A stretch of 64,000 nt of DNA from NCBI GenBank assembly GCA_001824295.1, contig MHWY01000001.1, positions 5,034 through 69,033 on the forward strand, read 5' to 3'. Shown one piece after another: positions 1 to 64,000 of the stretch (positions within the stretch are counted from its first letter, which is position 1; the number at the start of each line of letters is the position of its first letter). The notes under the pieces are model-generated. The model worked only from the letters and a program-made list of their open reading frames with translations. It was not told where the DNA came from and made no database searches. The stretch comes from Candidatus Zambryskibacteria bacterium RIFOXYD1_FULL_40_13 (GTDB lineage Bacteria; Patescibacteriota; Minisyncoccia; Phycocordibacterales; DATDWN01). The position numbers and the translations under genes were made by a program.

Positions 1-42
1 CGCTTTTTAAAACCACTATACATATTCTCCCGACATGGTTTT

Positions 43-687
43 GTGGTAGAAAAAATTATTAAAGAAAATGAGGGAGTATATTCTGTTTATATCACAGGAA
101 AAAACATATCAGAGTACAAATTCCAAAGTGGCCAATATGCAAACTTAATTTTCCTGCAAAAGGGCATGTGGTTCCATCATCCATTTTCTTACTCGGACTC
201 ATTTAACGGAAAAAACCTTAGGTTTACCATAAAATCATTTGGAGATTTTACATCAAAAATCGCAAACCTTCTGCCTGGAACAAGGGTTTGGATAGATGGG
301 CCTCTTGGTATCTTTACCTTAGGAAAATCAGTCAAAAATAAATATGTCTTTGTGGCTGGTGGTATTGGGATTACACCTGTCCTATCAATAATAAAATCTC
401 TCCCAAAAGGCACTGACTCAATTTTATTTTATTCTAACAAAAAAGAGCAGGGTATTATTTTTAAAAATGAATTAAAGGAAAACGGTATAAAAACCTACCT
501 TTTTAACACAGAAAAAGACCAGGACAGGAGAATTGATGCTAATAAGATGTTGGAACTTTGTCCAGATCTCTCCGACCGAGACATTTATATCTGCGGACCA
601 ACCAAAATGATATCCTTTCTTGCTGAAAATCTCATAAAAAACAACATACCGGACAGACAAATTCACTTTGAAAAGTTTAGCTATTAA
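43..687 (+). CDS. FNR-like oxidoreductase, FAD-binding FR-type plus NAD(P)-binding domain
   Basis: RFTIKSFGDFTS and GGIGITP motifs typical of ferredoxin-NADP reductase-like/PyrK-like electron transfer proteins; low-GC core codon usage; start near window edge may be truncated. Confidence 0.55.
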   Translation: MVEKIIKENEGVYSVYITGKNISEYKFQSGQYANLIFLQKGMWFHHPFSYSDSFNGKNLRFTIKSFGDFTSKIANLLPGTRVWIDGPLGIFTLGKSVKNKYVFVAGGIGITPVLSIIKSLPKGTDSILFYSNKKEQGIIFKNELKENGIKTYLFNTEKDQDRRIDANKMLELCPDLSDRDIYICGPTKMISFLAENLIKNNIPDRQIHFEKFSY

Positions 688-820
688 GAGAAGGTTTGTT
701 TGTTCACCTATACAATAAGATTTACTTGCAAAGTGTAGTAAATTGTGATTTAATATGTGTTGGCAAGTTCTGTTCAACCACCTCCCTAGCGCAGGGAGGA
801 CAATCACGGAGGTAGCTGGG

Positions 821-1138
821 ATGAGTTTGAGGAAAACGCTGGCTAGCATCACGCGTGAACCAGCCAAGGATGCGGGTGAACGTGGCAAGCAAATGGAGGA
901 ACTGTACGACGCCCTGAGGAGGAGGGCAATTGCAGTTCTGCCCGTTGGGGCTATCCCACCCAGAGAAGCGGGCATCTGCGATGATTGTGGGAATCCGATC
1001 TCGCCGGCAAGGCTCCAGGCCCTACCGGCGGGCGTGAACAGGTGCATAACCTGCGAGGAGAAGCGAGAGGCCGAAGAGGCAGGCCGGTCCGGCAGGCGCG
1101 GTGATTTCACAAGAACGCCCTGGGTGCCAGGGACATAG
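821..1138 (+). CDS. DksA/TraR-family C4 zinc-finger protein (GC-rich island 1)
   Basis: CDDCGNPISPARLQALPAGVNRCITCEE matches C-x2-C-G-x-I-x3-R-x3-P-x4-C-x2-C TraR/DksA finger; GGAGG SD 8 nt before ATG at 821; ORF track starts earlier at 755; strongly GC-rich versus neighbours. Confidence 0.55.
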   Translation: MSLRKTLASITREPAKDAGERGKQMEELYDALRRRAIAVLPVGAIPPREAGICDDCGNPISPARLQALPAGVNRCITCEEKREAEEAGRSGRRGDFTRTPWVPGT

Positions 1139-1242
1139 TGCGCTCGGGCATCCGACTGGTCCCAGCCCAGTCGGAAAGCCCACAGTCTCGTCGAAGTATC
1201 GGCGGGGCTTTTTTCATTACATTTATCAACAGCCATCCCCCT

Positions 1243-1270
1243 TTACAATATTTGTTTTATTTGTTATAAT
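1243..1270 (+). promoter_or_regulatory. consensus-like sigma70 promoter (TTTACA, 16-17 nt spacer, TATAAT)
   Basis: TTTACA at 1243-1248 and TATAAT at 1265-1270, followed by about 50 nt leader with GGAGAG SD before ATG 1324. Confidence 0.5.
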
Positions 1271-1323
1271 TAGGGTAGAAGTACCGAGCCGGGCGGAAAC
1301 CTGGCCAAGATTAGGAGAGCACC

Positions 1324-1530
1324 ATGCCCCACTCGCACATCAGAGCAATCGCGTCGAAGGAACTTGCTAGGGCGATCATCGCCCAGGCAGTGTCTGACGC
1401 AAGCAACCCCGCTGTGCCAAGTACCACACGGGAAGGTGCGATGTCCTTCCTGACGGACGCGGTGAAGTCGGGTCCAATTCTGGAGGACAACGATAGTGAG
1501 CCTCCGCCCGAAAGCAAGCTCTCAAAGTGA
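1324..1530 (+). CDS. hypothetical 68-aa protein (GC-rich island 1)
   Basis: GGAGAG SD 6 nt upstream; own promoter upstream and intrinsic terminator downstream; no recognisable domain. Confidence 0.45.
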   Translation: MPHSHIRAIASKELARAIIAQAVSDASNPAVPSTTREGAMSFLTDAVKSGPILEDNDSEPPPESKLSK

Positions 1531-1550
1531 CTCCTGAGCGCAACAACACT

Positions 1551-1596
1551 GACCCGTCCCCTTCTCTGGGGGCGGGCAGTTTTTTAAAAAATTATA
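1551..1596. terminator. GC-rich hairpin plus T-run (bidirectional terminator candidate)
   Basis: cccgtcccc ttctct gggggcggg then cagtttttt; also abuts the 3-prime end of the minus-strand gene at 1592. Confidence 0.55.
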
Positions 1597-2146
1597 GGTG
1601 ATCTGGATGACCGTGGCCGTTAATTTTATTCTGATGTCCAAAAATAATTCTACGAACCTCTTCGGGGTGTCTGACCGATGTCATATTAAACTCCTTACTG
1701 TCTTCACTGGCTGTCTGAACCCGTATGTTACCAAACTTCAATAGTGTAGAGATAAAACCTTGAACCTCAAGGGTAACATCTTGTATTTTATTGAAACGAA
1801 GATTTGAAACTTCCCTATGAAACAAGTTTTTCTGGTCTATTATAATTATTCTCTTCTCGGTGACATACCAAACGTCCAAATAATACTTTGTCCACTCGAC
1901 AAAAAATGATATCCAAAGAAAAAGTATCCATAATGTATACAAAAAAATAAAAACAGCTGACTTGTTTTCCAAAAAACCAGCTTGAAGCAATCCCGGCACA
2001 AACTTTTTTACAAGGACAAGTATGAGGGTAGGTAAAATAGCAACAAACAACAAAACAATGGCCTGCCCAAAGAAAACAATCCAATGTTTTCGTACCTCAA
2101 GTACGACCTTTTCCTCTGGTTCAAGATGTAGTGCTCTGTATAACAT
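1592..2146 (-). CDS. membrane protein with bacterial PH (YdbS/YdbT-like, DUF304) domain
   Basis: two N-terminal TM helices followed by PH-like domain; pattern typical of DUF304 proteins. Confidence 0.5.
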   Translation of the reverse strand: MLYRALHLEPEEKVVLEVRKHWIVFFGQAIVLLFVAILPTLILVLVKKFVPGLLQAGFLENKSAVFIFLYTLWILFLWISFFVEWTKYYLDVWYVTEKRIIIIDQKNLFHREVSNLRFNKIQDVTLEVQGFISTLLKFGNIRVQTASEDSKEFNMTSVRHPEEVRRIIFGHQNKINGHGHPDHL

Positions 2147-2148
2147 AA

Positions 2149-2397
2149 CTATAAATAATTTAGGGACATAAATGACAAAGTAAACAAAAACAGCGAAACA
2201 AAAACAAAAAGTGTTTCAGCAAACAAGACCGTCACACTTTTCATTCCATACTGTGTCCAGTGATAAATCAATATGACCGAGACAATGCAATACATTATGA
2301 AAAATATAACCAGAATAATTAGAAAGACCGGTATTCCAGCAAGAAATGATGTGACAAAGTCTGGGAGAATTGGACCAAGATACTGCGATAGTTGCAT
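2149..2397 (-). CDS. small hydrophobic membrane protein
   Basis: 82 aa, almost entirely hydrophobic, tightly packed after the previous gene. Confidence 0.35.
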   Translation of the reverse strand: MQLSQYLGPILPDFVTSFLAGIPVFLIILVIFFIMYCIVSVILIYHWTQYGMKSVTVLFAETLFVFVSLFLFTLSFMSLNYL

Positions 2398-2424
2398 GTG
2401 TTTATTATAACTCCTTAAATAAGT

Positions 2425-3042
2425 TTATTCCACATTATTGCTCTTGCTGAAATAATTCCTTATAAATTTATTTGAAAGTTTATATCCTATTATAAGCAAA
2501 ATCACCCCACCAATTATTATTGAATATGAATACAAGTATCTGTCTATATTTACATAAGAACTTCCGGCATAATAGCCAAAAAGAAAGAAGAAGAGAGTTC
2601 TGGGCACAGTTATTAGGAAACTAAATCTAATGTAATGAAGAAAATCAATTCTCGCTATTCCCGCCGCTACCTGAACCGCTGTACCAAAACCTGGTGAAAG
2701 TTTCGCCAAAATAAGTGTCTTCCCTCTATGCTTCACAAAGTGGTCCTCTAAAAACTTTTCACTTTTTTCACTATATCCAAATATATGTCCATACTTCTTT
2801 ATCCAAACCGATTTACGCCAGTACATACCAACAAGATAACGAACAGAATCCCCTGTGAGGTCTGCGATAATTAAAACCACATAAGTAGCATAAACATTTA
2901 GTAACCCAAAATGGGCAATAAAACCAGAAACCACTGCTGTAGTAATGGACTCCAGTGTTGCCACTGGAAAAAGAAGTAGATATTTGTATTGTTCCAAGAC
3001 AGACAAAATATCCGACAAAGACATGAACATAGATAAAATCAT
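2425..3042 (-). CDS. DedA/TVP38 family membrane protein
   Basis: multi-TM protein with GKTLILAKLSPGFGTAVQVAAG-like conserved DedA core. Confidence 0.65.
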   Translation of the reverse strand: MILSMFMSLSDILSVLEQYKYLLLFPVATLESITTAVVSGFIAHFGLLNVYATYVVLIIADLTGDSVRYLVGMYWRKSVWIKKYGHIFGYSEKSEKFLEDHFVKHRGKTLILAKLSPGFGTAVQVAAGIARIDFLHYIRFSFLITVPRTLFFFLFGYYAGSSYVNIDRYLYSYSIIIGGVILLIIGYKLSNKFIRNYFSKSNNVE

Positions 3043-3160
3043 GACCCCTTTTTACAAAAAAAGCAATGGCCACACCTGTTCAGTTTGACTTCCTTAATAT
3101 TTTTTGCTTTAATAGTGCTGTCAATCGCCGGCTATGGCCGGTTTTTAGATAGAGATATCA

Positions 3161-3331
3161 CTTAATCACATCTTTTTGGAGCGCGCATAAATTTCTGGTG
3201 AAATTTTGCTCTCTCTCGGCTTCCTTACAGGAACAGTACACCTTTCACATTTAGTAAAATGTTCAAGGTCTTGCGAAATGATAATATCATTTCTCACCCG
3301 CCTGCGAAGTCTCCAAAAAGATGTGATTAAG
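3161..3331 (+). repeat. palindromic structured element family 1, copy 1 (in typA leader)
   Basis: perfect 21-bp inverted repeat cttaatcacatctttttggag / ctccaaaaagatgtgattaag closing a core gcgcgcataaatttctggtgaaattttgctctctctcggct ... cctgcgaagtctc shared with copies at 8658 and 43895. Confidence 0.6.
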
Positions 3332-3349
3332 CTTAAAACAATAAAAGAA

Positions 3350-5161
3350 ATGGAAATACGAAACATAGCCATCATAGCCCATGTAGACCACGGCAAAACC
3401 ATGCTCACTGACGCCCTTATGCGTCAGACTGGCATGGTCACAACCGAAGGCGCCACTATGGATTCAAACGCTCTGGAACAGGAGCGTGGTATTACTATAT
3501 ATGCCAAGAATACATCTATTTACTATCCACCAAAGGAATCAGGGCGAGAGGTTACAAAGATAAATATTGTTGATACTCCGGGGCACTCCGACTTTGGTTC
3601 AGAGGTTGAGAGAGTCCTAAGGTCCATAGACACCGTCCTTCTCCTCGTTGACGCGCAGGAAGGACCAATGCCACAAACCAGATTTGTTTTGAAAAAATCC
3701 CTAGAACTTGGACTGAAGCCGATTGTAATCATCAACAAGATAGACAAGCCAGCCAGTAGGCCAGAGGAGGTCCATGAATTGGTTTTGGAACTATTTCTTG
3801 AACTTGGAGCAAACGACGAGCAACTAGACTTCACAACAGTCTACGCTATCGGACGAGAAGGTATTGCAAAGATGAACCTTGCTGATGAAAACAAGGACTT
3901 AACTCCCCTTCTTGAAACAATATTAAAAGAAGTTCCTCCTGCGTCCGGAGACAAAACATTGCCTGCCAGGCTTCAATCATTTAATCTTGCATACGATAAT
4001 TTTCTTGGAAGATTAGCTGTCTGTAGAGTATATGAAGGTACAATAAAAAACGGGGATGTTGTGTTTGTTAAGCAACATCACAACACATCAAATACTGGAG
4101 ACCAGAGTAAGGTTGTCTCGGGCAAACTAACAAAACTTTTCAGCTTTGAGGGAACAAAGAGATTGGAAATAACAGAAGCTTCTGCTGGAGATATTGTCAT
4201 GATTGCCGGACTTCCAACTGTGTACATTGGAGACACAATTTGTAAAGACGAGAATGCTGATATGCTTCCATCTATCAATATTGATGAACCAACAATTTCT
4301 CTTAACTTTTTGGTTAACGACTCCCCTTTTGCTGGGCGTGAAGGAAAATATGTTACAGGACGACAAATCAGAGAGAGGTTGGAGAAAGAACTGGAAATGA
4401 ATGTGGGCCTCAAAATTGACTGGAACGACGGTGCACAGGTTGAGGGATATACCGTATACGGTCGTGGCGAACTGCATATCGCCATTCTTTTGGAGAACAT
4501 GAGAAGAGAGGGATATGAACTCCAAGTGTCACAACCAAAAGTTATAATCAAGGAAAAAGATGGGGTAATGCTAGAACCTTTTGAGGAAGTGACCGTAGAT
4601 ATCTCCGACGAACTAGCCAGCTCCGTTATCTCACGACTAACAGAAAGGAGAGGAATCCTGATGAACGTTAGACAAACTCATGGACACCAGAGACTTATAT
4701 TTGAAATTCCAACAAGAGGACTTCTTGGTTATCGTGGACAATTCATTGTAGACACAAAAGGTCTCGGTATATTGTCTTCAAGATTTGTTGAATTTCGCGA
4801 ACATGTTGGAGAAATAAAACGCACAACTTATGGCTCTATGGTCTCCATGGAGTCCGGCAAGGTTCTAGCTTTTGCCTTGGACAACTTACAACAAAGAGGA
4901 ACTCTATATGTTGACCCTGGAACAGAGGTATATGTCGGAATGGTTATTGGAAACGTCTCAAAAGGAGCTGATTTGTCAGTAAACCCCACAAAAGGTAAAC
5001 AACTGACAAACATGAGATCAACAAGTTCCGATGGTTCTATATACCTTGCCGCCACATACAAACTTGATATAGAAAAAGCCATGGAAATAATGGCTGAAGA
5101 TGAATACATAGAAATTACTCCAAAGTCAGTCAGACTTCGAAAGAAAACAGTAAGAAAATAA
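3350..5161 (+). CDS. typA: translational GTPase TypA/BipA
   Basis: IRNIAIIAHVDHGKTMLTDAL G1 motif, DTPGHSDF, NKIDK; full-length EF-G-like domain order; start chosen at ATG 3350 just after the repeat (ORF track start 3206 lies inside the repeat). Confidence 0.9.
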   Translation: MEIRNIAIIAHVDHGKTMLTDALMRQTGMVTTEGATMDSNALEQERGITIYAKNTSIYYPPKESGREVTKINIVDTPGHSDFGSEVERVLRSIDTVLLLVDAQEGPMPQTRFVLKKSLELGLKPIVIINKIDKPASRPEEVHELVLELFLELGANDEQLDFTTVYAIGREGIAKMNLADENKDLTPLLETILKEVPPASGDKTLPARLQSFNLAYDNFLGRLAVCRVYEGTIKNGDVVFVKQHHNTSNTGDQSKVVSGKLTKLFSFEGTKRLEITEASAGDIVMIAGLPTVYIGDTICKDENADMLPSINIDEPTISLNFLVNDSPFAGREGKYVTGRQIRERLEKELEMNVGLKIDWNDGAQVEGYTVYGRGELHIAILLENMRREGYELQVSQPKVIIKEKDGVMLEPFEEVTVDISDELASSVISRLTERRGILMNVRQTHGHQRLIFEIPTRGLLGYRGQFIVDTKGLGILSSRFVEFREHVGEIKRTTYGSMVSMESGKVLAFALDNLQQRGTLYVDPGTEVYVGMVIGNVSKGADLSVNPTKGKQLTNMRSTSSDGSIYLAATYKLDIEKAMEIMAEDEYIEITPKSVRLRKKTVRK

Positions 5162-5169
5162 AGCGAAAG

Positions 5170-5205
5170 GCCCTGGCGTGTATGCACGCCAGGGCCGGGT
5201 GGAAC
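5170..5205. terminator. GC-rich hairpin shared by convergent typA and island-2 gene
   Basis: ggccctggcgtg tatg cacgccagggcc perfect stem. Confidence 0.55.
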
Positions 5206-5215
5206 AAGAGAGGGA

Positions 5216-5623
5216 CTAGACAGCCTGACTGAGAGGCTGCTGCACGAACGACGAGAGAAGGGCGTCGCGCTCTTCCTGCGTCACGTCAACCGACATGCGA
5301 CCGTCACGAACACCGTCGAGCTTCGTGTAGCCCTGGGGTGTGATTCCGGCGAGAAGCTCCTTGAGGACCCTCCTCTTCGCCGGATCAACCTCGACCGCAC
5401 GGACGACCTGCTCAAGTGTCCGTCGGTCATACATCGAAACCTCTCCCCACTCGGAGTCGACGATAGGTGGCTTGTCGATGATCTCCCCAACAACATCCGG
5501 GTGAACACCCGCCCTTGCTGCAAAATCGACCCGAGTCTTGCCCTGACCCGCATAGCCCCAGAGCCTGACGTAAATGCCAAAACTCTGAGCCTGCATCTGT
5601 CGTCTAGTCTGCCTATCGAGCAT
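5216..5623 (-). CDS. hypothetical 135-aa protein (GC-rich island 2)
   Basis: GGGAGG SD 7 nt before ATG; GC-rich; no confident domain (possible HTH near N-terminus). Confidence 0.45.
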   Translation of the reverse strand: MLDRQTRRQMQAQSFGIYVRLWGYAGQGKTRVDFAARAGVHPDVVGEIIDKPPIVDSEWGEVSMYDRRTLEQVVRAVEVDPAKRRVLKELLAGITPQGYTKLDGVRDGRMSVDVTQEERDALLSSFVQQPLSQAV

Positions 5624-5715
5624 CGTCTATCCTCCCGCGTCCCGCGTTGATGTGACCGCACTGTCCCTCTGCTTCCATATATAATATAACCATAGTCTTA
5701 GCCATGGTGCAAATA

Positions 5716-6492
5716 CTATTGTGTATTTCCTACTTCATACTCACCTATTTTTGTTCTCTTTATATAAAAAGTTGTGGCTACAGCATCAAATGATTTCGAG
5801 AAATCAGAAACAAACTGACGGACATAAAAACCGCTTGAAACAGTTATACTAATCTCATCAATAGTGTATTCCTTGTACATATTGTTCACCAAAAGTTCAA
5901 CCCATTTGTTTAGTATTTCTTTCTGCCTGAAGTCACCAATTACAGACTTAATCTTTGTTTTTACTTCATTTAGCAAATCGCTTCCAAGAATTGTCTTGCG
6001 GGAAATGTGGGTGGCTTCAAAAATCTCCACCTCGTGACTAGGAATCTCAATCTCATGAAGTTTTCCGCTCCTTGCCCACTCAAGTAGAGGCAGACCATTA
6101 ACTGGTTTTGAGGAATAGGCGGGATACCTTTGTTCAAACTTTCCCGGAACATTTTCTAGGGCCTTTTTTATCTCTATTGATGTTGGCAGACTTATTTCCT
6201 TACCTTGAACCACTCCCAAAACATCTAGTGTGTCCGTTTCAAATCCCCAGAGCATCTGAAATTCGTAAGTTTTTTTCAAATCTAGATACCTTTCCTTGTC
6301 CCTTATCTCGTCACCCGACAAGACTAGAAGTAAACCCTCAGCAAGCGGGTCAAGACGCCCAGCATAGGTCATGGGTACGACAGAATAATCAGGATTTTCC
6401 CTCTTAAACCTCATAACACACTGGTTTGGGGTTTCACCCATCTTTTTATACAGCAGGTGGGCTTTATTTAACTCTGGGCTATTTTTTTCCAT
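5716..6492 (-). CDS. truB: tRNA pseudouridine(55) synthase TruB
   Basis: YAGRLDPLAEGLLLVLSGD catalytic Asp motif of TruB/Pus family. Confidence 0.75.
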   Translation of the reverse strand: MEKNSPELNKAHLLYKKMGETPNQCVMRFKRENPDYSVVPMTYAGRLDPLAEGLLLVLSGDEIRDKERYLDLKKTYEFQMLWGFETDTLDVLGVVQGKEISLPTSIEIKKALENVPGKFEQRYPAYSSKPVNGLPLLEWARSGKLHEIEIPSHEVEIFEATHISRKTILGSDLLNEVKTKIKSVIGDFRQKEILNKWVELLVNNMYKEYTIDEISITVSSGFYVRQFVSDFSKSFDAVATTFYIKRTKIGEYEVGNTQ

Positions 6493-6514
6493 ATACTCTG
6501 ATACAATAACCTAT

Positions 6515-7801
6515 ATGAAGAATATTTCAAAATTAAGCACTGAGAGCTACAAAGGGGTTAGGGATTTCTACCCCGAGGATTTGTTTATTCAAAACTATAT
6601 TTTTGACACTTGGAGAAAGACAGTTGAGAAGTTTGGCTATGTGGAATACAGCGCATCTGTCCTAGAACCTGCTGAGCTTTATAAAGCAAAGACGGGTGAA
6701 GAGATAGTCAATGAGCAAACATACACCTTTACAGACCGCGGAGAGAGACAAGTCACTCTAAGGCCAGAAATGACCCCGACTGTTGCCCGCCTGGTTGCCC
6801 AGAAACAACACGAACTTACTTTCCCCCTAAGATGGTATTCAATTCCTAATCTTTTTCGTTACGAGAAACCACAGAGAGGACGCCTACGTGAACACTGGCA
6901 ACTCAATGTAGATTTCTTTGGCATTGATTCTATTAATGCAGATATAGAAATCATCACTGTGGCGGAGCGAATAATGAAAAGCTTTGGTGCAAAAGACGGT
7001 GATTTTGTAATAAAGATAAACGACAGGAGAATAATGTCATCTCTATATGAAAAATTTCATTTAGACAATGAAGCATCATATAAAGTTTCAAAGATAATAG
7101 ATAAAAAAAATAAAATCACAGCTGAAAGCTTTGGGTCGGCTTTGGCAGAAATAATCGGAGAGAAAGCAAAGGAGTTTGTGACCCTGCTTGAATCCAGCGA
7201 GAAACTGTTTGACTATTTCGGTGAGGAAAACAAACATGTGAAAGAGTTGGTCAGCTTGATAGAAGAACTACAAAAAAGTGGTATTGCAAACGTAGAGTTT
7301 GACCCAACACTTATGCGTGGATTTGACTATTACACCGGTACGGTGTTTGAGGTGTTTGATAACCACCCAGATAACAACCGCTCAGTTTTTGGTGGTGGTA
7401 GATATGACGATTTGCTAGATATATTTGGTGCAGAAAAAGTTCCAACCATTGGTTTTGGTGCGGGCGATGTCACAATGAGAGACTTCCTTGAGACCCACGG
7501 CTTACTCCCAGAATACAGACAAAACATCAATCTCTATATCTGCTCAACAAAACCTGAATACATTGATGAGTCTCAGAAACTAGCAAACACACTAAGAGAG
7601 AACGGCCTAAACGTTGCGGTAGACTTGAGTGGCAAAAAACTTGGAGACCAGATGAAGATTGCCAATAAACAAGGTATACCTTATGTAATCTGTGTTGGTG
7701 AGGATGAAATAAAATCTGGTTTGTATGGAGTAAAGAACATGGACAGCGGTGAGGAAGAGAAAGTGAAGATAGAAGAAATTGCCGATATTGTTAAAAAATA
7801 G
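6515..7801 (+). CDS. hisS: histidyl-tRNA synthetase
   Basis: class II aaRS motifs, GVRDFYPEDL, FRYEKPQRGRLREHWQ motif 2, C-terminal anticodon-binding domain. Confidence 0.9.
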   Translation: MKNISKLSTESYKGVRDFYPEDLFIQNYIFDTWRKTVEKFGYVEYSASVLEPAELYKAKTGEEIVNEQTYTFTDRGERQVTLRPEMTPTVARLVAQKQHELTFPLRWYSIPNLFRYEKPQRGRLREHWQLNVDFFGIDSINADIEIITVAERIMKSFGAKDGDFVIKINDRRIMSSLYEKFHLDNEASYKVSKIIDKKNKITAESFGSALAEIIGEKAKEFVTLLESSEKLFDYFGEENKHVKELVSLIEELQKSGIANVEFDPTLMRGFDYYTGTVFEVFDNHPDNNRSVFGGGRYDDLLDIFGAEKVPTIGFGAGDVTMRDFLETHGLLPEYRQNINLYICSTKPEYIDESQKLANTLRENGLNVAVDLSGKKLGDQMKIANKQGIPYVICVGEDEIKSGLYGVKNMDSGEEEKVKIEEIADIVKK

Positions 7802-7834
7802 TTACGAATTTTAAATAATATTTTAGACACGCAT

Positions 7835-7852
7835 AAACCCCTGTTGGGGTTT
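7835..7852 (+). terminator. intrinsic terminator after hisS
   Basis: aaacccc tgtt ggggttt followed by T-rich tract. Confidence 0.45.
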
Positions 7853-8043
7853 TGCTATTCTCGTCAATCAAGAAAACAATCTTCCTCAGTGCTGGCCCTT
7901 TCGCAAACTTCTCGTCGATTACGACTTCGTCAAACAGTGCTTCGGGCTGGCGCACTTCGTCGTTGTTTTCTAATTGACTGCGAAATGTCTAAAATATCAC
8001 TTAAAATTTTGCGATTGGTTGGGTTCACTGGTATACTGGCTTT

Positions 8044-8625
8044 ATGAAAAAAATTGTATTTGATATAGAAACAAAAAATATTTTCCAGGATGTCGGCTCC
8101 AGTGATCCGGTAGATTTGGACATATCACTTGTGGGACTTTACGATTACGAAACAAACACATATGACAGCTTTCTTGAAGATGATTTTGAAAGATTGTGGA
8201 ACATACTGGAGAAAGCAGAGGTTTTGATAACATACAACGGAGACCATTTTGATATCCCCCTACTTAACAAATACTACAAAAAAGCTGGACGAGGAGACCT
8301 CTCCAAAATTCGTTCTCTTGATTTACTCAAGGAAATAAAGAATTCTTATGGCCGAAGAATGAAGCTAGACCAAATAGCCGAAGGCACCTTTGGTATTGGT
8401 AAAAGTGGTAATGGACTGGAGGCTGTTGCTTGGTGGCGAAGCGGAGAGATAGAGAAAATTCGTAAATATTGTCTAGACGATGTGCGTATTACAAAAGATG
8501 TGTATGAATATGCCCTAAAAAACAAGAAGCTGATTTTCAAAGAGGGTCCATTCATGAAAGAAATAAAGCTTGATACGAAACATTGGGAACCAGTATCAGA
8601 GGTAAAAACCCAATCTCTGTTTTAA
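8044..8625 (+). CDS. DEDD-family 3-prime to 5-prime exonuclease (RNase H-like fold)
   Basis: FDIETKN, YNGDHFDIPLL, CLDDVRITKDVYEY motifs (DEDDy exonuclease I-III). Confidence 0.65.
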   Translation: MKKIVFDIETKNIFQDVGSSDPVDLDISLVGLYDYETNTYDSFLEDDFERLWNILEKAEVLITYNGDHFDIPLLNKYYKKAGRGDLSKIRSLDLLKEIKNSYGRRMKLDQIAEGTFGIGKSGNGLEAVAWWRSGEIEKIRKYCLDDVRITKDVYEYALKNKKLIFKEGPFMKEIKLDTKHWEPVSEVKTQSLF

Positions 8626-8657
8626 TATATAAACTCTTTTCGTCTTTTAAACATCAC

Positions 8658-8762
8658 GAATCTCTCACATATATTTTTTGAGCGCGCATAAATTTCTGGT
8701 GAAATTTTGCTCTCTCTCGGCTACCCACCTGCGAAGTCTCAAAAAACATATGTGAGAGATTC
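8658..8762 (+). repeat. palindromic structured element family 1, copy 2
   Basis: 25-bp inverted repeat gaatctctcacatatattttttgag / ctcaaaaaacatatgtgagagattc (1 mismatch) closing the same conserved core as copy 1. Confidence 0.6.
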
Positions 8763-8864
8763 ATTTACTTAAATCAGACAGTTTTTAGATAAAAAAAGAG
8801 GCTGTGGGGACCCCGCCGTCCCCACTCCTCCACCACTTGTCGCGATCACCCGCTGCTTGGCAGG

Positions 8865-8948
8865 TTACCGCCGACGCGCCCTTCCTTCTTCGAGATTCGC
8901 CACTTCGCGCTTCTTGTGTTTCTTCACCGCCGCACCGTTGAGTCTCAT
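8865..8948 (-). CDS. possible 27-aa basic peptide in GC-rich mini-island 3 (MRLNGAAVKKHKKREVANLEEGRARRR)
   Basis: AGGAG SD 7 nt before ATG; followed on minus strand by ggggac..gtcccc hairpin plus T-run at 8801-8830; alternative 67-aa frame 8785..8988 lacks SD and reads through the hairpin. Confidence 0.3.
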   Translation of the reverse strand: MRLNGAAVKKHKKREVANLEEGRARRR

Positions 8949-9051
8949 GGCACACTCCTGTGAAGGACTGGTCAACTCGTGACCACATCCTCTATAAGCA
9001 TAGCATATGCCCATTTGTCGTCAACAATAATTATCCACCAACGCCTACTAG

Positions 9052-9885
9052 TTAAAATACCAAAAAGAGGACAACAGCCAATATAACTCTGTACCATATA
9101 AACACATTGAGATTGTGGTTCTTTAAGTATCTTATTAAAAAGTTAATGGCAATGAGTCCTGTGATAAAAGCCGTGATACAGCCAAGTAAAAGTGGTAAAC
9201 CAAAACTTGTAGAAAATAGCTCGTGACGGACATCAAAAACTTTTTTCAGTCCGGCCCCCAGAAGTATTGGCAGAGAAAGCAAGAAGCTGAACCTCACCGC
9301 CTCGTCTTTTGTAAATCCCATTATAAGTCCTCCAGAAATAGTAGCCCCCGAACGAGACATGCCGGGAATTAGGGCCAAACACTGAAAGAACCCAACAACG
9401 ATTCCTCTGCTTAAACTAATCCCCCTGTTTTCTTTTGCCACTCTTTCAGCAAACCAAAACAAAATACTTCCAAGAATGAGTGTTAGGCCGACAAGCTCAA
9501 CATTTCTGAATATAGTCTCCATCCAGTTTTCAAACAAAAGCCCAAAAATAATCGCTGGTATAGTACCAAACACTATGGCCAAAAGCAGGGTTCTGTTTGT
9601 ATGTTGTTCTAGGTCAACTTTTCTCTTGAAAACATACTTTGCGACATAATCCTTAGCAGTTTGAAATAATGCCCAAATATCTCCCCCAAAATATACCAGG
9701 AGAGCCAGTGTTGCAGAGAGCTGAAGTATGGCATCAAAGGCTAAACCACCAAAGTTGTTTGTTCCGAGTATTTGGCGAAAAATAATAAGGTGTCCAGAGG
9801 AAGAAACCGGAATAAATTCGGTAGCCCCCTCAATAAAACCAAGAATTATTGCTATAAAATATGTCATATAGTACAATGTTAGCAT
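9052..9885 (-). CDS. uppP: undecaprenyl-diphosphatase
   Basis: EGATEFIPVSSSGHLII signature and 8-TM architecture of BacA/UppP. Confidence 0.85.
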   Translation of the reverse strand: MLTLYYMTYFIAIILGFIEGATEFIPVSSSGHLIIFRQILGTNNFGGLAFDAILQLSATLALLVYFGGDIWALFQTAKDYVAKYVFKRKVDLEQHTNRTLLLAIVFGTIPAIIFGLLFENWMETIFRNVELVGLTLILGSILFWFAERVAKENRGISLSRGIVVGFFQCLALIPGMSRSGATISGGLIMGFTKDEAVRFSFLLSLPILLGAGLKKVFDVRHELFSTSFGLPLLLGCITAFITGLIAINFLIRYLKNHNLNVFIWYRVILAVVLFLVF

Positions 9886-9920
9886 AAGAAATTAATTAAT
9901 AATATTAACCACAAAAACTT

Positions 9921-10000
9921 TTAGATTTGGATGCAGTTCGAGGCAGAATGTTCAAAAGACGAGGAGATGTACTGGTCGTACATTGACGAGAATTTTGGAC
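9921..10000. repeat. intergenic repeat family 2, copy A
   Basis: shares agatttggatg ... gcagaa.gttcaaa ... gtac.tg.t.gtacattgacg.gaat blocks with 49538-49648. Confidence 0.35.
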
Positions 10001-10044
10001 ATTCTAACGAAGAAATGCGCTAAATGTAAAAGTTTTAACACATT

Positions 10045-10746
10045 ATGAGCATGGAAAAACTATCAGTACCAATAGCAATAGTAATCGCCGGTGGTTTAAT
10101 CGCCGGTGCTTTGTATTATTCAAACATTAAGACCCCAGCAAATGCAGTAGCAGACAACACCGCAAACAACGCAGTTAACAGCGCATCAGAAATGGCGCCA
10201 GTATCATCCAGTGACCACATTCTTGGAAATCCAAATGCTGAACTCATAATCGTTGAATATTCGGATACTGAGTGTCCATATTGTAAGGTATTTCATAACA
10301 CCATGAAGAGAGTCATGAACGAATATGGTCAGGATGGAAAAGTGGCCTGGGTATATCGTCACTTCCCTATTGAACAGCTCCACCTAAAGGCCCGCAAGGA
10401 GGCAGAGGCCACAGAATGTGCCTATGATCTTGGTGGTAATGAAAAATTCTGGGAGTACATAAATGCTCTATATGATTTAACAAACTCCAACGACTCACTA
10501 GATCCAGCCGAACTACCTAAAATTGCAAAAACAGTCGGTCTAGATGTTGAAGCTTTCAATGCTTGTCTATCAAGTAACAAAAATGCAGAAAAAATAGAAA
10601 CCAGTTATCAGGGTGCCATAAAAGCAGGAGCAAGAGGCACACCACACTCAATAATTGTTTCAAAAGACGGAACACTAACACCTGTAGATGGTGGAGCTAT
10701 TCCTTACGAAAATCTCAAGGAGATTATAGACGCACTACTCAAGTAA
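10045..10746 (+). CDS. DsbA-like thiol:disulfide oxidoreductase (secreted/membrane-anchored thioredoxin fold)
   Basis: N-terminal TM/signal, CPYC active site (TECPYCKVFH). Confidence 0.65.
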   Translation: MSMEKLSVPIAIVIAGGLIAGALYYSNIKTPANAVADNTANNAVNSASEMAPVSSSDHILGNPNAELIIVEYSDTECPYCKVFHNTMKRVMNEYGQDGKVAWVYRHFPIEQLHLKARKEAEATECAYDLGGNEKFWEYINALYDLTNSNDSLDPAELPKIAKTVGLDVEAFNACLSSNKNAEKIETSYQGAIKAGARGTPHSIIVSKDGTLTPVDGGAIPYENLKEIIDALLK

Positions 10747-10876
10747 TAAGCGGATAAATTCAACAAAATAACCCTATTTCTAGGGTTATTTTGTTGAACA
10801 AAGAAGGTTATTTTCAAACTGAATAAAACCGCTTATATCTGGACTATATTTGGCCACAACTGAAAATATAGATTAA

Positions 10877-13795
10877 TTATTTTAGTAATTTTCTGTAACC
10901 ACAATACTGACAATTAGGGTCACTGCAGTATTTTGTAGTTATTTCTCCACTCCAAACACTATCAACGAGAGATTTTATTTCGGCTTGTACACGACTAATA
11001 TCATCACTCTCAACCGGTAGTGTAACCACTGGACACCTGCCTTTATCATCAGGAGAAATGAAAACGAGTGATGTGTTTATGTTTTTTGATTGATAAAAAG
11101 AATTATTATTTAAAAGCATCTTATAAAAAACTAACTGTCTAAAATAATTGCCCTCACTATTTTGAGTCTCCCCTTTAATAGCAGCAACAGACATCCCCTG
11201 CCTTGTTTTATAATCAAATACAGACACAGCATTTCCATCATCCACAACAACATCAAGTTTGCCGTGTATATTTATAATTATTTTTTTTGCATCATATTTA
11301 ATATCCAAAGGGGCTTCAAACCATCTTTCGGTTGAAACTGAACCATTAGAGCTAAAATGTGAAACTAGTGCCTCTGCTACAAAATGAGCATCTTCTGAAA
11401 GCTCTGCTTTTAATCGCGTTTTATCTTCCTGAGATAAAAGTGATTTATTTATATATTCTGTGGTAGTAGATATTATTGTTTCTTCTGTTTGTTTTGGTGT
11501 ATTCTCTCTTTTTGTCCAAATCCTACGCATAGCCTCATGCATAGCACTGCCTTTTTCTGAAGACAATGATGGTGCCTGTGGCATCTTTAAAATACTTTCA
11601 TACAAAAACTTACTAGGACATTCCAAAAAGTGATTTAGGGCTGTAACAGATAATCCATTTTGAAGTAAAACTTTTTTGGCCTCACTTACCATAAGAGCAT
11701 CGTTTTCATTCTCAGTTATTTTTTCTTTTTTTAAATCACTTAGATGAACATCTTTTCTTTCTAAACAAGTTTCTGTAGTACAATCCTTGTGCAACTCACC
11801 TACAAAACGGAGAGGGGTTAACATTTTACCATCTGATTCTTCTGTTGAGTACAAAATGACCGCATGCTTACGCGCACGAGTTATCGCAACATAAAACAAC
11901 CTTCTTGTATCCCTAATATCATTATCATTTAATCCTCTGCCTGGCAAAACAAAAGATGAGCCGTGTGACCTACCAACCCAACTCTCCTCATTGGCATATG
12001 GTATAAAAACATAATCAAATTCCAAACCCTTAGAACCATGAGCTGTCATAGCTTTAATGGGAAAATCTGGGGCACCAACAGAGACTTTAACCGTTTTGGA
12101 TTCGGCCGATTGTCTGTATTTGAGCATCATATTCATAAGCTCTAGCGGACTTATTATGTCACCGTCACGAGCTAAAGATTCCGCCAGAGTGACAATACCC
12201 TTCCAAACATGAACAAAAGACGGATCTTTGGCGACAAGACCAACAAAACCAGATTCTTCAGCTAAATGAATAATCCCACTGACGGCACCGTCATGAAGCA
12301 TTTTTTCCCTAATACGTGAAATTGCTGGAATAAATGAATGAAGATTTTCCACCTGTCCAGATTTCAATAGATGGATAATTTCCAAAGATTTACCAAAAGA
12401 AACACCCCACATTCCGATAATCAAAGTTTTTGCTAAAAAATCAAAACGAGAAGGGTCGGCTATATATTCAATTAAATCGAAGAAAGCTATGCCCAACGGA
12501 TGATGAAATATATCAAGGCTTCTTTCAGAAGAGACAAGAATATTTTGCGATTCTAAAAGCCTAAGCACTCTCTCTAGCTCCCTATTTCTTCTTGTAATTA
12601 TGGCAACTGTTGCCTCTGGCTCTTTTCTTGAAATATCGCGTAATCTATCTACCAAATAGTGTTCAATGGCGGGAGTGTTTTCTCCAACAAGAATATCAAG
12701 AGGGTGAGCTTTTTCTTTATTACCAGATTTTAGTTTTTTTCTAAGATCAACATATTCACCTTCATCATAATTATTTTCTATCATGGCAAAACTAGCATCT
12801 AATATGCCTTGATGAGAACGATAGTTTGTATCAAGATTTATAACCTTCATACTGGGCCAGTGTTTTTGTAATTTTAGAAAGTTTTCAACAGAAGCACCCT
12901 GAAATCTGTATATGGCCTGTTTTTCATCTCCAACAATAAAAATATTCGGGGTCTCGAAAAATTCAGCAATGAGACTTATAATAAGGTTTTGTGAGTCATT
13001 TGTATCCTGGTGCTCATCAACCAAAAGATAAAGAAACCTTTCCTGTATAAGACGCAAAAGAAGTTCGTCCGTACGCATTGTCACCAAAAGTTCAATGATC
13101 AAATCATCGTAATCTTTCAATTTTGCCTCTTTTTTCTTTTCTTCATATTTTTTATAGACATCGGCAAATAAAAGGGTCTTATCAAGCTTTTCTAGTTTAT
13201 TCAAAGCATCAGCCTTTAACTTTCCTTTTGTTGCCCCTCTTGTGGAAATATTAGATTCATCATTTTTAATATTCTTAATTTCTTTTTTTACAAAATCACG
13301 CACATCTTCCGGAGTTAGGGCGTCTTTTTTTGCATCTGAAATGGTTTTTATTATAGAGGATATGTAAACATCTGGTCGCCCAATAGGACGAAGTGGAGCA
13401 AAAATAGATTCAGAAATAATGTCACGAATAAAAGACTCTTGATCAACATCAGTCATTTGTTTAAAGTCACCAATTCTTAAAAAGTGGTCTGGATATTCAG
13501 ACATCATCGCTGAGGCAAAACTATGAAATGTGTGAATGTAGACATCATGTGCACGGTTTCCAATAATTTCGCGTAATTTTTCACGCATTGCTCTAACCCC
13601 GGCATCTGTATAAGTAATGGCTAATATACCGTGAGCTGGTGTATCTGTTTTACGTAAAATTTCAGCAATACGCAAGGTTAGTATTGTTGTTTTACCGGTC
13701 CCTGGACCAGCAACAACTAAGACAGGACCATCTATTGTATCAACCGCCATCTTCTGCTCTTTATTAAGTTTTGCATACCTTTCCTCAAAAGACAT
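10877..13795 (-). CDS. UvrD/PcrA-family SF1 helicase fused to C-terminal PD-(D/E)xK nuclease with Cys cluster (AddA/RecB-like)
   Basis: Walker A AGPGTGKT, helicase motifs, C-terminal nuclease region ending CSDPNCQYCGYRK. Confidence 0.75.
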   Translation of the reverse strand: MSFEERYAKLNKEQKMAVDTIDGPVLVVAGPGTGKTTILTLRIAEILRKTDTPAHGILAITYTDAGVRAMREKLREIIGNRAHDVYIHTFHSFASAMMSEYPDHFLRIGDFKQMTDVDQESFIRDIISESIFAPLRPIGRPDVYISSIIKTISDAKKDALTPEDVRDFVKKEIKNIKNDESNISTRGATKGKLKADALNKLEKLDKTLLFADVYKKYEEKKKEAKLKDYDDLIIELLVTMRTDELLLRLIQERFLYLLVDEHQDTNDSQNLIISLIAEFFETPNIFIVGDEKQAIYRFQGASVENFLKLQKHWPSMKVINLDTNYRSHQGILDASFAMIENNYDEGEYVDLRKKLKSGNKEKAHPLDILVGENTPAIEHYLVDRLRDISRKEPEATVAIITRRNRELERVLRLLESQNILVSSERSLDIFHHPLGIAFFDLIEYIADPSRFDFLAKTLIIGMWGVSFGKSLEIIHLLKSGQVENLHSFIPAISRIREKMLHDGAVSGIIHLAEESGFVGLVAKDPSFVHVWKGIVTLAESLARDGDIISPLELMNMMLKYRQSAESKTVKVSVGAPDFPIKAMTAHGSKGLEFDYVFIPYANEESWVGRSHGSSFVLPGRGLNDNDIRDTRRLFYVAITRARKHAVILYSTEESDGKMLTPLRFVGELHKDCTTETCLERKDVHLSDLKKEKITENENDALMVSEAKKVLLQNGLSVTALNHFLECPSKFLYESILKMPQAPSLSSEKGSAMHEAMRRIWTKRENTPKQTEETIISTTTEYINKSLLSQEDKTRLKAELSEDAHFVAEALVSHFSSNGSVSTERWFEAPLDIKYDAKKIIINIHGKLDVVVDDGNAVSVFDYKTRQGMSVAAIKGETQNSEGNYFRQLVFYKMLLNNNSFYQSKNINTSLVFISPDDKGRCPVVTLPVESDDISRVQAEIKSLVDSVWSGEITTKYCSDPNCQYCGYRKLLK

Positions 13796-13837
13796 ACATA
13801 TAGGATAGCACGAATTTTATGGTACGAAAAAAGTCTT

Positions 13838-13868
13838 GTGCGTGCTTGGGGGGCCACGATGCCCCCCA
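13838..13868 (-). terminator. GC-rich hairpin plus T-run
   Basis: cttggggggc cacgat gccccccacacaag, T-run on minus strand. Confidence 0.45.
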
Positions 13869-13877
13869 CACAAGACC

Positions 13878-14054
13878 TCAGAGATGCCCACGAAGGTAGA
13901 CTGCCTGCTCCTCTTCTGGTAGTGGAACCTTGTCAGCGTCCACTTCCCAGAGAAGACACCCGCCACATTTCTCACTTCGACAGATGTAGTAACTCTGTTG
14001 AACAATGTACACTTCACACCCACAAAAAGGACAGATTTTTTTGTCGTCTTCCAT
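13878..14054 (-). CDS. small zinc-ribbon protein (GC-rich island 4)
   Basis: CPFCGC ... CRSEKCGGC two CxxC pairs; GGGGGA SD-like before second ATG (MEDDKK...). Confidence 0.4.
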   Translation of the reverse strand: MEDDKKICPFCGCEVYIVQQSYYICRSEKCGGCLLWEVDADKVPLPEEEQAVYLRGHL

Positions 14055-14132
14055 GTGTCCCCCAAAAAACAAAAGTGACCCAACGGGTCACACCCACAAG
14101 ATAATAACACAATTCCTCTATACGAAAAACCC

Positions 14133-14169
14133 CGTGCGCTGAGGGACCCCACGTTGGGTCCCGCGCACG
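14133..14169. terminator. nested GC-rich hairpin between island-4 genes
   Basis: cgtgcgc tgag ggaccc cacgtt gggtcc cgcgcacg. Confidence 0.4.
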
Positions 14170-14178
14170 AGGCATGTA

Positions 14179-14802
14179 CTATCTGTTGGTACGCCTCAGA
14201 GAGACGAGGACGATAATTCCACACAGAATAGCACAGGAAAAGGGATACAACCTCTCTTCGACAGTCCAACCCTTACCACCTACCACTGACAACACATTGA
14301 CAAAGGTATAGCCAGTGTAGATGAGCCAGGGTGATTCCTCTGGCCTACGCCACGAATCCCGAAGTTGAGGGAAACCACCAAGGACAACGCCGGTTGTGGA
14401 TAGCACTGTGGCAAGCCAGGGGTTGTCGTATCCCCAAACGATGACACACCACGCGGTCAGACAAACCACAACCAGTATCGAAACTCTCGTTTCCACTCTG
14501 GTCCAGTTATAGTTGCCGGACTTCAGGATGCACGTAACGACAAGCGTACACCCAAAGACATAGGCAACTGGTAGCTGAAAATTTCCGCCCGCCACAAAGA
14601 TTGATGCACCCGCAAAAGCATCAAGTGACCCCCACAAGATAAAAGTCGCAAGATTCTGCGTTACTTTCCTCGTGAGAATCTGATACGAGAGAGGGAGGTA
14701 GAGGATGAGTGCTACGACGACGCTCACCTTCTGGTAAATATTCACTGTGACCCCTCCTGTTTGCTCATGGGCAACATACCCACCCACCTTAAAGATTAAC
14801 AT
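14179..14802 (-). CDS. hypothetical polytopic membrane protein (GC-rich island 4)
   Basis: about 6-7 predicted TM helices; GC-rich; alternative GTG start with AGGAGG SD about 18 codons downstream of the first ATG. Confidence 0.45.
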   Translation of the reverse strand: MLIFKVGGYVAHEQTGGVTVNIYQKVSVVVALILYLPLSYQILTRKVTQNLATFILWGSLDAFAGASIFVAGGNFQLPVAYVFGCTLVVTCILKSGNYNWTRVETRVSILVVVCLTAWCVIVWGYDNPWLATVLSTTGVVLGGFPQLRDSWRRPEESPWLIYTGYTFVNVLSVVGGKGWTVEERLYPFSCAILCGIIVLVSLRRTNR

Positions 14803-14917
14803 TTAATATGCTGATTGTCAAATAACTCATAGTCTTAAAGAGTCCAAAGTTAAACAAAACCCAACACTTGTTGGGTTTTGTATCTCCGAAAATATATTCT
14901 ATGAAAAAACTCAATAA

Positions 14918-16213
14918 CTAGAAATAATTACGTAAGCGATTTATTTTATCATGCTGTCTAATCTTTTCATGGGCCTTGGCCTCAATTTGTCTTATACGTT
15001 CTCGGGTCACACCAAACTCCCTGCCCACTTCTTCAAGCGTGTGTGTTACACCATCAACAAGTCCATGACGAAGCTCTAAGATTTTTCTTTCCTTTTCTGG
15101 TAAGTCATTCAATATTTCCTTCACCTGGTCTGATATTATTCTTCTTGATGACTCCATTTCTGGTGAAAGAATCTTCTCGTCCGCAAGGAAATCTCCAAGC
15201 TTACTCTTGCTCTCATCCCCATCCTCCCCGATTGGACTCTCTAGAGAGAGGGTGCTTTGGTCTATTTTCTCTATTGTATATACCTTATCAACAGAAAGAT
15301 TCATTTCAATAGCAATCTCCTCTGGTAGTGGGTCTCTCCCCAAGTCTTGCGATAGTCTTCTGACGACCTGTTTATACTTGGCAATAGTCTCCACCATGTG
15401 AACTGGTACACGAATAGTTCTGGACTGGTCTGCCAGGGCACGGGTTATGGCCTGACGAATCCACCATGTGGCATAGGTTGAAAACTTATAACCCTTTGTC
15501 CAGTCAAACTTACTTACAGCCTTAAATAATCCTAAGTTTCCTTCTTGAATCAAATCAAGCAGAGTTAAATCAGGACTTCGATTTGCATATTTCTTGGCAA
15601 TAGAAACCACAAGACGAAGGTTGGCCCTGGCCAAAAGGTTTATGGCCTCAACGTCCCCCTTTTCTATTCGCTTTGCCAGCTCTTTTTCCATCCCTCCAGA
15701 AATCAGCTGGTATTGACCAATCTCTTTGAGATACATCTGGATAGAATCGTAGGAAGACTCACTGTTTCGCCCATAAGCATATTTTTTATTTATAAGGTCT
15801 TCATTTGATGAGCTCTCAAGCAATCCTCCTCCTTCTAGAATGTCCACGCCACTTTCAGACAACTTTTCGTATAATTCATCAAGAAAAATTATGTCGTCTT
15901 CTACCGTGGGAAACTCTTTTAATATTTCATCATAAGTAACATAGCCACGTTCCTTGCCCTTAGCCAGGAGCCTCACCATCCCCTCACCCTGCCTATCAGA
16001 TTTCTTCATGGCTGGAGCCTTCTTTTGGACAACGGTTTTCGCAGCACGCATTGCAAGCGAGGTTTTGTTTTTCTTTTTCTTTCTTACCTTTGGTACAACG
16101 AACCTCTTTGTCTTCTTTGCCTTTATTTTGGCTTTTACCAATTTCTTGGCAGACTTTCGTGGCTTACGCCTTGTCTCTTTACCTTTTTTTATCTTTATTT
16201 TTTTATTTTTCAT
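14918..16213 (-). CDS. rpoD: RNA polymerase sigma-70 factor (primary sigma)
   Basis: lysine-rich N-terminus, region 2 [40 protein letters not shown], region 4 HTH. Confidence 0.85.
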
Positions 16214-17927
16214 AACTGTTTTTAATATTATTTATTTGTTTTGAAATATCCTGACATTCTTCCAAATATTTTCTTATCTCAACCTCATCCTTTTTTTGTT
16301 CAGCTCTCTGAAGATTTGCCATGGCAGATGCAAATCTTTGTTTCAGATGTTCTTCCTCAAACCCAGAAACTAGCTGCTCTATCTCCTTGTTTGAGCTTGG
16401 CTTTCCACCATAATAACTTTCTACCTCAAACAACAGAGAATCCCTATCGTTTTTATATTTGTCTTCCAAACCCACAGCTCTCTCTCCCAAAATGTTCTGA
16501 ATTCTTTGTTCTATCTCTAAAATATTCAAGTCCTCTATCTTTCCCGAGCTTTCCTTTTGCCACATTATAATTCCGATAATCTTTCTTTCCATTTCATCTA
16601 TCCGCTTAAGTGGTGGTGATGATGTATTTCCGGTCGTGGACACGATTGAATCTGGTCGTATTTTTTTCAAATCATCCCAGAGGGCTTCCTCATTTAAGAA
16701 AGTTTTCCTCATAATACTTTTAATAAAATGTGCCTTGTCTATTTGGTTTGCCAGTTGTGCAACATAAGGAAGGACGTGCTTTCGTATTTCCATGTTCAGA
16801 TTATAGTTAAGGTTTCTTGGATCAAGACCTTTGGTCGTCAGCATGTCGGTATAAAAATCAATAATATGTTTTGAATCAGAAAGTAGAGATTTTAGGAGTT
16901 CAACATCCTCTCTTGCCAAATCTGCCGGGTCCTTCCCTTCTGGCATTGAAACTAGTTTCAAGTCCATCCCAAGAGAAAGCGCAATCTTTCCAGCACGATT
17001 GGAGGCTACAAATCCCGCAGAATCACCATCAAAGAACATTTTTATGTTATTTGAAAGTCTTTGCAGTTTTATCAAGTGGTTGGGAGTTAGAGCTGTTCCT
17101 GATGAGGCGACTGCGTTTGTCATACCTATCTGATGCAACATTATGAGATCCATTTGTCCCTCAACTAATATAGAATAATCCCGAAGTCTTATATCTTTCT
17201 TTGCCTTATCCAAACCAAAAAGAATCTCTGATTTGTTAAATAAAACTGTTTCTGGGCTGTTAAGATATTTCGGCGATTTATCATCCGAAACAAGAATTCT
17301 TCCAGAAAACCCAACTGGCCTACCTGAAGAATCGTTTATCGGAAACATTATTCTTCCTCTAAATGTGTCATAGTACGAGGTTGTCCCCTCTTTCTGTTTT
17401 ATTAGCCCCACAGCAAGCATGTCTTTCTCACCTATCTCTCTTCCCGAAAGATAATCAAATAGTTCACGCCAGTCAGCTGGAGCAAAACCAATACGAAAAT
17501 CTTTGATAGTTTTCTCTGACACCCCTCTATTTTTGAGATAATCTTGAGCTTCTTTATTATCTGAAAATTTCTTTTGATAGAAGAACACGGCTTGCTCTAA
17601 AACAGAATGTAATCTTTGCTTTTCGGTCTTTTCTCCAACGTTGTAACTTTCCAAAACGACACCCGCCTGGTCAGCCAAGACCTTCAAACTACCTATAAAA
17701 TCAAGTCCTTCAAATTCTTGTACAAAGGTAAATATATCCCCCTTTGCCTGACAACCGAAACAGTAATAACTGCCTCTGTCTGGTGAGACAAAGAAGGAGG
17801 GTGTTTTTTCGTTATGGAATGGGCACCTGCCCTTATAATTTGTTCCAGCTTTTTCTAGTTTTATATAACTAGAAATCAGCGAGACAATATCTATTTTTGA
17901 TTTGATTTGGTCAACAGATGAGGACAT
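16203..17927 (-). CDS. dnaG: DNA primase
   Basis: CHC2 zinc finger [13 protein letters not shown]...[17 protein letters not shown] domain; 11-nt overlap with rpoD (dnaG-rpoD operon). Confidence 0.85.
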
Positions 17928-18046
17928 GAGGTTTTAATGTCTAATTGACCTAATCGTTCTAATTTCTAAATAAATCCCCGATTCTTAAACCTTGAATATA
18001 AAACGAGGGGTTTTATTTAGGTTAATTAGAATAATTAGAAATTAGG

Positions 18047-21000
18047 TTAATTGAATCTGTCTCTGTTTTCTACAATTTCGGGTCTGTTTGCTCTCATTTC
18101 TGCAATCATCTCGTACTTCTTACTACCTTTGAAACCTGTACCAGCTGGAATAAGTCTTCCAAGAATAACATTCTCCATGAGACCCGCAAGCTTGTCGGCT
18201 GTACCCTTGATTGCACTTGAGATAAGCATTCTGGTTGTGTGCTGAAATGATGCTGCGGCCAAGAAACTCTTTCGTGAAAGAGAAACATCAGTGATACCCA
18301 TAACCACCCCTTCGGCCGTAGCAATCTCAAGTCCAAGCTCTTTGACTCTTGCGTTTTCTTCAGCAAGGAATGCTAGCTCTACTAAATCTCCCTCAAGGAA
18401 GACGGTGTCTCCAGGATTTTTGATTTTCTTTCGCGAGAACATCTGCCTTACGATTGTCTCGATGTGTTTTCTGGACACATTTTCACCTTGTAATTCGTAT
18501 GGTTTGTTAATTTCATGAATAATGTAATCGACAGTTTTGTCTTTACCTGCATATTTGTATAGTTCATCAATATCTGCAGAACCATCCGTAATCATGTCTC
18601 CCTTCTTAACCTCGTCTCCCACAGAAACCAAGATGGTACGGTTGAGTGAAATCGAGTATTCAATCTTATCTTTACTCTTTGTTCTATCTTCTATATTTGG
18701 TGTTATAACAATAGCCTTTTCCTTGTCAGTAATCCTAATATCTGAAACTGTTCCTGAGACAGAGCAAACAACCGCTGGGTTCTTTGGTTTTCTCTTCTCA
18801 AACAACTCTTCAACTCTTGGAAGACCCGAGATAATATCTCCACCGACAGATGCCGCACCTCCGGCGTGTTTCGTGTTCATAGAAAGCTGTGTTCCTGGCT
18901 CACCAATAGCTTGTCCCGCTATTGTTCCAACGGCCTCTCCAAGTTCAACCACTTTGTTTTTACCCAAGTCCGCTCCATAACACTTTACACAAATACCATT
19001 GAGGGTTTTACATGAAAGTGGAGACCTGACAGTGACAGAAGTGATACCGGCCGTTTCTATAGCCTGTGCATCTTTCTTGCTTAACAAATCATCCTTTTTA
19101 AACAAGACCTTACCATCTGCAGTTACTACATCCTTTGCAAGAAATCTGCCTTTAATATGTTTTACTATAGGAACTTCTATGCCTGATATAGCAAACTTAT
19201 CAATAACGACACCTTCTTTTGTTCCACAATCTTCTTCCGTAATAATAGTATCCTGTGCCACAACGAACATCTTTCTTGTTAGGTATCCTGATTTTGCTGT
19301 GTTTAGTGCGGTGTCAGTCAGACCTTTTCGTGAACCGTGAGTAGTAATGAAATACTCAAGTGGTGTAAGACCTTCCTTTGAACAAGATATGATTGGAAAC
19401 TCAATAGTTTCACCCTCAATATTTGTAATAAGTCCTTGCATTCCGGCCATTTGAGTAATGTTACCCATAGAACCTCTAGCTCCAGAATAAACCATGTCTC
19501 CAACTGAACCATTTTTTGGAAGTGTTTCCGGCATTAATTTTTCCAGCTCCGCTTTCGCTCCATGCCATATCTCTATTATCTGTCTCAATCTTTCCTCCTT
19601 TGAAATAAGACCCATGTTGAAATGCTCAACGATAACTTTGGCTTTCTCTTTTGAATTCAAAATGATGTCTTTTTTCCCTTCTGGAATAATAATATCATCA
19701 ATGCCCCAAGTTGTTCCAGAGTGAGTTGCATATTTGAATCCAAAGCTCTTTATTTGGTCAATAATTTTTGGCACATTTTCAATGCTATATTTCTCTATAA
19801 GGTCATCCACTAGTGATACTGTTTTCTTTTTGTTTATTTCACTATTTATGAATGGATAGTCGTTTGGAAGAACAGAGTTGAAAAGCAGTCTTCCTACTGT
19901 TGTCTCAAAAAGCTTACCATCAAATATGTTGTACTTCTCTGAGCTTGATGGCAAAACTTTTATCTTTGCTCTAAACGATACTGCATTAAGGTCGTAGGCA
20001 GTAATAGCGGCGTTAGGAGATGAGAAGAATTTTCCTTCTCCTTTTTCACCTGTAATTTCCTTTGTCATCCAGTAACAACCAAGTACAATATCAAGCATTT
20101 TTGCTGACACTGTTGGGTCACCGGAACCAGGCTTTAGAATGTTTTTGTCTGAAGCCATTATTTCACGAGCCTCAAGTTGAGCCTCATCGGACAGAGGAAC
20201 ATGAACGGCCATTTGGTCACCGTCGAAGTCAGCGTTGAAGGCAGAACATACAAGTGGGTGAAGTTGAATAGCATTTCCTTCGATTAGGATTGGTTTGAAT
20301 GCTTGAATACCCAGTCTGTGCAAAGTCGGTGCACGGTTTAGCAAAACATATTTGTTAGCGATTACCTCCTCCAGTATTGCCCACACTTCAGGAATTCCAT
20401 CTTCAATAAGTTTTGACGCACCTCTTATGTTGTAAGCAAGTTCTTTTTGTAAAATCTGAGAAATAATAAAAGGTTTAAATAACTCCAAGGCCATGTGCTT
20501 TGGCAAACCACACTGATTAAGGTGCAAATCTGGACCAACAACAATCACGGAGCGTCCAGAGTAGTCCACTCTTTTTCCAAGAAGGTTTTGACGGAAAATA
20601 CCCCTCTTACCCTTCAAGTTATCGGCAATAGATTTTAGTGGTCGTCTTTGGGATTGATTAATTGCGCCGGATGCAGAACCGTGTCTTATGGTGTTATCGA
20701 TAAGAGCGTCAACTGCCTCCTGCAGAATTCTTTTTTCGTTTCTCAGAATAACATCAGGAGCATGAATCTCCTTCAGTTTCTTTAGACGATTATTTCTATT
20801 TATAACTCGTCTATAAAGGTCGTTTACGTCTGATGTCGCATACCTACCACCATCAAGCGGAACCATAGGTCTCAGTGCGGGTGGCATAACAGGAATATTT
20901 ATTAGAAACATCCACTCCGGCCTTATGTTTGAATTTATCATTGAACCAACAACTCCGATTCTTTTGTTTATTTTTACGGCATCCAAACTACTTGCCTTTT

Positions 21001-21724
21001 CTAGCTCTTTCTCAAGTTGTTCTAGTAACTTGTGAAGGTCAAGTTTCTTGAATATGTTGTAGATAGCTTCGGCACCAATGCTTGCTTCGAACATTGTCCC
21101 GTATTTCATTCCGAAATTGTAGTATTCAACCTCGTCCAAAACTCTGCCTTCTTGTATTGATTCAATCTCTCGTTTTGCGTTGAGAAGCATTTCCTTGACA
21201 GCTTCCTTGGTCTTCTCGTCTTGTAGAGACTTAACCTTGGCTTTATATTCTGAATCAAGGTCTTTTAGTGTTCTTGTCCTGTCTTCTTCAGAAACTTTTG
21301 TAATAATATATCCGGCAAAGTAAATCACCTTCTCAAGGTCTGCTGTGGGAATACCCAAAATCGTACTAATACGACTTGGCATTGATTTCAAAAACCATAT
21401 GTGTGAGACGACTGTTGCAAGCTCAATATGACCCATTCTCTCTCGTCTAACGATTGAACGAGTTATCTCCACTCCACATTTTTCACAGACGATACCTTTG
21501 TAGCGAATTCCACGATACTTTCCACAGTAACATTCGTAATCCTTATCTGGACCGAAGATTTTTTCATCAAACAAACCGTTTTTCTCACTTCTTTGGGTTC
21601 TGTAGTTTATCGTCTCTGGCTTTGTTACTTCACCAAAAGACCACTCCTTGATTCTCTCAGGGGAAGCGATTTTCAATGCAATTGTTTCGAAATCGTTTGA
21701 GTCTGTTGTTGTTCTTGTTTTCAT
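18047..21724 (-). CDS. rpoC: DNA-directed RNA polymerase subunit beta-prime
   Basis: NADFDGD catalytic motif, zinc-binding Cys, 1225 aa. Confidence 0.95.
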   Translation of the reverse strand: MKTRTTTDSNDFETIALKIASPERIKEWSFGEVTKPETINYRTQRSEKNGLFDEKIFGPDKDYECYCGKYRGIRYKGIVCEKCGVEITRSIVRRERMGHIELATVVSHIWFLKSMPSRISTILGIPTADLEKVIYFAGYIITKVSEEDRTRTLKDLDSEYKAKVKSLQDEKTKEAVKEMLLNAKREIESIQEGRVLDEVEYYNFGMKYGTMFEASIGAEAIYNIFKKLDLHKLLEQLEKELEKASSLDAVKINKRIGVVGSMINSNIRPEWMFLINIPVMPPALRPMVPLDGGRYATSDVNDLYRRVINRNNRLKKLKEIHAPDVILRNEKRILQEAVDALIDNTIRHGSASGAINQSQRRPLKSIADNLKGKRGIFRQNLLGKRVDYSGRSVIVVGPDLHLNQCGLPKHMALELFKPFIISQILQKELAYNIRGASKLIEDGIPEVWAILEEVIANKYVLLNRAPTLHRLGIQAFKPILIEGNAIQLHPLVCSAFNADFDGDQMAVHVPLSDEAQLEAREIMASDKNILKPGSGDPTVSAKMLDIVLGCYWMTKEITGEKGEGKFFSSPNAAITAYDLNAVSFRAKIKVLPSSSEKYNIFDGKLFETTVGRLLFNSVLPNDYPFINSEINKKKTVSLVDDLIEKYSIENVPKIIDQIKSFGFKYATHSGTTWGIDDIIIPEGKKDIILNSKEKAKVIVEHFNMGLISKEERLRQIIEIWHGAKAELEKLMPETLPKNGSVGDMVYSGARGSMGNITQMAGMQGLITNIEGETIEFPIISCSKEGLTPLEYFITTHGSRKGLTDTALNTAKSGYLTRKMFVVAQDTIITEEDCGTKEGVVIDKFAISGIEVPIVKHIKGRFLAKDVVTADGKVLFKKDDLLSKKDAQAIETAGITSVTVRSPLSCKTLNGICVKCYGADLGKNKVVELGEAVGTIAGQAIGEPGTQLSMNTKHAGGAASVGGDIISGLPRVEELFEKRKPKNPAVVCSVSGTVSDIRITDKEKAIVITPNIEDRTKSKDKIEYSISLNRTILVSVGDEVKKGDMITDGSADIDELYKYAGKDKTVDYIIHEINKPYELQGENVSRKHIETIVRQMFSRKKIKNPGDTVFLEGDLVELAFLAEENARVKELGLEIATAEGVVMGITDVSLSRKSFLAAASFQHTTRMLISSAIKGTADKLAGLMENVILGRLIPAGTGFKGSKKYEMIAEMRANRPEIVENRDRFN

Positions 21725-21768
21725 AATGTTAGTTAAAAGTTAAAAGTTTTAATAAAGTAGAAAAGATT

Positions 21769-24700
21769 TTAACTTTCTAACTTTTCATTATTAATTTCTT
21801 TCGACCCTTTCTTTATTTGTACATCTAGTGCTAGTCCACGAAGGTTGTTGAGCAACACATTAAACGAAGCTGGTGTGTTTAGTTGTGTTATAGGTAAGCC
21901 CTTCACTATTGCATCAAATGCTGCTGATCTTCCAACAATATCGTCTGACTTGATTGTCAAAATTTCCTGTAGTGTATGAGCTGCACCATGACCAAGTAAT
22001 GCCCACACTTCCATTTCTCCAAATCTCTGTCCTCCGTTTTGAGCTTTTCCTCCAAGTGGTTGCTGTGTAATAAGTGAGTATGGACCAATAGATCTCATGT
22101 GTATCTTGTCTTCCACCATGTGATGTAGTTTAAGAATATACATGTATCCCACGGCCACATCCTGCTGGAAAGCTTCCCCAGTTCGTCCATCAAATAGTTT
22201 CATTTTGCCAGTTTCACTGAATCCTGCTTTCTTGAGCTCTTCCTTAATTTCCTCACCAGTTGCCCCGATAAATGGAGGAACGATGGCCTGATAACCGAGG
22301 GTGTGAGCTGCTAAGCCTAAGTGAAGCTCAAGTATTTGCCCCAAGTTCATACGACTTGGCACACCAAGTGGAGTCAAAATAACATCTATTGGTGTTCCAT
22401 CCTCCATGTATGGCATATCTTCCTCGGGAAGAATTTTTGATATAACACCCTTGTTTCCATGGCGTCCTGCTAACTTGTCTCCAACAGAAACATTTCTAAG
22501 CTGTGCGACTTCAATATGTATAGTTTTTATAATACCTGAATCCAGTTTGTCACCATTCTCTCGAGAACGAATTTGTACCTTTATAACTCGTCCTCTTTTA
22601 CCACCCTCCATTCTCTTTGATGTATCTTTGACATCATGAGCCTTTTCACCAAAGAGTGACCGGAGTAACCTTTCTTCGGGTGTAAGTTGTGTCTCTCCCT
22701 TTGGAGTAATCTTGCCGACAAGAATGTCTCCCGGCCTGACTTCTGCTCCAACCTGGACTATTCCATCTTCTGCCAGGTTCTTAAGCTTTGCCTCACCGAC
22801 ATTCGGAATATCACATGTAGTAACTTCTGGTCCAAGTTTTGTATCCCGAACATTTATTGTAAACTCCTCAATGTGAATAGAAGTAAACTTACTGTCTTTT
22901 ACAACTCTTTCAGAAAGTATAATAGCGTCTTCGTAGTTTGAACCACTCCAAGACATGAAAGCGACAAGCATATTTTGCCCGATTGCTGACTGTCCATCCT
23001 TACTTGCTGATGTATCAGCAAGTATTTCACCTTTTTTAACCTTGTCACCTACATTAACTCTCGGTCGCTGGTGAAAAGCAGTAAAACCGTTTGTTCTTGA
23101 AAATCTTATAAGCTCATATTCCTTACTTTTTCCTTGATGGTTCTCGATAACAATTCTCATTCCATCTGCATGTGTCACCACTCCATCCTCTGTTGCAATA
23201 ACAAGTCTGCCTGTGTCTCTCAAAGCATCGGCTTCCATTCCTGTCGCAACAAGGGGCACCTCGGGAATAATACATGGTGTTGCTTGTCTTTGCATGTTAC
23301 TTGCCATCAGGGCTCTGGCAGCAAGGTCATGGTTTAGGAAAGGAATCATTGAGGTAGCTATAGAGAAAGCCTGATTTGCAGAAACATCAATATAGTCAAC
23401 CTTATCTCTTGAAATCATACTTGGATTTCCTTCTATACGAACTTCCACCTCCGTAACCTCAATCTTTCCGTCTTTATCAACAGGGGTGGCAGCATGTGCT
23501 ATGGCATATCTCTCTTCCTCTGAAGCATTCAAATAAACTATCTCATCTGTAACTTTTCCATGCTTAACTTTTGCATATGGAGTTTCAATCATTCCAAAAC
23601 TGTTAATTCTGGCATAAATTGCAAGGCGTAATACGAGACCGATGTTTGGTCCTTCTGGAGTATGAATAGGGCAAAGTCTTCCGTAGTGAGATGTGTGAAC
23701 GTCACGAACTTCGAAACCAGCACGTGTTCTGTTAAGTCCTCCTGGACCTAGAGCTGAAAGCAATCGTAAGTTTTCTATTTCGGCTAGCGGGTTCTCTTGA
23801 GTCATGAACTGTGATAGCTGGTTTGTTGTGAAGAATTCTTTTATTCTGGCCTGAAGTGGTTTTGGGGAAATAAACTGAACAGGAAGAGTGACATCTGTAT
23901 CAATAGTAGACATTCTATTCTGAATGTTTCTCTTGATTTGAGCCATACCAGTACGAATCTTTTGTTGAAATAGCTCTCCAACAAATCTGACACGTCTACT
24001 ACCCAAGTGGTCAATATCATCACCCGCAGCATTTGGAGTATTATTTAGTTCTGCAATATGAGAAATTATTGTGACAAGGTCCTCAAGATTGATGGTCTTT
24101 CTCTTTAACTCCTTATCATCCATTTTCTTATTAAACCTCTTGTTGAATCTGTATCTTCCGACCGGAGAGAGGTCATATCTTTCTTCTTCAAATATCGAAC
24201 CGACAAATTCACGAGCATTATCTGCCGTAGCTAGGTCGCCATCGCGCAATCTCTTGTGTATTTCAATGAAGGCATCATCAACAGATTTGTCCTTATCCTT
24301 AAGCAGGGTTTTCTCTATAGCCATTGTTCCGAACTTATCATCTGCAAATAGTTTCTTTATCCCGACGTCATCCTTTGCACCAAGCACCCTAAGAAGGGTT
24401 GTACTTGCAAACTTTCGTTTTCTGTCTATACGAACATAAATCATGCCATCAAGGTCTGACTCAATTTCTATCCAGGCACCACGAGAAGGAATGATTTTGG
24501 CACCAAATATTTTTCTTCCTTTCAATTCTGACTCGGTAAAGAACACTCCGTATGAGCGTGCTAGTTGGGGAACAATAACTCTCTCTATTCCAGATATAAT
24601 AAATGTCCCATGAGAAGTCATTAGAGGAAAATCAGCCATGAATATTTCCTGCTCTTTCTCCGTACCAAGAATATGGTTTTTTAATCTAACTTTTACCTTT

Positions 24701-25032
24701 AGCGGAGCCTCATAAGACAGCTTGTTATCTTTCGCATAATATTCATCATGCTTGGCCTGTGCCAATTCAAAACCTGTAAAGTCTAGGGTAAATTTCTTTT
24801 CGGAATAATCCTTGATTGAAGAAAACTCTTCAAACACTTCTTTCAGACCCTTCTCAACAAGCCACTTGAAAGAGTCTAGTTGTGGCTCAACAAAGTTGGG
24901 TGTTGCAATAAGTGGCTTTTTGAAGCGACTGAAAAACTTCTGTGGACGAGCAGTTATAATATTCATAAATAAATTTTTAATTCCCTCTTCTATTAATAAA
25001 ATCAAAGCAAACAAAAGCAGACCCTTCCCCAA
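21769..25032 (-). CDS. rpoB: DNA-directed RNA polymerase subunit beta
   Basis: conserved Rpb2 regions, GEMEVWALLGHGAAH-like C-terminal motif, 1087 aa. Confidence 0.95.
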   Translation of the reverse strand: MGKGLLLFALILLIEEGIKNLFMNIITARPQKFFSRFKKPLIATPNFVEPQLDSFKWLVEKGLKEVFEEFSSIKDYSEKKFTLDFTGFELAQAKHDEYYAKDNKLSYEAPLKVKVRLKNHILGTEKEQEIFMADFPLMTSHGTFIISGIERVIVPQLARSYGVFFTESELKGRKIFGAKIIPSRGAWIEIESDLDGMIYVRIDRKRKFASTTLLRVLGAKDDVGIKKLFADDKFGTMAIEKTLLKDKDKSVDDAFIEIHKRLRDGDLATADNAREFVGSIFEEERYDLSPVGRYRFNKRFNKKMDDKELKRKTINLEDLVTIISHIAELNNTPNAAGDDIDHLGSRRVRFVGELFQQKIRTGMAQIKRNIQNRMSTIDTDVTLPVQFISPKPLQARIKEFFTTNQLSQFMTQENPLAEIENLRLLSALGPGGLNRTRAGFEVRDVHTSHYGRLCPIHTPEGPNIGLVLRLAIYARINSFGMIETPYAKVKHGKVTDEIVYLNASEEERYAIAHAATPVDKDGKIEVTEVEVRIEGNPSMISRDKVDYIDVSANQAFSIATSMIPFLNHDLAARALMASNMQRQATPCIIPEVPLVATGMEADALRDTGRLVIATEDGVVTHADGMRIVIENHQGKSKEYELIRFSRTNGFTAFHQRPRVNVGDKVKKGEILADTSASKDGQSAIGQNMLVAFMSWSGSNYEDAIILSERVVKDSKFTSIHIEEFTINVRDTKLGPEVTTCDIPNVGEAKLKNLAEDGIVQVGAEVRPGDILVGKITPKGETQLTPEERLLRSLFGEKAHDVKDTSKRMEGGKRGRVIKVQIRSRENGDKLDSGIIKTIHIEVAQLRNVSVGDKLAGRHGNKGVISKILPEEDMPYMEDGTPIDVILTPLGVPSRMNLGQILELHLGLAAHTLGYQAIVPPFIGATGEEIKEELKKAGFSETGKMKLFDGRTGEAFQQDVAVGYMYILKLHHMVEDKIHMRSIGPYSLITQQPLGGKAQNGGQRFGEMEVWALLGHGAAHTLQEILTIKSDDIVGRSAAFDAIVKGLPITQLNTPASFNVLLNNLRGLALDVQIKKGSKEINNEKLES

Positions 25033-25355
25033 GGGTTTATGCTTTTATTATTATTTTTTTAGCGATTTTGTCGCAAAATAGTGCAAGTGGACCAATTAAC
25101 TATCTAATCCCTTCACTTCCTATCAAGACTCAATCGTTGAAGTTAAAAGCAGTATACGCCAAGAGTGTGTTATATGTCAACCCTATTAGAGACTAACTTT
25201 AGTCAAGTATTTAGGTGTATAACTTTTTTCCTTAAATTATGGCTTTAAATAAGGATATACTAGACAAATAAATTTCCGATAGAGCGAGTTAAAGTCAAGA
25301 AAGTTATCCACAAGCTATTCACAGTTTGTTTGACACGGGGTTGAGATTCAGTGGA

Positions 25356-25613
25356 TCAATCTGATATCTCAAAAACCTTGTGTTTTATACTAGCACCAGA
25401 AATAAGTTTTACCAGAGATGGTGCAACATTAAAATATCTGGCTATTGCTCGCCTCACTGCCTCGTTTGCTCGCCCCCCTACAGGTGCTTCCTTGACACAA
25501 ACTTTGTATTCCACCAACCCGGATTTTGTATCTGGTAGATCTAGGGTGGGTTGAACCACCCTCTCTACGCTTTCTATTTTTGAGTTTGGTTTGGCCTTAA
25601 CGACTATCTTCAT
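25356..25613 (-). CDS. DUF167 (YggU-like) protein
   Basis: KIVVKAKPNSK...VKEAPVGGRANEAVRRAIARYFNV pattern of UPF0235/DUF167. Confidence 0.55.
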   Translation of the reverse strand: MKIVVKAKPNSKIESVERVVQPTLDLPDTKSGLVEYKVCVKEAPVGGRANEAVRRAIARYFNVAPSLVKLISGASIKHKVFEISD

Positions 25614-25909
25614 CAGAGTAGTATAAATGAAATACAAATATTGTCATCTTCCCAAATCCCCTCTTTTAGGCGAATAGGTTTCTTAATACACATAATATAT
25701 GACTCAGACCTCTTGTCTGGAAACAATGCAGTTGTCCAAGTGCTTTTACCCACAGTGACATTGACCTTTATAAACCCAGCACCATATGTGTTTGCCCAAC
25801 CCTTAATCTTCTTTGAAAGCTCTTTTGTTAAAGTGACGAAATGCCAGCCAATATCTCCTGGCCAACGCCAAACCTGAGCATTGAATGTAAAATTCTTCTT
25901 TGTAAACAT
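25613..25909 (-). CDS. DUF1905-domain protein
   Basis: WHFVTLTKELSKKI...GFIKVNVTVGKSTWTTALFP resembles DUF1905. Confidence 0.5.
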   Translation of the reverse strand: MFTKKNFTFNAQVWRWPGDIGWHFVTLTKELSKKIKGWANTYGAGFIKVNVTVGKSTWTTALFPDKRSESYIMCIKKPIRLKEGIWEDDNICISFILL

Positions 25910-26487
25910 TAATACTTTCTTATTACCCCTTTTACTATAGCCGCCACCTTCAAATCATACTGTGGGTATATCGGGGAATAGTTTTTGTTTGCGGGCTTAA
26001 GATACACAAGGCTTCCTTTTCTCTTGAAATATTTCATGGTCCAGCCACCATCAACCTCAGCGATAACAATATCTCCGTCTTTTGGATTTCCCCTTCTTTC
26101 TACTAAAACCAAGTCCCCTTCTTTTATACCCTCATCTATCATTGAATCTCCCTTTACCTCTAAGAGATATGTTGATTCCTTGTTCTTAACTAGGTACTCG
26201 TCTAGGTTGAGAGAGTCTAGAACATTTGGATCAACCATTGTTGGAATACCAGCTTCCACCAAACCGAGTAGAGGTATTTCGCCAAATATTTTCATTGGAG
26301 TAAGTCTTCCACTTGAGTCTTTATCCACCACCTCATCCTCAACAAGCTTGTTGATTAGCTTGTATACTGCATTTTTTGATTTGAAGCCCACAAGAGACAT
26401 GATTTCCTTATATCCAGGCATTCGCCTGTGCTTCTGATAGAAGGAAATGATTTTGTCTCTTTGTGAAATATATTTTTCTTCTGACAT
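25909..26487 (-). CDS. lexA: LexA repressor (wHTH plus S24 peptidase)
   Basis: Ala-Gly cleavage site in LVEAGIP, GDSM catalytic Ser, downstream Lys in TMKYFKRKG; domain order as LexA. Confidence 0.8.
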   Translation of the reverse strand: MSEEKYISQRDKIISFYQKHRRMPGYKEIMSLVGFKSKNAVYKLINKLVEDEVVDKDSSGRLTPMKIFGEIPLLGLVEAGIPTMVDPNVLDSLNLDEYLVKNKESTYLLEVKGDSMIDEGIKEGDLVLVERRGNPKDGDIVIAEVDGGWTMKYFKRKGSLVYLKPANKNYSPIYPQYDLKVAAIVKGVIRKY

Positions 26488-26491
26488 ATTT

Positions 26492-26698
26492 TTATATTAT
26501 AGAAGCAAAACCCATTGAACGAACCATCCAGTGTGAGCTAATTTTATTTCTACGAATGTTTGCCAAACTAGACAAAATAAACTTGTGCCTTTTGGCTTCC
26601 CTTGAATAAGAGAGACCCTTTATAATCTTGTGGTCAATAACATCATTTAAAACCTCTAACTCTTGCCTCAATACTTTTTCTAAATTTTGTTTTGACAT
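26492..26698 (-). CDS. small hypothetical protein, first gene of lexA operon
   Basis: ATG about 30 nt downstream of LexA-box promoter; 4-nt gap to lexA. Confidence 0.4.
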   Translation of the reverse strand: MSKQNLEKVLRQELEVLNDVIDHKIIKGLSYSREAKRHKFILSSLANIRRNKISSHWMVRSMGFASII

Positions 26699-26728
26699 GT
26701 GTTATTTATAAATTATTTGTATATAAGT

Positions 26729-26758
26729 ATTATAAGTGAACTGCGGTTCACCTGTCAA
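26729..26758 (-). promoter_or_regulatory. sigma70 promoter with embedded Cheo-type LexA box (GAAC-N4-GTTC)
   Basis: minus strand reads TTGACA gg tGAACcgcaGTTCac tTATAAT; palindrome gtgaactgcggttcac at 26736-26751 lies in the spacer. Confidence 0.6.
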
Positions 26759-26837
26759 TAATATAACTGTGGATAACCTTTGACAGCAATAGGAATGGTG
26801 ATAGTCTAAATATTAGACACCCCAACCAGGAGGAGCC

Positions 26838-27056
26838 ATGGTAGCCCACGACCCGAGATTCGAGGTAATGGTCACGTACTTTCAGGAGTTCGACCACAGG
26901 ACAACAGTCCCTCACCACTTCCCAATTGAGATGGAAGTCAAACTCGGCCAGATCTTCACATGGACCTGTGGGCAGTTCACGGGTACGGCGGAAGTGGTAG
27001 GTATCATCGGCGAATCCGGCAACAGGCGCCGAGTACTCATTCGCAAACTGAGCTAA
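26838..27056 (+). CDS. hypothetical 72-aa protein, paralog A (GC-rich island 5)
   Basis: AGGAGG SD 4 nt before ATG; aligns with paralog B over P-x4-VK-x-G...VVG core. Confidence 0.5.
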   Translation: MVAHDPRFEVMVTYFQEFDHRTTVPHHFPIEMEVKLGQIFTWTCGQFTGTAEVVGIIGESGNRRRVLIRKLS

Positions 27057-27070
27057 GACAGTCGCACACA

Positions 27071-27109
27071 CCCGCCAGGACACCTCGTCTTGGCGGTTTC
27101 GCTTTTTTT
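27071..27109 (+). terminator. intrinsic terminator copy 1 (cccgccagg acacctcgtc ttggcgg tttcgcttttttt)
   Basis: GC-rich stem, T-run; near-identical copy at 27424. Confidence 0.55.
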
Positions 27110-27180
27110 AATAACTCAAAACTATTTGGATTTGAGACAAACACATGATAGACTGTCGCAGGAACCAGGAGGAGGACACG

Positions 27181-27399
27181 ATGAGGAACGACTTGTCGCC
27201 ACTCGATCTTTCTGCAACACAGTATGGGCTGTTGTTCCTAAACGAAACAGCCTTGATTGCGGTCCCGTCGCACTGGTATGTGAAGACGGGAGACAAGCTT
27301 CGAGCACAATACGCGTTCAGTGAGTTCGTGGTTGTTGTGACAGCGACCACACCACTTGTCCCGAAGTACACCACCTTGTCACTGGAAAAAGAACAATAG
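27181..27399 (+). CDS. hypothetical 72-aa protein, paralog B (GC-rich island 5)
   Basis: AGGAGGAGG SD 6 nt before ATG 27181 (ORF track start 27145 is upstream in frame); same length as paralog A. Confidence 0.5.
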   Translation: MRNDLSPLDLSATQYGLLFLNETALIAVPSHWYVKTGDKLRAQYAFSEFVVVVTATTPLVPKYTTLSLEKEQ

Positions 27400-27423
27400 A
27401 GAGACAAGGAAATTCCCACCCAC

Positions 27424-27457
27424 CCCCCGCCAGGACACCTCGCCCTGGCGGTTTCGC
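27424..27457 (+). terminator. intrinsic terminator copy 2 (cccccgccagg acacctcgcc ctggcgg tttcgc)
   Basis: same stem-loop as 27071 with two substitutions. Confidence 0.45.
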
Positions 27458-27459
27458 AT

Positions 27460-27948
27460 CTATACGATATTTCCTATCACTGGGTTAACGATTTTAATAT
27501 AATCTTCTGCCCTCATTCCTATAGAGAAACTCTTGTCACCAGCGTTAAAAATAATTTTTTCATTCGCAAGAAGGCCCCTATCAGCATATACAGGAAGTCC
27601 AAACAAATTTCCGAAGGGTGGAACACCACCAAGCAAGACGCCGTCAGTAATCTTCAGAACCTCTTCCTCTGTGGCAAATCTAATATCAGAGAGACCAAAC
27701 TCCTCCCTTATTTTAGTTGTGTCAAACTTCTTGCTTCCCTGCAAAACAAACATAACAAAAAGTTTACCCTCTCCCGGTTTTTTTACTCGAGTAATAAGAG
27801 CTTTTGCGCCCTGATCCATGTTATATCCAGAGCGAACCTTGGAAGCCTCTTCGCTAGTACGAACAGGTTCGTGCTCAAATGTTTCAAACCAAAAACCTCC
27901 TTCTGTAAGAATTGCTTTTATTTTTTCTGTTAGAGGGTGGTAAGACAT
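27460..27948 (-). CDS. ybaK: YbaK/ProX-type aminoacyl-tRNA deacylase
   Basis: GGVPPFG motif, about 160 aa single-domain. Confidence 0.7.
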   Translation of the reverse strand: MSYHPLTEKIKAILTEGGFWFETFEHEPVRTSEEASKVRSGYNMDQGAKALITRVKKPGEGKLFVMFVLQGSKKFDTTKIREEFGLSDIRFATEEEVLKITDGVLLGGVPPFGNLFGLPVYADRGLLANEKIIFNAGDKSFSIGMRAEDYIKIVNPVIGNIV

Positions 27949-27980
27949 GAATTAGTTATAAAGTATAAAGTCCATAAAGT

Positions 27981-29006
27981 CTATAAAGCAAATTCACACC
28001 CCATGTGCTCAATTCCCAAAAGATATTTCTCACAAAAAGCAGTCTTCTTATCACCTACCATAAATTCCGGAGCAAAAGCCTTTATGTCAAAAGGATAAAT
28101 AGTAAAAACTTTCTTGTCTTCCCAGAATTCGACACCAGCACCAAGCCCCACCATTGTATCCCCAAAGTTCTGGTCAAAAACAAAATTACCAAGTGAGTAG
28201 AACACAACTCCACCATTATATATTTCTACAGGCTCAACCACATGAGGGTGGTGGCCAAAAATGACATCAGCGCCAGCATCTATAAGCTTGTGAGCAATCA
28301 AAACCTGCGCCTCTGTTTTGCCCAATTCATATTCTGTTCCCCAATGGATATTTACAATAACAAAGTCGTTCTCAGATTTTAGTTTTTGTATCAAGGGATA
28401 ATAGTTTGGGATTGATGCTGGAGAAACAGTCTGGTCCATGCCGACAAAGGCAAACCTCTTACTATCTATTGTTTTCAAAAAGTAACTTTTTTCCACCTCA
28501 CTATCACCCATATACGGAATACCAGCTTCACTCAAATACTGTTTTGTGCTTTTAAAACCAGCACTGAAACAATCATAACTATGGTTGTTTGCAATATTAA
28601 CCATGTTTATACCCGCACTTATAAGCAATTCTGGAGTGGTAGAAGCGAATTGAAAATTGTAGGCCTTTTTCTGACACTTACTTCTATCCATTTCTACAAT
28701 AGGACCCTCTAGGTTAAGTCCGATAATATCGTAACCCCTAATCATTTCAAAATCTCTTTTTATATATTCAAACGGGTCTCTTCCGCGCTTATCTATTATG
28801 TTTCTAACCCCCCTATCAAACATAGCATCACCAAAATTTATAACTGATGGGTAATTTTTTTGAGTCACTTCTTTGCTAATCACACCTGCAACATTAGACT
28901 CCATTCTGTCCTTTGGTATATTAAATGAGTGGTTATAAATATAAAAATTTGTACTAAAAAAAAGAAGCAGAGACAGACCAAGTAATAAATAATATCTAGG
29001 TTTCAT
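27981..29006 (-). CDS. CapA-family metallophosphatase (poly-gamma-glutamate synthesis-like)
   Basis: N-terminal signal/TM, VNIHWGTEY...GADVIFGHHPHV motifs. Confidence 0.7.
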   Translation of the reverse strand: MKPRYYLLLGLSLLLFFSTNFYIYNHSFNIPKDRMESNVAGVISKEVTQKNYPSVINFGDAMFDRGVRNIIDKRGRDPFEYIKRDFEMIRGYDIIGLNLEGPIVEMDRSKCQKKAYNFQFASTTPELLISAGINMVNIANNHSYDCFSAGFKSTKQYLSEAGIPYMGDSEVEKSYFLKTIDSKRFAFVGMDQTVSPASIPNYYPLIQKLKSENDFVIVNIHWGTEYELGKTEAQVLIAHKLIDAGADVIFGHHPHVVEPVEIYNGGVVFYSLGNFVFDQNFGDTMVGLGAGVEFWEDKKVFTIYPFDIKAFAPEFMVGDKKTAFCEKYLLGIEHMGCEFAL

Positions 29007-29035
29007 ATAATCAATCCTAACATAAATACAAAACG

Positions 29036-29062
29036 GGCGGTCCCACGAAGGAACCGCCCGTC
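29036..29062 (-). terminator. GC-rich hairpin plus T-run after island-6 gene
   Basis: cgggcggtcc cacgaa ggaaccgcccg, T-rich on minus strand. Confidence 0.5.
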
Positions 29063-29083
29063 AAGGGAACCCGACAGAACAAT

Positions 29084-30040
29084 CTAGCGAACGGGAGGCC
29101 GATTGCCCTTCTCGACCGCCTTCAGAAGCTGGAGCGTACGTCCGTCCCTGAATGCGTTCCAGGCAGTGATGCACTGCCTGAACATGAACTCTTGCGACAC
29201 GATCTTCTTGTCGCTGTGTGAGCCCATGCCGGAGTCGACGGCGGCGCGCTGGAGCTCGTTGCGGAGCTTGAGACGAGGGTCACCGACTTTCTCGATGCCC
29301 GTTCCGGTCGCCACCGGAATCCAGAACTCCACCGCGATCTGCGACGCCTTGTTGAAGGTGGCAAACATCGCCCCGACCACCGGCGCGCGGAGAAGATGCT
29401 TGTAGTCCCGGCTCGAGTGCTTGTCAAGGAAAGCGCAGACCTTCCGAGCGAGGTCGTAGTGGTCCGTCTTGATCAGGAAGGCCACGTCGTCCCCATCGTG
29501 AATCCGCCGCTCGTGTTTTGTCTTCCACATCCACATGGCAAACCCCATGGGAACGACACGCAGTGTGTTGGATTTCACACCCTCGAACTCCGGCGTGCCG
29601 GCGAGGTAAGACGTGATGACGTTAGCGCGCGTCCTCGGCGAGGAGCGATCGATGGACGCGTACAGAATGCGCATGTCCTCAACCGACTTCGCCGTATACT
29701 CGAGCATGGTCACGTTGCACTCGTAGCTGGGCGGCATGTAGATCCTGGCCCACGCCGTATGCTGACCGTTCATCCGGTAGGTCTTACCGTCGAACTTGCA
29801 GATGACGAGATTGACCCACTCGGGGTGGAACGTTCCACGTTCCATGGTCTGGATGAGGTAGTCGACGTGCGAGTTCTTCAGCGTCCGCTCGCCGACGAAC
29901 TCCTCGTGCCCGAGAAGCTTCTCGGCTTCAGCCCTGGTGAAGTTAACCTTCCGACTAGTGACGAGTTTCAGCCCGTCACCAAGCCCAGTGACATTCAACA
30001 CCTCAGGACGCGGTCCGGCACTTTCGTACTTACCACTCAT
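29084..30040 (-). CDS. hypothetical 318-aa protein (GC-rich island 6)
   Basis: AAGGAG SD 8 nt before ATG (MSGKYE...); GC-rich; no confident domain. Confidence 0.5.
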   Translation of the reverse strand: MSGKYESAGPRPEVLNVTGLGDGLKLVTSRKVNFTRAEAEKLLGHEEFVGERTLKNSHVDYLIQTMERGTFHPEWVNLVICKFDGKTYRMNGQHTAWARIYMPPSYECNVTMLEYTAKSVEDMRILYASIDRSSPRTRANVITSYLAGTPEFEGVKSNTLRVVPMGFAMWMWKTKHERRIHDGDDVAFLIKTDHYDLARKVCAFLDKHSSRDYKHLLRAPVVGAMFATFNKASQIAVEFWIPVATGTGIEKVGDPRLKLRNELQRAAVDSGMGSHSDKKIVSQEFMFRQCITAWNAFRDGRTLQLLKAVEKGNRPPVR

Positions 30041-30209
30041 GACACACTCTCCTTGTAGCGTTTTGTTTTGAAGGAACACCGCTGTTGGGTGTGTTCGGGA
30101 TAAAACGCCTAAATATACCCTTTATTAGGACTATCTCGAGAAACACTCTTTTGATTTGTCCTAATAATTCTAAGACAACCATATCTAAATTAAAAAATCT
30201 GTCAAGTGT

Positions 30210-31889
30210 TTAGTTTGATAAAAACAATCTTCCTAAACGTAGTTTGAGATAACTAGTTTTCTTCTTTTGTTTGGTTAGAAAATTATAAACCGGAGAGAGG
30301 GTGGTAGTTTTACACTTTTTAAACGCAAGAAGGATGTCGTCTAGTTCACTCCTTTTTAACTCCCTCTTTAGATAAGTAACGTCCGGACATTTATTTTCAG
30401 CAATTAAATCTTCTATGTGTGAAACTATGGTTTCCTGCTTTACCCCCCTGGCTTCAGCAATATCCTTGAGTGGAACTTCTTCGGCCAGAAAACCCGCTGT
30501 GATTTCTTGTGATGATTTCTTAACCTCCCTATTTTGCTCTTTTTCTTTTCGTCGAATTTTTATTTTTTCTTCTGGCTCAATCTTTCGGAGCCACTCTTTT
30601 TGTTTTTCTAAAATTTCTTCCTTGGTCATTTCCTGCAATTTATCAGCTTCAGACTCAGACATTTTTTGAAATTCCAAATCTTTCTCCAAAACCTCTCCAT
30701 CTACTTCAAGCGACATCTCGTTGAAACCAAGAAGCTTCATACCATCGAGAGATCTGACGCGCGAAAGCGCCACATACCCCATCCCCCTTACAAAGGATTT
30801 TGACAAGTCTACTTCCATGGCATCTAGGGACATTCCCTGACTTTTGTGCACAGTGATGGCCCAGGCTAAACGAAGAGGTAGCTGGGATATTTCTGCCTTA
30901 ACCTTCCCTTCCTCCTCAATTTTCCACAACTGAGGGGTTACAGAAAACCTCATCCCATTATTTGTCTCTACGGTTGGGTCACCAAAATTATTGAAATCAA
31001 CCACAACACCCAAGGTACCGTTTACATATCCCCCTTCCATGTGGTTCTTGGTAAACATAACCCTTGCGCCGATTTTCAGTTCCAGTATTTCTGGAGAAAG
31101 ACAACTCTTTTTCAATGTCTCTACCAAACCGCGAGAGCCTCTGGAAGTCATATGATAACTTCTGGTGTCATTACTGATTAAGTCCAGGTGCCTTTTGTTT
31201 ACCACATCTACATCTATATTATGAGTATAAAGTCTGGTAGATTCTCTGGCTGACTGCGGATCTTTGTTAAAGCGACTTTTCAAAAGCTCTATTGTTTTGT
31301 CTGTAACTTTGTTTTGTCTAATCTGATTCAATATAGAAAGATATATATTGTCTCTCTGACGATGTTGCTCTGATATGTGACAAATAGTCAGTTTAGCGTC
31401 CTTCCAACACTCGGCCTTATAAGCAAACTCAGATTCAACTATTTCCCCACGAGTAATTGGTGGGAGCTGAAAAAAATCTCCAGATAGGACGACCTGCATT
31501 CCACCAAAAGGCTTCTCGTTGTGTTTCATCTGCCTGCATATCCACTCTATCAAATCCAGTCTAAAATGATGAAGCATTGATACTTCATCAATAATCAAAA
31601 CTTTGGTCCTATCAAATCTCTTATACAAATACGCTCTCTGCATCATTTCATCTATATCGTAGTCGGTCAGAATATCACGAATACCAATACCCGACCAAGA
31701 ATGTATCGTCTGTCCACCAAGGTGGGTCGCTGCTATACCGGTAGATGCGGTCACCGCCACATCCACTGCATGTGATTTTAAATATTGAATGTAGGAGTTA
31801 AGCACATGGGTTTTACCGCTCCCCGCAGGACCGGTCAGAAAAACATTTTTACCCATTTTTAATATATCCAGAGCTTCTTGTTGAGTCAC
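30210..31889 (-). CDS. SF1B helicase, Pif1/RecD family
   Basis: LTGPAGSGKTHVL Walker A, IIDEVSML Walker B, SGDFFQLPPI motif; C-terminal extension. Confidence 0.7.
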   Translation of the reverse strand: MTQQEALDILKMGKNVFLTGPAGSGKTHVLNSYIQYLKSHAVDVAVTASTGIAATHLGGQTIHSWSGIGIRDILTDYDIDEMMQRAYLYKRFDRTKVLIIDEVSMLHHFRLDLIEWICRQMKHNEKPFGGMQVVLSGDFFQLPPITRGEIVESEFAYKAECWKDAKLTICHISEQHRQRDNIYLSILNQIRQNKVTDKTIELLKSRFNKDPQSARESTRLYTHNIDVDVVNKRHLDLISNDTRSYHMTSRGSRGLVETLKKSCLSPEILELKIGARVMFTKNHMEGGYVNGTLGVVVDFNNFGDPTVETNNGMRFSVTPQLWKIEEEGKVKAEISQLPLRLAWAITVHKSQGMSLDAMEVDLSKSFVRGMGYVALSRVRSLDGMKLLGFNEMSLEVDGEVLEKDLEFQKMSESEADKLQEMTKEEILEKQKEWLRKIEPEEKIKIRRKEKEQNREVKKSSQEITAGFLAEEVPLKDIAEARGVKQETIVSHIEDLIAENKCPDVTYLKRELKRSELDDILLAFKKCKTTTLSPVYNFLTKQKKKTSYLKLRLGRLFLSN

Positions 31890-31896
31890 CCAAACA

Positions 31897-32580
31897 TTAT
31901 ACCTTTTTGCTTTTTATCTTCCAGTTTTCAATATTTTTATGATTTCCAGACAACAACACTTTTGGCACTTTGTATTTTTTACCCTTGTATTCAAAAACTT
32001 CTGGTCTGGTGTAAACATCATGACTGGAAATACGAGATTCTTCCAAAGAATCAAAATTGCCGAGGACCCCCTCCACCTGCCTTGCCACACAATCCAAGAC
32101 AACCATAGCCGGCAATTCCCCACCGGTTAATATGAAAGGCCCGACAGAGATTTCTTCCATCTTGAAAACTTTTTTTACTCTGGCATCTATTCCCTCGTAT
32201 CTTCCACAAACAAGAATTATGTCCGTATATTTTTTCGCCGTCTTCTTTGCATAATCTGTATCAAACTGTTTGCCTCCAGGTGAAAAGAAAATGATTTTGA
32301 CTTTCGTATTTCTTGGATTTACTTTCGTCCTTCGCCTTTTGCCTTTCACCTTCGCAAGCGCTTTCTCTATTGCTTTTATTACTGGCAACGCTTGTAGCAC
32401 CATCCCAGGTCCTCCACTGTACGGCTTCTGGTCAACCCTTTTCCACTTATCACTAGAATAATCTCGTGGGTTATAAAAACTTACTTTTATTTTTTTGTCT
32501 TCTATGGCACGAGAAATAATCGACTCGTTTAGATACGAGCTGAAACTGTCAGAAAATAATGTGATTATGTGAAATCGCAT
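31897..32580 (-). CDS. trmD: tRNA (guanine37-N1)-methyltransferase
   Basis: MRFHIITLFSDSF ... PYSGGPGMVL SPOUT knot motifs. Confidence 0.85.
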   Translation of the reverse strand: MRFHIITLFSDSFSSYLNESIISRAIEDKKIKVSFYNPRDYSSDKWKRVDQKPYSGGPGMVLQALPVIKAIEKALAKVKGKRRRTKVNPRNTKVKIIFFSPGGKQFDTDYAKKTAKKYTDIILVCGRYEGIDARVKKVFKMEEISVGPFILTGGELPAMVVLDCVARQVEGVLGNFDSLEESRISSHDVYTRPEVFEYKGKKYKVPKVLLSGNHKNIENWKIKSKKV

Positions 32581-32688
32581 TTAGTATTTATAACACAAAT
32601 TTTGAATTCAGTACAGAAAAACACCCTCTTTCGAAGGGTGTTGCTTGTCCGCGACTGAATCCCCAAATGATCAGTCGCGGACAGCTTG

Positions 32689-32991
32689 TCACTCAGAAAC
32701 CACAATCTCCTTGGGTTTCATCAACGTCGGGCAGGTATCACCATCAAACCATACGTCGATGATGTTGGAAGTGTATCCCGGTGTCCCCGGCTCGACCAGA
32801 TTGACAATCGTACCAGACGCACCAGCGGGCACATTGGAGTGACGACCGTTTGATGCCACACGGGCACCAAGATAGAATACCTGCTCCGTGGATTGCGAGA
32901 TACCAACAATCCTCCCACTAACGGCTCGCCGCCCGACACTAAACCCTCCTGCCACTGTCACCACGAGGTCACCACATTTCGGGTGCTTCAT
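32689..32991 (-). CDS. hypothetical 100-aa protein (GC-rich island 7)
   Basis: GC-rich; TTGACA-type promoter upstream on minus strand; two hairpins downstream (32641-32680 perfect 12-13 bp stem). Confidence 0.4.
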   Translation of the reverse strand: MKHPKCGDLVVTVAGGFSVGRRAVSGRIVGISQSTEQVFYLGARVASNGRHSNVPAGASGTIVNLVEPGTPGYTSNIIDVWFDGDTCPTLMKPKEIVVSE

Positions 32992-33116
32992 AACCCCACC
33001 AACCCTTTCTGGTACCCAGGTACCAAGTTAACATTCCTACTTTGATAATACTGTATAATTTACTTATGTCAAGTATACGAAAAGGAGGGGCTACGTAACC
33101 CCCCCATGGACAGAGC

Positions 33117-33473
33117 TTAGGCAGCCGGTTTGTCATCACCGCCATGCCAGTGAGCTAAAATAGACCTCTTCAACTCCCTCTGCTGGCGAAACTGGTCAAT
33201 GCTGACCACCTTTTTCCTCATAATCCCCCGCCGGTGAATCGCTTTGTACGACCACCAAAATGGTAGCCACGCCCAAGCAACCACACCAACAAAAATAAGG
33301 ATGACCAATCCCGACACGAAGGTCTCTCGTTCAGAGTGGGTCAAACTCCGAACGAAGACGATTAGACCCCTGTACATCTGGGGTCCACTTCCAGCAATGA
33401 TGATGCCATAGATGATGGCCACCGCCACAACGACTGACAACGTAACTGCTCTCTTGATGGTGTGTGTTAACAT
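33117..33473 (-). CDS. hypothetical 2-TM membrane protein (GC-rich island 7)
   Basis: AGGAGGTG SD 3 nt before ATG (MLTHTIK...); two hydrophobic helices. Confidence 0.45.
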   Translation of the reverse strand: MLTHTIKRAVTLSVVVAVAIIYGIIIAGSGPQMYRGLIVFVRSLTHSERETFVSGLVILIFVGVVAWAWLPFWWSYKAIHRRGIMRKKVVSIDQFRQQRELKRSILAHWHGGDDKPAA

Positions 33474-33668
33474 ACCCACCTCCTACTATTATTATAACAT
33501 ATAAAAACAAAAAACACCATATAGGTGTCTTTTGTTAAGTTTATATTTTCAAAATCCTAAAAGATAATTGTGGATGAAGTTCAAGGCGCGACGTTTTGTT
33601 TGTGACCAAGCTGTATAGAAATACTGCGCATGGAACAAATAAAACTAGCAACGCAGAAATTCGCCAAA

Positions 33669-33983
33669 TTAGATTTTTAGGTCGGCCATGGCGTCATCTA
33701 GGGATTTGGTCGCTCCCGCCTTCACCTCCGGCATAGCCCCTTCTGGTTCATTTATTTTAAGGTTTACCCGTGAGTTATTCTTCATTCCCACAACACGAAG
33801 TAGTGTTCTGATAGCCTTTGCTGTATTACCCTCACGACCGATTATTTTACCCATATCATCCTTATGAACATCTAGGTTCATAAGTACCCCCATCTCATCT
33901 ACAGTTCTCACAATCTTCACGTCTTCTGGATGCTCAACTAACGCCTTAACAACGAAATCTAAAAATTGTACGTCTTTTTCCAT
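33669..33983 (-). CDS. KH-domain RNA-binding protein (YlqC-like)
   Basis: GKIIGREGNTAKAIRTLL GxxG KH motif; conserved position next to rpsP. Confidence 0.7.
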   Translation of the reverse strand: MEKDVQFLDFVVKALVEHPEDVKIVRTVDEMGVLMNLDVHKDDMGKIIGREGNTAKAIRTLLRVVGMKNNSRVNLKINEPEGAMPEVKAGATKSLDDAMADLKI

Positions 33984-34128
33984 GATGAATTCTATCGATT
34001 AATTGTAAAAGAATACGGTTTTATTATATCAACAAAAATCAAAAATCGTCAACATGGTGGTGAATCCCAACCCACTCCCTAGGTGTTGGTAACCGTGAGC
34101 TAAGACCCACCACTAGATTGACGAATTT

Positions 34129-34566
34129 TTAGGCTTCTATTTTCTCTGCAACTGGGGTAGGCGCCTCCTCAGATACTGCCTCGGCAGGAGTTTCGTCTAG
34201 AACCACAGGTTCAGCGGGAGATTCAAGAGAAGCACTCTCTTCTGCTACTGCAGGGGAAGCCTTTGGCTCTTCCACAGCCTCTTTCAAAATAGCTTTCTTT
34301 AGTGGCAAAACATTAACTTTCTTACCAGTAATAATTTTCTTACTTATTAGAATATTATGAACAGTTCCAGAGACCTGAGCACCCTTTGATATCCATTCTG
34401 ATATCTTGTCAGCCTTAAAGTTTGAGGCCTCGCCGTGTCTTGAGTCATAACTGCCAAGATTTTCCAAATATCTTCCACTTTTTGTTGAGTTTTTTGAGTC
34501 AGTCAAAACCAAGCGAAATGTCGGTTCGTGCTTTCTTCCTACTCTTTGTAGTCTTATCTTTAACAT
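34129..34566 (-). CDS. rpsP: 30S ribosomal protein S16 with Ala/Glu/Pro-rich C-terminal extension
   Basis: MLKIRLQRVGRKHEPTFRLV N-terminus typical of S16. Confidence 0.8.
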   Translation of the reverse strand: MLKIRLQRVGRKHEPTFRLVLTDSKNSTKSGRYLENLGSYDSRHGEASNFKADKISEWISKGAQVSGTVHNILISKKIITGKKVNVLPLKKAILKEAVEEPKASPAVAEESASLESPAEPVVLDETPAEAVSEEAPTPVAEKIEA

Positions 34567-34599
34567 GGTGGCTATACTAACAGAATAGAACCAAATGGT

Positions 34600-34990
34600 C
34601 AAATGTGCCTTAGACAAAAAGGAATTCGCGACTTACGCCCGACCACGCGGACCGCACGAACCCCCTCTTCGCAAACGCCTGGTTCATCGGGCTACCTCCT
34701 CTTGGAGGCCGTTCCTCCTTCGCCTCTCTTCTTGAAGATACCTGGCTCTGTCGAGCCTGTTTTCGAGAACCCTGACCAGCTCCGGATTGCAGGTCAATGT
34801 CTTGAGGTAGCCAAGATGCATACCACTTTCGTCGAGGAGAAGCTGAATCTCCCCAACAGAGCTATGGGAGTCAAGCTCCCTTAGCTTTTGCGCATACTCA
34901 ACGAGTTCGCAAGGTAATTTGCGTGACAACACCTCACCCCTTTCAAGTGGGCCGGATTGGCCCGAGAACACCAAGCTTACCTAGCCAAAA
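34600..34990. other. GC-rich segment of unclear nature (island 8): ORFs only with TTG/GTG starts; possible ncRNA or degraded cassette
   Basis: ORF-track ORFs on both strands begin with non-ATG codons and lack a strong SD; GC clearly above flanks. Confidence 0.3.
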
Positions 34991-35034
34991 TATAGCATTT
35001 ATCCCAAAAACAGTAAATGTGTTATAGTATTTTG

Positions 35035-36966
35035 ATGAAAGAGCAGAAAAACAAGAAAACTTTAGTTGGCCCAATCAGCATCAACACAAAAGGTGTTGGC
35101 TTTTTTGACATCCTAGACAAAGACAGCATTGAGATACAACCAGAGTTTGTACACCGTGCATTCCATGGTGACACTGTTGAAATTTCTTTAACGGGAAAGA
35201 AAATAAAAAACAGAGAACAAGGAAAAGTAACCAAAATAGTAAAGAGAGTTAAAGATGAGTTTGTGGGGGTGATAGATAGACATGACGGTAGCACTTTTAT
35301 CATTCCGGACGACAAAAGATTATATGTGGATATTTTCCTACCAAACGAGCCAAAGGTTTCCGAGGGAGATAAGGTTTTGGTGAAAATCACAGACTGGGAA
35401 TCAAAAAATCTGGAAGGAAAAATAATAAAAGTCATTGGCAAAAAAGGTGAAAACAATACAGAGATGGAATCCATTGTTCTGGAAAAAGGATTTCGCATTG
35501 AATTCCCTACCGAAGTAACAACAGAAGCTGAAAGGATAAAAAGTGAATACAAGGCACATTTTGAAGAAGAGGTAAAAAATCGCAGAGACATGCGTAAAGC
35601 TTTAACCATGACCATAGACCCCGCCGACGCCAAAGACTTTGATGACGCCATTTCCTTCAAAGATTTGGGGGGCGACCAATACGAGATAGGTATTCATATT
35701 GCCGATGTTTCCTACTTTGTCACTCCAGGAACCAAGCTTGACCGTGAATCAGAAAAGCGTGGACTTTCTGTCTATCTTGTAGATAGAACAATACCCATGT
35801 TGCCGGAGGTGTTATCAAATGACCTGTGCTCTCTCAACCCAAACGAAGATAAATTTACTTTTTCTGCTGTTTTTACAATGACAGGAGAAGGAAAAGTTTT
35901 AAAAGAATGGTTTGGTCGCACATCAATACACAGTGACAAGAGATTTTCATATGAAGAAGCACAGGAAGTAATAGATGGAAAAAAGCCAGGTCCACACCAG
36001 TTAGAACTTCGTAAACTAAAAGATATAGCCCAGAAACTAGAGAAGAAAAAAAGTAATGAAGGTGCAATGGTTTTTGATACCGAAGAAGTAAAGTTTGAGT
36101 TAGATAAAACAGGCAAGCCAATCCGTGTATATAAAAAAAGCCGACTAGAAACACACAAACTAGTTGAAGAGTTTATGTTACTTGCAAACCGTGCTGTGGC
36201 AAAATTTGTTTTCCTTTCACAAAATAAAGATTTAAGAAAAAAAGGTTCACAGTCTGTTTATAGAATTCACCCTAAACCAGACCCAGAGCGAATACAAACT
36301 CTAGCAACATTTCTTAAGGCAATGGGTTTTGATTTAAAAAACAAGGATGGTGTAGTTACTTCAAAAGATTTAAACGCCTTATTGAAGGAAGCCAAAGGAA
36401 CTCCAAACGAAGAACTCATAAACACTGCAACTATTCGCAGTATGGCAAAGGCAACATATTCTACAAAGAACATCGGGCATTTTAGTTTGGCCTTTGCTTA
36501 CTACACCCACTTCACTTCACCAATCAGAAGATACCCAGATGTCCTTGTTCATCGTTTTCTAGAGCGTGAATTAAAAGGAGGGAAAATAGAGAAAGATGAA
36601 TATCAAAAGTTTGAAAGTATTTGTTTGGCTTCTTCTGAGTTAGAGAAAAAAGCATCGGACGCCGAGAGAGCAAGTATAAAATACAAACAGGTAGAATATA
36701 TGACAGAGCATGTCGGAGAAGAATTTAATGGATCAATTACGGGTGTGACTGAATGGGGCATCTATATAGAAGACAAGGAAACAAAATGTGAAGGTATGGT
36801 AAAACTTCGTGACCTCGACGACGACTACTATGTTTTAGACGAGAAAAATTACACGGTCAAAGGAGAGAAAAGTGGACGAAAATTTACCCTGGGAGATTCC
36901 GTAAGATTTAAAGTCGTATCTGCTGATATGGAAAAAAGAGTTTTGGATTACAAACTGGTTAGCTAG
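35035..36966 (+). CDS. rnr: ribonuclease R / RNase II family exoribonuclease
   Basis: RNB domain motif DPADAKDFDDAISF, N-terminal cold-shock-like and C-terminal S1 regions. Confidence 0.85.
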   Translation: MKEQKNKKTLVGPISINTKGVGFFDILDKDSIEIQPEFVHRAFHGDTVEISLTGKKIKNREQGKVTKIVKRVKDEFVGVIDRHDGSTFIIPDDKRLYVDIFLPNEPKVSEGDKVLVKITDWESKNLEGKIIKVIGKKGENNTEMESIVLEKGFRIEFPTEVTTEAERIKSEYKAHFEEEVKNRRDMRKALTMTIDPADAKDFDDAISFKDLGGDQYEIGIHIADVSYFVTPGTKLDRESEKRGLSVYLVDRTIPMLPEVLSNDLCSLNPNEDKFTFSAVFTMTGEGKVLKEWFGRTSIHSDKRFSYEEAQEVIDGKKPGPHQLELRKLKDIAQKLEKKKSNEGAMVFDTEEVKFELDKTGKPIRVYKKSRLETHKLVEEFMLLANRAVAKFVFLSQNKDLRKKGSQSVYRIHPKPDPERIQTLATFLKAMGFDLKNKDGVVTSKDLNALLKEAKGTPNEELINTATIRSMAKATYSTKNIGHFSLAFAYYTHFTSPIRRYPDVLVHRFLERELKGGKIEKDEYQKFESICLASSELEKKASDAERASIKYKQVEYMTEHVGEEFNGSITGVTEWGIYIEDKETKCEGMVKLRDLDDDYYVLDEKNYTVKGEKSGRKFTLGDSVRFKVVSADMEKRVLDYKLVS

Positions 36967-37018
36967 CCCTTTCTTTTTCTCCAAAAGTGTTATATAATAT
37001 AGAAGGAGGTGTCACGCC

Positions 37019-37447
37019 ATGGTAGCAAGAGTGTTACAGTGGCTTCAGGTGATGCCACTGAAAAAGAAACGGGAGAAAAAACTCCGCGGAATCGCTCTGG
37101 CGGTCAAAACCGCGGGGGACATCGCAGAAGCCGGAAGGCTTGATGTCGTAGAGAGAGACCACAATCCCCCGATGGGAGTCTGCGCCAGAATCCAAGTTCA
37201 TACTAGGTTCATGGTCCTTACTCGGGTGAAAGATGTGGAGCCACCGGCATACTTCCCAGAGTGGAAAGAATTCTGGTGGTGGATTAATCTCCGCCCACGG
37301 CACTTTCCGGCAACTCCAGAAGAGCCGTCGCCACATATTCCAGGGGCGCGTGAGATTCACTGGATTGAATTCCGGTTCGAGAGAAGAACAGATTGTCGGG
37401 AGCTCTCCGACCCCAGCACGCACCTCACGATTAAGTCGTGGGAATAA
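37019..37447 (+). CDS. hypothetical 142-aa protein (GC-rich island 9)
   Basis: GAAGGAGGTG SD 6 nt before ATG; terminator-like hairpin cccccaagc...gctttggggg + T after stop; a 160-aa antisense ORF overlaps. Confidence 0.45.
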   Translation: MVARVLQWLQVMPLKKKREKKLRGIALAVKTAGDIAEAGRLDVVERDHNPPMGVCARIQVHTRFMVLTRVKDVEPPAYFPEWKEFWWWINLRPRHFPATPEEPSPHIPGAREIHWIEFRFERRTDCRELSDPSTHLTIKSWE

Positions 37448-37698
37448 CCCCCAAGCAAGTCGTCTGCGTGACGGCAAGCTTTGGGGGTTTTCGTATGTAA
37501 AAATCTTACTGACCAAAAAACATGTTAGCTCTGAGGATTTTTGTTCGAGTTTGAAATGAGTGATTTATTAAAAGACGCTAAACTTCCAAATCTAGATGAA
37601 ATCCGACGTGAGAAATTAAAAAGGCGAAGAGCCTTACTTGTCGTAAGGTGATGAGCATTTTTAATTTGGGAACGAGGAGTTCGCCAGATTTGGAAGTT

Positions 37699-39966
37699 TT
37701 ACTTAGCTATGGTAACAGCTTCTTCAAAAGCAACAGACAGTAACTTTGATCCCCCGCCCATTCCCATAGTCACACCATACAAGACACCAGCCCGAGACAT
37801 TGTTTCGCGGTTATGAGTAATTAAAATAAGTTGAGAATATTTTGAAAGACTCTCTATCATGTCTCCATATTTTTTTGAATTGGCCTCATCAAGTGCCGCA
37901 TCTGTTTCATCTAGAATAATAAATGGTGGAGGGTTGACCTGAGAAATAGCGAAGAGGAGAGCAATGGAGGTAAGTGCCCTCTCTCCACCCGAAAGCATCA
38001 TAAGACCCTTTATTTTTTTCTTTGGGAGATTGACCTCAATATCGATTCCCTCCTCCTCCCCTGCTTCGTCAAGACTACGCAGAGCAAGCTCTTCTTCAGA
38101 AATTTCTCCTCCGTCTAATAATTCATCAACTTCTGACTTTTTGCGTTTTGGTGGAGTAACAATAGATAATCTTGCCTCGCCACCCCCAAACATAACAATA
38201 AAATACTCTCGAAACTGGATATTTATTTTTTCCACTCCATTTTTGAACTCAACAGAAAGTCTGGCATCTAGATCAGAAATGAGTTCAGTAAGGGAGGTTG
38301 CTGTTTTCTCCAAATCCGCAAGCTCCTTCTCTAGAAATGCATCCCTCTCGCTCGCTTCTGTGTATTCCTTGAGCACATCAGCCCCACCAGCTCCGCCCGA
38401 ATCTTCTAGTCTGATTTTTATTTTTTCTATTTTGCGTCTGCGTTCCTCTTGAATGTGCCTATCTTCATTAAAATCAAATGCCAGGTCTTGAAAATGTAAG
38501 ACATGCGTGCCAAGCATCATACCAAGTTCTGTTAGCTCCCTCTTGAAATCCTCTTGCACAAGATGCAGAGTCTCCTCCTCTGTTTTTAAACTACGTAACC
38601 TAGACCTCACTTCTTGAGATTCCGCCATAACACGAAAAACCGCTTTTTCTGCGTCTCGGTTTGAATCCTTTTCCTTCTCTATTTTATTTTGCAGTGCAGT
38701 ATATTGAAATGCTAACTGACTTTCTTTATCTTTTATTTCTTCAAGTGACTTTTCAATATTTTCCTTTGATTCTTTCAGGTTTTCAATATCTTTCTCCGCT
38801 TCAGTTAGAAGAGACATGTCTATCTTATCTTTGTTTTTATCAACAAAAGCAGATAAAATTTCTCCCACCTCATCCAAGACACGAAGAAGAGTATCAATAT
38901 CCCCGGCTTTCTTTGCCTCGATAATTTTGGCCTCAATCTGTGCAGATAAGCTCTCAACAGAAACAAGGGTTACTGTCTTGTGTTCCAGAGAGTGAGCAAC
39001 TTCTTCTTGTTTTTTGACCATCCTTATGAGAGAAGAGACTTCCCCATCAATTTTTCCAACCTCGCGAAACAAATTATCCTTCTCACTTCTCACTTTAAAA
39101 AGATTCTGCTCAAGCTCAATTAACTCCTCAGAGGTTGCGTCTCTATGCTTTGCTCCCTCAAGAACAGCCCGAGCCTCACTTAATTCGTTGTTTAGCTCTT
39201 TTTCTTTCTGAATCAAGGGCCACCTCTCTGTCTCAATCCTTGTGGTTGTAACCTTTATATACTCATCTTCTCTCTTGCAATACTCCAATGCTTCTTTCTG
39301 TAATTCTTCCCTAAGTTCAATGGATTTCTGCACCTTTTCAACCTGCTTCTTTAAAAACCTGATGTGTGGCATTATTTCTCGGCGAAGAGACTGAGTCTGA
39401 GCAATATTTTCTTGGGTTTTTGCTAGTTTCTTTTCACTCTCCTGCTTTTTGTATTGATACATCTTGAGGCCTAATGCATCCTCAATCATGGACTTTCTTT
39501 CCTTTATATTGGCGTTTAGTATTCTGTCCGCCTCACCTTGAGAAATAATATGGTGTCCCGATGAGCCAATATGAGCACTAGACAGTAGTTCTACTACATC
39601 CCTGAGGCGCACCTGTGAGCCATTTATTAGATATTCATTTACCGAGTCACGATGAACAACACGCTCAATAGTGACTGTGTCATAGTCTATTGGAAGAAAT
39701 TTACTACTGTTATCAAAAACAATTTTTACGCTTGCTCTGTTGGCTCTAGGTGTGTCTGGAGAACCGTTCCAGATAAGGTCTTCACCCTTTTTTCCTCTGA
39801 GAGACTTTATTGACTGCTCACCCAAAACAAAACTGAATGACTCAGCTACATTAGATTTTCCCGACCCATTTGGGCCCACAATTGCCGAAATTTTGGATGT
39901 GAACTGAAGCTCGCTCTTTTTGGCGAAACTTTTGAATCCCGTGAGTTCAATGCTCTTTAAATACAT
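37699..39966 (-). CDS. SMC-family ATPase (short, 755 aa)
   Basis: N-terminal Walker A GPNGSGKSN, coiled-coil middle, C-terminal signature LSGGERALTSIALLFAI and D-loop ILDETDAALD. Confidence 0.7.
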   Translation of the reverse strand: MYLKSIELTGFKSFAKKSELQFTSKISAIVGPNGSGKSNVAESFSFVLGEQSIKSLRGKKGEDLIWNGSPDTPRANRASVKIVFDNSSKFLPIDYDTVTIERVVHRDSVNEYLINGSQVRLRDVVELLSSAHIGSSGHHIISQGEADRILNANIKERKSMIEDALGLKMYQYKKQESEKKLAKTQENIAQTQSLRREIMPHIRFLKKQVEKVQKSIELREELQKEALEYCKREDEYIKVTTTRIETERWPLIQKEKELNNELSEARAVLEGAKHRDATSEELIELEQNLFKVRSEKDNLFREVGKIDGEVSSLIRMVKKQEEVAHSLEHKTVTLVSVESLSAQIEAKIIEAKKAGDIDTLLRVLDEVGEILSAFVDKNKDKIDMSLLTEAEKDIENLKESKENIEKSLEEIKDKESQLAFQYTALQNKIEKEKDSNRDAEKAVFRVMAESQEVRSRLRSLKTEEETLHLVQEDFKRELTELGMMLGTHVLHFQDLAFDFNEDRHIQEERRRKIEKIKIRLEDSGGAGGADVLKEYTEASERDAFLEKELADLEKTATSLTELISDLDARLSVEFKNGVEKINIQFREYFIVMFGGGEARLSIVTPPKRKKSEVDELLDGGEISEEELALRSLDEAGEEEGIDIEVNLPKKKIKGLMMLSGGERALTSIALLFAISQVNPPPFIILDETDAALDEANSKKYGDMIESLSKYSQLILITHNRETMSRAGVLYGVTMGMGGGSKLLSVAFEEAVTIAK

Positions 39967-40032
39967 ACCGAATCAGTATATCAAATTTTTTTGATAACAG
40001 AAAAAGCACACCCGAGAAAGCCGTGTGCCTTT

Positions 40033-40689
40033 TCATTGTGTGCTTACCACCCCCTTCTTGCCGTAGTTCTTGAACACCATCACGTGGAAAACAAGCTGGT
40101 TAAATTCCTCAACAAAAATCAGCTCGCCTTCCTGCATTTTTTTTGTCAGATACTCTCGTATCCAGTTGATGTCACCCTTCTTGGCGATATCAACCGTAGA
40201 GCCCGTTAGGTGAGATGACCTCCGAGGACCAGTCGTCTCCACTGCATTAGAGTTTATCTTTGCGATAACTCTTTGTCGTGGCACAGAACGAACTGCTGAA
40301 TTCACTTGGACTGGGTCGGTGAATCCAGTCTGAAACGCATGGGCAAGGCCCAAGTCGTCCAGAAAACTGCGAGTCCACGGGAGACAATAGCGGTACTGTG
40401 CTGGTAGTCGGTAGTCTACCCGCACAAACAGGTTGTGAGGAAGGGGTGCAAGGGTGCCGTCTTTGACAAGCCTTGCCAGCTGTTTGTCGTTCTTGATTTT
40501 GACCAACCCTTCTCTGTCTGCCTGTTCATTCTGCCTTATCGCAAGCTCTCTCCGCTCCTCTATCGAGAGCTTATGTATCTCTGTTTGTGGGGATAGTGGA
40601 TTTGGCATAGTCCAAACCACATCACCAAACCACAAAAGAGAAACTAGTAAACAAAACGTGGTCCTAGTCAGCATGTGCTGTCCTTTCAA
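40033..40689 (-). CDS. secreted peptidase M15-like protein (moderately GC-rich)
   Basis: N-terminal signal peptide; SSHLTGSTVDI resembles S-x-H-x2-G-x3-D zinc-binding motif of VanY/M15 peptidases. Confidence 0.45.
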   Translation of the reverse strand: MKGQHMLTRTTFCLLVSLLWFGDVVWTMPNPLSPQTEIHKLSIEERRELAIRQNEQADREGLVKIKNDKQLARLVKDGTLAPLPHNLFVRVDYRLPAQYRYCLPWTRSFLDDLGLAHAFQTGFTDPVQVNSAVRSVPRQRVIAKINSNAVETTGPRRSSHLTGSTVDIAKKGDINWIREYLTKKMQEGELIFVEEFNQLVFHVMVFKNYGKKGVVSTQ

Positions 40690-40790
40690 ATAACAGGATT
40701 ACTGGGGGCGTCTATTTTTATAGTAACACAGTTATTTTTTTTACAACAAAAAACCCGCATGAAGCAGTTCACTCTTTTTGTTTTTATGAT

Positions 40791-41522
40791 TTAGCTCCAG
40801 CCTCTAGTTTTTAATGCCTCGCGAGCGGCACTCTGCTCTGCTTCCTGTTTTGAAACTCCATCGCCAGTAGCGACCAAATCCTTCCCAATATATACACCAA
40901 CAGTAAATCTTTTCTCATGATCAGGACCAGCTTCTTTAATAGTCTTGTAGGAAGGAGTGATTCCATCAAACTCCTGGGCTTTTTCCTGAAATAAACTTTT
41001 TGCATCAATAAAACTTTTGGCAGAAATAATATCTTCTATCTTTGGAGTAAAGTTCTTTTCAATAAACCCCTTGGCAGAATCATAACCCTGGTCAATATAG
41101 ATAGCCCCTATCAATGCCTCCAAAGCGTTAGCCAAAATATATTGTCTCGCACGGCCAACATCTTTACTTTCTCCTTTTGATAACAAGAGATAATCACCCA
41201 TTTGAAGTTCGATCGCAATTCCCGCACAGGTATCAGCATTAACAAGGGCTGACCTGTAGGCAGTAAGCTCTCCCTCTGCCTTATCATAATATTTCTTGTA
41301 TAGATAGTCAGTAATAACTAGTTCGAGCACGGCATCTCCGAGAAACTCTAGTCTTTCGTTGTGTGTAAGTCCTGACTGCTTGTTTTCGTTTATATATGAA
41401 CGATGAACAAAGGCCTGCTTCAAAAGCCCCTCATCCTTGAATGAAAGTCCTGCCTCCTTTTGAAATTTCTCAAAATCTGTTGTCATGACAACAATATAAC
41501 CACAATTTTTACTATTCTGCAA
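40791..41522 (-). CDS. rnc: ribonuclease III
   Basis: ERLEFLGDAVLELVITDYLY signature, C-terminal dsRBD. Confidence 0.85.
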   Translation of the reverse strand: MQNSKNCGYIVVMTTDFEKFQKEAGLSFKDEGLLKQAFVHRSYINENKQSGLTHNERLEFLGDAVLELVITDYLYKKYYDKAEGELTAYRSALVNADTCAGIAIELQMGDYLLLSKGESKDVGRARQYILANALEALIGAIYIDQGYDSAKGFIEKNFTPKIEDIISAKSFIDAKSLFQEKAQEFDGITPSYKTIKEAGPDHEKRFTVGVYIGKDLVATGDGVSKQEAEQSAAREALKTRGWS

Positions 41523-42434
41523 TTATTGTTTCTTTAGGAGTATGTTGATGGCCTTGGTGATAAGTGGAAGTATGTCGTTGTAGAAATTTAAGTCTATTAT
41601 ATCGGCCAGCTTAAACCACTTAGCATCATCTAGGCCTCCCTTAGCTTCCGGAGTTAAATCCTTATATTCTGACTCGGCCAAAAAATATGTGACATGTTTT
41701 CTTATCTTTCCTTTCTCTGGATGATATGTTGGGTATTCGTTCTCGCCAAGTTTTTCTTTTATAACAATATCAAGTCCGAGTTCTTCTTTTATTTCTCGAA
41801 CTGTACCATCTTCAACGCTTTCGTTTTTTGTCTCCTCTGAATCACCAATCTTTCCTTTGGACAGTGTCCAGTGTCCAAAAACATCGTGAACCAGTGCGAG
41901 GTAGATGTCTTCTCCATCGCGTGCATAAACCACCGCACCACCCAGATGCTGAGTCGGAACATTTCCTGACATTGGTGCCTTTTTCTTGTCTCTCGAGGTC
42001 TCGTCCTTACCAGGTTCACCAAGCTCTTTGTAAACAGCCCCCAAGACACCATTAACAAACTTACTTGATGTTTCACCACCAAACGCTTTTGACAATTCTA
42101 TGGCCTCATTTATAGCCACCTTCGGGGGCACTTCCCCCCTATCTGAAAACAATAATTCAAACAAGCCGATGCGAAGTATGTTTCTATCTATAATACTTAT
42201 CTTTTCTATTGGCCAGTCTGGAGCCGCTTTTTCTATTATCAAATCAATATCTTTCTGCTTTTCCAAAACACCGTTCAAGAGATTCTCCATAAACGAAAAA
42301 TCCCCGTGACCCGGAGCAAATTCATGCACATTTCTTTTAAATATTTTTGGAACTTCCTGTGAATCTTTCGAGCCAAAGTCCCACTCAAAGAGTGTTTGTA
42401 GAACTATGGATCTGGAAAGGTGCCTGTTTGCCAT
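41523..42434 (-). CDS. nusB: NusB antitermination factor fused to C-terminal NUDIX hydrolase domain
   Basis: N-terminal NusB-like helical domain (first about 140 aa); C-terminal Nudix box GKIGDSEETKNESVEDGTVREIKEELGL. Confidence 0.65.
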   Translation of the reverse strand: MANRHLSRSIVLQTLFEWDFGSKDSQEVPKIFKRNVHEFAPGHGDFSFMENLLNGVLEKQKDIDLIIEKAAPDWPIEKISIIDRNILRIGLFELLFSDRGEVPPKVAINEAIELSKAFGGETSSKFVNGVLGAVYKELGEPGKDETSRDKKKAPMSGNVPTQHLGGAVVYARDGEDIYLALVHDVFGHWTLSKGKIGDSEETKNESVEDGTVREIKEELGLDIVIKEKLGENEYPTYHPEKGKIRKHVTYFLAESEYKDLTPEAKGGLDDAKWFKLADIIDLNFYNDILPLITKAINILLKKQ

Positions 42435-42526
42435 TAAACTAGTGATTAGTTTCTAGTAACTAGGTTTCAGTATAGCAACAAATGATTTTATTGACTAGAA
42501 CCCAACAACTGAAAACTACAACCTAA

Positions 42527-42751
42527 TTATTTACCAGCTTTCTCTTGTTTCTCTTTCTTTGCTCTCTTTGCAATCTTTGCCTGCATATCAATAACTACTC
42601 GGCCCTTATACTGACCTGTAACAAGTGAAGCTCTGTGACGCAAATGTGGAACGTTTGTGTTTTTGTCCAAAGTTACAGCGGGTTTAGATAATCGATGGTG
42701 AGATCGAGTTCTGTTTCGCTGACTCTTTGTATGACGCATTCTTACAACCAT
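42527..42751 (-). CDS. rpmF: 50S ribosomal protein L32
   Basis: SQRNRTRSHHRL ... HLRHRASLVTGQYKGRVV pattern of L32. Confidence 0.7.
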   Translation of the reverse strand: MVVRMRHTKSQRNRTRSHHRLSKPAVTLDKNTNVPHLRHRASLVTGQYKGRVVIDMQAKIAKRAKKEKQEKAGK

Positions 42752-42791
42752 AATAGAGAAAAGATAACATATCCCTTATAAAAACACAATA

Positions 42792-43412
42792 TTATCTAAA
42801 TCTTTTGCAAAAAGTCTTACGGTGTATGCTGGATAATCCACATTTGCTCACAGCTTTGCAGTGCTGTTTTGTCCCATATCCCTTATGACTTTCAAATCCA
42901 TATTGAGGATATTTCTTTGCCAATTTACACATCAGGGCATCCCTAGAAACCTTGGCTAATATTGAAGCCCAAGCTATTATTCTCTCCTTCTCATCTCCTT
43001 TTATTATTGTTCTTTGTTTTGTAAATTCGCTTGGGGCTCGAAGACCCCCATCAAGCAAAACTTCGCATTGTTTTGGATTAAGGTTTAGTTTTTTTATACC
43101 TTGATTTATAGCTTTCCTTATGCAAAAAGCGATTCCCTTTTCATCTATCACTTTATTAGAAACATGAATTATTATATATTCTAAGTTTCCCTTTTGTACA
43201 AGGTGGAACCTTGTACTGAGTATTTTTAAATATTTGGCGTATTGTTGGCGTAGTTCTGGAGAAAGTTTCTTACTGTCTTTTCCTGTTGGTGGTAAATACC
43301 TATCTTTCTTTAATTTCTTATAGAGTCCTAGTTCGCAAACAGCAATACCAACCGTCACTGGCCCCGCCAAAGGACCTCTCCCGACTTCATCTATGCCCAC
43401 AATGTATTTCAT
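42792..43412 (-). CDS. rnhB: ribonuclease HII
   Basis: GIDEVGRGPLAGPVTV catalytic N-terminus. Confidence 0.85.
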   Translation of the reverse strand: MKYIVGIDEVGRGPLAGPVTVGIAVCELGLYKKLKKDRYLPPTGKDSKKLSPELRQQYAKYLKILSTRFHLVQKGNLEYIIIHVSNKVIDEKGIAFCIRKAINQGIKKLNLNPKQCEVLLDGGLRAPSEFTKQRTIIKGDEKERIIAWASILAKVSRDALMCKLAKKYPQYGFESHKGYGTKQHCKAVSKCGLSSIHRKTFCKRFR

Positions 43413-43558
43413 CCCATCATTTTATCATATACGAAAACCCGGTAGTGAATTTTAGCATTAGACTTTGTCCGCTCTGAAAGAGCAATGCTAAAATCTACTA
43501 CCGGGAGAAGAGCCGTCGGCGTGCACCTGGCACGCGGACAGCCCTTTAGAAAACAGCA

Positions 43559-43795
43559 TCAGATACCGACCCCTCTCTCACGGCCCGCCCTGATCCACCT
43601 AACAATGCGAGAGTTGTCCCCCCGCAATGTTTCAACTTCAGTCCGCAGGTCAGCGAGTTCGCGCACCGCGTCCGCGACACTGTGCCACAAGGCCTCCTCT
43701 GCTGAGCCGGGCTTTGCCCTCTGGCCCTCTGTCACGACAATCGCCTCCATCTCATCGATGGGAATCAGAAGCACTCTACCGCCAGTCTTCGACAT
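43559..43795 (-). CDS. hypothetical 78-aa protein (GC-rich island 10)
   Basis: AGGGAGGG SD 7 nt before internal ATG (MSKTGGRVLLIP...); ORF-track start is TTG. Confidence 0.4.
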   Translation of the reverse strand: MSKTGGRVLLIPIDEMEAIVVTEGQRAKPGSAEEALWHSVADAVRELADLRTEVETLRGDNSRIVRWIRAGRERGVGI

Positions 43796-43894
43796 GTCCA
43801 CTGCCCTCCCTATCCCCAAAATACCACCAAATCACCTCTATATCAACCCCCCCTCTCCACCACACTGATGACATGCTATAATACAGTCACAAAA

Positions 43895-44017
43895 AATAAT
43901 CTCGATGAGTAATATCTTGAGAAGAGACTAGTGAGCGCGACGGCGCGAACTCAAGCAAAATTTCAGCAGAAATTTATGCGTGTCTCTTCGAGAGATATTA
44001 CGAGTAAGAGATTATTT
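43895..44017 (-). repeat. palindromic structured element family 1, copy 3 (inverted, immediately upstream of dnaE)
   Basis: core gcaaaatttcagcagaaatttatgcg is the reverse complement of the conserved hairpin in copies 1-2; flanked by an imperfect about 34-nt inverted repeat. Confidence 0.5.
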
Positions 44018-44027
44018 TCCAAAAAAC

Positions 44028-47000
44028 ATGTCATCAAAATTTATCCACCTACACACACACAGTCACTACTCCCTTCTTAACGCCCTGCCGAAAATAAATG
44101 CGCTTGTTGATGAGGCGATAAAAAACGAAATGCCTGCCATTGCCCTGACGGACAACTGCAATTTATACGGTGCAATCGAGTTTTATAAAACCTGCAAGAA
44201 AAAAGAAATCAAACCAATTATCGGTATTGATGCCTATGTTGCCTATCGTTCACGCCTTGATAAAACAGGAATAGACAAAGAACGGTACAGACTTGTCCTG
44301 CTTGCAGAAAACGAGGTTGGATATAAAAACCTAATACAGCTGGTTACACTCGCACACCTAGAAGGCTTCTACTACAAGCCACGCATTGACCGCGAAATCC
44401 TAGAGAAGTACCACGAGGGACTTATTGCTATTGCCCCATCTTTCTCCAGTGATATTTTAAAATCTCTCCAGCTGGCAAACGACGAGCAAGCTCTTGAAAG
44501 GTTAAACTGGTACAAACGAGTCTTCAGTGGAACAACAGAGAAACCAAATTTTTTCCTGGAGATAACTCACCATCCAGAGATAAAAGGCCATGAAGAAAAT
44601 ATGAGAAAGATGGTGGAGTTTGGGAAGAACACCAACACTCCAATAGTCGCCTCGCATGACGTGTATTATATAAATAAGGAAGACCGAGTAGCCAGAGAGA
44701 CACTGCTTGCGGTCCAGTCACAGAATGACGAGAAGATTGAGGAAGGAGATGACGACTTCTCTTTCATCACTCCCAAACAGGCAGAAAAATATTTCAAGGA
44801 TTTACCAGAGGCCCTAGAAAATACTACAAAAATCGCTGATAGATGTAACTTAGAAATCTCTATCGGCAAGTGGTTTCTTCCAAAATATGTTGTGGAAAGT
44901 GGTTTGTCGTACGACGACGAACTTCGTCGTATCACAGAAGAAGGTATCAAAAAAAGAGGTCTGACAAAAACTCCAGAAATTGAAGAGAGAATGGAGTACG
45001 AACTAAAAATCATAAGGGATAAAGGCTATGCTCCTTATTTTCTGGTTGTATCTGACTTACTACATTTTGCTCACGAAAATGGAATTCTAACAACTATTCG
45101 AGGTTCAGTTGCTGGCTCACTTGTGACCTACCTTTCGGGTATTACAAATGTGGACCCACTTCTTTACAAACTTCCCTTTGAGCGTTTCCTTAATCCCGAA
45201 AGACCATCCGCTCCAGATATTGATATGGACTACGCTGACAACAGAAGAGACGAAATGATTGACTATGCAAGGCGTAAATATGGGATTGATAAAGTAGCTC
45301 AGATTGGAACCTTTGGTACCATGGCTGCTCGTGGAGCGGTTCGTGATGTGACCCGTGCTCTCGGTTTTCCATACGGTGTTGGAGATTCAATAGCTAAACT
45401 CATCCCTATGGGGGCACAGGGATTCCCTATGACTATAGAGAGGGCTCTCAAGGAAACCCCCGAGCTGAAAACCATGTACGACTCAGAAACAGATGTAAAA
45501 AAAATAATAGACATGGCAAAAAAGATAGAGGGTTGTGCGAGACACATCTCCGTGCATGCTGCGGGTGTGGTTATCTCTCCAACCCCCCTTACAGACTATG
45601 TTCCACTACAGTATGATACAAAAGGTGACAACAAAATAATCACTCAATACGACATGAACGACGTCGGCGAGGATGGGGTTGGGCTTTTGAAATTTGACTT
45701 TCTTGGTATTAGAAATCTTTCTATTTTGGCCGATGCAGTGAAACTAACGGAAAAACTTGAGGGGATAAAACTTGATATTGAAAATGTTCCAGTTGATGAC
45801 AAAAAAACCTTTGAAATGCTCGCCCGTGGTGAAACTATTGGTCTGTTTCAGCTAAACGGTGATGGGATGACCCGCTCTCTCATGGAACTTAAACCAACCG
45901 TTATATACGACATCAATGTTATGGTAGCTCTCTATCGACCCGGACCAATGGACAACATCCAGGAATACATGCAAAGAAAGCATGGCAAAAAACCAACAAC
46001 CTATATTCATCCCAAAATGAAAAATTTCTTAGACCGAACTTTTGGAGTGCTTGTTTACCAGGACGACCTGATGATGACTGCTATAGAAGTCGCCGGGTAT
46101 ACCTGGGGCGAAGTGGATAAATTCCGTAAAGCTATCGGAAAGAAAATTCGTGAGGAAATGGCAAAGCAACATGTTAAATTCGTGGAAGGATGTCAAAAGC
46201 ACGGTGGTATGACAGAGAAAAAGGCGGAGGAACTTTGGAACTTATTTGAGCCGTTCCAGGGATATGGATTCAACAAAGCCCACGCTGCTAGTTATGGAAA
46301 AGTGGCTTACCAAACAGCCTACATGAAAGCCAACTTTCCTGCTATCTATATGTCCGCAGTGCTTACAGCTGAGTCTGGTGATGTGGAGAAGATTGCTGAA
46401 ATTATCGGTGAGTGTAAACGCATGGGAATCGCCGTTCTACCCCCAGATGTAAATGAATCTTTTGAGGGCTTCACTGTAATTAAGAATCAGAACCCCGAAG
46501 AAAAGGATTCTATACGATTTGGACTTACAACAATCAAAAACTTTGGTGAAGGTATTGCCTCCTCTATTATTGCTGAAAGAAAAGCTGGTGGAAAATTCAT
46601 TTCTCTCTCCGATTTTCTTCGTCGTATAAAAGACAAGAACTTAAACAAGAAATCCCTGGAGGCCCTCATAAAAACTGGCGCTATGGATTTCTTCGGTGAC
46701 AGAGGACTACTTTTATCTAATCTTGAAAAAATCATTGCTTTTAACAAAGAAGAAAGGAGTAAAGAGAGCGACCAGGACTCCTTGTTTGGTGGAATAGTAG
46801 AAATGAGCCAAGCAAATGACATTCTACTTGAACCAGCTCCCTTAGCTATCCCTTCTGATAAACTGCTTTGGGAAAAAGAATTGCTTGGACTCTATATTTC
46901 GGGTCACCCTCTAGAAAGCTTTAAGAATAAACTTGAAACAAAAGCTACAAATATAAAAAAAATAAAAGATACAGCCAAAGAGAGAGAAGAAGTTGTTGTT

Positions 47001-47231
47001 GGTGGAATAATTGAAGATATAAGAAGTGTTGTGACAAAAAAGGGTGACAAAATGATTTTTCTCAAATTTGCAGATCTTACAGATTCCATAGAAGCGGTGG
47101 CTTTTCCGAAAGTTTTTGAGGAATTTCAAGATATATTAATCCCAGAAAGTTGCCTAGTCATTAAAGGAACATTTTCCACACGTAACGGCGGTAAATCTAT
47201 TTTGATTGATAAAGCTAAATTGTTGGAATAA
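44028..47231 (+). CDS. dnaE: DNA polymerase III alpha subunit
   Basis: N-terminal PHP domain HLHTHSHYSLL, polymerase core, C-terminal OB fold; start at ATG 44028 after the repeat. Confidence 0.9.
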   Translation: MSSKFIHLHTHSHYSLLNALPKINALVDEAIKNEMPAIALTDNCNLYGAIEFYKTCKKKEIKPIIGIDAYVAYRSRLDKTGIDKERYRLVLLAENEVGYKNLIQLVTLAHLEGFYYKPRIDREILEKYHEGLIAIAPSFSSDILKSLQLANDEQALERLNWYKRVFSGTTEKPNFFLEITHHPEIKGHEENMRKMVEFGKNTNTPIVASHDVYYINKEDRVARETLLAVQSQNDEKIEEGDDDFSFITPKQAEKYFKDLPEALENTTKIADRCNLEISIGKWFLPKYVVESGLSYDDELRRITEEGIKKRGLTKTPEIEERMEYELKIIRDKGYAPYFLVVSDLLHFAHENGILTTIRGSVAGSLVTYLSGITNVDPLLYKLPFERFLNPERPSAPDIDMDYADNRRDEMIDYARRKYGIDKVAQIGTFGTMAARGAVRDVTRALGFPYGVGDSIAKLIPMGAQGFPMTIERALKETPELKTMYDSETDVKKIIDMAKKIEGCARHISVHAAGVVISPTPLTDYVPLQYDTKGDNKIITQYDMNDVGEDGVGLLKFDFLGIRNLSILADAVKLTEKLEGIKLDIENVPVDDKKTFEMLARGETIGLFQLNGDGMTRSLMELKPTVIYDINVMVALYRPGPMDNIQEYMQRKHGKKPTTYIHPKMKNFLDRTFGVLVYQDDLMMTAIEVAGYTWGEVDKFRKAIGKKIREEMAKQHVKFVEGCQKHGGMTEKKAEELWNLFEPFQGYGFNKAHAASYGKVAYQTAYMKANFPAIYMSAVLTAESGDVEKIAEIIGECKRMGIAVLPPDVNESFEGFTVIKNQNPEEKDSIRFGLTTIKNFGEGIASSIIAERKAGGKFISLSDFLRRIKDKNLNKKSLEALIKTGAMDFFGDRGLLLSNLEKIIAFNKEERSKESDQDSLFGGIVEMSQANDILLEPAPLAIPSDKLLWEKELLGLYISGHPLESFKNKLETKATNIKKIKDTAKEREEVVVGGIIEDIRSVVTKKGDKMIFLKFADLTDSIEAVAFPKVFEEFQDILIPESCLVIKGTFSTRNGGKSILIDKAKLLE

Positions 47232-47239
47232 AAGTTGTG

Positions 47240-47480
47240 ATGGACTTTGATAGTTAAAATTGGGTTTGACAGCGAGAAATAGAAGTATATCATTGTACAC
47301 ATAGAGATTGTTGTGGTCACCAACCACAATCCCGCAAAGTGGGACCGTAAGGCTAATCTATAAAAAGAGTGTCCCTTGATTCATCAGGGGAAAACTGGGT
47401 GGAACCGCGAACAACTATTAAGTTGCCCGTCCTAGTAAGAATGCAAGTCATTGTATTTTTACTAGGGCGTTTTTTATTAT
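47240..47480 (+). promoter_or_regulatory. T-box riboswitch leader, threonine specifier
   Basis: specifier hairpin 47306-47331 with ACC in loop; T-box sequence ctGGGTGGaACCGCGaac at 47391-47411; terminator cctagtaa...ttactagg + TTTTTT at 47431-47476 just before thrS. Confidence 0.7.
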
Positions 47481-47500
47481 TAAAATCTAACCAAATTAAA

Positions 47501-49243
47501 ATGGAAAAAGAAAAATTAGAAAAAATGCGACATTCGCTGTCACACCTTATGGCCTCGGCTATTCTTGAACTATATCCAGACACGCTAGTTACACTTGGGC
47601 CAGCAATAGATACGGGTTTCTACTACGACTTTGAATTCAAATCCCCTGTTTCGGAAAAGGATTTTGATAAAATAGAACAAGTAATGCGAAAACACGCGAA
47701 GTCATGGAAGGGGTTTGAGAAAACAGACGTATCACATGAGGAAGCTAAAAAAATATTTGCTGGGAATCCATACAAGCTTGAACTTATCGAGGGAATAAAA
47801 GAAAAGGGTGAACAAATAACCCTACACAAATCTGGTGAATTTACAGACCTTTGTCGCGGTGGACATGTGGAAGACATGTCAAGGGTGCCCCTTGACAGTT
47901 GGAAACTCGACCGGGTGGCTGGAGCATATTGGAGAGGAGACGAGAAAAATAAGATGCTTACTCGTATTTACGGCCTAGCTTTTGAAACAAAGGAAAAATT
48001 AGACGAATATGTAACACAACAAGAGGAAGCCAAAAAAAGGGACCACCGAGAACTTGGGAAAAAATTAGAATTATTTACATTTGATGAAGAAATTGGAAAA
48101 GGTCTCCCTATCTGGTTACCAAAAGGAAATATAATTAAAGAAGAACTAGAAGACTGGGCAAAAGAAACAGAAAAAAATTGGGGCTACCAAAGAGTAACGA
48201 CTCCGATAATAACAAAGGAAAATCTTTTTTATACATCCGGGCATCTACCGTTGTATAAAGAAAGTATGTACAACCCAATCTCAATTGAAAATGAGAACTA
48301 TTATATTAAACCCATGAACTGTCCATTTCATCACAAAGTCTTTTCTGCAATTCCCAGAACATATAAAGAATTGCCCCTCAGAATTGCCGAGTATGGTTGG
48401 TGTCATAGATATGAAGACTCTGGCAGTCTTTTTGGCCTTATGAGAGTCCGTGGTATGCAAATGAATGATTCCCATATATACACAACAAAGGAACAGGCAA
48501 TAGACGAATTTGTAAGTGTTATTAGGCTTCATGAATACTATTACAAAGTTCTCGGAATAGAAAAATACGAAATGGAATTAGCCCTTCGTGATCCAAAAAA
48601 TATGAGTAAGTACCACGGAGAAGAAGATGATTGGAAAACTGCAGAAGAAATGACAATAAAAGCAATGGAAATTTCCGGTGTACCGTTTAAAATTGTTCAC
48701 GAAGGTGCAGCATTTTATGGACCAAAAATGGATTTTCAGATTTATTCTTCAATAGGGAGATCTTTTACAGCATCTACAAATCAACTAGATTTATATATGG
48801 GGAAAAGATTTAAACTTGAATATGTAGACAAAGATGGCTCAACAAAAACACCTTACATCATTCATCGAGCCCCACTCGGAACACATGAAAGATTCATAGG
48901 ATTCCTCATCGAACACTATGCAGGAAACTTCCCTCTCTGGCTTTCTCCAATCCAGGTCAAGGTTATTCCAGTTAGGACAAACCACAATGAGTATGCCAAA
49001 GGAGTCTATGATATGCTAAAATTAAAGGGTATCCGTGCAGAGCTTGATAATGACGATTCAAACCTAGGCGGAAAAGTTCGAGGGGCAAAGAATCAAAAAA
49101 TCCCTTATTGGATTGTCGTTGGGGACAAAGAAGTAGAGGCGGGTAAGGTCACGCTGGAATCCAGAGATAATGGCCAGCTTGGTCAGATGACAGCGGATGA
49201 ACTCGTTTCAAAATTATCAGAAGAAATTACAAATAAAAAATAA
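47501..49243 (+). CDS. thrS: threonyl-tRNA synthetase (lacks N-terminal TGS region)
   Basis: class II catalytic core and C-terminal anticodon-binding domain; HxxxH and CxxxH zinc site region. Confidence 0.9.
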   Translation: MEKEKLEKMRHSLSHLMASAILELYPDTLVTLGPAIDTGFYYDFEFKSPVSEKDFDKIEQVMRKHAKSWKGFEKTDVSHEEAKKIFAGNPYKLELIEGIKEKGEQITLHKSGEFTDLCRGGHVEDMSRVPLDSWKLDRVAGAYWRGDEKNKMLTRIYGLAFETKEKLDEYVTQQEEAKKRDHRELGKKLELFTFDEEIGKGLPIWLPKGNIIKEELEDWAKETEKNWGYQRVTTPIITKENLFYTSGHLPLYKESMYNPISIENENYYIKPMNCPFHHKVFSAIPRTYKELPLRIAEYGWCHRYEDSGSLFGLMRVRGMQMNDSHIYTTKEQAIDEFVSVIRLHEYYYKVLGIEKYEMELALRDPKNMSKYHGEEDDWKTAEEMTIKAMEISGVPFKIVHEGAAFYGPKMDFQIYSSIGRSFTASTNQLDLYMGKRFKLEYVDKDGSTKTPYIIHRAPLGTHERFIGFLIEHYAGNFPLWLSPIQVKVIPVRTNHNEYAKGVYDMLKLKGIRAELDNDDSNLGGKVRGAKNQKIPYWIVVGDKEVEAGKVTLESRDNGQLGQMTADELVSKLSEEITNKK

Positions 49244-49248
49244 TTAAT

Positions 49249-49500
49249 ATGAAGAAAAAACTATACAAAAGTGAAAATGACAAAGTGGTGGCTGGAGTCA
49301 TTGGTGGCATCGCAGAATATTTTGATATGGATGCCTCAATACTGAGAATTGTTTATATTCTGTTGGCTGTGGTGACCGCAATAGTACCTGCTATCCTTGG
49401 TTATATTATCGCAGCTTTGATAATCCCTAATAAGCCAGATGTTGTCCATATGGACCATAAAGAACCAGAGCCAAAGCCAGAAGAGAACAAAACAAACTAA
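49249..49500 (+). CDS. PspC-domain membrane protein
   Basis: VVAGVIGGIAEYFDMDASILRIVYILLAV PspC motif plus TM helix. Confidence 0.6.
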   Translation: MKKKLYKSENDKVVAGVIGGIAEYFDMDASILRIVYILLAVVTAIVPAILGYIIAALIIPNKPDVVHMDHKEPEPKPEENKTN

Positions 49501-49537
49501 ATAAAAACTAATTTTCAGACTGAGAACCTAAAACTTT

Positions 49538-49648
49538 CAGATTTGGATGACTTCCGCATAGAACTTTCAAATTTGAGACAAGGTCGCGTATAAAATAAAA
49601 AGTATTTCCGGAGGTGTACATGTGGTACATTGACGGAAATACTTTTTA
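49538..49648. repeat. intergenic repeat family 2, copy C
   Basis: shares two sequence blocks with 9921-10000; contains hairpin aaaagtatttccg ... cggaaatactttt. Confidence 0.35.
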
Positions 49649-49680
49649 TTTTAGACGATGAGATTGGCCAAATTTGGAAG

Positions 49681-51786
49681 TTATATGTCGATGGTGGCTT
49701 TTGTAGCGTTCGACTGGATAAAACTCTTCCTCGCAGGCACATCCGTACCCATCAAAATATCAAACACCTTGTCTGCAGAAACTGTATCCTCTATAACAAC
49801 TTGTTTCAGAATTCTTCTTGCGGGGTCCATGGTTGTCTCCCACAGTTCTTCTGAGTTCATTTCTCCAAGACCTTTGTATCGCTGAATATGAAGCTTGGCT
49901 GTTTTGGGTTTATCTCCCCTTTTACCCTTCTTGTTTTCCTCATCTGTTTCCTCTTCCACCTCTTCTCCTTCTGGTTGTACCTCTTCAACCTCAGTTATTT
50001 CTTCGACTACCTCATTGCCAACAATCTTAGCCTTATCGTCATCTGAGTATGCGTAAAATATCTCTTTGCCTTTTTTGATTTTATAAAGTGGTGGTTGGGC
50101 AATATAAACGAACCCGCCGTCTATAAGTGGTCTGAAATATCTATAAAGCAGAGTCAAAATAAGCGTTCGTATGTGGGCTCCGTCCACGTCGGCATCTGTT
50201 GCTATGATTATTTTGTGATACCTTAGTTTCGCCACATCAAACGTATCCCCTATGGCAGTGCCGAGAGCGATAACTAAGTTTCTTATTTGTTCTGACTCAA
50301 GCAGTCTATCAAGTCTTGCTCTTTCAATATTCAAAATCTTACCTCTAAGTGGAAGTATGGCCTGTGTTCGTCTATCGCGTCCAGTCTTGGCCGTACCTCC
50401 AGCGGAATCTCCCTCCACAATAAACAGTTCTGAATCCTCTGCACTCTTACTCTGACAGTCAGCGAGTTTTCCAGGAAGAGTCATGCCCTCTAGTGCACCC
50501 TTACGGAGAACAGAATCTTTGGCGGCCTTTGCTGCCTTACGAGCCTTAAGTGCAATAACTACTTTGTTTATTATGGCCTTGGCATCGTCTGGATTTTCCT
50601 CAAGAAAATATGTGAAGGCTTCCGAGAAAACAGTATTCACAGAACCCTGAGCTTCGACAGAGCCAAGCTTAGCCTTTGTTTGGCCTTCAAACTGAATCTC
50701 ACGAAGTTTTACAGAAATAACGGCAGTTAGCCCCTCCAAAACGTCATCACCAGTAAAATTATCCTCGCTCTCTTTTATCAAGTTATTTTTTCTACCATAA
50801 GTATTTAGAGTTCTGGTCAAGGCCGTCTTAAACCCGGTGACATGAGTACCACCCTCTGGGTTATAAATGTTGTTTGCAAATGGTAAAAGTCGGCAAGAGA
50901 TATCATCTACATATTGCAAGGAGATTTCTACCGATTCGTACTCATTGGTTTTCTTTTCCACATAAAAAACATTTTTATGTATTGGTTTTTGGTCGCTGTT
51001 ATAAAACTTAACAAGAGACAAGAGACCTCCTTCAAAGTAAAAGGTCATAGACGGTATTTCTAGCCCTAACTCAGTTACATTGAAAACATCTTCTTCTTTT
51101 ATTTTACCTGTATAATTTCTCGCATCATTCACAACAATTCTAAGACCCTTAACCAAGTAAGCTTGCTGACGTAAGTGTTCAACAACTTTATCAAAATCAA
51201 ACTCAATGATTGGGAAAATGGCTTTGTCTGGTTCAAAAACCACAACAGTACCTTTTTCTTTTGTCGTTCCGATTTTTTTGACACTGGCTTTCTTTTTTCC
51301 CTGAGAATATTCCTGCATGTAAATACCTCCGTCTTTGTAAACGGTAACCTTACAATATACAGAAAGGGCGTTGACCACCGACGCACCAACTCCATGAAGT
51401 CCTCCCGAAACCTTGTAACCACCACCCTCACCACCAAATTTACCACCAGCATGCAGTGTGGTCATAATAGTCTCTAGAGCAGAGACTTTGGTTTGTTTAT
51501 GAATATCAACCGGAATACCGCGACCGTTATCTGTAACACGAATTCTGTTTCCAGGTAGTAAAGTAACCTCTATATGACTAGCAAAACCACCCATGGCTTC
51601 ATCACGAGAGTTATCAAAAATCTCCCAGATAAGATGGTGTAGACCATCTAATCCAGTTGTACCAATGTACATACCTGGGCGCTTTCTTACGGGTTCTAGA
51701 CCCTCAAGGATTTGGATTGCATCAGCTCCGTAACTATCCTTACCCTGAGCTTTGCCGGTGGGCTTTTTCTGTGTTGTTTTAACCAT
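49681..51786 (-). CDS. gyrB: DNA gyrase subunit B (type IIA topoisomerase B subunit)
   Basis: GHKL ATPase N-terminus, TOPRIM EGDSAGG motif, acidic C-terminal insertion. Confidence 0.85.
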   Translation of the reverse strand: MVKTTQKKPTGKAQGKDSYGADAIQILEGLEPVRKRPGMYIGTTGLDGLHHLIWEIFDNSRDEAMGGFASHIEVTLLPGNRIRVTDNGRGIPVDIHKQTKVSALETIMTTLHAGGKFGGEGGGYKVSGGLHGVGASVVNALSVYCKVTVYKDGGIYMQEYSQGKKKASVKKIGTTKEKGTVVVFEPDKAIFPIIEFDFDKVVEHLRQQAYLVKGLRIVVNDARNYTGKIKEEDVFNVTELGLEIPSMTFYFEGGLLSLVKFYNSDQKPIHKNVFYVEKKTNEYESVEISLQYVDDISCRLLPFANNIYNPEGGTHVTGFKTALTRTLNTYGRKNNLIKESEDNFTGDDVLEGLTAVISVKLREIQFEGQTKAKLGSVEAQGSVNTVFSEAFTYFLEENPDDAKAIINKVVIALKARKAAKAAKDSVLRKGALEGMTLPGKLADCQSKSAEDSELFIVEGDSAGGTAKTGRDRRTQAILPLRGKILNIERARLDRLLESEQIRNLVIALGTAIGDTFDVAKLRYHKIIIATDADVDGAHIRTLILTLLYRYFRPLIDGGFVYIAQPPLYKIKKGKEIFYAYSDDDKAKIVGNEVVEEITEVEEVQPEGEEVEEETDEENKKGKRGDKPKTAKLHIQRYKGLGEMNSEELWETTMDPARRILKQVVIEDTVSADKVFDILMGTDVPARKSFIQSNATKATIDI

Positions 51787-51890
51787 GATTTTCAGCTATT
51801 TATTTATGTTGTTTGGCTTATATTATAGCAAAAAGCCAAGCTAAAAGCTAGTGATTTTGAGTGGAAAAGATGGCTAACACATTGCCAGAT

Positions 51891-52451
51891 TTACCCCTTT
51901 TTCTCGAAATGTTGGTAATCAATTCTCCCACTTTCCGCTGTCCAATCCCCTCCCCAGTCCCAGCCGAGACTCTTCATGAGAACAACCAGTGGGTGGTCAG
52001 AAGTTAGTGTGCCTAGAATAGTTTGGTCGTAAACACCATCTACAGGTGCTTTAAAAATTTCCTTCAAATTTTCATCGAATCTCACATAAAGATTTTGCAC
52101 TGGGTTTATGTCAAAGGCCATACCGGTTGAGTGTTTTGATAATCTGTTTGTTCCTGCCACAAGTCTATAATTAAACCCGGAAGAATTATTATCCGCACAG
52201 GAAACATCATCATCCCATTTATATTTTTGGTCACCAATAGGTATTACCTTTTCAATTGGAAATTTTATGTGAAGTGCCAGCTTGAAAAAGCTCCTGACAT
52301 CCTCGGCTACAATTTTATTGACAACAATCTGCCCGGAGTGAATCTGACCGTCAAAACCAAAGTAATCTACAGAAAGAACTACCTGGGAATCTAAAACATT
52401 CTGTGGCGCCTGGCTATTTGGGTTTTGCATCAATATCTCCTTTTCTTCCAT
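51891..52451 (-). CDS. peptidase M15-like (VanY/D-Ala-D-Ala carboxypeptidase fold) protein
   Basis: SKHSTGMAFDI matches S-x-H-x2-G-x-A-x-D motif. Confidence 0.5.
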   Translation of the reverse strand: MEEKEILMQNPNSQAPQNVLDSQVVLSVDYFGFDGQIHSGQIVVNKIVAEDVRSFFKLALHIKFPIEKVIPIGDQKYKWDDDVSCADNNSSGFNYRLVAGTNRLSKHSTGMAFDINPVQNLYVRFDENLKEIFKAPVDGVYDQTILGTLTSDHPLVVLMKSLGWDWGGDWTAESGRIDYQHFEKKG

Positions 52452-52714
52452 ATAATTTAATTATACACAATACACTGGTTTGACAAGACCCGATAAATAA
52501 AATACAGTTCATAGTATGAATCCGCAAAAACCGATCGCTTCGAAAAACATTGGTGCAGTTCACTTTTTTTGGACTCTGTTTCCAGAGCCTATTTTTGCGT
52601 TTATGAAATAACTATCTAACACATCATAAACATAAAAATGGACTCTGGAAACGGAGTCCATTTTTTGTTACCACAGTTCTTTCACATCAACCAACAACAA
52701 ACAAGGAGACCACA

Positions 52715-53830
52715 ATGTTCAAAGTGAACCCGGCAAGCGTCAACGACCTCCTGCACCTCGTGGCAACGGGCGCTCCCGTGACCATGACCTCCCATCCTGG
52801 GAACGCATCACTCTACAAACTCTCCCTGTGGGCTTGTGGAATACCTGAGCACCTCTGGGATATCACCTGCTGTAAAGCAGACGCCAACAATTGGCCGATG
52901 TTCCGGCTGGTCGAGGGGCGTGCTGAACTCCTGATTGACGAAGGGTTGTATCAGAGAATCATGACTGAGACAAACCCAAGCAAAAGGTTCGTCACCGCCT
53001 ATCAAGAAACCACAAGCGGAGAACGCCTTGGACGCACCCATGTCAGAGCTTGTGAGGCTTGTTTTCCGAAAGCAATCTCGTCGTGCTCGCGCCTCATCCT
53101 TTCGGAAAGCAACAAAGCCAAGGAGATGTTTTTGTACTTGGCCGAAACCAAGAGGGACGAGGTATTCACACGCAGAATCGACCACGAGGGCGTGATGACG
53201 CCGGTCTGCTCGCACGGCCAGAGCTCGGTTGAGGTTGTCGAGTCATTTTTTAATGTTCTCGGCGAACTGGACCACCTGCTCTTCAGTGACGAGCAAATCA
53301 CCACATTGGGTGGAATCTGCTACGACGGCGTGATGGTTCCCCTCGCCACCATGCTCTGCCAGTATTGGCAGATGGGTCGAATCGACCGCTACGACATCTC
53401 TGGCCCCGACATGATTCACTACGCATCACAAAACGGGTTTCAGGGTGATATGTCACGCATGCTCGCCCATCTTCGGAAATGGAATCCGAAACTTGTTCCT
53501 CCCACCATTGTTACCCGGATGTTTCCCGGAACTGTGGCGAGAATCGGGCACATAAGGAATCATGTTTCCGAGGAAGTCATGACGAGAAAGGTACAAGCCC
53601 TTAGAAGTCCTCCAGCCGGGGAGTGGAAGAAGAGGCTCTGGGAAGTGGCCAAGGAAGATGAGGCCAGCTGGCCAATACAGGTCAAGCCAGCGCAGGACCA
53701 CTACTTCTCCCAACACGACTTGCTGGCCCTCGGGAAGGAGCTTTTGGTTGATGAGTACTGGAGAGAGATTCCGCTTGAGAATATGCGTGAAACTCTCGCC
53801 AGAGCCAACTCCCTACTTCGCTTGAGGTAG
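52715..53830 (+). CDS. hypothetical 371-aa protein (GC-rich island 11)
   Basis: AAGGAG SD 7 nt before ATG; terminator aaccccac...gtggggtt + T at 53843-53880; no confident domain. Confidence 0.5.
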   Translation: MFKVNPASVNDLLHLVATGAPVTMTSHPGNASLYKLSLWACGIPEHLWDITCCKADANNWPMFRLVEGRAELLIDEGLYQRIMTETNPSKRFVTAYQETTSGERLGRTHVRACEACFPKAISSCSRLILSESNKAKEMFLYLAETKRDEVFTRRIDHEGVMTPVCSHGQSSVEVVESFFNVLGELDHLLFSDEQITTLGGICYDGVMVPLATMLCQYWQMGRIDRYDISGPDMIHYASQNGFQGDMSRMLAHLRKWNPKLVPPTIVTRMFPGTVARIGHIRNHVSEEVMTRKVQALRSPPAGEWKKRLWEVAKEDEASWPIQVKPAQDHYFSQHDLLALGKELLVDEYWREIPLENMRETLARANSLLRLR

Positions 53831-54069
53831 TGCGGGCATGGCTTAACCCCACTGACTGAACATCGGTGGGGTTATTTTGTATATGTGTGGATGTTTATGT
53901 TATACTCTACTTATGTGCAAAAGCTTACAGCAAAACATAGCGTTCTTCTTTTTTGGCTATTTTCTCGAAGGCTGATGCTTGCGCTGTAGAAATCTCCAAA
54001 ATACAACCCAAACACCAGCCTTCGAGGCTGGTGTTTACTTTTTATCAAATTTTAACTAGACTAAACAAC

Positions 54070-55266
54070 ATGACAAATGAACAAAACAAGACCCAAGAAG
54101 AGTTGTATGGGGATGCCTCCCTCTCCCGAAAAATATATGAAACCCCCTCAGAGAAAGAAGAAAAGCTCTTAGAAGAGTTAAACCATAGAACAGATACCGA
54201 AAGTTCAAGAATGAAGCAATACTTGGCAATGAAAGACCTTTCTAGAACCCCAGAAAGTCCGCTTTTTGAAATGATAGAGCGGGTAACAAACATCCCGATT
54301 CTGAAAAACTTTGACCTAATAAAAGTGCCAGAAATAGTAACTGCAGAGGTTACATTTGACCTGTTCAATTTCCCTTTAAATCACCCAGCAAGAAGTAAGT
54401 CGGACACATACTATCTCAACGAAAATTATATTTTGAGGACACATTGTACAGTAATGTGGTACTACTACCTCGCCCTAAAAGAGGTCAGGGAGCAGTTAAA
54501 AAATGGCCAGGCTATAGGTGTTCTGTCTCACGGCAAGGTGTACAGAAAGGACGAGATAGACAGAAACCACATGAACATCTTCCACCAAATTGATGGGCTA
54601 TATTTGTGTAAGACAAATAAACACGTCATTACCCAGGAAGACCTAAAAGATGTCTTGTCTGGAATAGCAAAATCAGTCTTCGGCGAAAATGTTAAGTACA
54701 GATTCAACGATGACACATTCCCCTACACCAACCAAAGTATCGAGATGGAAATAGACAAGGATGGCAACTGGATAGAAGTTTTAGGAGCAGGGGTTGTGCA
54801 ACCAGCAGTTTTGGAAAAGCTTGGCGTTGATTCAAAAGAGTACAATGGCTGGGCATTCGGCTTCGGTCTTGAAAGGCTTGCTATTATAAGCATGGAACTC
54901 CCCGATATTCGCCTACTTTGGTCAGAAGACCCAAGGGTTACAAAGCAGTTAAAACTTGGCAACAAATTTGTAGAAGTAAGCAAGTATCCACCAATAGTCC
55001 GAGATATCTCGTTCGTTGTAAAAAACGACTTTGTGCCAAATGATTACTTTGACCTGGTCAGAGAAACAGCTCCAAATTTGGTAGAGGAGGTACACCTTCT
55101 TGATAAATATGAGAATGCTGAAAAGTTTGGAGAGAACATGGTCAGTTATGCGTTCCGAATCACCTATCGTTCAACCGAGAGAACCCTGACTTCGGAAGAA
55201 ATTGATGCAGTACACAAAAAGCTAGAAAAGGTCACATCAGAGCTATTTAGTGCTACGGTTCGTTAA
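54070..55266 (+). CDS. pheS: phenylalanyl-tRNA synthetase alpha-type catalytic subunit with C-terminal FDX-ACB domain (monomeric, mitochondrial-like architecture)
   Basis: FPYTNQSIEMEI and GWAFGFGLERLAI class II motifs; C-terminal SKYPPIVRDISFVV...RITYRS FDX-ACB-like domain; start taken at ATG 54070 after a terminator-like hairpin. Confidence 0.75.
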   Translation: MTNEQNKTQEELYGDASLSRKIYETPSEKEEKLLEELNHRTDTESSRMKQYLAMKDLSRTPESPLFEMIERVTNIPILKNFDLIKVPEIVTAEVTFDLFNFPLNHPARSKSDTYYLNENYILRTHCTVMWYYYLALKEVREQLKNGQAIGVLSHGKVYRKDEIDRNHMNIFHQIDGLYLCKTNKHVITQEDLKDVLSGIAKSVFGENVKYRFNDDTFPYTNQSIEMEIDKDGNWIEVLGAGVVQPAVLEKLGVDSKEYNGWAFGFGLERLAIISMELPDIRLLWSEDPRVTKQLKLGNKFVEVSKYPPIVRDISFVVKNDFVPNDYFDLVRETAPNLVEEVHLLDKYENAEKFGENMVSYAFRITYRSTERTLTSEEIDAVHKKLEKVTSELFSATVR

Positions 55267-55274
55267 CGAAACAC

Positions 55275-56522
55275 ATGTACGAGGCTACAAATACAATTAC
55301 ATATATACTTCTTTTTATTTCTCTGTATTTTGAGGTCTTTATTCTTATTACATATTTTGAAAATCGCCTAGAAATAAAGAAGGAGGAAAATTATGTATCA
55401 CTTGGACTAAAAAAATATCCAACAGTCACGATAATAGTTCCATGTTGGAATGAAGAACTCACCGTTTCCAAAACCGTTCACTCACTTCTCGCCCTAGATT
55501 ATCCAAAAAACAAATTAAAAATAATGGTTATAGATGACGGCTCCACCGATAAAACCTGGGAGAAAATTCAGAAGTTCAAAAACAATCCACAGGTAGAAAT
55601 ACATACCAAAGCAAACGGGGGCAAATATACCGCCCTTAATTTTGGAATCTCAAAATTAAATAGCGACTTAGTTGGGTGCCTAGATGCGGATTCATATGTT
55701 CACAAAGATGCACTAAAGAATATCGCTACCTATTTCCAAGATAAGGAAACAATGGCTGTAGCCCCATCTGTCGGTCTGTGGCAACCAAAGGGTCCACTTC
55801 AACTTCTTCAAAAAGTAGATTATGCGTTCGGAATATTCAACAGAAAAATGTTTCATTTTTTACAAGCTGTTTATATTACTCCTGGGCCATTTTCTATATT
55901 CAGACTTAGTGTATTCAAAAAACTGGGGGGATACAGACACGCACACAACACCGAAGATATTGAAATTGCTCTAAGGATGCAAAAAAATGGCTACAAGATT
56001 GTTCACGCACATAACGCTATGGTATATACAGTTGCTCCAAATAGTCTCAGAAAACTACTAAAACAAAGAACAAGGTGGGTATACGGTTTTATCAAAAATG
56101 CAGGTGACTATAGACATATGTTCTTTAAGCGAGAGTACGGAAACTTGGGTGTATTTATATTACCAATGGCTGCGATTTCCATTATCTCTATTCTAACTAT
56201 TGCAAGTATTTCTATCTTTGGAATTCTTAACTCTCTTGTAAACAAATACCTAGAAATTCAAACAGTTGGATTAAGTTTTCATTGGCCATTTAGCAGATTT
56301 GAGTGGTTTTATGTAAATACAGAAATCATGTCAATTATCGCCATAGTAGCTGCCACAGGTACAATAACAATGATAGTGGTATCAAAAAGAATGGCAGAAG
56401 GAAAGTTTAATTTTGGAATGGACTTGATATATTTTCTAACATTGTATATGTTTATAGCGCCCCTATGGATTGGTAAGGCAGTCTACAATGTGATATTTAG
56501 TGTTAAGGCCTCTTGGAGATAA
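55275..56522 (+). CDS. family 2 glycosyltransferase with C-terminal TM region
   Basis: VTIIVPCWNEE...KIMVIDDGSTDKT GT-A DXD-type motifs, multiple C-terminal TM helices. Confidence 0.7.
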   Translation: MYEATNTITYILLFISLYFEVFILITYFENRLEIKKEENYVSLGLKKYPTVTIIVPCWNEELTVSKTVHSLLALDYPKNKLKIMVIDDGSTDKTWEKIQKFKNNPQVEIHTKANGGKYTALNFGISKLNSDLVGCLDADSYVHKDALKNIATYFQDKETMAVAPSVGLWQPKGPLQLLQKVDYAFGIFNRKMFHFLQAVYITPGPFSIFRLSVFKKLGGYRHAHNTEDIEIALRMQKNGYKIVHAHNAMVYTVAPNSLRKLLKQRTRWVYGFIKNAGDYRHMFFKREYGNLGVFILPMAAISIISILTIASISIFGILNSLVNKYLEIQTVGLSFHWPFSRFEWFYVNTEIMSIIAIVAATGTITMIVVSKRMAEGKFNFGMDLIYFLTLYMFIAPLWIGKAVYNVIFSVKASWR

Positions 56523-56525
56523 AAT

Positions 56526-57230
56526 ATGGAACCAAAAAAAATAAATTCAAAAAAATATCTGTTCTCATTTATTATTACGGCAATCATATTTGCTACTGCG
56601 ATTTACCTTAGCAATTATTTTAGTCAGAAAAAACTTGATGAGATTAGAAACATTCAAGACAAAATATCAATTGATATCCTTTCATCAGAAACTCAATTTT
56701 CTTTGCTTGAGGAATCTCTTTGTAAAGACCTTGGAACTGAAACCCTATCCTCCGAGCTTGGTGAACTTGAAAACAAGCTAGCTTACACAGAAAACATGCG
56801 TGGTGTAAATGACCCAGAAGTTACAACTCTGAAGAGATACTATTCCCTCTTAGAAATAAAGGATTACCTATTAATGAACAAGATAAGTGAGAAATGTAAC
56901 AAAACCCCACTTTCAATAATATATTTTTATTCGACAAATAATGACTGTCTAGACTGCGAAAAGGAAGGTTATGTACTGACAAAACTTAGAGAAACATACC
57001 CTGACCTACGAATATACTCTTTTGACTACAACCTAGACCTATCTGCCGTCAGAACTCTTATATCTATAAATAAAACAAGGAATGAGCTTCCTGCGCTCAT
57101 TATAAAAGATAAGACATATTATGGATTTCAAAGTATAGAAGATTTAGAGAAAAACGTTCCCGAGCTCCGTTTGCTTAGGAATACAAAGACCGCAACGAGT
57201 ACAACAGCTACAAGCACGAAGAAGAATTAA
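56526..57230 (+). CDS. membrane-anchored hypothetical protein with CxxC motif (possible thioredoxin-like)
   Basis: N-terminal TM anchor; NDCLDCEKEG motif; Thr/Ser-rich tail. Confidence 0.45.
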   Translation: MEPKKINSKKYLFSFIITAIIFATAIYLSNYFSQKKLDEIRNIQDKISIDILSSETQFSLLEESLCKDLGTETLSSELGELENKLAYTENMRGVNDPEVTTLKRYYSLLEIKDYLLMNKISEKCNKTPLSIIYFYSTNNDCLDCEKEGYVLTKLRETYPDLRIYSFDYNLDLSAVRTLISINKTRNELPALIIKDKTYYGFQSIEDLEKNVPELRLLRNTKTATSTTATSTKKN

Positions 57231-57649
57231 TAATTTTTAATGTATTTATTCACCCTCCATCTTCTACCATTGCCCCTGTTTAAATTTTTATAGAAAGGAG
57301 TAAGAGCGTGACAGTTTGGACACAATAACCTCAGATTATCTTCTCTATTATTTTCTGAATTTCCATCCACATGTTCTATTTCTAAAGGGACCACCCCTGT
57401 AATAGGATGTTTTTTCGTCCAACCACAAACAGAACATTTGTTATTAAATTTTTCTAACAGATACTGCCTTAAATGCACAGAAATGTTTCTTGACGTTATT
57501 CCTATATTTCCTTGTATTTGTCCTTTTTTCCAAGATTCAACCCAGTGTCTGTGCTGGTATTCCATCTGGCAAGAATTGGAGCAAAACTTTATTTTGTGTC
57601 TGATTTTCAATTCTAAATTACAACCAATACAAAACCTTACTTTTTCCAT
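57227..57649 (-). CDS. HNH endonuclease
   Basis: CSVCGW...EIEHVDGNSENNREDNLRLLCPNCH HNH motif with zinc-binding Cys pairs. Confidence 0.7.
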   Translation of the reverse strand: MEKVRFCIGCNLELKIRHKIKFCSNSCQMEYQHRHWVESWKKGQIQGNIGITSRNISVHLRQYLLEKFNNKCSVCGWTKKHPITGVVPLEIEHVDGNSENNREDNLRLLCPNCHALTPFYKNLNRGNGRRWRVNKYIKNY

Positions 57650-57835
57650 ATCTTAATAGTATACCACAAGCCACTAGTCCACAGTGGTACAAGATACAAA
57701 AACAACCCCTTGTAAGAGATTGTTTTCTTGAGTGTTTATATGATTCCGCTCGAACTTACTTTATCAAAAATTCGTGAGTAATGAAATGTTTGCAATCTCG
57801 GCAAATGAATTCCGTCACGGCTCGCTTCGAGCTAC

Positions 57836-58027
57836 GCCCAACCCTGTTTTTGATTCTTAGTTTTTTTGGCGGGACATTTCTTTGAATTCACATTCCTATT
57901 GGTATCAAACAGGGTTGGGCTCCACTCTTTCGCTCTCCGTCCGCCCTCGCCTCGCCACCGTATTCATTCTAGATTTTTTGGCGCGGATTTCTTTTGATTT
58001 GTATGGCGGTGGTGGGGCTCGGGGCGG
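57836..58027 (+). other. tandem pair of hairpin modules with conserved loop and different stems, upstream of vWA gene
   Basis: unit 1 stem gcccaaccctgtttttgat / atcaaacagggttgggc; unit 2 stem ccgccctcgcctcgccaccg / cggtggtggggctcggggcgg; loops share ttct(t)agattttttggcg(g)gacatttctttgaatt. Confidence 0.45.
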
Positions 58028-58081
58028 GTAATTTTACGCTAAATTATGACATTGTAATATGTTTTAATAATACGATATACT

Positions 58082-60349
58082 ATGGATATGGAGGGGATAA
58101 AATTAAACCAAGAAATACCTGAAAATAAGTCTACTGGGACTCTAGAACAGGTATATCAAGCTCTAAATCCAAACAGAGAGAAACAAATTCTTGCCAAATT
58201 TACTCCAGAACAGCAAGAAGAAATTAGGCAGAAACAACAAATACTCTCCTCTTTGGCTTACTTTGTAGGTAAGGACTTCCGCATACCAGTTGAATTAAAT
58301 GAGCCAGGGGGCGGTTGGTACTGGAATTTTAAAGATAATGAAATAAGAATTGATCCAAAAGATCTTCTGGAAAAATCAATGGATTATTTGAGATTTGTTA
58401 TCTCTCATGAAGGAGGACATAGGAGAATAAGTAGGACAGATTTCATACCCTTAGAAGAATGGCAACAGCCAGGATTCTCTTTCATGACGAATGCTATAGA
58501 AGATCCAAGGGATAATAATTTCGTAGCTGAAAGTTATCCAAAATTCAGAGAACAAATGAGTTTGGCATATGAACAAGACTTAGATTTTGAGGCAAAAGCT
58601 AAAGAAAAAGCCGATCAAAAACTTGGATATAAACCTAGATTTATGCAGGCTGGATTTGAATATATAAAACAGTGGTTTAGAGAAACCAAAGGGCAGGATT
58701 TTGAAATTTCTCCTGATTTACCAGAAGAGGTTAGGGTTGTGGTTGAGGCAACCCTAGAGTCAGCTCAAGATTCTTGGCTTCGATATCCATCACGACAAGA
58801 AGCAGATAAAAGTGAGGAATTGATCAGGAAATATGCCGAACTTTCATACAAAATCAATCGCGACTTTGTCTGGCCAGAATTTAAAAAGTTAATTGATGCT
58901 GATATGGAAGATCAGAAAATGGAAGAACTTTTGAAAGATATGCAAAAAAATAAGGACGGAGGGGAAGAAAAAAACGATGGAAAAATAAAATTGCCACAAG
59001 AACTGAAAGACAAACTAACTCCAGAAGAACAACAAACTCTTGAAGAGGCTATTAAAAAAGCAATTGAGCAAGCTAAAAAAGAACAGCAAGAGGCTAAAGA
59101 AAAAGCAGAAAAAGATATTAAGAAACAAGGCGAAGCTACGACAGAAAAGGGAGAAAAAACTGAAGGCACTCCCGAGCCAGACGCAGATGGTACACCCCAA
59201 GATATAGAAGGAGAAAAATCGGGAGGGGGTAAGCCAATAAATCTTGACTCTCTGTCAGAAGAATTGAAACAAAAAATTAAGGATTATATTTATTCACTTC
59301 CAGAAGAAGAACAAAGAGAAATTAAAGAACAAGCAGAAAAAGTCTTTAAAGAATTCGAGGATGCTTTGAGTGAAGAACTGCAAGGTAAACTCTCAGATAA
59401 TCCAGATAAAAAAGCCGAGAGAGAATCAAAAGATAAACCTAAAGAAGAACTAGAAAAGGAAGAAAAAACCGAAAAGGGCAGACCAGAAGTCGATGAAGAG
59501 GAATTGAGAAAATATAAAGATAGGGTCGCAAAGGAACTCAAAAAAGATGAAAATTTATATGAACATATGCGACAAGAAGTTTTGCCTCTTATAGATAAAC
59601 TCGAAAATGAACTGCGAGAAATATTCGTTGCTCGTCGAGCTCAGGGGTGGAAAAGTGGTTTTACTACAGGCAAGAGAATTGACATAAAAAGAAGAATTCA
59701 AGAAAAAGCCAAATCAGTCCATGCAATGGAAAGCAAAGCATGGCAAAAAAGAGAACTACCAAAAGAAAAGGACTATGCCATTTCTATGTTGGTTGATTTG
59801 TCAGGTTCAATGTCAAACGGAAATAAAATACGAGAGACATTCAAGGCTGTCATTGTCTTGTCAGAGGTATTAAATCGTTTGTCTATTAATCTTGAAGTAC
59901 TTGGTTTTAATGATCGAATTTATGAGTATCAGGATTTCGGAGAACAGATGTCAAAACTTATACGAGAACATATGGGGGGTATGCTTGCCGAAGTAAATGA
60001 TACGAGTGATACAGGTAAGGCTAGATGGAATGATGATGGGTGGGCATTGGAACAAGCATCTGATAGATTGGCTCGACAAAAAGCGGACCAAAAATTCTTG
60101 ATAGTTATGTCTGACGGTACACCCGAAGAATCTTCCATGCACCCAAGAGCCAAATATGAACTTGGTAAGATGATTAAAAAAGTTCTAGAGGAAAGTGATG
60201 TTCGCCTTGTGGGTCTTGGTATCGGTCAAGGAACTGAGCATGTAAGTAGATATTATCCAAACAGTATTGCAAATGTGAAGGTAGAAGAAATGGCAGAAAA
60301 ATTAGCTGATCTTATAAGAGAAGTCATTGCTAATTACGAAAATTTTTAG
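58082..60349 (+). CDS. DUF2201-like protein: N-terminal putative metallopeptidase (HEGGH) domain, long Lys/Glu-rich linker, C-terminal vWA domain
   Basis: ISHEGGHRR HExxH-like motif; vWA MIDAS MLVDLSGSM and MSDGTPEE; architecture typical of vWA partners of MoxR AAA_5 ATPases. Confidence 0.65.
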   Translation: MDMEGIKLNQEIPENKSTGTLEQVYQALNPNREKQILAKFTPEQQEEIRQKQQILSSLAYFVGKDFRIPVELNEPGGGWYWNFKDNEIRIDPKDLLEKSMDYLRFVISHEGGHRRISRTDFIPLEEWQQPGFSFMTNAIEDPRDNNFVAESYPKFREQMSLAYEQDLDFEAKAKEKADQKLGYKPRFMQAGFEYIKQWFRETKGQDFEISPDLPEEVRVVVEATLESAQDSWLRYPSRQEADKSEELIRKYAELSYKINRDFVWPEFKKLIDADMEDQKMEELLKDMQKNKDGGEEKNDGKIKLPQELKDKLTPEEQQTLEEAIKKAIEQAKKEQQEAKEKAEKDIKKQGEATTEKGEKTEGTPEPDADGTPQDIEGEKSGGGKPINLDSLSEELKQKIKDYIYSLPEEEQREIKEQAEKVFKEFEDALSEELQGKLSDNPDKKAERESKDKPKEELEKEEKTEKGRPEVDEEELRKYKDRVAKELKKDENLYEHMRQEVLPLIDKLENELREIFVARRAQGWKSGFTTGKRIDIKRRIQEKAKSVHAMESKAWQKRELPKEKDYAISMLVDLSGSMSNGNKIRETFKAVIVLSEVLNRLSINLEVLGFNDRIYEYQDFGEQMSKLIREHMGGMLAEVNDTSDTGKARWNDDGWALEQASDRLARQKADQKFLIVMSDGTPEESSMHPRAKYELGKMIKKVLEESDVRLVGLGIGQGTEHVSRYYPNSIANVKVEEMAEKLADLIREVIANYENF

Positions 60350-60363
60350 TATAAATAAGCTGT

Positions 60364-60777
60364 ATGAAAGAGACTGAAAATAAAGAATTTATAGATTTTC
60401 TGAAGGTGGCTTTTGGTCAAAAAGAGGTTGGATTGATTATGGCTAAAAATAGAGATGAATTAGGTGATTTTTCTAGAATAATGGATAATGAGGGATTTAA
60501 GAGATCAGATAATATTTTGGATTTATTAAATTCTCCAAAAATGTATCTCTCTGTTGATGAAAATATGAATAAAGATGTTTATGATTTTATTGTTCAATAC
60601 CCAACAGGTCAAGTGGAAATATTTGATAATACAGCAATGAAATCGAACACATTTTCACCAAACCATACTAATAGTTGTGTAGTTATTCTTGTTCTAAAAG
60701 AAGACTTGAGCAAAATTCAAGAAAAAGGTTGGGATATTTTGTCTCTATGTGGCGTAACATATCAATCACAAATTTAA
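60364..60777 (+). CDS. hypothetical 137-aa protein between vWA and AAA_5 genes
   Basis: same strand and tight spacing as flanking genes; no recognised domain. Confidence 0.4.
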   Translation: MKETENKEFIDFLKVAFGQKEVGLIMAKNRDELGDFSRIMDNEGFKRSDNILDLLNSPKMYLSVDENMNKDVYDFIVQYPTGQVEIFDNTAMKSNTFSPNHTNSCVVILVLKEDLSKIQEKGWDILSLCGVTYQSQI

Positions 60778-60788
60778 TTTTTTAAATT

Positions 60789-62960
60789 ATGAAATTCGGC
60801 GAATCACAATTTAATGCTCTGAATACAGAAAATCCTAACAAAAATGAAGGGTTGAAAAACCCTGAGCCTCTAGATAATACTGACCCAATAGCCGAAGACG
60901 AGGATTCAATGTCATATTTAGGAGTTACACTAGAAAAAGCAAAATCTGGACACGATCAATTTGTACCAAAAAGGGAGCAGTATGGAGATTTCATAAATGA
61001 TAAAGAAGTGGCATTACCACTTCAAAGGGATGTGGCGGTTGCCTTCATGAGTGGAGAACCACTTCTCGTAGACGGAGGCACTTCTCTTGGTAAAACTACT
61101 ACAATTAGGAAAATGGCAAGCGAGCTCGGTTGGGAGGTCCACTATGCAAACTTAAATGGTGCGACGGATGTGGAAGATCTCATGGGTAGATATATCCCTA
61201 ATCCTCACAAGAATAAACCTGAAGATCCGGAATATATTTTTGCGGATGGAAAAGTAACCAGTGGTTTGAGACAAGAAGAAGGTAAGGTTAAGGTTATTAT
61301 ATTGGATGAATTTAACGCTTCGGCTCCAAACATTCTCATTCGCCTCCATGAAGTGCTGGACTCTCTAGAAAGAGGTGGAGACGTTATATTATCGGAAGAT
61401 GCTTCGGAAGCGGTGGCAGTAAACAAAGGAGTGACTAAAATCGTTGCACTGATGAACCCTCCAGGTAAAGGATACTTTGGACGAGAACCATTAGACCCTG
61501 CTCAACTTCGTAGATGGGTATATAAAAAACTTCCGTCTGAATTACCTGCAAATACATTCTCTTATGCAACAGACTCTCTTTTTGGATTGGCTAGTGAACA
61601 ACAGAACATAACTCCTGATATGTTCTTGCGAGCCAGAGGGGAAGGTTTAACACATGAACAACTACAAGATATTCCTGGTCTTCCTGAGGTCTTGGAGAAA
61701 TACAAAGAGTTCCATAAGGCCTCAAAAGAACTGTTAAAAAACAGAAAGATTGCTGAAGATCAACCACAACCTTTTACTTATGATGATCGTATGGAACCTC
61801 GCAGAGTCAGAGATTTTATTTTGAGATTTTATAATGGAGATCTCAATGAGACCATGCAACAAGCTCTCCGTTATTACTATGCAAATAAACTAGAAAGTGA
61901 CGCTGATAGAAAAAAGCTTGGCGAGCTCATACGATTAGTTGAATATAAAGCAAAACCTGGAGAGTCGAAAAGGAAAGGTTTGGAAGTGGGAGTCTCTAAA
62001 GAAAAAGCTGGTCTAATAAATGATATAGAAAAACTAAAAGCTGAAGTTGAAGCAAGTGGAAAATTGCCAAAAACAGAGTCTAAGGATTCACCAGATACTC
62101 TGTTAAAGAAAATGGAGTTAGCCAAAGAAATGCTCGGTAAGGATTTCATGGGCCCAGAAAAAATTGAGAAAGCTTTTGGTATTAAATTAGCCACAGAAGA
62201 TATTCCAGATATGCCGTATTCAATTGAGGATCTTGAGCGAGCCAAAGAAAACGGAGAAATGCTTGTGTTAGGGGTAGACAAAGATTCAAGCGGTAAGCTT
62301 CTTACCATAGCTCATATGCTTGAAATGATTCCTGAACTAAAGGATCCGACCACAGGAGAAAAGATTAAAGTTTTATATGGTCAAGAAAAACCTGGTTCTA
62401 AATTGGCTGATGATTGTTGGTATAGAAATGAGCCATTTTATACAGGTGTTAATAAAGATGGTACCATTATCCCAGATGCCCATCCTCGTCTCAGATGGAG
62501 ATTAACATCAAAAGCCCCCCTTCCTGAATCAATAGCCACTTCTTATGGCGGTACCGCTGAAAAATCTACTAACTATGTTGAACAAACAAAGATTTTAAGA
62601 GAATATCTTACGTCTGTAGGGTCTCTCTCTGAAGATGAGGCGAAAGAATCTTCCGATAAAGTTCTTACAGAAATATCAAAACTCATGGAGTCTGACTGGA
62701 AAGAAGCGGCTAAAAGACTTTCTGAACTTACAATAAACAAAAATCACAGAAGACTTCCTCCAGAAGTTATTTACGATATATTGCTTTCCATAAAAGGAAA
62801 TGACGAGCGAATTATGGAACAAGTATATGATTGGACAGCGGCCCTTTCGTCTGGTGGCGAGCTGGTGTCTGTCGGCGGCGCTTACCGTGGCGGTGTGGGC
62901 GTCAGCGCCGACGGGCCCGACGGTCGCGATGGCCCTCTTGGTGTCGTTTCTCTCCGCTAG
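60789..62960 (+). CDS. AAA_5 (MoxR/CbbQ-like) ATPase with long uncharacterised C-terminal region
   Basis: Walker A DGGTSLGKTTT, Walker B VIILDEFN, sensor region; C-terminal about 300 aa paralogous to next ORF; GC-rich 3-prime tail. Confidence 0.7.
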   Translation: MKFGESQFNALNTENPNKNEGLKNPEPLDNTDPIAEDEDSMSYLGVTLEKAKSGHDQFVPKREQYGDFINDKEVALPLQRDVAVAFMSGEPLLVDGGTSLGKTTTIRKMASELGWEVHYANLNGATDVEDLMGRYIPNPHKNKPEDPEYIFADGKVTSGLRQEEGKVKVIILDEFNASAPNILIRLHEVLDSLERGGDVILSEDASEAVAVNKGVTKIVALMNPPGKGYFGREPLDPAQLRRWVYKKLPSELPANTFSYATDSLFGLASEQQNITPDMFLRARGEGLTHEQLQDIPGLPEVLEKYKEFHKASKELLKNRKIAEDQPQPFTYDDRMEPRRVRDFILRFYNGDLNETMQQALRYYYANKLESDADRKKLGELIRLVEYKAKPGESKRKGLEVGVSKEKAGLINDIEKLKAEVEASGKLPKTESKDSPDTLLKKMELAKEMLGKDFMGPEKIEKAFGIKLATEDIPDMPYSIEDLERAKENGEMLVLGVDKDSSGKLLTIAHMLEMIPELKDPTTGEKIKVLYGQEKPGSKLADDCWYRNEPFYTGVNKDGTIIPDAHPRLRWRLTSKAPLPESIATSYGGTAEKSTNYVEQTKILREYLTSVGSLSEDEAKESSDKVLTEISKLMESDWKEAAKRLSELTINKNHRRLPPEVIYDILLSIKGNDERIMEQVYDWTAALSSGGELVSVGGAYRGGVGVSADGPDGRDGPLGVVSLR

Positions 62961-63057
62961 TTCTTCTCTCTTGAAACTTTGACCTTTTCTTCTTTGATTC
63001 TTTGGTATTCCTCGCGATAATTTTTTGTGTTATACTAGCTTTAAATAGACAATAAAT

Positions 63058-64000
63058 ATGGAAGGTATACCTACAACTCCAAGTAAAGAAAAAAGTCTTG
63101 AAAAAGATGAGTTTTCAGGTTCCAAGACTCTCGAAGAAATAGCTAGAATACAAAAAGGTCGAGACCTCAGCGCTTTGAGTGTGAAGGAACTCTCTTCTAT
63201 AAGAGAAAAGTACATCAGATTGAAACAAGAGTTAAATATTGGTGGAAAGGAAGTGAAAGAAGGAATGGAAACTTCCTATGAGCAAGCTCAAGAGATTATG
63301 GGAGAAAGTTTTTATGGGACAGAAGAAATAAAGAACACTTTTGGATTTGAATTTCCGAAAGAAAAAATACCCCATGTTCCGTATACTCCCGAAGTGCTTG
63401 AAAAAGCAAAGGAAAATGGAGAGATGTTGGTGTTACGTGTAGAAAGCGATGGATCGGGCTCTTCTATAACCATGCAAAGAATGAATGAAATCATGCAGAC
63501 CATTCTGGAGAAGGATAGTGAGGAAGAACAGGAAAAGTTGCTTTATGATACTAATTGGTATCACGAGGAAGATTTCTTTAAAAATGCTTCCTTAAAGACT
63601 GAGTGGAGAATAGTCGGCAAAGAATTCATACCAGACTCAACGAGTAAGAATTATATAGAACAGACTAAGATATTACGAGACTATCTCTTTGGTTTAGAGT
63701 CACTCTCTGAAGAAGAGAAATCAGAATGTACCGATGAGCTACTTGAAGGACTTCAAAAAATGCTTGATGACGATTATGATAAAAATTGGCAAGAGGTTGC
63801 CAAGAAACTTTCAGAGCTTTTGGTTAATAAAAATCACAGACGAATTCCAGCAGAAATATTATATGATTGGGTTTTACAGTTTAGAAATAGAAAAGATCGA
63901 GGTATTTTGGAAGAAAATTATGACTGGTCAAACACCCTTTCGTCTGATGGCGGGCTGGTGTATGTCGGCTACGCTGACCGTGGCGGTGTGGACGTCGGCG
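63058..64000 (+). CDS. paralog of the C-terminal module of the AAA_5 protein (partial, runs off window)
   Basis: shared blocks AKENGEMLVL, YIEQTKILRDYL, NKNHRRIPAEI and near-identical GC-rich 3-prime tail; ORF open to window end. Confidence 0.5.
   Translation, partial: MEGIPTTPSKEKSLEKDEFSGSKTLEEIARIQKGRDLSALSVKELSSIREKYIRLKQELNIGGKEVKEGMETSYEQAQEIMGESFYGTEEIKNTFGFEFPKEKIPHVPYTPEVLEKAKENGEMLVLRVESDGSGSSITMQRMNEIMQTILEKDSEEEQEKLLYDTNWYHEEDFFKNASLKTEWRIVGKEFIPDSTSKNYIEQTKILRDYLFGLESLSEEEKSECTDELLEGLQKMLDDDYDKNWQEVAKKLSELLVNKNHRRIPAEILYDWVLQFRNRKDRGILEENYDWSNTLSSDGGLVYVGYADRGGVDVG

Follow-up and report, generated by a model that had tools for sequence, protein, structure and literature searches.

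A probable two-target DGR with one target fused to a Midasin/CobS-like ATPase in a Patescibacteria genome

The window, a stretch of 64,000 nt from a Candidatus Zambryskibacteria contig, ends in five open reading frames, all of which lie where a preliminary description, made from the window alone, had placed them. The first, on the minus strand (57227–57649), encodes a 140-aa protein, and its reading as an HNH endonuclease was borne out by Pfam (HNH, E=8.5e-6, above the cut-off) and PHROG (HNH, E=2e-18). The remaining four are on the plus strand and encode a 755-aa protein (58082–60349), a 137-aa protein (p137, 60364–60777), a 723-aa AAA_5 protein (60789–62960) and a product whose gene runs off the window, with its 5′ 943 nt present (63058–64000). 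Between the first two genes lies one arm of a 300-nt inverted repeat (arm Y, 57730–58029), which bounds a cassette on its vWA side. The second arm was located beyond the window, at 16092–16391 of contig L001 (∼66880–67179 in extrapolated window coordinates); the arms are 100% complementary and 8850 nt apart. The repeat arm forms two long GC-rich stem-loops (fold z = -3.1), had no Rfam match and was not found in the related loci. The flanks of the cassette carry housekeeping genes (PheRS, a glycosyltransferase, ribosomal proteins and EF-Ts) together with a tRNA-Thr and a large serine recombinase.

The 755-aa protein consists of an N-terminal gluzincin-like metallopeptidase domain (aa 1–285, HEGGH at 109–113), a Lys/Glu-rich linker (aa ∼271–520; 53% K/E/D/Q over residues 271–520) and a C-terminal CobT/Midasin-type MIDAS vWA domain (aa ∼528–755, DLSGS at 572). 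The zincin fold was backed by structure, and the HEGGH motif and E140/D141 were invariant. This three-part layout had been recognised in the preliminary description, whereas its "DUF2201-like" label was given up, as none of the 59 homologues matched DUF2201 or DUF2201_N. The best Pfam match of the vWA domain was CobT_C (E=2e-17), and its profile matched CobT (7e-15), the Midasin MIDAS domain (2.5e-9) and NorD. As previously proposed, p137 belongs to no known family: it had no match in PDB, Pfam, NCBIfam, PHROG or PADLOC. It is nevertheless conserved, with the signature DVYDFIVQYPTGQVEIFD; its 51 homologues are all ∼135 aa long, none with a Pfam domain, and its gene is always placed between those of the vWA protein and the ATPase.

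The 723-aa protein is built of an AAA_5 domain of the Midasin/CobS-like type (aa ∼59–246, Pfam E=1.4e-10) with intact Walker A (GGTSLGKT) and Walker B (VIILDE) motifs, followed by a conserved helical segment in the middle and, at the C-terminus, a C-type-lectin (CLec)/FGE-fold module (aa 431–723, window 62079–62957, plus strand). Midasin was the best solved relative of the ATPase profile (1e-23). The C-terminal 300 aa did not match any sequence family, but the fold, which the preliminary description had considered unrecognisable, could be assigned: the confident structural model (pLDDT 94) showed an FGE/C-type-lectin fold resembling TvpA and Mtd. The fifth ORF encodes a stand-alone paralogue of this module, complete at 331 aa on longer contigs (L001 12270–13265). 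That it is a diverged copy was confirmed by BLASTP, with 40% identity to ATPase residues 415–705 over 297 aa (E=8e-56), far beyond chance.

Following the cassette past base 64000 revealed the source of variation for these modules. On contigs with 100% identity to the window, a TR, an Avd gene and a DGR-type RT follow the fifth ORF, 0.4–1.2 kb past the window end. None of the three lies inside the window itself; their placement was inferred from contigs identical to it across 57730–64000, which corresponds to L001 6942–13212. In extrapolated window coordinates, the TR spans ∼64386–64503 (118 nt, plus strand), the Avd gene ∼64539–64925 (minus strand; Pfam bAvd 2e-17 by hmmscan) and the RT gene ∼64926–65951 (plus strand; RVT_1 2e-23 by hmmscan), and ∼930 nt of non-coding sequence separates the RT from the second repeat arm. 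The bAvd and RVT_1 genes were found downstream of the fifth ORF on seven contigs bearing the identical ATPase. DGR RTs typically carry an (I/L/V)GxxxSQ motif; the RT here contains LGNLTSQ, which fits this motif, and YADDF. Because TR, Avd and RT lie beyond the window end, the DGR had escaped the preliminary description.

A repeat search identified a 118-nt family (D1) that comprises the TR and two VRs. VR1 (62839–62956, plus strand) is the final 118 nt of the ATPase gene and covers its last 40 codons, encoding a C-terminus that ends in AALSSGGELVSVGGAYRGGVGVSADGPDGRDGPLGVVSLR and the stop. VR2 (63932 to extrapolated 64049, plus strand) occupies the corresponding 40 codons at the end of the gene for the 331-aa paralogue, with only its start inside the window. 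All 19 differences between VR1 and the TR fall at TR adenines (hypergeometric P=4e-17), as do 17 of the 20 differences between VR2 and the TR. Four further loci showed adenine-specific differences as well (P=1e-11 to 1e-18). The TR-encoded peptide is rich in Asn (AAC codons), and VR1 of close homologues varies at the codons that correspond to these AAC triplets; the VR consensus sequences were identical across the seven contigs. At locus L101, six non-adenine TR changes are repeated in both VRs, which shows TR-to-VR transfer. Differences confined almost exclusively to TR adenines are the signature of mutagenic retrohoming, in which an error-prone RT copies the TR RNA, introducing A-to-N changes into the cDNA, which then replaces the VR. 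According to the structural model, both VRs sit within the C-type-lectin/FGE-fold domain, the usual scaffold of DGR diversification. The adenine pattern of both VRs, the adjoining TR, Avd and RT and the CLec fold together point to a two-target DGR with one target fused to a Midasin/CobS-like ATPase. It is thus very likely that the region holds the target-bearing half of a DGR on the chromosome of a Zambryskibacteria-like member of the Patescibacteria (CPR), an assessment that takes in the coupling model described below.

The conservation of the arrangement was surveyed in 47 species-level Patescibacteria loci with the vWA gene. The ATPase stood beside the vWA gene in every locus and p137 was present in 35, which defines a conserved three-gene operon of zincin/linker/MIDAS-vWA protein, ∼136-aa protein and AAA_5-CLec protein. 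An RT or Avd accompanied it in 38 loci (81%), and an A-biased TR/VR pair was found in 34; in 33 of these 34 the VR lay inside the module, usually at the ATPase gene's 3′ end. No RT or Avd occurred within 10 kb in the other ∼19% (e.g., L011 and L013). These DGR-less copies, together with ATPase and vWA parts that are 60–77% identical across CPR lineages, a level typical of core functions and unusually high for a conflict system, suggest that the ATPase-vWA-p137 trio may have a non-defence core function. In its full form, this reading describes a housekeeping MoxR/CobS-CobT-type chaperone or metal-insertion trio that matures a CPR enzyme or complex, to which the CLec was added to broaden substrate or adaptor recognition. 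It draws on the similarity of the vWA domain to cobaltochelatase CobT and NorD, its closest relatives, on a weak match of the ATPase to CobS, and on the housekeeping surroundings of the DGR-less copies at L011 and L013, the latter between ATP synthase/PGI genes and TruB. We regard it as unlikely, given that an RT or Avd is adjacent in most loci and the VR is on the ATPase itself. Across related loci, CLec modules of several classes replace one another at the ATPase C-terminus, as is typical of recognition arms races, the CobS equivalog score was 15.9 against a cut-off of 558, and the loci inspected held no CobN, CobT N-terminal domain or cobalamin context. An invariant zincin active site is, moreover, not a feature of known chelatase or NorD partners.

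The cassette could also be cargo of a mobile element or prophage, with the DGR diversifying a receptor-binding or host-attachment protein, as in BPP-1 Mtd or the adhesins proposed for CPR episymbiosis. A role of CPR DGRs in host attachment has been put forward (Paul 2017, as summarised in PMC10907252). Besides the recombinase and tRNA-Thr adjoining the cassette, a serine recombinase lies just 3′ of the RT in several surveyed loci as well as in L101, L009 and L014, L010 has an ICE-like context, L014 gave a faint Phage_rep_O match and the vWA gene occurs on four IMG/VR contigs. Those four are out of 2.9 million viral contigs, as against 109 species-level genomes with a relative, and no inspected locus contained phage structural genes. 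No TM segment or signal peptide was detected in any cassette protein, and one target is fused to a cytoplasmic-type AAA+ ATPase, unlike a tail fibre or surface adhesin; cargo of this kind is therefore quite unlikely. The five-gene anti-phage locus of the NTPase-vWA type, with the HNH protein as effector and the duplicated module as a novel sensor or effector unrelated to a retroelement, is largely refuted and highly improbable: vWA-MoxR conflict systems do exist (PMC7159879), the HNH gene adjoins the cassette in divergent orientation and its domain is similar to PADLOC models for ZorE and homing endonucleases, but the gene lies outside the repeat-bounded cassette, adjoins its opposite, RT end in other assemblies of the same organism (L001, L002, L004, L005 and L006) and has a homologue in 1 of the 47 related loci (the generic HNH-motif matches among these loci being antisense fragments), the module is demonstrably a VR-bearing DGR CLec domain, and PADLOC gave no system-level match, its hits being generic HNH ones plus a weak match of the ATPase (mad8, E=2e-5). 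The HNH gene thus lies beside the unit and is unrelated to it. Of the conflict locus described earlier, the conserved AAA_5-vWA pair with an appended, duplicated recognition module stands; the link to HNH, the module as an unknown effector and, given the housekeeping flanks, a defence-island setting do not.

Comparison with known systems places the two-target DGR in a described group. A CLec-AAA ATPase fusion is the commonest DGR target architecture in CPR according to the summary of Paul 2017 in PMC10907252, and CPR "UVR4" DGR targets match the Midasin AAA domain (Wu et al. 2018, PMC5758913). The locus is a member of these CPR AAA-ATPase-CLec DGR targets (RT clade 2; Roux et al. 2021, PMC8144416), and nothing essential differs: as far as these accounts go, they share the host group, an N-terminal P-loop/Midasin-type AAA domain with a C-terminal VR, adenine-specific TR-VR differences, Avd and RT, multiple targets per cassette, and targets without TM segment or signal peptide. 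The NTPase-vWA pair with its recognition module also resembles the diversifying NTPase-vWA systems known from comparative genomics, namely the vWA-MoxR (VMAP) ternary systems with a DGR-diversified FGS/CLec (Kaur et al. 2020, PMC7159879; Dore et al. 2024, PMC10907252). Both pair a MoxR-clade AAA+ ATPase with a MIDAS vWA, include a third small or unknown component and a peptidase domain, carry a CLec/FGS hypermutated by an adjacent DGR and would share the proposed sensor-transducer-effector logic. There, the CLec is on the vWA component, a trypsin or caspase is on VMAP and the hosts are multicellular cyanobacteria, actinobacteria and gammaproteobacteria; here, the CLec is on the ATPase, the zincin is at the N-terminus of the vWA protein, the third gene has no VMAP or other known domain and the hosts are ultra-small CPR bacteria. 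TIR, EAD adaptor and other effector domains of those systems were not found at this locus. In contrast to BPP-1 Mtd and Treponema denticola TvpA, the CLec module here forms part of an ATPase fusion and has a large helical insertion/extension; the locus belongs to a cellular chromosome, the protein seems to be cytoplasmic, and avd is on the strand opposite the RT. In Midasin (Rea1/Mdn1), a D/E-rich region precedes the MIDAS domain, and the long charged low-complexity linker here is alike in position. Compared with Midasin, CobS-CobT and NorQ-NorD, the locus is divided over two polypeptides that each have a single AAA module, and it has both a zincin and a DGR-diversified lectin domain, which none of those possess; the CobN and CobT N-terminal domain of CobS-CobT are missing here.

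Gene order and analogy with these systems suggest how the ATPase, vWA, zincin and p137 might be physically coupled. The ATPase would form a MoxR/Midasin-like ring displaying hypervariable CLec binding sites, on which the vWA protein would dock through its MIDAS domain, as in the CobS-CobT, NorQ-NorD and Midasin AAA-MIDAS pairs. A CLec variant would capture a ligand, ATP hydrolysis would couple capture to remodelling of the bound ligand, and the zincin domain could possibly cleave it. The free 331-aa CLec protein would serve as a second receptor, diversified independently. As the cassette proteins have neither signal peptides nor TM segments, recognition is probably intracellular, and we infer that a surface adhesin fits less well than a sensor programmed by the DGR to detect invaders, or else molecules of the host or a partner. 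The unit may have a role in conflict or defence.

To the knowledge of CPR DGRs, these results add a confident FGE/CLec fold for the VR-bearing module, which had been left open for UVR4 by Wu et al. (PMC5758913). They further add a conserved operon context, consisting of the zincin-vWA protein and the ∼136-aa protein, partners of which no mention was found in the literature consulted, with Paul 2017 represented by its summary in PMC10907252.

Diversity-generating retroelements (DGRs) are, to our knowledge, the only prokaryotic system for the targeted hypermutation of proteins, and they are unusually frequent in CPR bacteria. The analysis showed that the region at the end of the window is part of a DGR: the components of such an element are present, the differences between its template repeat (TR) and its variable repeats (VRs) are adenine-specific, its targets have a C-type lectin (CLec) fold, and the linkage between operon and DGR is conserved. 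The sequence beyond base 64000 was read from public contigs encoding the exact 723-aa ATPase of the window; window 57730–64000 is 100% identical to positions 6942–13212 of contig L001.

The five ORFs that the preliminary description had placed at this end of the window were all present as described. An HNH gene on the minus strand (57227–57649, 140 aa) scored above the Pfam HNH threshold and matched phage HNH families (E=2e-18). The 755-aa zincin-vWA protein (58082–60349) carries an HEGGH motif at residues 109–113 and a MIDAS motif, DLSGS, at residue 572; its residues 271–520 are 53% K/E/D/Q, and among Pfam families its vWA domain is matched best by CobT_C (E=2e-17). A 137-aa ORF without a family match (60364–60777) is followed by the 723-aa ATPase (60789–62960), in whose AAA_5 domain both Walker motifs, A and B, are intact. 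From its start at 63058, the fifth ORF runs past the end of the window; on longer contigs it is 331 aa long. As had been proposed, it is a paralogue of the ATPase C-terminal module (40% identity to residues 415–705, E=8e-56).

Downstream of the 331-aa ORF, the longer contigs have a minus-strand gene for a 128-aa Avd protein and a gene for a 341-aa reverse transcriptase (RT). In hmmscan searches, the Avd protein matched bAvd (E=2e-17; 64.1 bits, the cut-off being 40), and the RT, whose gene lies beyond the window on contigs identical to it, matched RVT_1 above the curated cut-off (E=2e-23). The RT sequence carries LGNLTSQIFANIY and YADDF, and its LGNLTSQ fits (I/L/V)GxxxSQ, a motif typical of DGR RTs. 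A repeat search identified a 118-nt sequence in three copies: VR1 at the 3' end of the ATPase gene (62839–62956), VR2 at the 3' end of the 331-aa gene (63932 onward), and the TR, beyond the window, in the intergenic space between the 331-aa gene and avd. All 19 differences between the TR and VR1 fall at TR adenines (hypergeometric P=4e-17), as do 17 of the 20 between the TR and VR2 (P=7e-12), two of the three exceptions lying at the 5' edge of the repeat. Such adenine-specific differences are the defining signature of a DGR, and the same pattern was found in four further loci (L008, L009, L010 and L014). The TR translates as TTLSSDGKLVYVGNANRNGVNVNANRPDNRNGNLGVVSLRS, and close ATPase homologues (74–92% identity) vary mainly where the TR has AAC (Asn) codons. 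The VRs lie at the C-terminus of a ligand-binding scaffold, the position and the kind of fold (C-type lectin or Ig) by which DGR targets are recognised. Both VRs and the TR end in the invariant stretch CTTGGTGTCGTTTCTCTCCG, a candidate IMH/IMH* boundary, which is followed by CTA(G/A)TTCTTCTCTCT behind the VRs and by AAGTCACTCTCG behind the TR.

Six loci were inspected for the orientation of avd. In five of them, namely L001 (13751–14138), L008, L010, L014 and L101, the gene runs opposite to those of the RT and the targets; at the avd position, L009 has a plus-strand ORF without a Pfam match. The start codons of avd and RT directly adjoin each other in L001, L014 and L101 and are separated by 19 nt in L010 and by 191 nt in L008. 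This opposed arrangement implies promoters within coding sequence or an unusual mode of transcription. A duplicated C-terminal module with a G/R/N-rich tail at the edge of a sequence should be taken as a cue to seek a TR and an RT just outside it. The ~930 nt of non-coding sequence after the RT (L001 15164–16091) contain nested inverted repeats (15374–15403/15986–16015 and 15579–15601/15909–15931) and duplicated hairpins, and matched no Rfam family. Another contig, L103 (from ERZ909580; genes at 1478–4756 and downstream), encodes the same ATPase-CLec protein as P0002 together with the 331-aa paralogue, past which helicase, cupin and PMSR genes stand in place of Avd and RT; either the local DGR core has been lost from this cassette, or the assembly is chimeric.

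Transfer of sequence from the TR to the VRs has occurred, as demonstrated by concerted changes in L101, the closest relative with a different TR. Its TR differs from that of the window lineage at six non-adenine positions, and both of its VRs carry exactly these six changes. The remaining between-strain differences in VR1 fall at TR adenines in 17 of 26 cases for L101 (P=1e-8) and in 13 of 19 for the related contig L102 (P=1e-6). Outside the VR, identity of the L102 ATPase gene falls to 87%, so that it offers no near-isogenic comparison, and the case for activity is built on the adenine enrichment together with the concerted changes in L101. Among the seven contigs with an identical ATPase, the consensus VRs do not differ, necessarily so because these were the contigs encoding that identical protein, and by construction they are uninformative on hypervariation within populations.

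The C-terminal module of the ATPase had been described as having no recognisable fold; it has the FGE/C-type-lectin fold with a helical elaboration. This assignment follows from the ranking of its relatives, in which CarF (8.4), the Treponema denticola variable protein TvpA (8.1), PvdO (7.8), SenA (7.2), SUMF2 (7.0) and EgtB and OvoA (6–7) preceded Mtd of phage BPP-1 (5.7) and Thermus TaqVP (5.0), with animal C-type lectins scoring lower. The FGE/C-type-lectin fold is the scaffold normally diversified by DGRs. For the CPR 'UVR4'/Midasin-ATPase targets, the fold had been left open (Wu et al., 2018; PMC5758913). The N-terminal 420 residues of the ATPase are conserved among homologues (up to 77% identity) and the C-termini are interchangeable. 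Different C-terminal modules were found in the homologues P0078, P0100, P0103, P0112, P0120 and P0084–P0092: several are other CLec-like VR tails, for example one ending in '...CGVRPAVRI', and one type is a tandem-repeat domain (DUF7721). The recognition end of the ATPase therefore looks modular and swappable. In the 331-aa paralogue, the otherwise identical contig L004 carries 57 clustered substitutions in the non-VR part (corresponding to L001 12452–12929 and window ~63240–63717), which suggests mosaic recombination in this gene.

The best solved (PDB) relative of the ATPase in profile searches was Midasin (E=1.2e-23), in agreement with the annotation of CPR targets as 'Midasin' by Wu et al. 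(PMC5758913). The vWA profile retrieved CobT (7e-15 and 6e-14), the Midasin MIDAS domain (2.5e-9) and NorD. The N-terminal domain of the vWA protein has a zincin (gluzincin-like) fold, with the HExxH motif on an active-site helix after a small β-sheet and the third ligand on the next helix, and the ATPase, MIDAS and zincin motifs are all intact. The 137-aa protein forms a conserved family of its own with 51 homologues, for which nothing was found in Pfam, NCBIfam, PHROG, PADLOC or a PDB profile search. A DUF2201 metallopeptidase-vWA identity, as the earlier label 'DUF2201-like' had it, was rejected, as neither DUF2201_N nor DUF2201 matched the query (E≤0.1) or any of 59 homologues (E≤0.05). 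The pair is likewise not the cobaltochelatase CobS/CobT: the match is to CobT_C, the vWA part, only, no CobT N-terminal domain occurs in the 59 homologues, the ATPase scored 15.9 bits for TIGR01650 (CobS) against a cut-off of 558, and no CobN was present in the inspected loci. In two contigs, the counterpart of the vWA gene (window 58082–60349) is split into two ORFs within the K/E-rich linker (L002 6313–8614 and L007 194–2461), which could be a frameshift or a length polymorphism.

The conservation of these genes was surveyed with the zincin domain as anchor in one genome per species. Relatives are encoded by 109 genomes, and 80 loci were retrieved; apart from several contigs labelled as other taxa, they belong to Patescibacteria of many lineages. 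Counts were restricted to the 47 loci in which the start of the vWA gene is followed by 9 kb of sequence or more. The ATPase gene was found in all 47, the 137-aa gene in 35 (it was missed only in a divergent subfamily), an RT or Avd gene in 38, and an adenine-biased TR/VR pair in 34. The VR lies inside the module in 33 of these 34 loci, where it usually occupies the 3' end of the gene for the ATPase; the remaining pair, in L064, lies elsewhere in its locus and looks spurious. The individually inspected loci were consistent with this picture. The vWA/137-aa/ATPase trio also occurs without a nearby DGR, in L011 with the same CLec module and in L013 with a different C-terminus, the latter among ATP-synthase, PGI and TruB genes. 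A phage origin was dismissed on the grounds that relatives occur on only 4 of the 2.9 million IMG/VR contigs.

The linkage of five genes that had been proposed holds for the vWA, ATPase and 137-aa genes and fails for the HNH gene. A homologue of the latter was present at only one of the 47 loci (L055, a different HNH protein of 325 aa), and four generic HNH-motif matches proved to be antisense fragments within other genes. Its position and this lack of co-occurrence rule out the HNH gene as a component of the system. An IscB-like RNA-guided nuclease associated with the structured repeat was also rejected, the match being confined to the HNH domain (36 bits against a cut-off of 175) and the protein having a length of 140 aa. 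The preliminary reading as an NTPase-vWA conflict locus was therefore right about an NTPase-vWA pair with an appended recognition module, was wrong to include the HNH gene, and had missed the retroelement.

With the vWA gene at one end and the ~930-nt non-coding stretch behind the RT at the other, the cassette spans 8,850 nt and is bracketed by perfect 300-nt inverted repeats, located at window 57730–58029 (L001 6942–7241) and, beyond the window, at L001 16092–16391. Each arm folds as two long GC-rich stem-loops without an Rfam family, and an Rfam search of the cassette, the repeat and the whole window returned one tRNA only. The repeats are absent from L008, L009, L010, L014, L101 and L023 and therefore lie outside the conserved system. 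Both orientations of the cassette occur among assemblies of the same organism. Relative to the HNH/glycosyltransferase/PheRS flank, it has one orientation in the window, L003 and L102 and the opposite one in L001, L002, L004, L005 and L006, so that the HNH gene abuts the vWA gene in the window but the RT end elsewhere. A perfect 300-nt inverted repeat exceeds short-read length, and a real inversion is thus indistinguishable from an arbitrary choice of the assembler; no gene or promoter that an inversion of the cassette would switch, as in recombinase-controlled segments of the Gin/Cin/Hin kind, was identified.

On L001 and L002, the other flank of the cassette carries tRNA-Thr(TGT) and a gene for a 531-aa large (not small) serine recombinase. 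The tRNA abuts the recombinase gene (L001 5114–6944), the body of which is surrounded by perfect 147-nt inverted repeats, and the recombinase ORF is open in either orientation (531 vs 526 aa). In the window orientation, the RT gene would be followed by that of the recombinase with both on one strand, an order also found in L101, L009 and L014. A large serine recombinase gene lies just downstream of the RT in these three loci and in several surveyed ones (5 of the 47 counted loci contain one), a hint that a serine-recombinase island may be the vehicle of the cassette. The defence-island context that had been raised as a check was not borne out, as the cassette is flanked by housekeeping genes; PADLOC-DB returned no system, only generic HNH matches (HEase/ZorE HNH domain) and a weak ATPase match (mad8, 2e-5). 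Among the neighbouring genes, a PheRS (53953–55266, plus strand) combines a class II core (tRNA-synt_2d) and an FDX-ACB anticodon-binding domain in one chain of ~400 aa, the architecture of the monomeric mitochondrial type as opposed to the usual bacterial α2β2 form. A 371-aa ORF without a Pfam match (52715–53830, plus strand) is situated in the most GC-rich part of this window end (47% vs ~38%).

A passage in PMC10907252, citing Paul et al. (2017), gives a CLec fused to an AAA ATPase as the commonest DGR target architecture in CPR, one CPR target class matches Midasin AAA domains (PMC5758913), and CPR clade-2 DGR targets have no recognisable TM or other domains (PMC8144416). As in the CPR AAA-ATPase-CLec targets (Paul et al., 2017; 'UVR4' of Wu et al., 2018), the host here is a member of the Patescibacteria, the N-terminus is a Midasin-like AAA domain and the VR is C-terminal; the likeness to UVR4 is one of host, AAA domain and VR position. 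The ATPase homologues and loci are almost all from Patescibacteria. CPR ATPase-CLec DGR targets having already been published, the locus belongs to a known kind. The zincin-vWA and 137-aa partners were not found described for CPR DGRs in the literature covered; Paul et al. (2017) lay outside that scope, and we therefore claim no priority for the partner genes. The vWA-MoxR VMAP ternary systems (Kaur et al., 2020) likewise combine AAA_5 and MIDAS vWA genes in one operon, but their third gene encodes VMAP, whereas here it encodes the unrelated 137-aa protein. No VMAP component, which usually has a trypsin, caspase, cyclase or EAD N-terminus, was found in the neighbourhoods inspected with libraries that may lack VMAP models. 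In the ternary systems, the CLec/FGS domain is carried by the vWA component and the peptidase by VMAP; here, the CLec module is on the ATPase and the free paralogue, and the vWA protein ends in its vWA domain and bears the zincin.

If Midasin, CobS-CobT, NorQ-NorD and vWA-MoxR systems (PMC7159879, PMC10907252) are taken as models, the ATPase may form a ring displaying diversified CLec sites. The vWA protein would dock on this ring through its MIDAS domain, tethered by the long charged linker, and ATP hydrolysis could couple the capture of a ligand to its remodelling or to its cleavage by the zincin domain, with the free CLec paralogue serving as a second repertoire. A chaperone-type core function with a diversified adaptor is a serious rival explanation, to which the strong conservation of the ATPase and vWA parts and the ~19% of loci without a local DGR lend support. 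A surface adhesin fares less well. None of the five proteins contains a TM-compatible hydrophobic segment or a signal peptide. Without signals for export, they probably recognise their ligands inside the cell, which favours a sensor of invaders or of partner-derived molecules. The fullest form of the sensor reading is speculative and, in our estimation, rather unlikely: the CPR cassette would be a DGR-programmed, intracellular, antibody-like split 'mini-Midasin', in which an AAA+ ring with hypervariable CLec receptors works with a MIDAS partner bearing an active zincin protease, the capture of a foreign protein of phage origin, or one from the episymbiont's host, by one CLec variant triggers ATP-driven proteolysis or remodelling, and the whole lies, in this lineage, on a recombinase-invertible or mobile segment. 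If true, the DGR 'antigen sensor' immunity of multicellular bacteria would extend to episymbionts with reduced genomes and would be wired differently there, the receptor being on the ATPase and the protease on the vWA protein.

The role of the mostly cytoplasmic-looking CPR DGR targets is an open question (Roux et al., 2021; PMC8144416). In their commonest type, the variable domain is a genuine FGE/C-type lectin, and the target shares a highly conserved operon with the zincin-MIDAS partner and a small protein, beside which a DGR lies in about 80% of the species-level genomes having the operon. These findings give a testable model of a variable receptor coupled to an ATPase and a protease, and provide a mechanistic link between CPR DGRs and the vWA-MoxR 'antigen sensor' systems known from multicellular bacteria. 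The mechanism class is already well known; the conserved peptidase-MIDAS-ATPase context, together with the structural assignment, sharpens the question of what purpose the DGRs of CPR bacteria serve.

Follow-up and report, generated by a model that had tools for sequence, protein, structure and literature searches.

Paired hairpins upstream of a vWA gene as a probable degenerate copy of a widespread structured element of CPR bacteria

Described systems closest to the element

The large bacterial noncoding RNAs GOLLD, ROOL, OLE and raiA are several hundred nucleotides long and combine many covariation-supported helices with highly conserved loops and junctions. GOLLD and ROOL are often found beside tRNA genes, within mobile DNA. 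Homo-oligomeric RNA complexes are formed by GOLLD, ROOL and OLE (PMC12286853), which is one way in which conserved loops can be functional. The element described here, of which two hairpins upstream of a vWA gene appear to be a worn copy, shares the size, the helices and the conserved loops of this group. Based on this analogy, it seems most like the large "ornate" bacterial noncoding RNAs among known systems, and its complete copies are, as with GOLLD and ROOL, often located near tRNA genes and recombinase elements. It differs from all four in that none of their Rfam models matched it, at gathering or at relaxed thresholds, in being composed of a four-way junction and two hairpins, in its restriction to CPR bacteria as sampled, and in its copies, which are often clustered and partly degenerate. 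It was also absent from viral, phage and plasmid records (IMG/VR viral contigs, INPHARED phage records and PLSDB plasmid records), and a phage or plasmid origin was therefore dropped.

tRNA and tmRNA genes are integration targets, and displaced gene fragments mark the ends of the resulting islands (Islander, PMC4383910); ssrA islands with serine recombinases have been described in Dehalococcoides (PMC3146451). The present element resembles these targets as a conserved small-RNA gene beside recombinase-bearing integrative elements, with partial copies nearby. In contrast to them, its partial copies retain the 5' part, may be inverted, and are matched by the model over its full length; the recombinase element adjoins the RNA block on its 5' side, beside a tRNA 3' end. 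The window (the whole 64-kb stretch of DNA that was analyzed) differs further, with no tRNA gene along its length and no recombinase among its ORFs scanned.

Integron attC sites are comparable in having a conserved structure with free stem sequence, a variable and sometimes branched inner part, and repetition next to cargo genes. Unlike attC sites, the element has no IntI integrase, its P1 arms differ from the R''/R' core sites (RYYYAAC / GTTRRRY), it is ~200-480 nt in size with loops conserved rather than ends only, and its orientation to cargo is not uniform. A structured RNA gene immediately upstream of the gene for a vWA-domain protein also recalls the Y RNA/Ro60 (TROVE plus vWA) module. 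This identity was rejected, since Pfam gave only CobT_C/VWA and no TROVE for the protein, and no Y RNA model matched; the element, moreover, is not generally linked to vWA genes. The CI RNA of P4 and the c4 RNA of P1/P7 are structured immunity RNAs located by an integrase or regulatory region and carrying variable specificity segments. The element is far larger, and its variable part is a closed stem, not a loop. An antisense or immunity RNA was likewise rejected, as no complementarity of at least 11 nt was found between the variable parts and the 3-kb flanks, save to second copies of the element.

None of the Rfam 15 families matched the window at gathering thresholds, and five loci with complete copies gave tRNAs only. 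Relaxed thresholds, applied to the window, the hairpin region and the complete-copy loci, gave chance-level matches only. Identity to tmRNA, RNase P, SRP or 6S RNA was excluded on the basis that there was no ARAGORN or Rfam match and that the signature motifs were not seen by reading. No account of an RNA of this kind from CPR bacteria was found in the literature searched.

The two hairpins and their gene neighborhood

The window represents core chromosome with a G+C content of ~40%, and carries rpoB, rpoC, dnaE, dnaG, gyrB and the genes for ThrRS, RNase R and BipA, together with a PheRS-like gene. The hairpins are located in a 432-nt intergenic gap between an HNH gene on the minus strand and a vWA gene on the plus strand (Table 1). 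The latter is the first gene of an operon whose products are a 755-aa CobT_C/VWA protein, a 137-aa protein and a 723-aa AAA_5 protein. These flanking genes are as the sequence-only reading had described them, based on ORF and Pfam analysis. Homologs of the vWA protein with 60-90% identity were found in groundwater and other metagenomes, and those that are named are from Patescibacteria or Magasanikbacteria MAGs, which identifies the organism as a member of the Candidate Phyla Radiation (CPR). The cumulative GC skew of the window has its minimum near 57 kb. A replication origin was considered and dropped, because the skew tracks gene strand and family members are found in many different contexts.

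Table 1. Coordinates of the genes, hairpins and element parts in the window
Feature	Position	Strand	Basis or remark
HNH gene	57227-57649	-	5' neighbor of hairpin region
Conserved 5' block (GAGTGT..CGCTCGAACTTACTTTATCAAAAATTCGTGA..)	57721-57806	+	BLAST against family loci; distal half shortened in window
P1 5' strand GAATTCCGTCA	57807-57817	+	identical to family consensus
Degenerate P2a 5' strand	57818-57835	+	non-standard pairs in model alignment
Local hairpin GCTCGCTTCGAGC formed by the degenerate P2a 5' strand	57820-57832		minimum-energy fold
Module 1, at position of hypervariable hairpin P2b	57836-57920	+	direct reading, fold, repeat alignment, model R1
Module 1 arm GCCCAACCCTGTTT(TT)GAT	57836-57854
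Second copy of P3 apical motif	~57853-57888		inside module 1 loop
Module 1 arm ATCAAACAGGGTTGGGC	57904-57920
P2a 3' strand and junction (CTCCACT.. conserved)	57921-57939	+	alignment with L006, L008, L032, L063, L070, L123; model
Module 2, helix P3	57940-58028	+	fold, relatives' alignment, model alignment
Module 2 GC-rich arms	57940-57960 and 58004-58028		fold
Module 2 U-rich apical region	57961-58003		~43 nt
Eroded P4 (TAATTT-TACGC-TAAATTA) and P1 3' remnant (TGAC...ATTG)	58029-58054	+	model positions 164-196
Predicted vWA promoter (-35 TTGTAA, 18-nt spacer, -10 TATACT)	58052-58081	+	promoter scan; conserved in relatives
vWA (CobT_C-like) gene	58082-60349	+	first in vWA / 137-aa / AAA_5 operon

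Two adjacent hairpins with unrelated stems and a shared loop motif of ~35 nt had been noted from the sequence, and both the hairpins and the motif were confirmed; direct reading placed the earlier coordinates right to within 1 nt. The stem of module 1 is composed of 14 perfect pairs and 3 more across a 2-nt bulge, and encloses a loop of 49 nt. The arms of module 2 form ~21 pairs in the predicted fold, including G-U pairs, and its apical region carries the conserved motif CATTCT..TTTTTTGGCGCGG..TTTCTTTTGATTTGTATGG. TAATTTTA is located directly 3' of module 2. The two stems show no mutual similarity. The two loops, present in tandem with the motif copies 112 nt apart, align at 30 of 35 positions with three small gaps, giving (T)TSATTC(T)TAGNTTTTTTGGCG(C)GG(AC)ATTTCTTT. 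The local alignment score was 35 compared with 14.9 +/- 2.5 for shuffled sequences, and none of 5000 shuffles scored as high.

Folding of the 221-nt region was better than that of shuffled sequences on both the plus (z -4.1) and the minus strand (z -3.8), with the plus strand being 13 kcal/mol more stable. The minimum-energy fold of the window copy consisted of independent hairpins only. Two other identities of the loop motif were tried and dropped. A sigma-70 or Bacteroidetes-type (-33/-7) promoter was rejected by reading since the spacing is inconsistent between the copies, and the kinship with a 48-nt repeat at 3173/8676 is superficial (TTTTTTG.GCGCG..TTTCT), no copy of that repeat being present in the family loci.

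Architecture of the complete element and erosion of the window copy

Relatives of the hairpins were recovered by two scans. The loop motif was used to search contigs of species-representative genomes, where 115 of 120 among the matches listed were chance matches in unrelated taxa. True family loci among the matches listed were L032, L063, L070, L091 and L123, all from CPR MAGs and recovered independently of the P1-anchored scan below. These five loci share an identical module-2 core, followed in four of them by TTTCTCC-loop-GGAGAAAC TGACGGAATTCA, the end of which pairs with AATGAATTCCGTCA preceding the hairpins. A metagenome scan anchored on the two P1 arms gave at least 80 true members, of which at least 66 are distinct. 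Alignment A1 was constructed from 66 distinct sequences, the structure was determined as a vote over the individual folds, and covariance model R1 was built on this alignment. P1 and P4 were fixed by the search pattern in the family collection, and the invariance of P1 is therefore uninformative on selection.

The 5' arm and most of the P3 apical region are nearly identical in L005, L006, L008, L032, L063, L070, L091 and L123. In the three loci with 87% vWA identity (L005, L006 and L008), nearly every base of module 2 and its flanks is conserved, and a different short hairpin, CCGAGCACCG-AAA-CGGTGCTCGG, occupies the position of module 1. One stretch of 130 nt is identical between MAGs labelled as different CPR classes. 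Judged by the loci recovered, the element is widespread in Patescibacteria/CPR and, within the sampling, confined to that group.

A 195-nt four-way junction closed by helix P1 (GAATTCCGTCA / TGACGGAATTC) forms the core of the element. P2 is composed of P2a and a short hairpin, P2b, which is swapped wholesale for unrelated sequences between copies. P3 has a GC-rich stem topped by ~45 nt of conserved, U-rich apical sequence, and P4 is formed by GUUUCUCC / GGAGAAAC. In the main subfamily two further hairpins, P5 and P6, are located 3' of the core, with conserved loops CUAUUUUCUGGGGAUUUGGA and AAAGGGGUCUGGGGAAUGAA on covarying stems; UUUUGGCGGG and CUGGGGA are among the loops of the element. A conserved 5' block with a sharp start at TGGTGTCTCTATTGTACC precedes the core. 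Sequence conservation extends 55-120 nt upstream, the length of this block, and ~170 nt downstream of P1, and the complete unit amounts to ~480 nt in total (L158). The complete L063 element adopted the four-way-junction fold at -96 kcal/mol (z -8.4).

Based on alignment A1, 91.1% of the core pair cells are standard. Core pairs changed on both sides numbered 28, compared with 18.2 +/- 1.9 after shuffling (0/500 reaching 28) and 9-11 in slid controls, and the core covariation score was 0.162 as opposed to 0.025-0.056 in slid controls. All nine pairs of P2b covary (9/9), its sequences being a handful of unrelated "alleles" shuffled among differing backbones. The P5/P6 part was 91% paired, with 12 compensatory pairs against 4-6 in slid controls; for P5, compensatory changes were found in 9/13 pairs and 98% of cells were paired. 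Structure prediction and covariation in relatives thus bear out the pairing (91% standard pairs; 28 compensatory pairs against 18 in shuffled and ~10 in slid controls). The sequence-only reading had described a conserved loop with covarying stems and had suggested control of the downstream locus. The conserved nucleic-acid structure stood, with 28 compensatory pairs in the family, and the specific assignment as a vWA/AAA_5 leader or regulator was not supported. Across the aligned members, the entire element is evidently designed on one principle, a conserved loop carried by a variable stem. Three members have the P5 loop in inverted orientation; such a change happens at the DNA level and would not be expected were the orientation of the loop important.

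In 42 of 43 copies the plus strand of the P5-P6 part has the more stable fold, the mean difference being 8 kcal/mol. This implies G-U pairs, and hence favors an RNA read from the plus strand. The core, on the other hand, contains barely more G-U cells (101) than A-C cells (85), and its plus strand is the more stable one in only 24 of 66 members. Because the core has no such asymmetry, the assignment as RNA (rather than single-stranded DNA) and to the plus strand rests mainly on P5/P6. This strand-informative domain is missing from the window copy. A consensus scan of the window found no promoter of the element itself upstream, and no convincing one was identified.

Model R1 matched the window on the plus strand at 57807-58054, across model positions 1-196, with 54.3 bits and an E-value of 1.4e-12. 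Complete copies scored 158-213 bits, and the L006, L008 and L032 copies before HTH-vWA genes scored 111, compared with 54 for the window. A BLAST search with 57651-57806 showed 82-87% identity over ~50 nt to the 5' blocks upstream of L167, L164, L153 and L243. Neither the P1 partner TGACGGAATTC nor TGACGGAATTCA was found in the window. Many non-standard pairs are present at model positions 164-196, where all that remains of P4 is an AU hairpin (TAATTT/AAATTA). Neither P5 nor P6 is present, and the copy is succeeded immediately by the vWA promoter and ORF.

The R1 alignment accommodates module 1 as 60 nt inserted into the P2b loop, a position where the relatives carry unrelated short hairpins. 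The similarity of the module 1 loop to the family's P3 apical region extends to the flanking ATTCT and GGTAT, and this loop therefore represents a second P3 apex placed on a new stem at the P2b position. As P2a, P4 and the P1 3' strand are degenerate, the four-way junction is unable to close in the window copy. The window copy is regarded as a degenerate member because TGACGGAATTCA is absent, P4 and the P1 3' strand are degenerate, and the fold consists of independent hairpins. Based on these alignments, a degenerate family copy occupies 57721-58054 on the plus strand, and the two hairpins correspond to its P2b and P3. A decaying remnant would hardly be expected to retain a perfect 14-bp stem such as that of module 1, and the hairpins may still be under selection.

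Genomic contexts and alternative explanations

Family members are flanked by unrelated genes on either strand, including those for TsaD, MiaA, ValRS, SerRS, XRE-type HTH, EcoRI-type methylase and PemK proteins. The downstream genes differ between members, about half of which have them on the opposite strand; an HTH gene is the downstream neighbor in L005, L008, L032, L162 and L184. A large serine recombinase gene (Resolvase, Recombinase and zinc ribbon domains), mostly divergently transcribed, was identified 270-450 nt upstream in 14 of 80 members among the matches listed. In the loci examined, the far end of this gene abuts a tRNA (Val, Leu, Thr or Arg). Perfect inverted repeats of at least 30 nt bracket the recombinase gene in 4 of the 5 loci examined, and reach from the tRNA ..CACCA as far as TGGTG on the 5' border of the element. 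The site of the serine-recombinase mini-element is between ..CACCA and TGGTGTCT, and in L175 the tRNA 3' end is fused directly onto the 5' block. An integration target specified by the RNA was considered and dropped, since the same P2b allele is found beside tRNA-Val and tRNA-Leu and the alleles are uncorrelated with the tRNA.

Several loci carry more than one copy, four in L229 and three in L207, degenerate ones included. Copies are also clustered in L162, where 485-bp perfect inverted repeats surround restriction-modification cargo and each contains one copy. On JBEBJP010000001.1 the L032 copy, before HTH-vWA, and the complete L123 copy are located 9.4 kb apart in inverted orientation; they are identical over ~230 nt and share the same P2b allele. 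A position equivalent to that of L123 would fall beyond the end of the present window, and the window does not contain the full copy that this genome would be expected to carry. Many members lie within 250 nt of a contig end, and no transposase was consistently linked to family members. The contexts, the clusters, the breaks at contig ends and the identity across classes together point to a horizontally spread element, the gene for which is a recombination hot spot.

The explanation preferred here, with a probability of about 0.6, is that the window copy is a degenerate paralog of a horizontally spread, multi-hairpin structured RNA of CPR bacteria, and is not a vWA leader. Complete elements would be stand-alone structured RNAs read from the plus strand, and their conserved loops may, by analogy, be working surfaces for protein binding or RNA-RNA tertiary contacts. 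They would travel horizontally with variable or defense islands. Their genes would act as recombination hot spots, with serine-recombinase mini-elements docking on the 5' side and with full and partial copies occurring in clusters or inverted pairs. A rearrangement of this kind would have left the window copy behind, and gene conversion, as in the related MAG, may keep this copy similar to a full one. It would now amount to at most two free-standing hairpins upstream of the vWA promoter, with a residual role, if any, as an RNA fragment or transcription barrier and not as a riboswitch-like leader. A more far-reaching proposal is put forward tentatively, at somewhat less than even odds. The complete elements could constitute a new ~0.5-kb class of structured noncoding RNA found specifically in CPR bacteria and spreading horizontally on defense or variable islands. 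Its gene would serve as docking site for a family of small serine-recombinase elements, and its design would be unusual in that conserved apical loops are displayed on the freely exchangeable stems P2b, P3, P5 and P6.

The alternative that survives best, although it is considered unlikely, is a DNA-level repeat (MITE-like or mobile) or an att-like site, the hairpins of which serve a recombinase or single-stranded DNA. Any RNA would then be incidental and the window copy a dead insertion. The resemblance of P1 to 11-bp terminal inverted repeats, the presence of several copies per locus including degenerate ones, the frequent breaks of contigs at the element, the serine-recombinase elements abutting its 5' edge, the P5 loop inversion in three members and the lack of strand bias in core G-U versus A-C cells are all consistent with it. 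Terminal repeats alone, however, would not maintain compensatory changes in four internal helices and in P5/P6, and the greater plus-strand stability of P5-P6 (42 of 43 copies) implies that G-U pairs are present, which means RNA. Conservation also continues 55-120 nt upstream and ~170 nt downstream of P1, no target-site duplication surrounds the core, and a consistently linked transposase is lacking. A MITE in the strict sense was dropped on the same observations: the P1 arms are inverted repeats, but the flanks are conserved between copies and there is no direct duplication.

The position of stable GC-rich stems in a divergent intergenic region, with module 2 followed by TAATTTTA, could suggest terminators or insulators, which would shield the vWA promoter from read-through or act likewise for the HNH gene on the other strand. 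Such a residual function is compatible with the degenerate-paralog explanation. As the primary identity of the hairpins it is improbable, since no plus-strand gene ends immediately upstream, the HNH gene being on the minus strand. An intrinsic terminator was rejected, because a terminator scan found none at the hairpins, whose loops measure 43-49 nt and which lack a U-tract.

Paired protein-binding hairpins had also been suggested from the sequence. In their DNA form they would be operators, for example for an XRE-type HTH regulator, with the loop motif as the recognized sequence. The tandem duplication of the motif, with its two copies 112 nt apart and just upstream of a predicted promoter, would be in keeping with such sites, as would the HTH genes that follow the element in L005, L008, L032, L162 and L184. 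The window itself, however, has no HTH gene between the element and vWA, a duplex operator needs no stem covariation, and in complete elements the motif is placed apically in a helix of a larger fold. Nothing tested here supports the DNA-operator form, which is regarded as very improbable.

The predicted vWA promoter is of the sigma-70 type, is located 3' of both hairpins, and overlaps the 3' end of the element with its -35 box. ATG codons at 58082 and 58088 are positioned 0 and 6 nt after the -10 box, and the vWA mRNA is therefore predicted to be leaderless. Upstream of the HTH/vWA genes of L006, L008 and L032 both hexamers recur at identical spacing, and in L001 TATAAT is found 7 nt before the ATG of vWA. 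Relatives with 75-83% vWA identity (L001-L004) have entirely different upstream regions, and the element was not found upstream of the vWA operons in L001, L002 and L003. Based on the predicted promoter, the hairpins are probably outside the vWA leader.

The least probable of the explanations, a cis-acting leader, riboswitch or attenuator transcribed as the 5' UTR of the vWA / 137-aa / AAA_5 operon and acting by alternative folding or by ligand or protein binding, would fit hairpins directly upstream on the operon's strand, a window fold more stable on the plus strand and the same partial element before HTH-vWA in L005, L006, L008 and L032, but the conserved predicted promoter TTGTAA-18-TATACT between the hairpins and the start codon leaves no leader, the vWA operons of L001, L002 and L003 are without the element, complete elements precede unrelated genes or genes converging on them, and no Rfam cis-regulatory family matched. 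The control of the vWA/AAA_5 operon proposed in the sequence-only reading was consequently given up, on account of the promoter position, the L001 and L002 vWA genes without the element and the unrelated neighbors in the family. The hairpins should not be annotated as a regulator of this operon.

CPR bacteria account for a large share of bacterial diversity and are almost entirely uncultured. To our knowledge, very few noncoding RNAs have been described in them. The element adds at least 66 distinct, covariation-supported variants of a ~480-nt structure that is missing from Rfam 15; were it transcribed, it would be an addition to the few large RNAs of bacteria that lack an assigned function. 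Its association with serine-recombinase mini-elements, its position near tRNA 3' ends and the defense-type cargo clustered around it may offer a handle on DNA exchange among CPR bacteria. The locus itself is a worn copy, yet it led to a widespread and uncatalogued structured CPR element. If the proposed island-borne RNA class is real, the RNA could be a scaffold, decoy or specificity module in island biology, and the hairpins in the window would be a surviving fragment of it.

Retroelement genes downstream of the vWA operon in relatives

Downstream of the vWA / 137-aa / AAA_5 operon, relatives carry a gene of 327-331 codons and then genes for bAvd and a reverse transcriptase, which together constitute a diversity-generating retroelement. 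By sequence comparison, the end of the window is homologous to the 327-aa gene of these relatives. The 3' part of the 327-aa gene is similar both to the 3'-terminal part of AAA_5 and to a short stretch beside bAvd, and this shared similarity suggests variable and template repeats.

Variants and surroundings of the putative RNA element

The RNA element has a four-way-junction core (P1-P4), to which complete copies add hairpins P5 and P6. In three loci (L141, L142 and L175) the conserved loop of P5, which lies about 30-90 nt 3' of the core, is reverse-complemented between unchanged arms, which implies an inversion, at the DNA level, across the arms of the stem. Complete elements of a second subfamily (L063, L070, L123 and L188) have a different sequence after them: a conserved, GC-rich, non-coding stretch of at least 600 nt. 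MAGs bearing the labels Saccharibacteria, Minisyncoccia and Parcubacteria share this stretch at approximately 90-95% identity, and it gave no match to any Rfam family.

Mini-elements of about 2 kb, whose single gene encodes a large serine recombinase, were observed in five loci. Each is bordered on one side by a tRNA gene (for Val, Leu, Thr or Arg), at that gene's 3' end, and on the other by the RNA element, at its 5' edge. Perfect inverted repeats of at least 30 nt flank four of the five (L169, L174, L228 and L141), and CACCA/TGGTG is also found as a flank, at least in L169.

The EcoRI site GAATTC is present in both P1 arms of every RNA element. Locus L162 is a 5.1-kb contig, both ends of which are formed by 485-bp perfect inverted repeats, each holding one complete element. 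Its cargo comprises an XRE HTH protein, an EcoRI-type adenine methylase, a DUF262/HNH protein and a helicase. The contig may represent a cassette capable of inversion or movement, or may be an artefact of assembly.

Other features of the window

In the interval from the 5' block of the window's element copy to the HNH gene start, the minus strand has a terminator-like hairpin with a T-run. The HNH gene converges with a plus-strand ORF ending at 57230, overlapping it by 4 nt, which suggests that the HNH gene is an insertion.

A second hairpin, with GC-rich arms (GACCCAACG../..CGTTGGGTC) and a long, U-rich loop, was matched weakly (11.5 bits, E 0.21) by the P3 part of R1, the covariance model of the element core. 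One further gene encodes a single 437-aa chain that combines a PheRS alpha-type catalytic core (tRNA-synt_2d) with an FDX-ACB anticodon-binding domain. This one-chain architecture is typical of the mitochondrial monomeric PheRS and not of the bacterial alpha2-beta2 enzyme.

A 48-nt repeat (GAGCGCGCATAAATTTCTGGTGAAATTTTGCTCTCTCTCGGCT) occurs in two near-identical copies, and was found in none of the fetched loci. The second copy is located in an intergenic region between convergent genes, where it lies in the loop enclosed by an inverted repeat of 25 bp. It is probably to this pair that the sequence-only reading alluded as another "conserved loop" case.

Positions of the features in the window and in loci from relatives
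Feature	Locus	Positions	Context
Region downstream of vWA operon	window	62977-64000	
Region downstream of vWA operon	L001	11259-12700	
Region downstream of vWA operon	L002	11946-13382	
Region downstream of vWA operon	L005	5689-7048	
Second-subfamily element surroundings	L063	1728-2600	
Second-subfamily element surroundings	L070		
Second-subfamily element surroundings	L123	4676-5600	
Second-subfamily element surroundings	L188		
Serine-recombinase mini-element	L158	2983-5033	
Serine-recombinase mini-element	L169	6621-8551	
Serine-recombinase mini-element	L174	3743-5931	
Serine-recombinase mini-element	L228	10589-12615	
Serine-recombinase mini-element	L141	350-3738	
Terminal inverted repeats	L162	1-485, 4617-5101	
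Terminator-like hairpin	window	57698-57727 (-)	
Hairpin with weak P3 match	window	14077-14160 (-)	
PheRS-like gene	window	53953-55266 (+)	
48-nt repeat, copy 1	window	3173-3220	5' of BipA gene
48-nt repeat, copy 2	window	8676-8722	within inverted repeat 8658-8762

Follow-up and report, generated by a model that had tools for sequence, protein, structure and literature searches.

The two nearly identical, G+C-rich tails that close a pair of otherwise diverged paralogous genes are best read as VR1 and VR2, the variable regions of a single diversity-generating retroelement (DGR) carried by Candidatus Zambryskibacteria (Parcubacteria), a member of the CPR; we put the probability of this reading at roughly 0.85. 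It is built on direct observations of the anatomy of the template repeat (TR) and the VRs, of the adenine specificity of their differences, of genes for a reverse transcriptase (RT) and Avd, of the conservation of the arrangement in relatives, and, family-wide, of the hypervariability of the programmed codons. The window, by which we mean the whole 64,000-nucleotide stretch of DNA that was analysed, holds the following parts of the element and its neighbourhood:

58082..60349, forward strand: vWA/CobT_C protein, 755 aa (Pfam CobT_C, 2.3e-17; VWA, 2.1e-7).
60364..60777, forward strand: small conserved ORF of 137 aa between the vWA and AAA genes (135 aa and 134 aa in the related cassettes L009 and L010, respectively).
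60789..62960, forward strand: target gene 1 (ORF1), 723 aa, with an N-terminal Midasin/MoxR-type AAA+ domain (AAA_5) and a C-terminal VR-bearing domain of ~330 aa.
62842..62956, forward strand: VR1, the 3'-terminal variable region of target gene 1; 115 nt, matching the TR; G+C 0.70.
62937..62956, forward strand: the IMH-like, invariant 3' end of VR1, CTTGGTGTCGTTTCTCTCCG, 20 nt, identical in VR1, VR2 and the TR.
63058..64000, forward strand, cut by the window end: target gene 2 (ORF2), 331 aa in full (12270-13265 in contig L001), aligning to ORF1.
63935..64000, forward strand, cut by the window end: VR2, the variable region of target gene 2 (13147-13261 in the identical contig L001).

The AAA_5 assignment of target 1 is made by Pfam (E = 1.4e-10), and the best sequence matches in the PDB are Midasin (2.5e-31), CobS and NorQ; an identical protein carries the name 'Midasin' at NCBI (KKQ99146.1, GW2011_GWC1_39_12). 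Target 2, which is free-standing, is paralogous to the C-terminal domain of the first target, corresponding to ORF1 residues ~367-705. The vWA/CobT_C gene, two genes ahead of the AAA+ target, is found at the same place in L009 and L010, and the 137-aa ORF between them matched no family in Pfam, NCBIfam or PADLOC. A scan of the four cassette proteins revealed neither a transmembrane-grade hydrophobic segment nor an obvious signal peptide, and all four look cytoplasmic.

The preliminary description had placed near-identical tails at the ends of these two genes, and re-reading of the DNA bears out both their coordinates and their sequence. From CCCTTTCGTCTG (62842 and 63935 in the two copies) to the window end, 58 of 66 positions are identical (88%), and over the full 115-nt repeat, for which the end of VR2 was taken from an identical longer contig, the figure is 100/115 (87%), in keeping with the identity of about 90 percent first given. 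The 60 nt directly 5' of the repeat agree at only 34 positions (~57%), and the remainder of the paralogous region has a codon-aligned nucleotide identity of ~0.45-0.65; the tails are thus better conserved than the coding sequence upstream of them, as had been claimed, and the boundary between the two regimes is sharp, which excludes a smooth decay. Composition changes just as abruptly: the G+C content is 0.39 in upstream ORF1 and 0.41 in the whole window, and rises to 0.70 in 62838-62960 and 0.67 in 63935-64000. The peptide encoded by the tail, SSGGELVSVGGAYRGGVGV, was likewise correctly given, as judged by translation. Two further properties, not remarked on at the outset, raised the suspicion of a DGR, namely, the scarcity of adenine in the tail (seven of the 123 nt in 62838-62960) and the confinement of all eight in-window mismatches between VR1 and VR2 to codon positions 1 or 2. 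A blastn search of the window with the tail retrieved the second copy (E = 1.7e-17) and, beyond the two copies, no significant third.

The region past the window end was read from contigs that encode the exact ORF1 protein, six of which were compared; L001 coordinates are converted to window-equivalent positions by adding 50788. One of the contigs, L003, is 100% identical to window positions 50789-64000, and the others are identical or nearly identical to the window from 57730 on. All six continue through the end of ORF2, the TR, a hairpin and a reverse-strand bAvd gene to the RT gene. In L001, the second copy of the tail could be followed to its end, as the preliminary description had proposed: VR2 is complete at window-equivalent position 64049 and target gene 2 ends at 64053; both VRs stop one codon short of the stop codon of their gene. 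The search for further copies, also proposed at the outset, yielded a third, non-coding one ~390 nt past the window end and ~340 nt 3' of the second paralog. This is the TR, 115 nt in length with 24 adenines (L001 13601-13715, window-equivalent 64389-64503). A tail confined to two sites, with flanking similarity that decays smoothly, had been named as the mark of a simple recent duplication; what was found is a third copy and an abrupt boundary. Two genes follow the TR:

Window-equivalent 64539-64925 (L001 13751-14137), reverse strand: Avd gene (Pfam bAvd, NCBIfam DivGenRetAVD).
Window-equivalent 64926-65951 (L001 14138-15163): DGR-type reverse transcriptase, 341 aa (Pfam RVT_1 plus motifs).

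The Avd assignment comes from Pfam bAvd (2e-17, 64.1 bits, the cut-off being 40) and from NCBIfam DivGenRetAVD (6.8e-20), for which the score of 71.3 bits is slightly below the curated cut-off of 80. The ATG of the RT gene directly abuts the Avd start codon (CAT/ATG). An RT of the DGR type is recognized by an RVT_1 domain with an [I/L]GxxxSQ motif and a YxDD motif; here, RVT_1 is matched at 2e-23, and the motifs LGNLTSQ (residue 179) and YADD (residue 211) are present. In NCBIfam, the protein has only a sub-threshold similarity to group II intron RTs, and when the entire cassette was searched against Rfam (E ≤ 1), no family was matched, intron RNAs included. PADLOC reported generic RT models only, plus a weak AAA match (mad8).

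The relationship between the TR and the two tails carries most of the argument. Between VR1 and the TR there are 18 differences, each at a position where the TR has an adenine; VR2 also has 18, of which 17 lie at TR adenines and the remaining one is a C>G change. The hypergeometric probabilities of such a restriction to adenine are 3e-16 and 7e-14, respectively. Between VR1 and VR2, 14 of the 15 differences over the full repeat fall at TR-adenine sites. The placement of the TR adenines is restricted as well: 11 are at codon position 1 and 13 at codon position 2, with none at position 3, and in the target frame the TR reads ...GNANRNGVNVNANRPDNRNGN..., the varied codons being nine AAY (Asn) codons plus five others. 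The likeness of VR1 to VR2 is thereby explained, as both are copies of one template that differ at programmed sites. So too is their composition: the TR avoids A at non-varied sites, and most of its adenines are now G in the VRs (14/18 of the changes in VR1 and 14/17 in VR2), which leaves the tails A-poor and G+C-rich, at a G+C of 0.70 in VR1 and 0.67 in VR2, relative to the TR itself (G+C 0.55).

A reading that involves no retroelement would have the 3' ends of the two paralogs alike through ordinary gene conversion or through a recent partial duplication. In its favour, there are two tandem paralogs that share a sharply bounded block of high identity, and a similarity of 38/60 also exists between the sequences 3' of the two VRs. 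It would, however, leave unexplained a non-coding third copy beside genes for an RT and Avd, the adenine-only differences at codon positions 1-2 together with the depletion of A, and the fact that orthologs of the cassette as distant as 34% identity repeat the pattern; we give it next to no credence. The initial suggestion of gene conversion or cassette exchange was, nonetheless, right in invoking a process that homogenizes sequence in place of ordinary descent; it went astray in the donor, as overwriting would proceed from the third, non-coding TR and not between the paralogs, and in the supposition of a recombination site, of which there is none.

Equally improbable is that the tail owes its conservation to purifying selection on a C-terminal peptide or on an RNA or recoding signal. 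Scaffold residues (G, V, LGVVSLR) are indeed invariant across the family, but selection on a peptide would free the synonymous sites, whereas the DNA of VR1 is identical to that of the TR at all non-adenine positions, and that of VR2 at all but the C>G site. With respect to an RNA signal, the absence of any Rfam match noted above applies; and the recoding signal entertained in the preliminary description finds no counterpart, as the ORFs end at an ordinary TAG or TAA and contain no in-frame recoding feature. The conserved peptide, the other possibility raised there, survives only in part: its scaffold is invariant, but it is merely the scaffold of a hypervariable domain.

Returning to the DGR, its operation can be outlined by analogy with established DGR biology, as worked out for Bordetella phage BPP-1 and others (PMC5758913), from which we infer transcription of the TR, cDNA synthesis and homing. 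The TR would be transcribed, probably from the promoter-like sequence TTCACG-17-TATAAT, with an extended -10 TG, that lies between VR2 and the TR, so as to start near window-equivalent 64160 on the + strand, and the transcript would end at the hairpin. The RT and Avd would then copy the TR RNA to cDNA, with random bases inserted opposite template adenines, and the cDNA would take the place of the VR in one or other of the target genes, with the invariant 20 nt at the 3' end as anchor, a process known as mutagenic retrohoming. Several features of the flanks bear on these steps. The last A-to-N difference is situated immediately 5' of CTTGGTGTCGTTTCTCTCCG, and directly 3' of it the sequence is CTARTTCTTCTCTCT in both VRs versus AAGTCACTCTCGTG in the TR; a common 20-nt end followed by VR- or TR-specific sequence fits an IMH/IMH* pair, as far as can be judged from sequence. 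A perfect hairpin, AAAACGAACAG / CTGTTCGTTTT, comes directly after the TR, and both the TR 3' flank CCGAAGT(CACTCTCGT) and the hairpin are kept in all three cassettes (the present one, L009 and L010); in L010, the hairpin is a canonical terminator, in which a G+C stem is followed by a T-run. A G+C-rich inverted repeat or cruciform was sought 3' of both VRs and not found, a point against the reading; Wu et al. (2018, PMC5758913) report such a repeat for only 34% of DGRs. Searches with the 20-nt anchor gave no matches in the genome_contigs collection, which evidently lacks the aquifer contigs, and one in the metagenome_contigs collection, from which they are evidently lacking too. The latter match, contig L008, was rejected as a further copy of the tail, being an unrelated chance match to the anchor.

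The same organization is seen in relatives. A total of 44 ORF2 homologs were collected, all Parcubacteria-type where the source is named, and in their alignment the scaffold is constant and hypervariability falls exactly at the TR-Asn positions. In both L009 and L010, the order is vWA/CobT_C, an ORF of ~135 aa, an AAA_5 protein of ~700-790 aa, a protein of ~325 aa, TR, (bAvd) and RT, and the differences between VRs and TR have the same character:

L009 (GCA_001825335.1), 74% identity to ORF2: mismatches at TR adenines, 12/12 in VR1 and 13/13 in VR2.
L010 (GCA_002255585.1), 34% identity to ORF2: mismatches at TR adenines, 15/16 in VR1 and 21/21 in VR2.

Moreover, in close orthologs, at 87-92% identity, the differences are concentrated in the VR, where the programmed codons are completely different.

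Given that the VRs have nearly no non-adenine mismatches to the TR (none in VR1 and one in VR2), and that the RT and Avd genes are intact, recent homing can be argued, and the element is presumably still active. We consider it unlikely that the DGR is instead frozen or a relic, with VRs that were written in the past and no further diversification in this lineage. Such an arrest would be in line with the finding that the six contigs, which stem from at least five assemblies, do not differ from one another in VR1, VR2 or the TR; this extends even to L004, in which a patch of ORF2 is 12% diverged, giving 57 differences upstream, and the VRs and TR are unchanged. It would also suit the RT gene of L006, which is broken into two ORFs, and the indexing of the exact ORF1 protein in 43 blocks of the contig collection. 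The identity across the six contigs suggests either low turnover in the sampled population or that the samples represent one clone; indeed, a single aquifer study supplied many of the contigs. Among the aquifer metagenomes from which contigs were obtained are SAMN03202998, SAMN03203000 and SAMN03842452. On the other hand, the mismatch counts imply almost no decay since the last homing, five of the six contigs have an intact RT and Avd, and the close orthologs have rewritten their programmed codons altogether. A short contig, L007, has a VR2 that differs at 3 nt, all of them at TR adenines, and this also speaks for continued activity; judging by the sequence, however, a change at three central sites only is not expected of one complete homing event.

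The VR-bearing domain was recognized by no family model of Pfam, NCBIfam or PADLOC. Generated with 26 homologs, the AlphaFold model of ORF2 is confident (pLDDT 85.7; pTM 0.76), and in it the VR forms three C-terminal strands. Searches of the PDB and BFVD with this model using Foldseek gave no significant match; the faint, non-significant top matches were to SenA and EgtB, both FGE-like, and to a C-type lectin, and are to be taken as hints only.

The element is a member of a class already described in CPR bacteria, and the finding is, therefore, real but ordinary for this group. According to Wu et al. (2018; NAR, PMC5758913), who draw on a CPR/DPANN survey that they cite, architecture B3, TR-(avd)-RT, accounts for 90% of CPR DGRs, two targets occur in 13% of DGRs, and a CPR target class designated 'UVR4' matches the Midasin AAA-ATPase domain. 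The order here is the same, namely, target(s), TR, reverse avd and RT, and there are in common two targets, a C-terminal VR, AAC codons in the TR and a Midasin-like AAA target. The host is also Parcubacteria-type and derives from the same aquifer genome sets, the genomes that contain the present element being GW2011 and RIFOXY aquifer bins. Within those portions of Wu et al. (2018) on which this comparison draws, the fold of the UVR domains is left open, and we see no substantive difference from the present element, save that the vWA partner of our cassette goes without mention there. As noted by Roux et al. (2021, PMC8144416), it is usual for CPR targets to have no transmembrane or other domain that can be recognised.

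With the prototype, the BPP-1 DGR (mtd-avd-TR-brt), the element shares the A-specific TR-to-VR pattern, a target that carries its VR 3'-terminally, Avd, a DGR-type RT and an invariant, IMH-like 3' end. Unlike in BPP-1, the avd gene points the other way and directly adjoins the RT start codon, and the TR is upstream of avd and has a hairpin directly after it, whereas BPP-1 has a spacer of ~140 nt before the RT. Additionally, there is no G+C-rich cruciform after the VR, and there are two targets, which appear to be cytoplasmic, whereas that of BPP-1 is the phage tail fibre; a C-type lectin fold is not demonstrated here.

A functional resemblance to the DGR-linked MoxR-vWA-VMAP 'ternary' conflict systems known from cyanobacteria and gammaproteobacteria is suggested by analogy. 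In these systems, Kaur et al. (2020; eLife, PMC7159879) described lectin-fold domains that are diversified by DGRs and fused to the vWA protein; among the papers searched, theirs and that of Wu et al. (2018) are the only two that pair Midasin with DGRs. Both arrangements have a MoxR/Midasin-class AAA+ and vWA pair, one component of which bears a DGR-diversified C-terminal domain. The hypervariable FGS (C-type lectin) domain is, however, on the vWA protein there, whereas the variable domain is on the AAA+ ATPase here; and VMAP is present there, whereas none was recognised here by the Pfam, NCBIfam and PADLOC family searches. In these two defining features, the present cassette falls short of a MoxR-vWA-VMAP system. 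It differs further in having a diversified free paralog, a CobT-like vWA protein and a unicellular, ultra-small CPR host.

Taken as a whole, the cassette, which consists of a CobT-like vWA protein, the small ORF, an AAA+ protein with a hypervariable domain, a free hypervariable paralog, TR, (avd) and RT, may conceivably serve CPR bacteria as a recognition machine that works in the cytoplasm and is diversified by the DGR; an intracellular 'receptor' would be coupled to an AAA+/vWA remodelling pair, MoxR-vWA-like but wired differently, with a variable fold absent among solved structures and possibly inverted as a unit; we advance this as a tentative proposal, and regard it as rather unlikely. 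The nine AAY codons alone would allow 15^9, or more than 10^10, variants of the binding site. For an understanding of targeted hypermutation in ultra-small symbiotic bacteria, the role of the AAA+/vWA module, the variable fold and any inversion of the cassette by the neighbouring recombinase could all matter. At a practical level, when two diverged paralogs of an A+T-rich genome end in nearly identical, sharply bounded tails that are rich in G+C and poor in A, this can be relied on as a visible mark of DGR variable regions.

Finally, the whole cassette is bracketed by a perfect 300-bp inverted repeat, identified by sequence comparison, between the arms of which it might invert as a unit:

57730..58029, no strand assigned: left arm of the inverted repeat.
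Window-equivalent 66880-67179, past the window end: right arm of the inverted repeat.

A large serine recombinase adjoins the cassette.

The entire cassette of the diversity-generating retroelement (DGR), from the vWA gene to the reverse transcriptase (RT) gene, is enclosed by a perfect 300-bp inverted repeat, with an arm-to-arm spacing of 8850 nt. Its arms are listed here together with those of a second inverted repeat and with the region 3' of the template repeat (TR); L001 is a longer public contig containing the same locus, whilst L009 (GCA_001825335.1) and L010 (GCA_002255585.1) denote orthologous cassettes.

Window 57730-58029 and L001 16092-16391 (window-equivalent 66880-67179): arms of the perfect 300-bp inverted repeat
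L001 5185-5331 and 6798-6944: arms of the second inverted repeat, perfect, 147 nt
L001 13708-13765, L009 ~9392-9450 and L010 ~9352-9410: TR 3' flank and hairpin

Among the window and the six longer contigs of this locus (L001-L006), the flanks of the 300-bp repeat are joined in two alternative ways: the left arm is adjoined by the HNH/PheS side in the window and L003, and by a large serine recombinase (531 aa) in L001, L002, L004, L005 and L006. The right arm is the exact end of contig L003. These arrangements represent either a true inversion of the cassette or the path chosen by the assembler through the repeat. The 147-nt inverted repeat spans most of the serine recombinase gene in L001, where its right arm is immediately adjacent to the 300-bp repeat. 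If the enclosed segment were inverted, the recombinase would acquire another C-terminus; the repeat could equally be an assembly artefact. In L009, the region 13452-16509, 2.6-4 kb downstream of the RT, contains an ORF with faint similarity to Phage_rep_O and a further large serine recombinase of 586 aa, which suggests that the cassettes travel with, or adjoin, integrative elements.

Relative to the window, L004 (GCA_003523205.1) has 57 differing sites, all of which fall in window 63240-63717, within ORF2 (the second target gene) and upstream of its variable region, VR2. This 480-nt stretch, with a divergence of about 12%, has the appearance of a patch acquired by recombination or of an assembly chimeric between strains; the remaining ~5.8 kb is identical to the window, including the TR and both variable regions (VR1 and VR2). 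L002 has about 35 nt extra at window ~59938-59940, in the Lys/Glu-rich middle of the vWA gene, which is called as two ORFs (626 and 153 aa); this is length variation of a low-complexity, highly charged segment. The RT is likewise called as two ORFs (190 and 146 aa) at 6951-7950 of L006, a JGI contig, reflecting either a frameshifted, inactive population variant or a sequencing error.

Adenine substitutions in the variable regions are strongly skewed to G (14 of 18 in VR1, 62842-62956; 14 of 17 in VR2, 63935-64000 and beyond), and most of the codons produced are those for Gly, Asp and Ser. The skew could stem from the misincorporation spectrum of the RT or from selection. Directly 3' of the TR, CCGAAGT is kept in L001, L009 and L010, and is extended to CACTCTCGT in the first two; the hairpin that follows is also conserved across the cassettes, with stem changes that preserve pairing. 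Flank and hairpin may be the counterpart of the DGR RNA spacer/priming region, or merely a terminator common to avd. No spacer separates the divergently oriented Avd and RT genes, and the start codon of one directly adjoins that of the other (CAT followed by ATG; L001 14135-14140, window-equivalent ~64923-64928); the promoter of each must therefore be inside the opposite gene or farther off.
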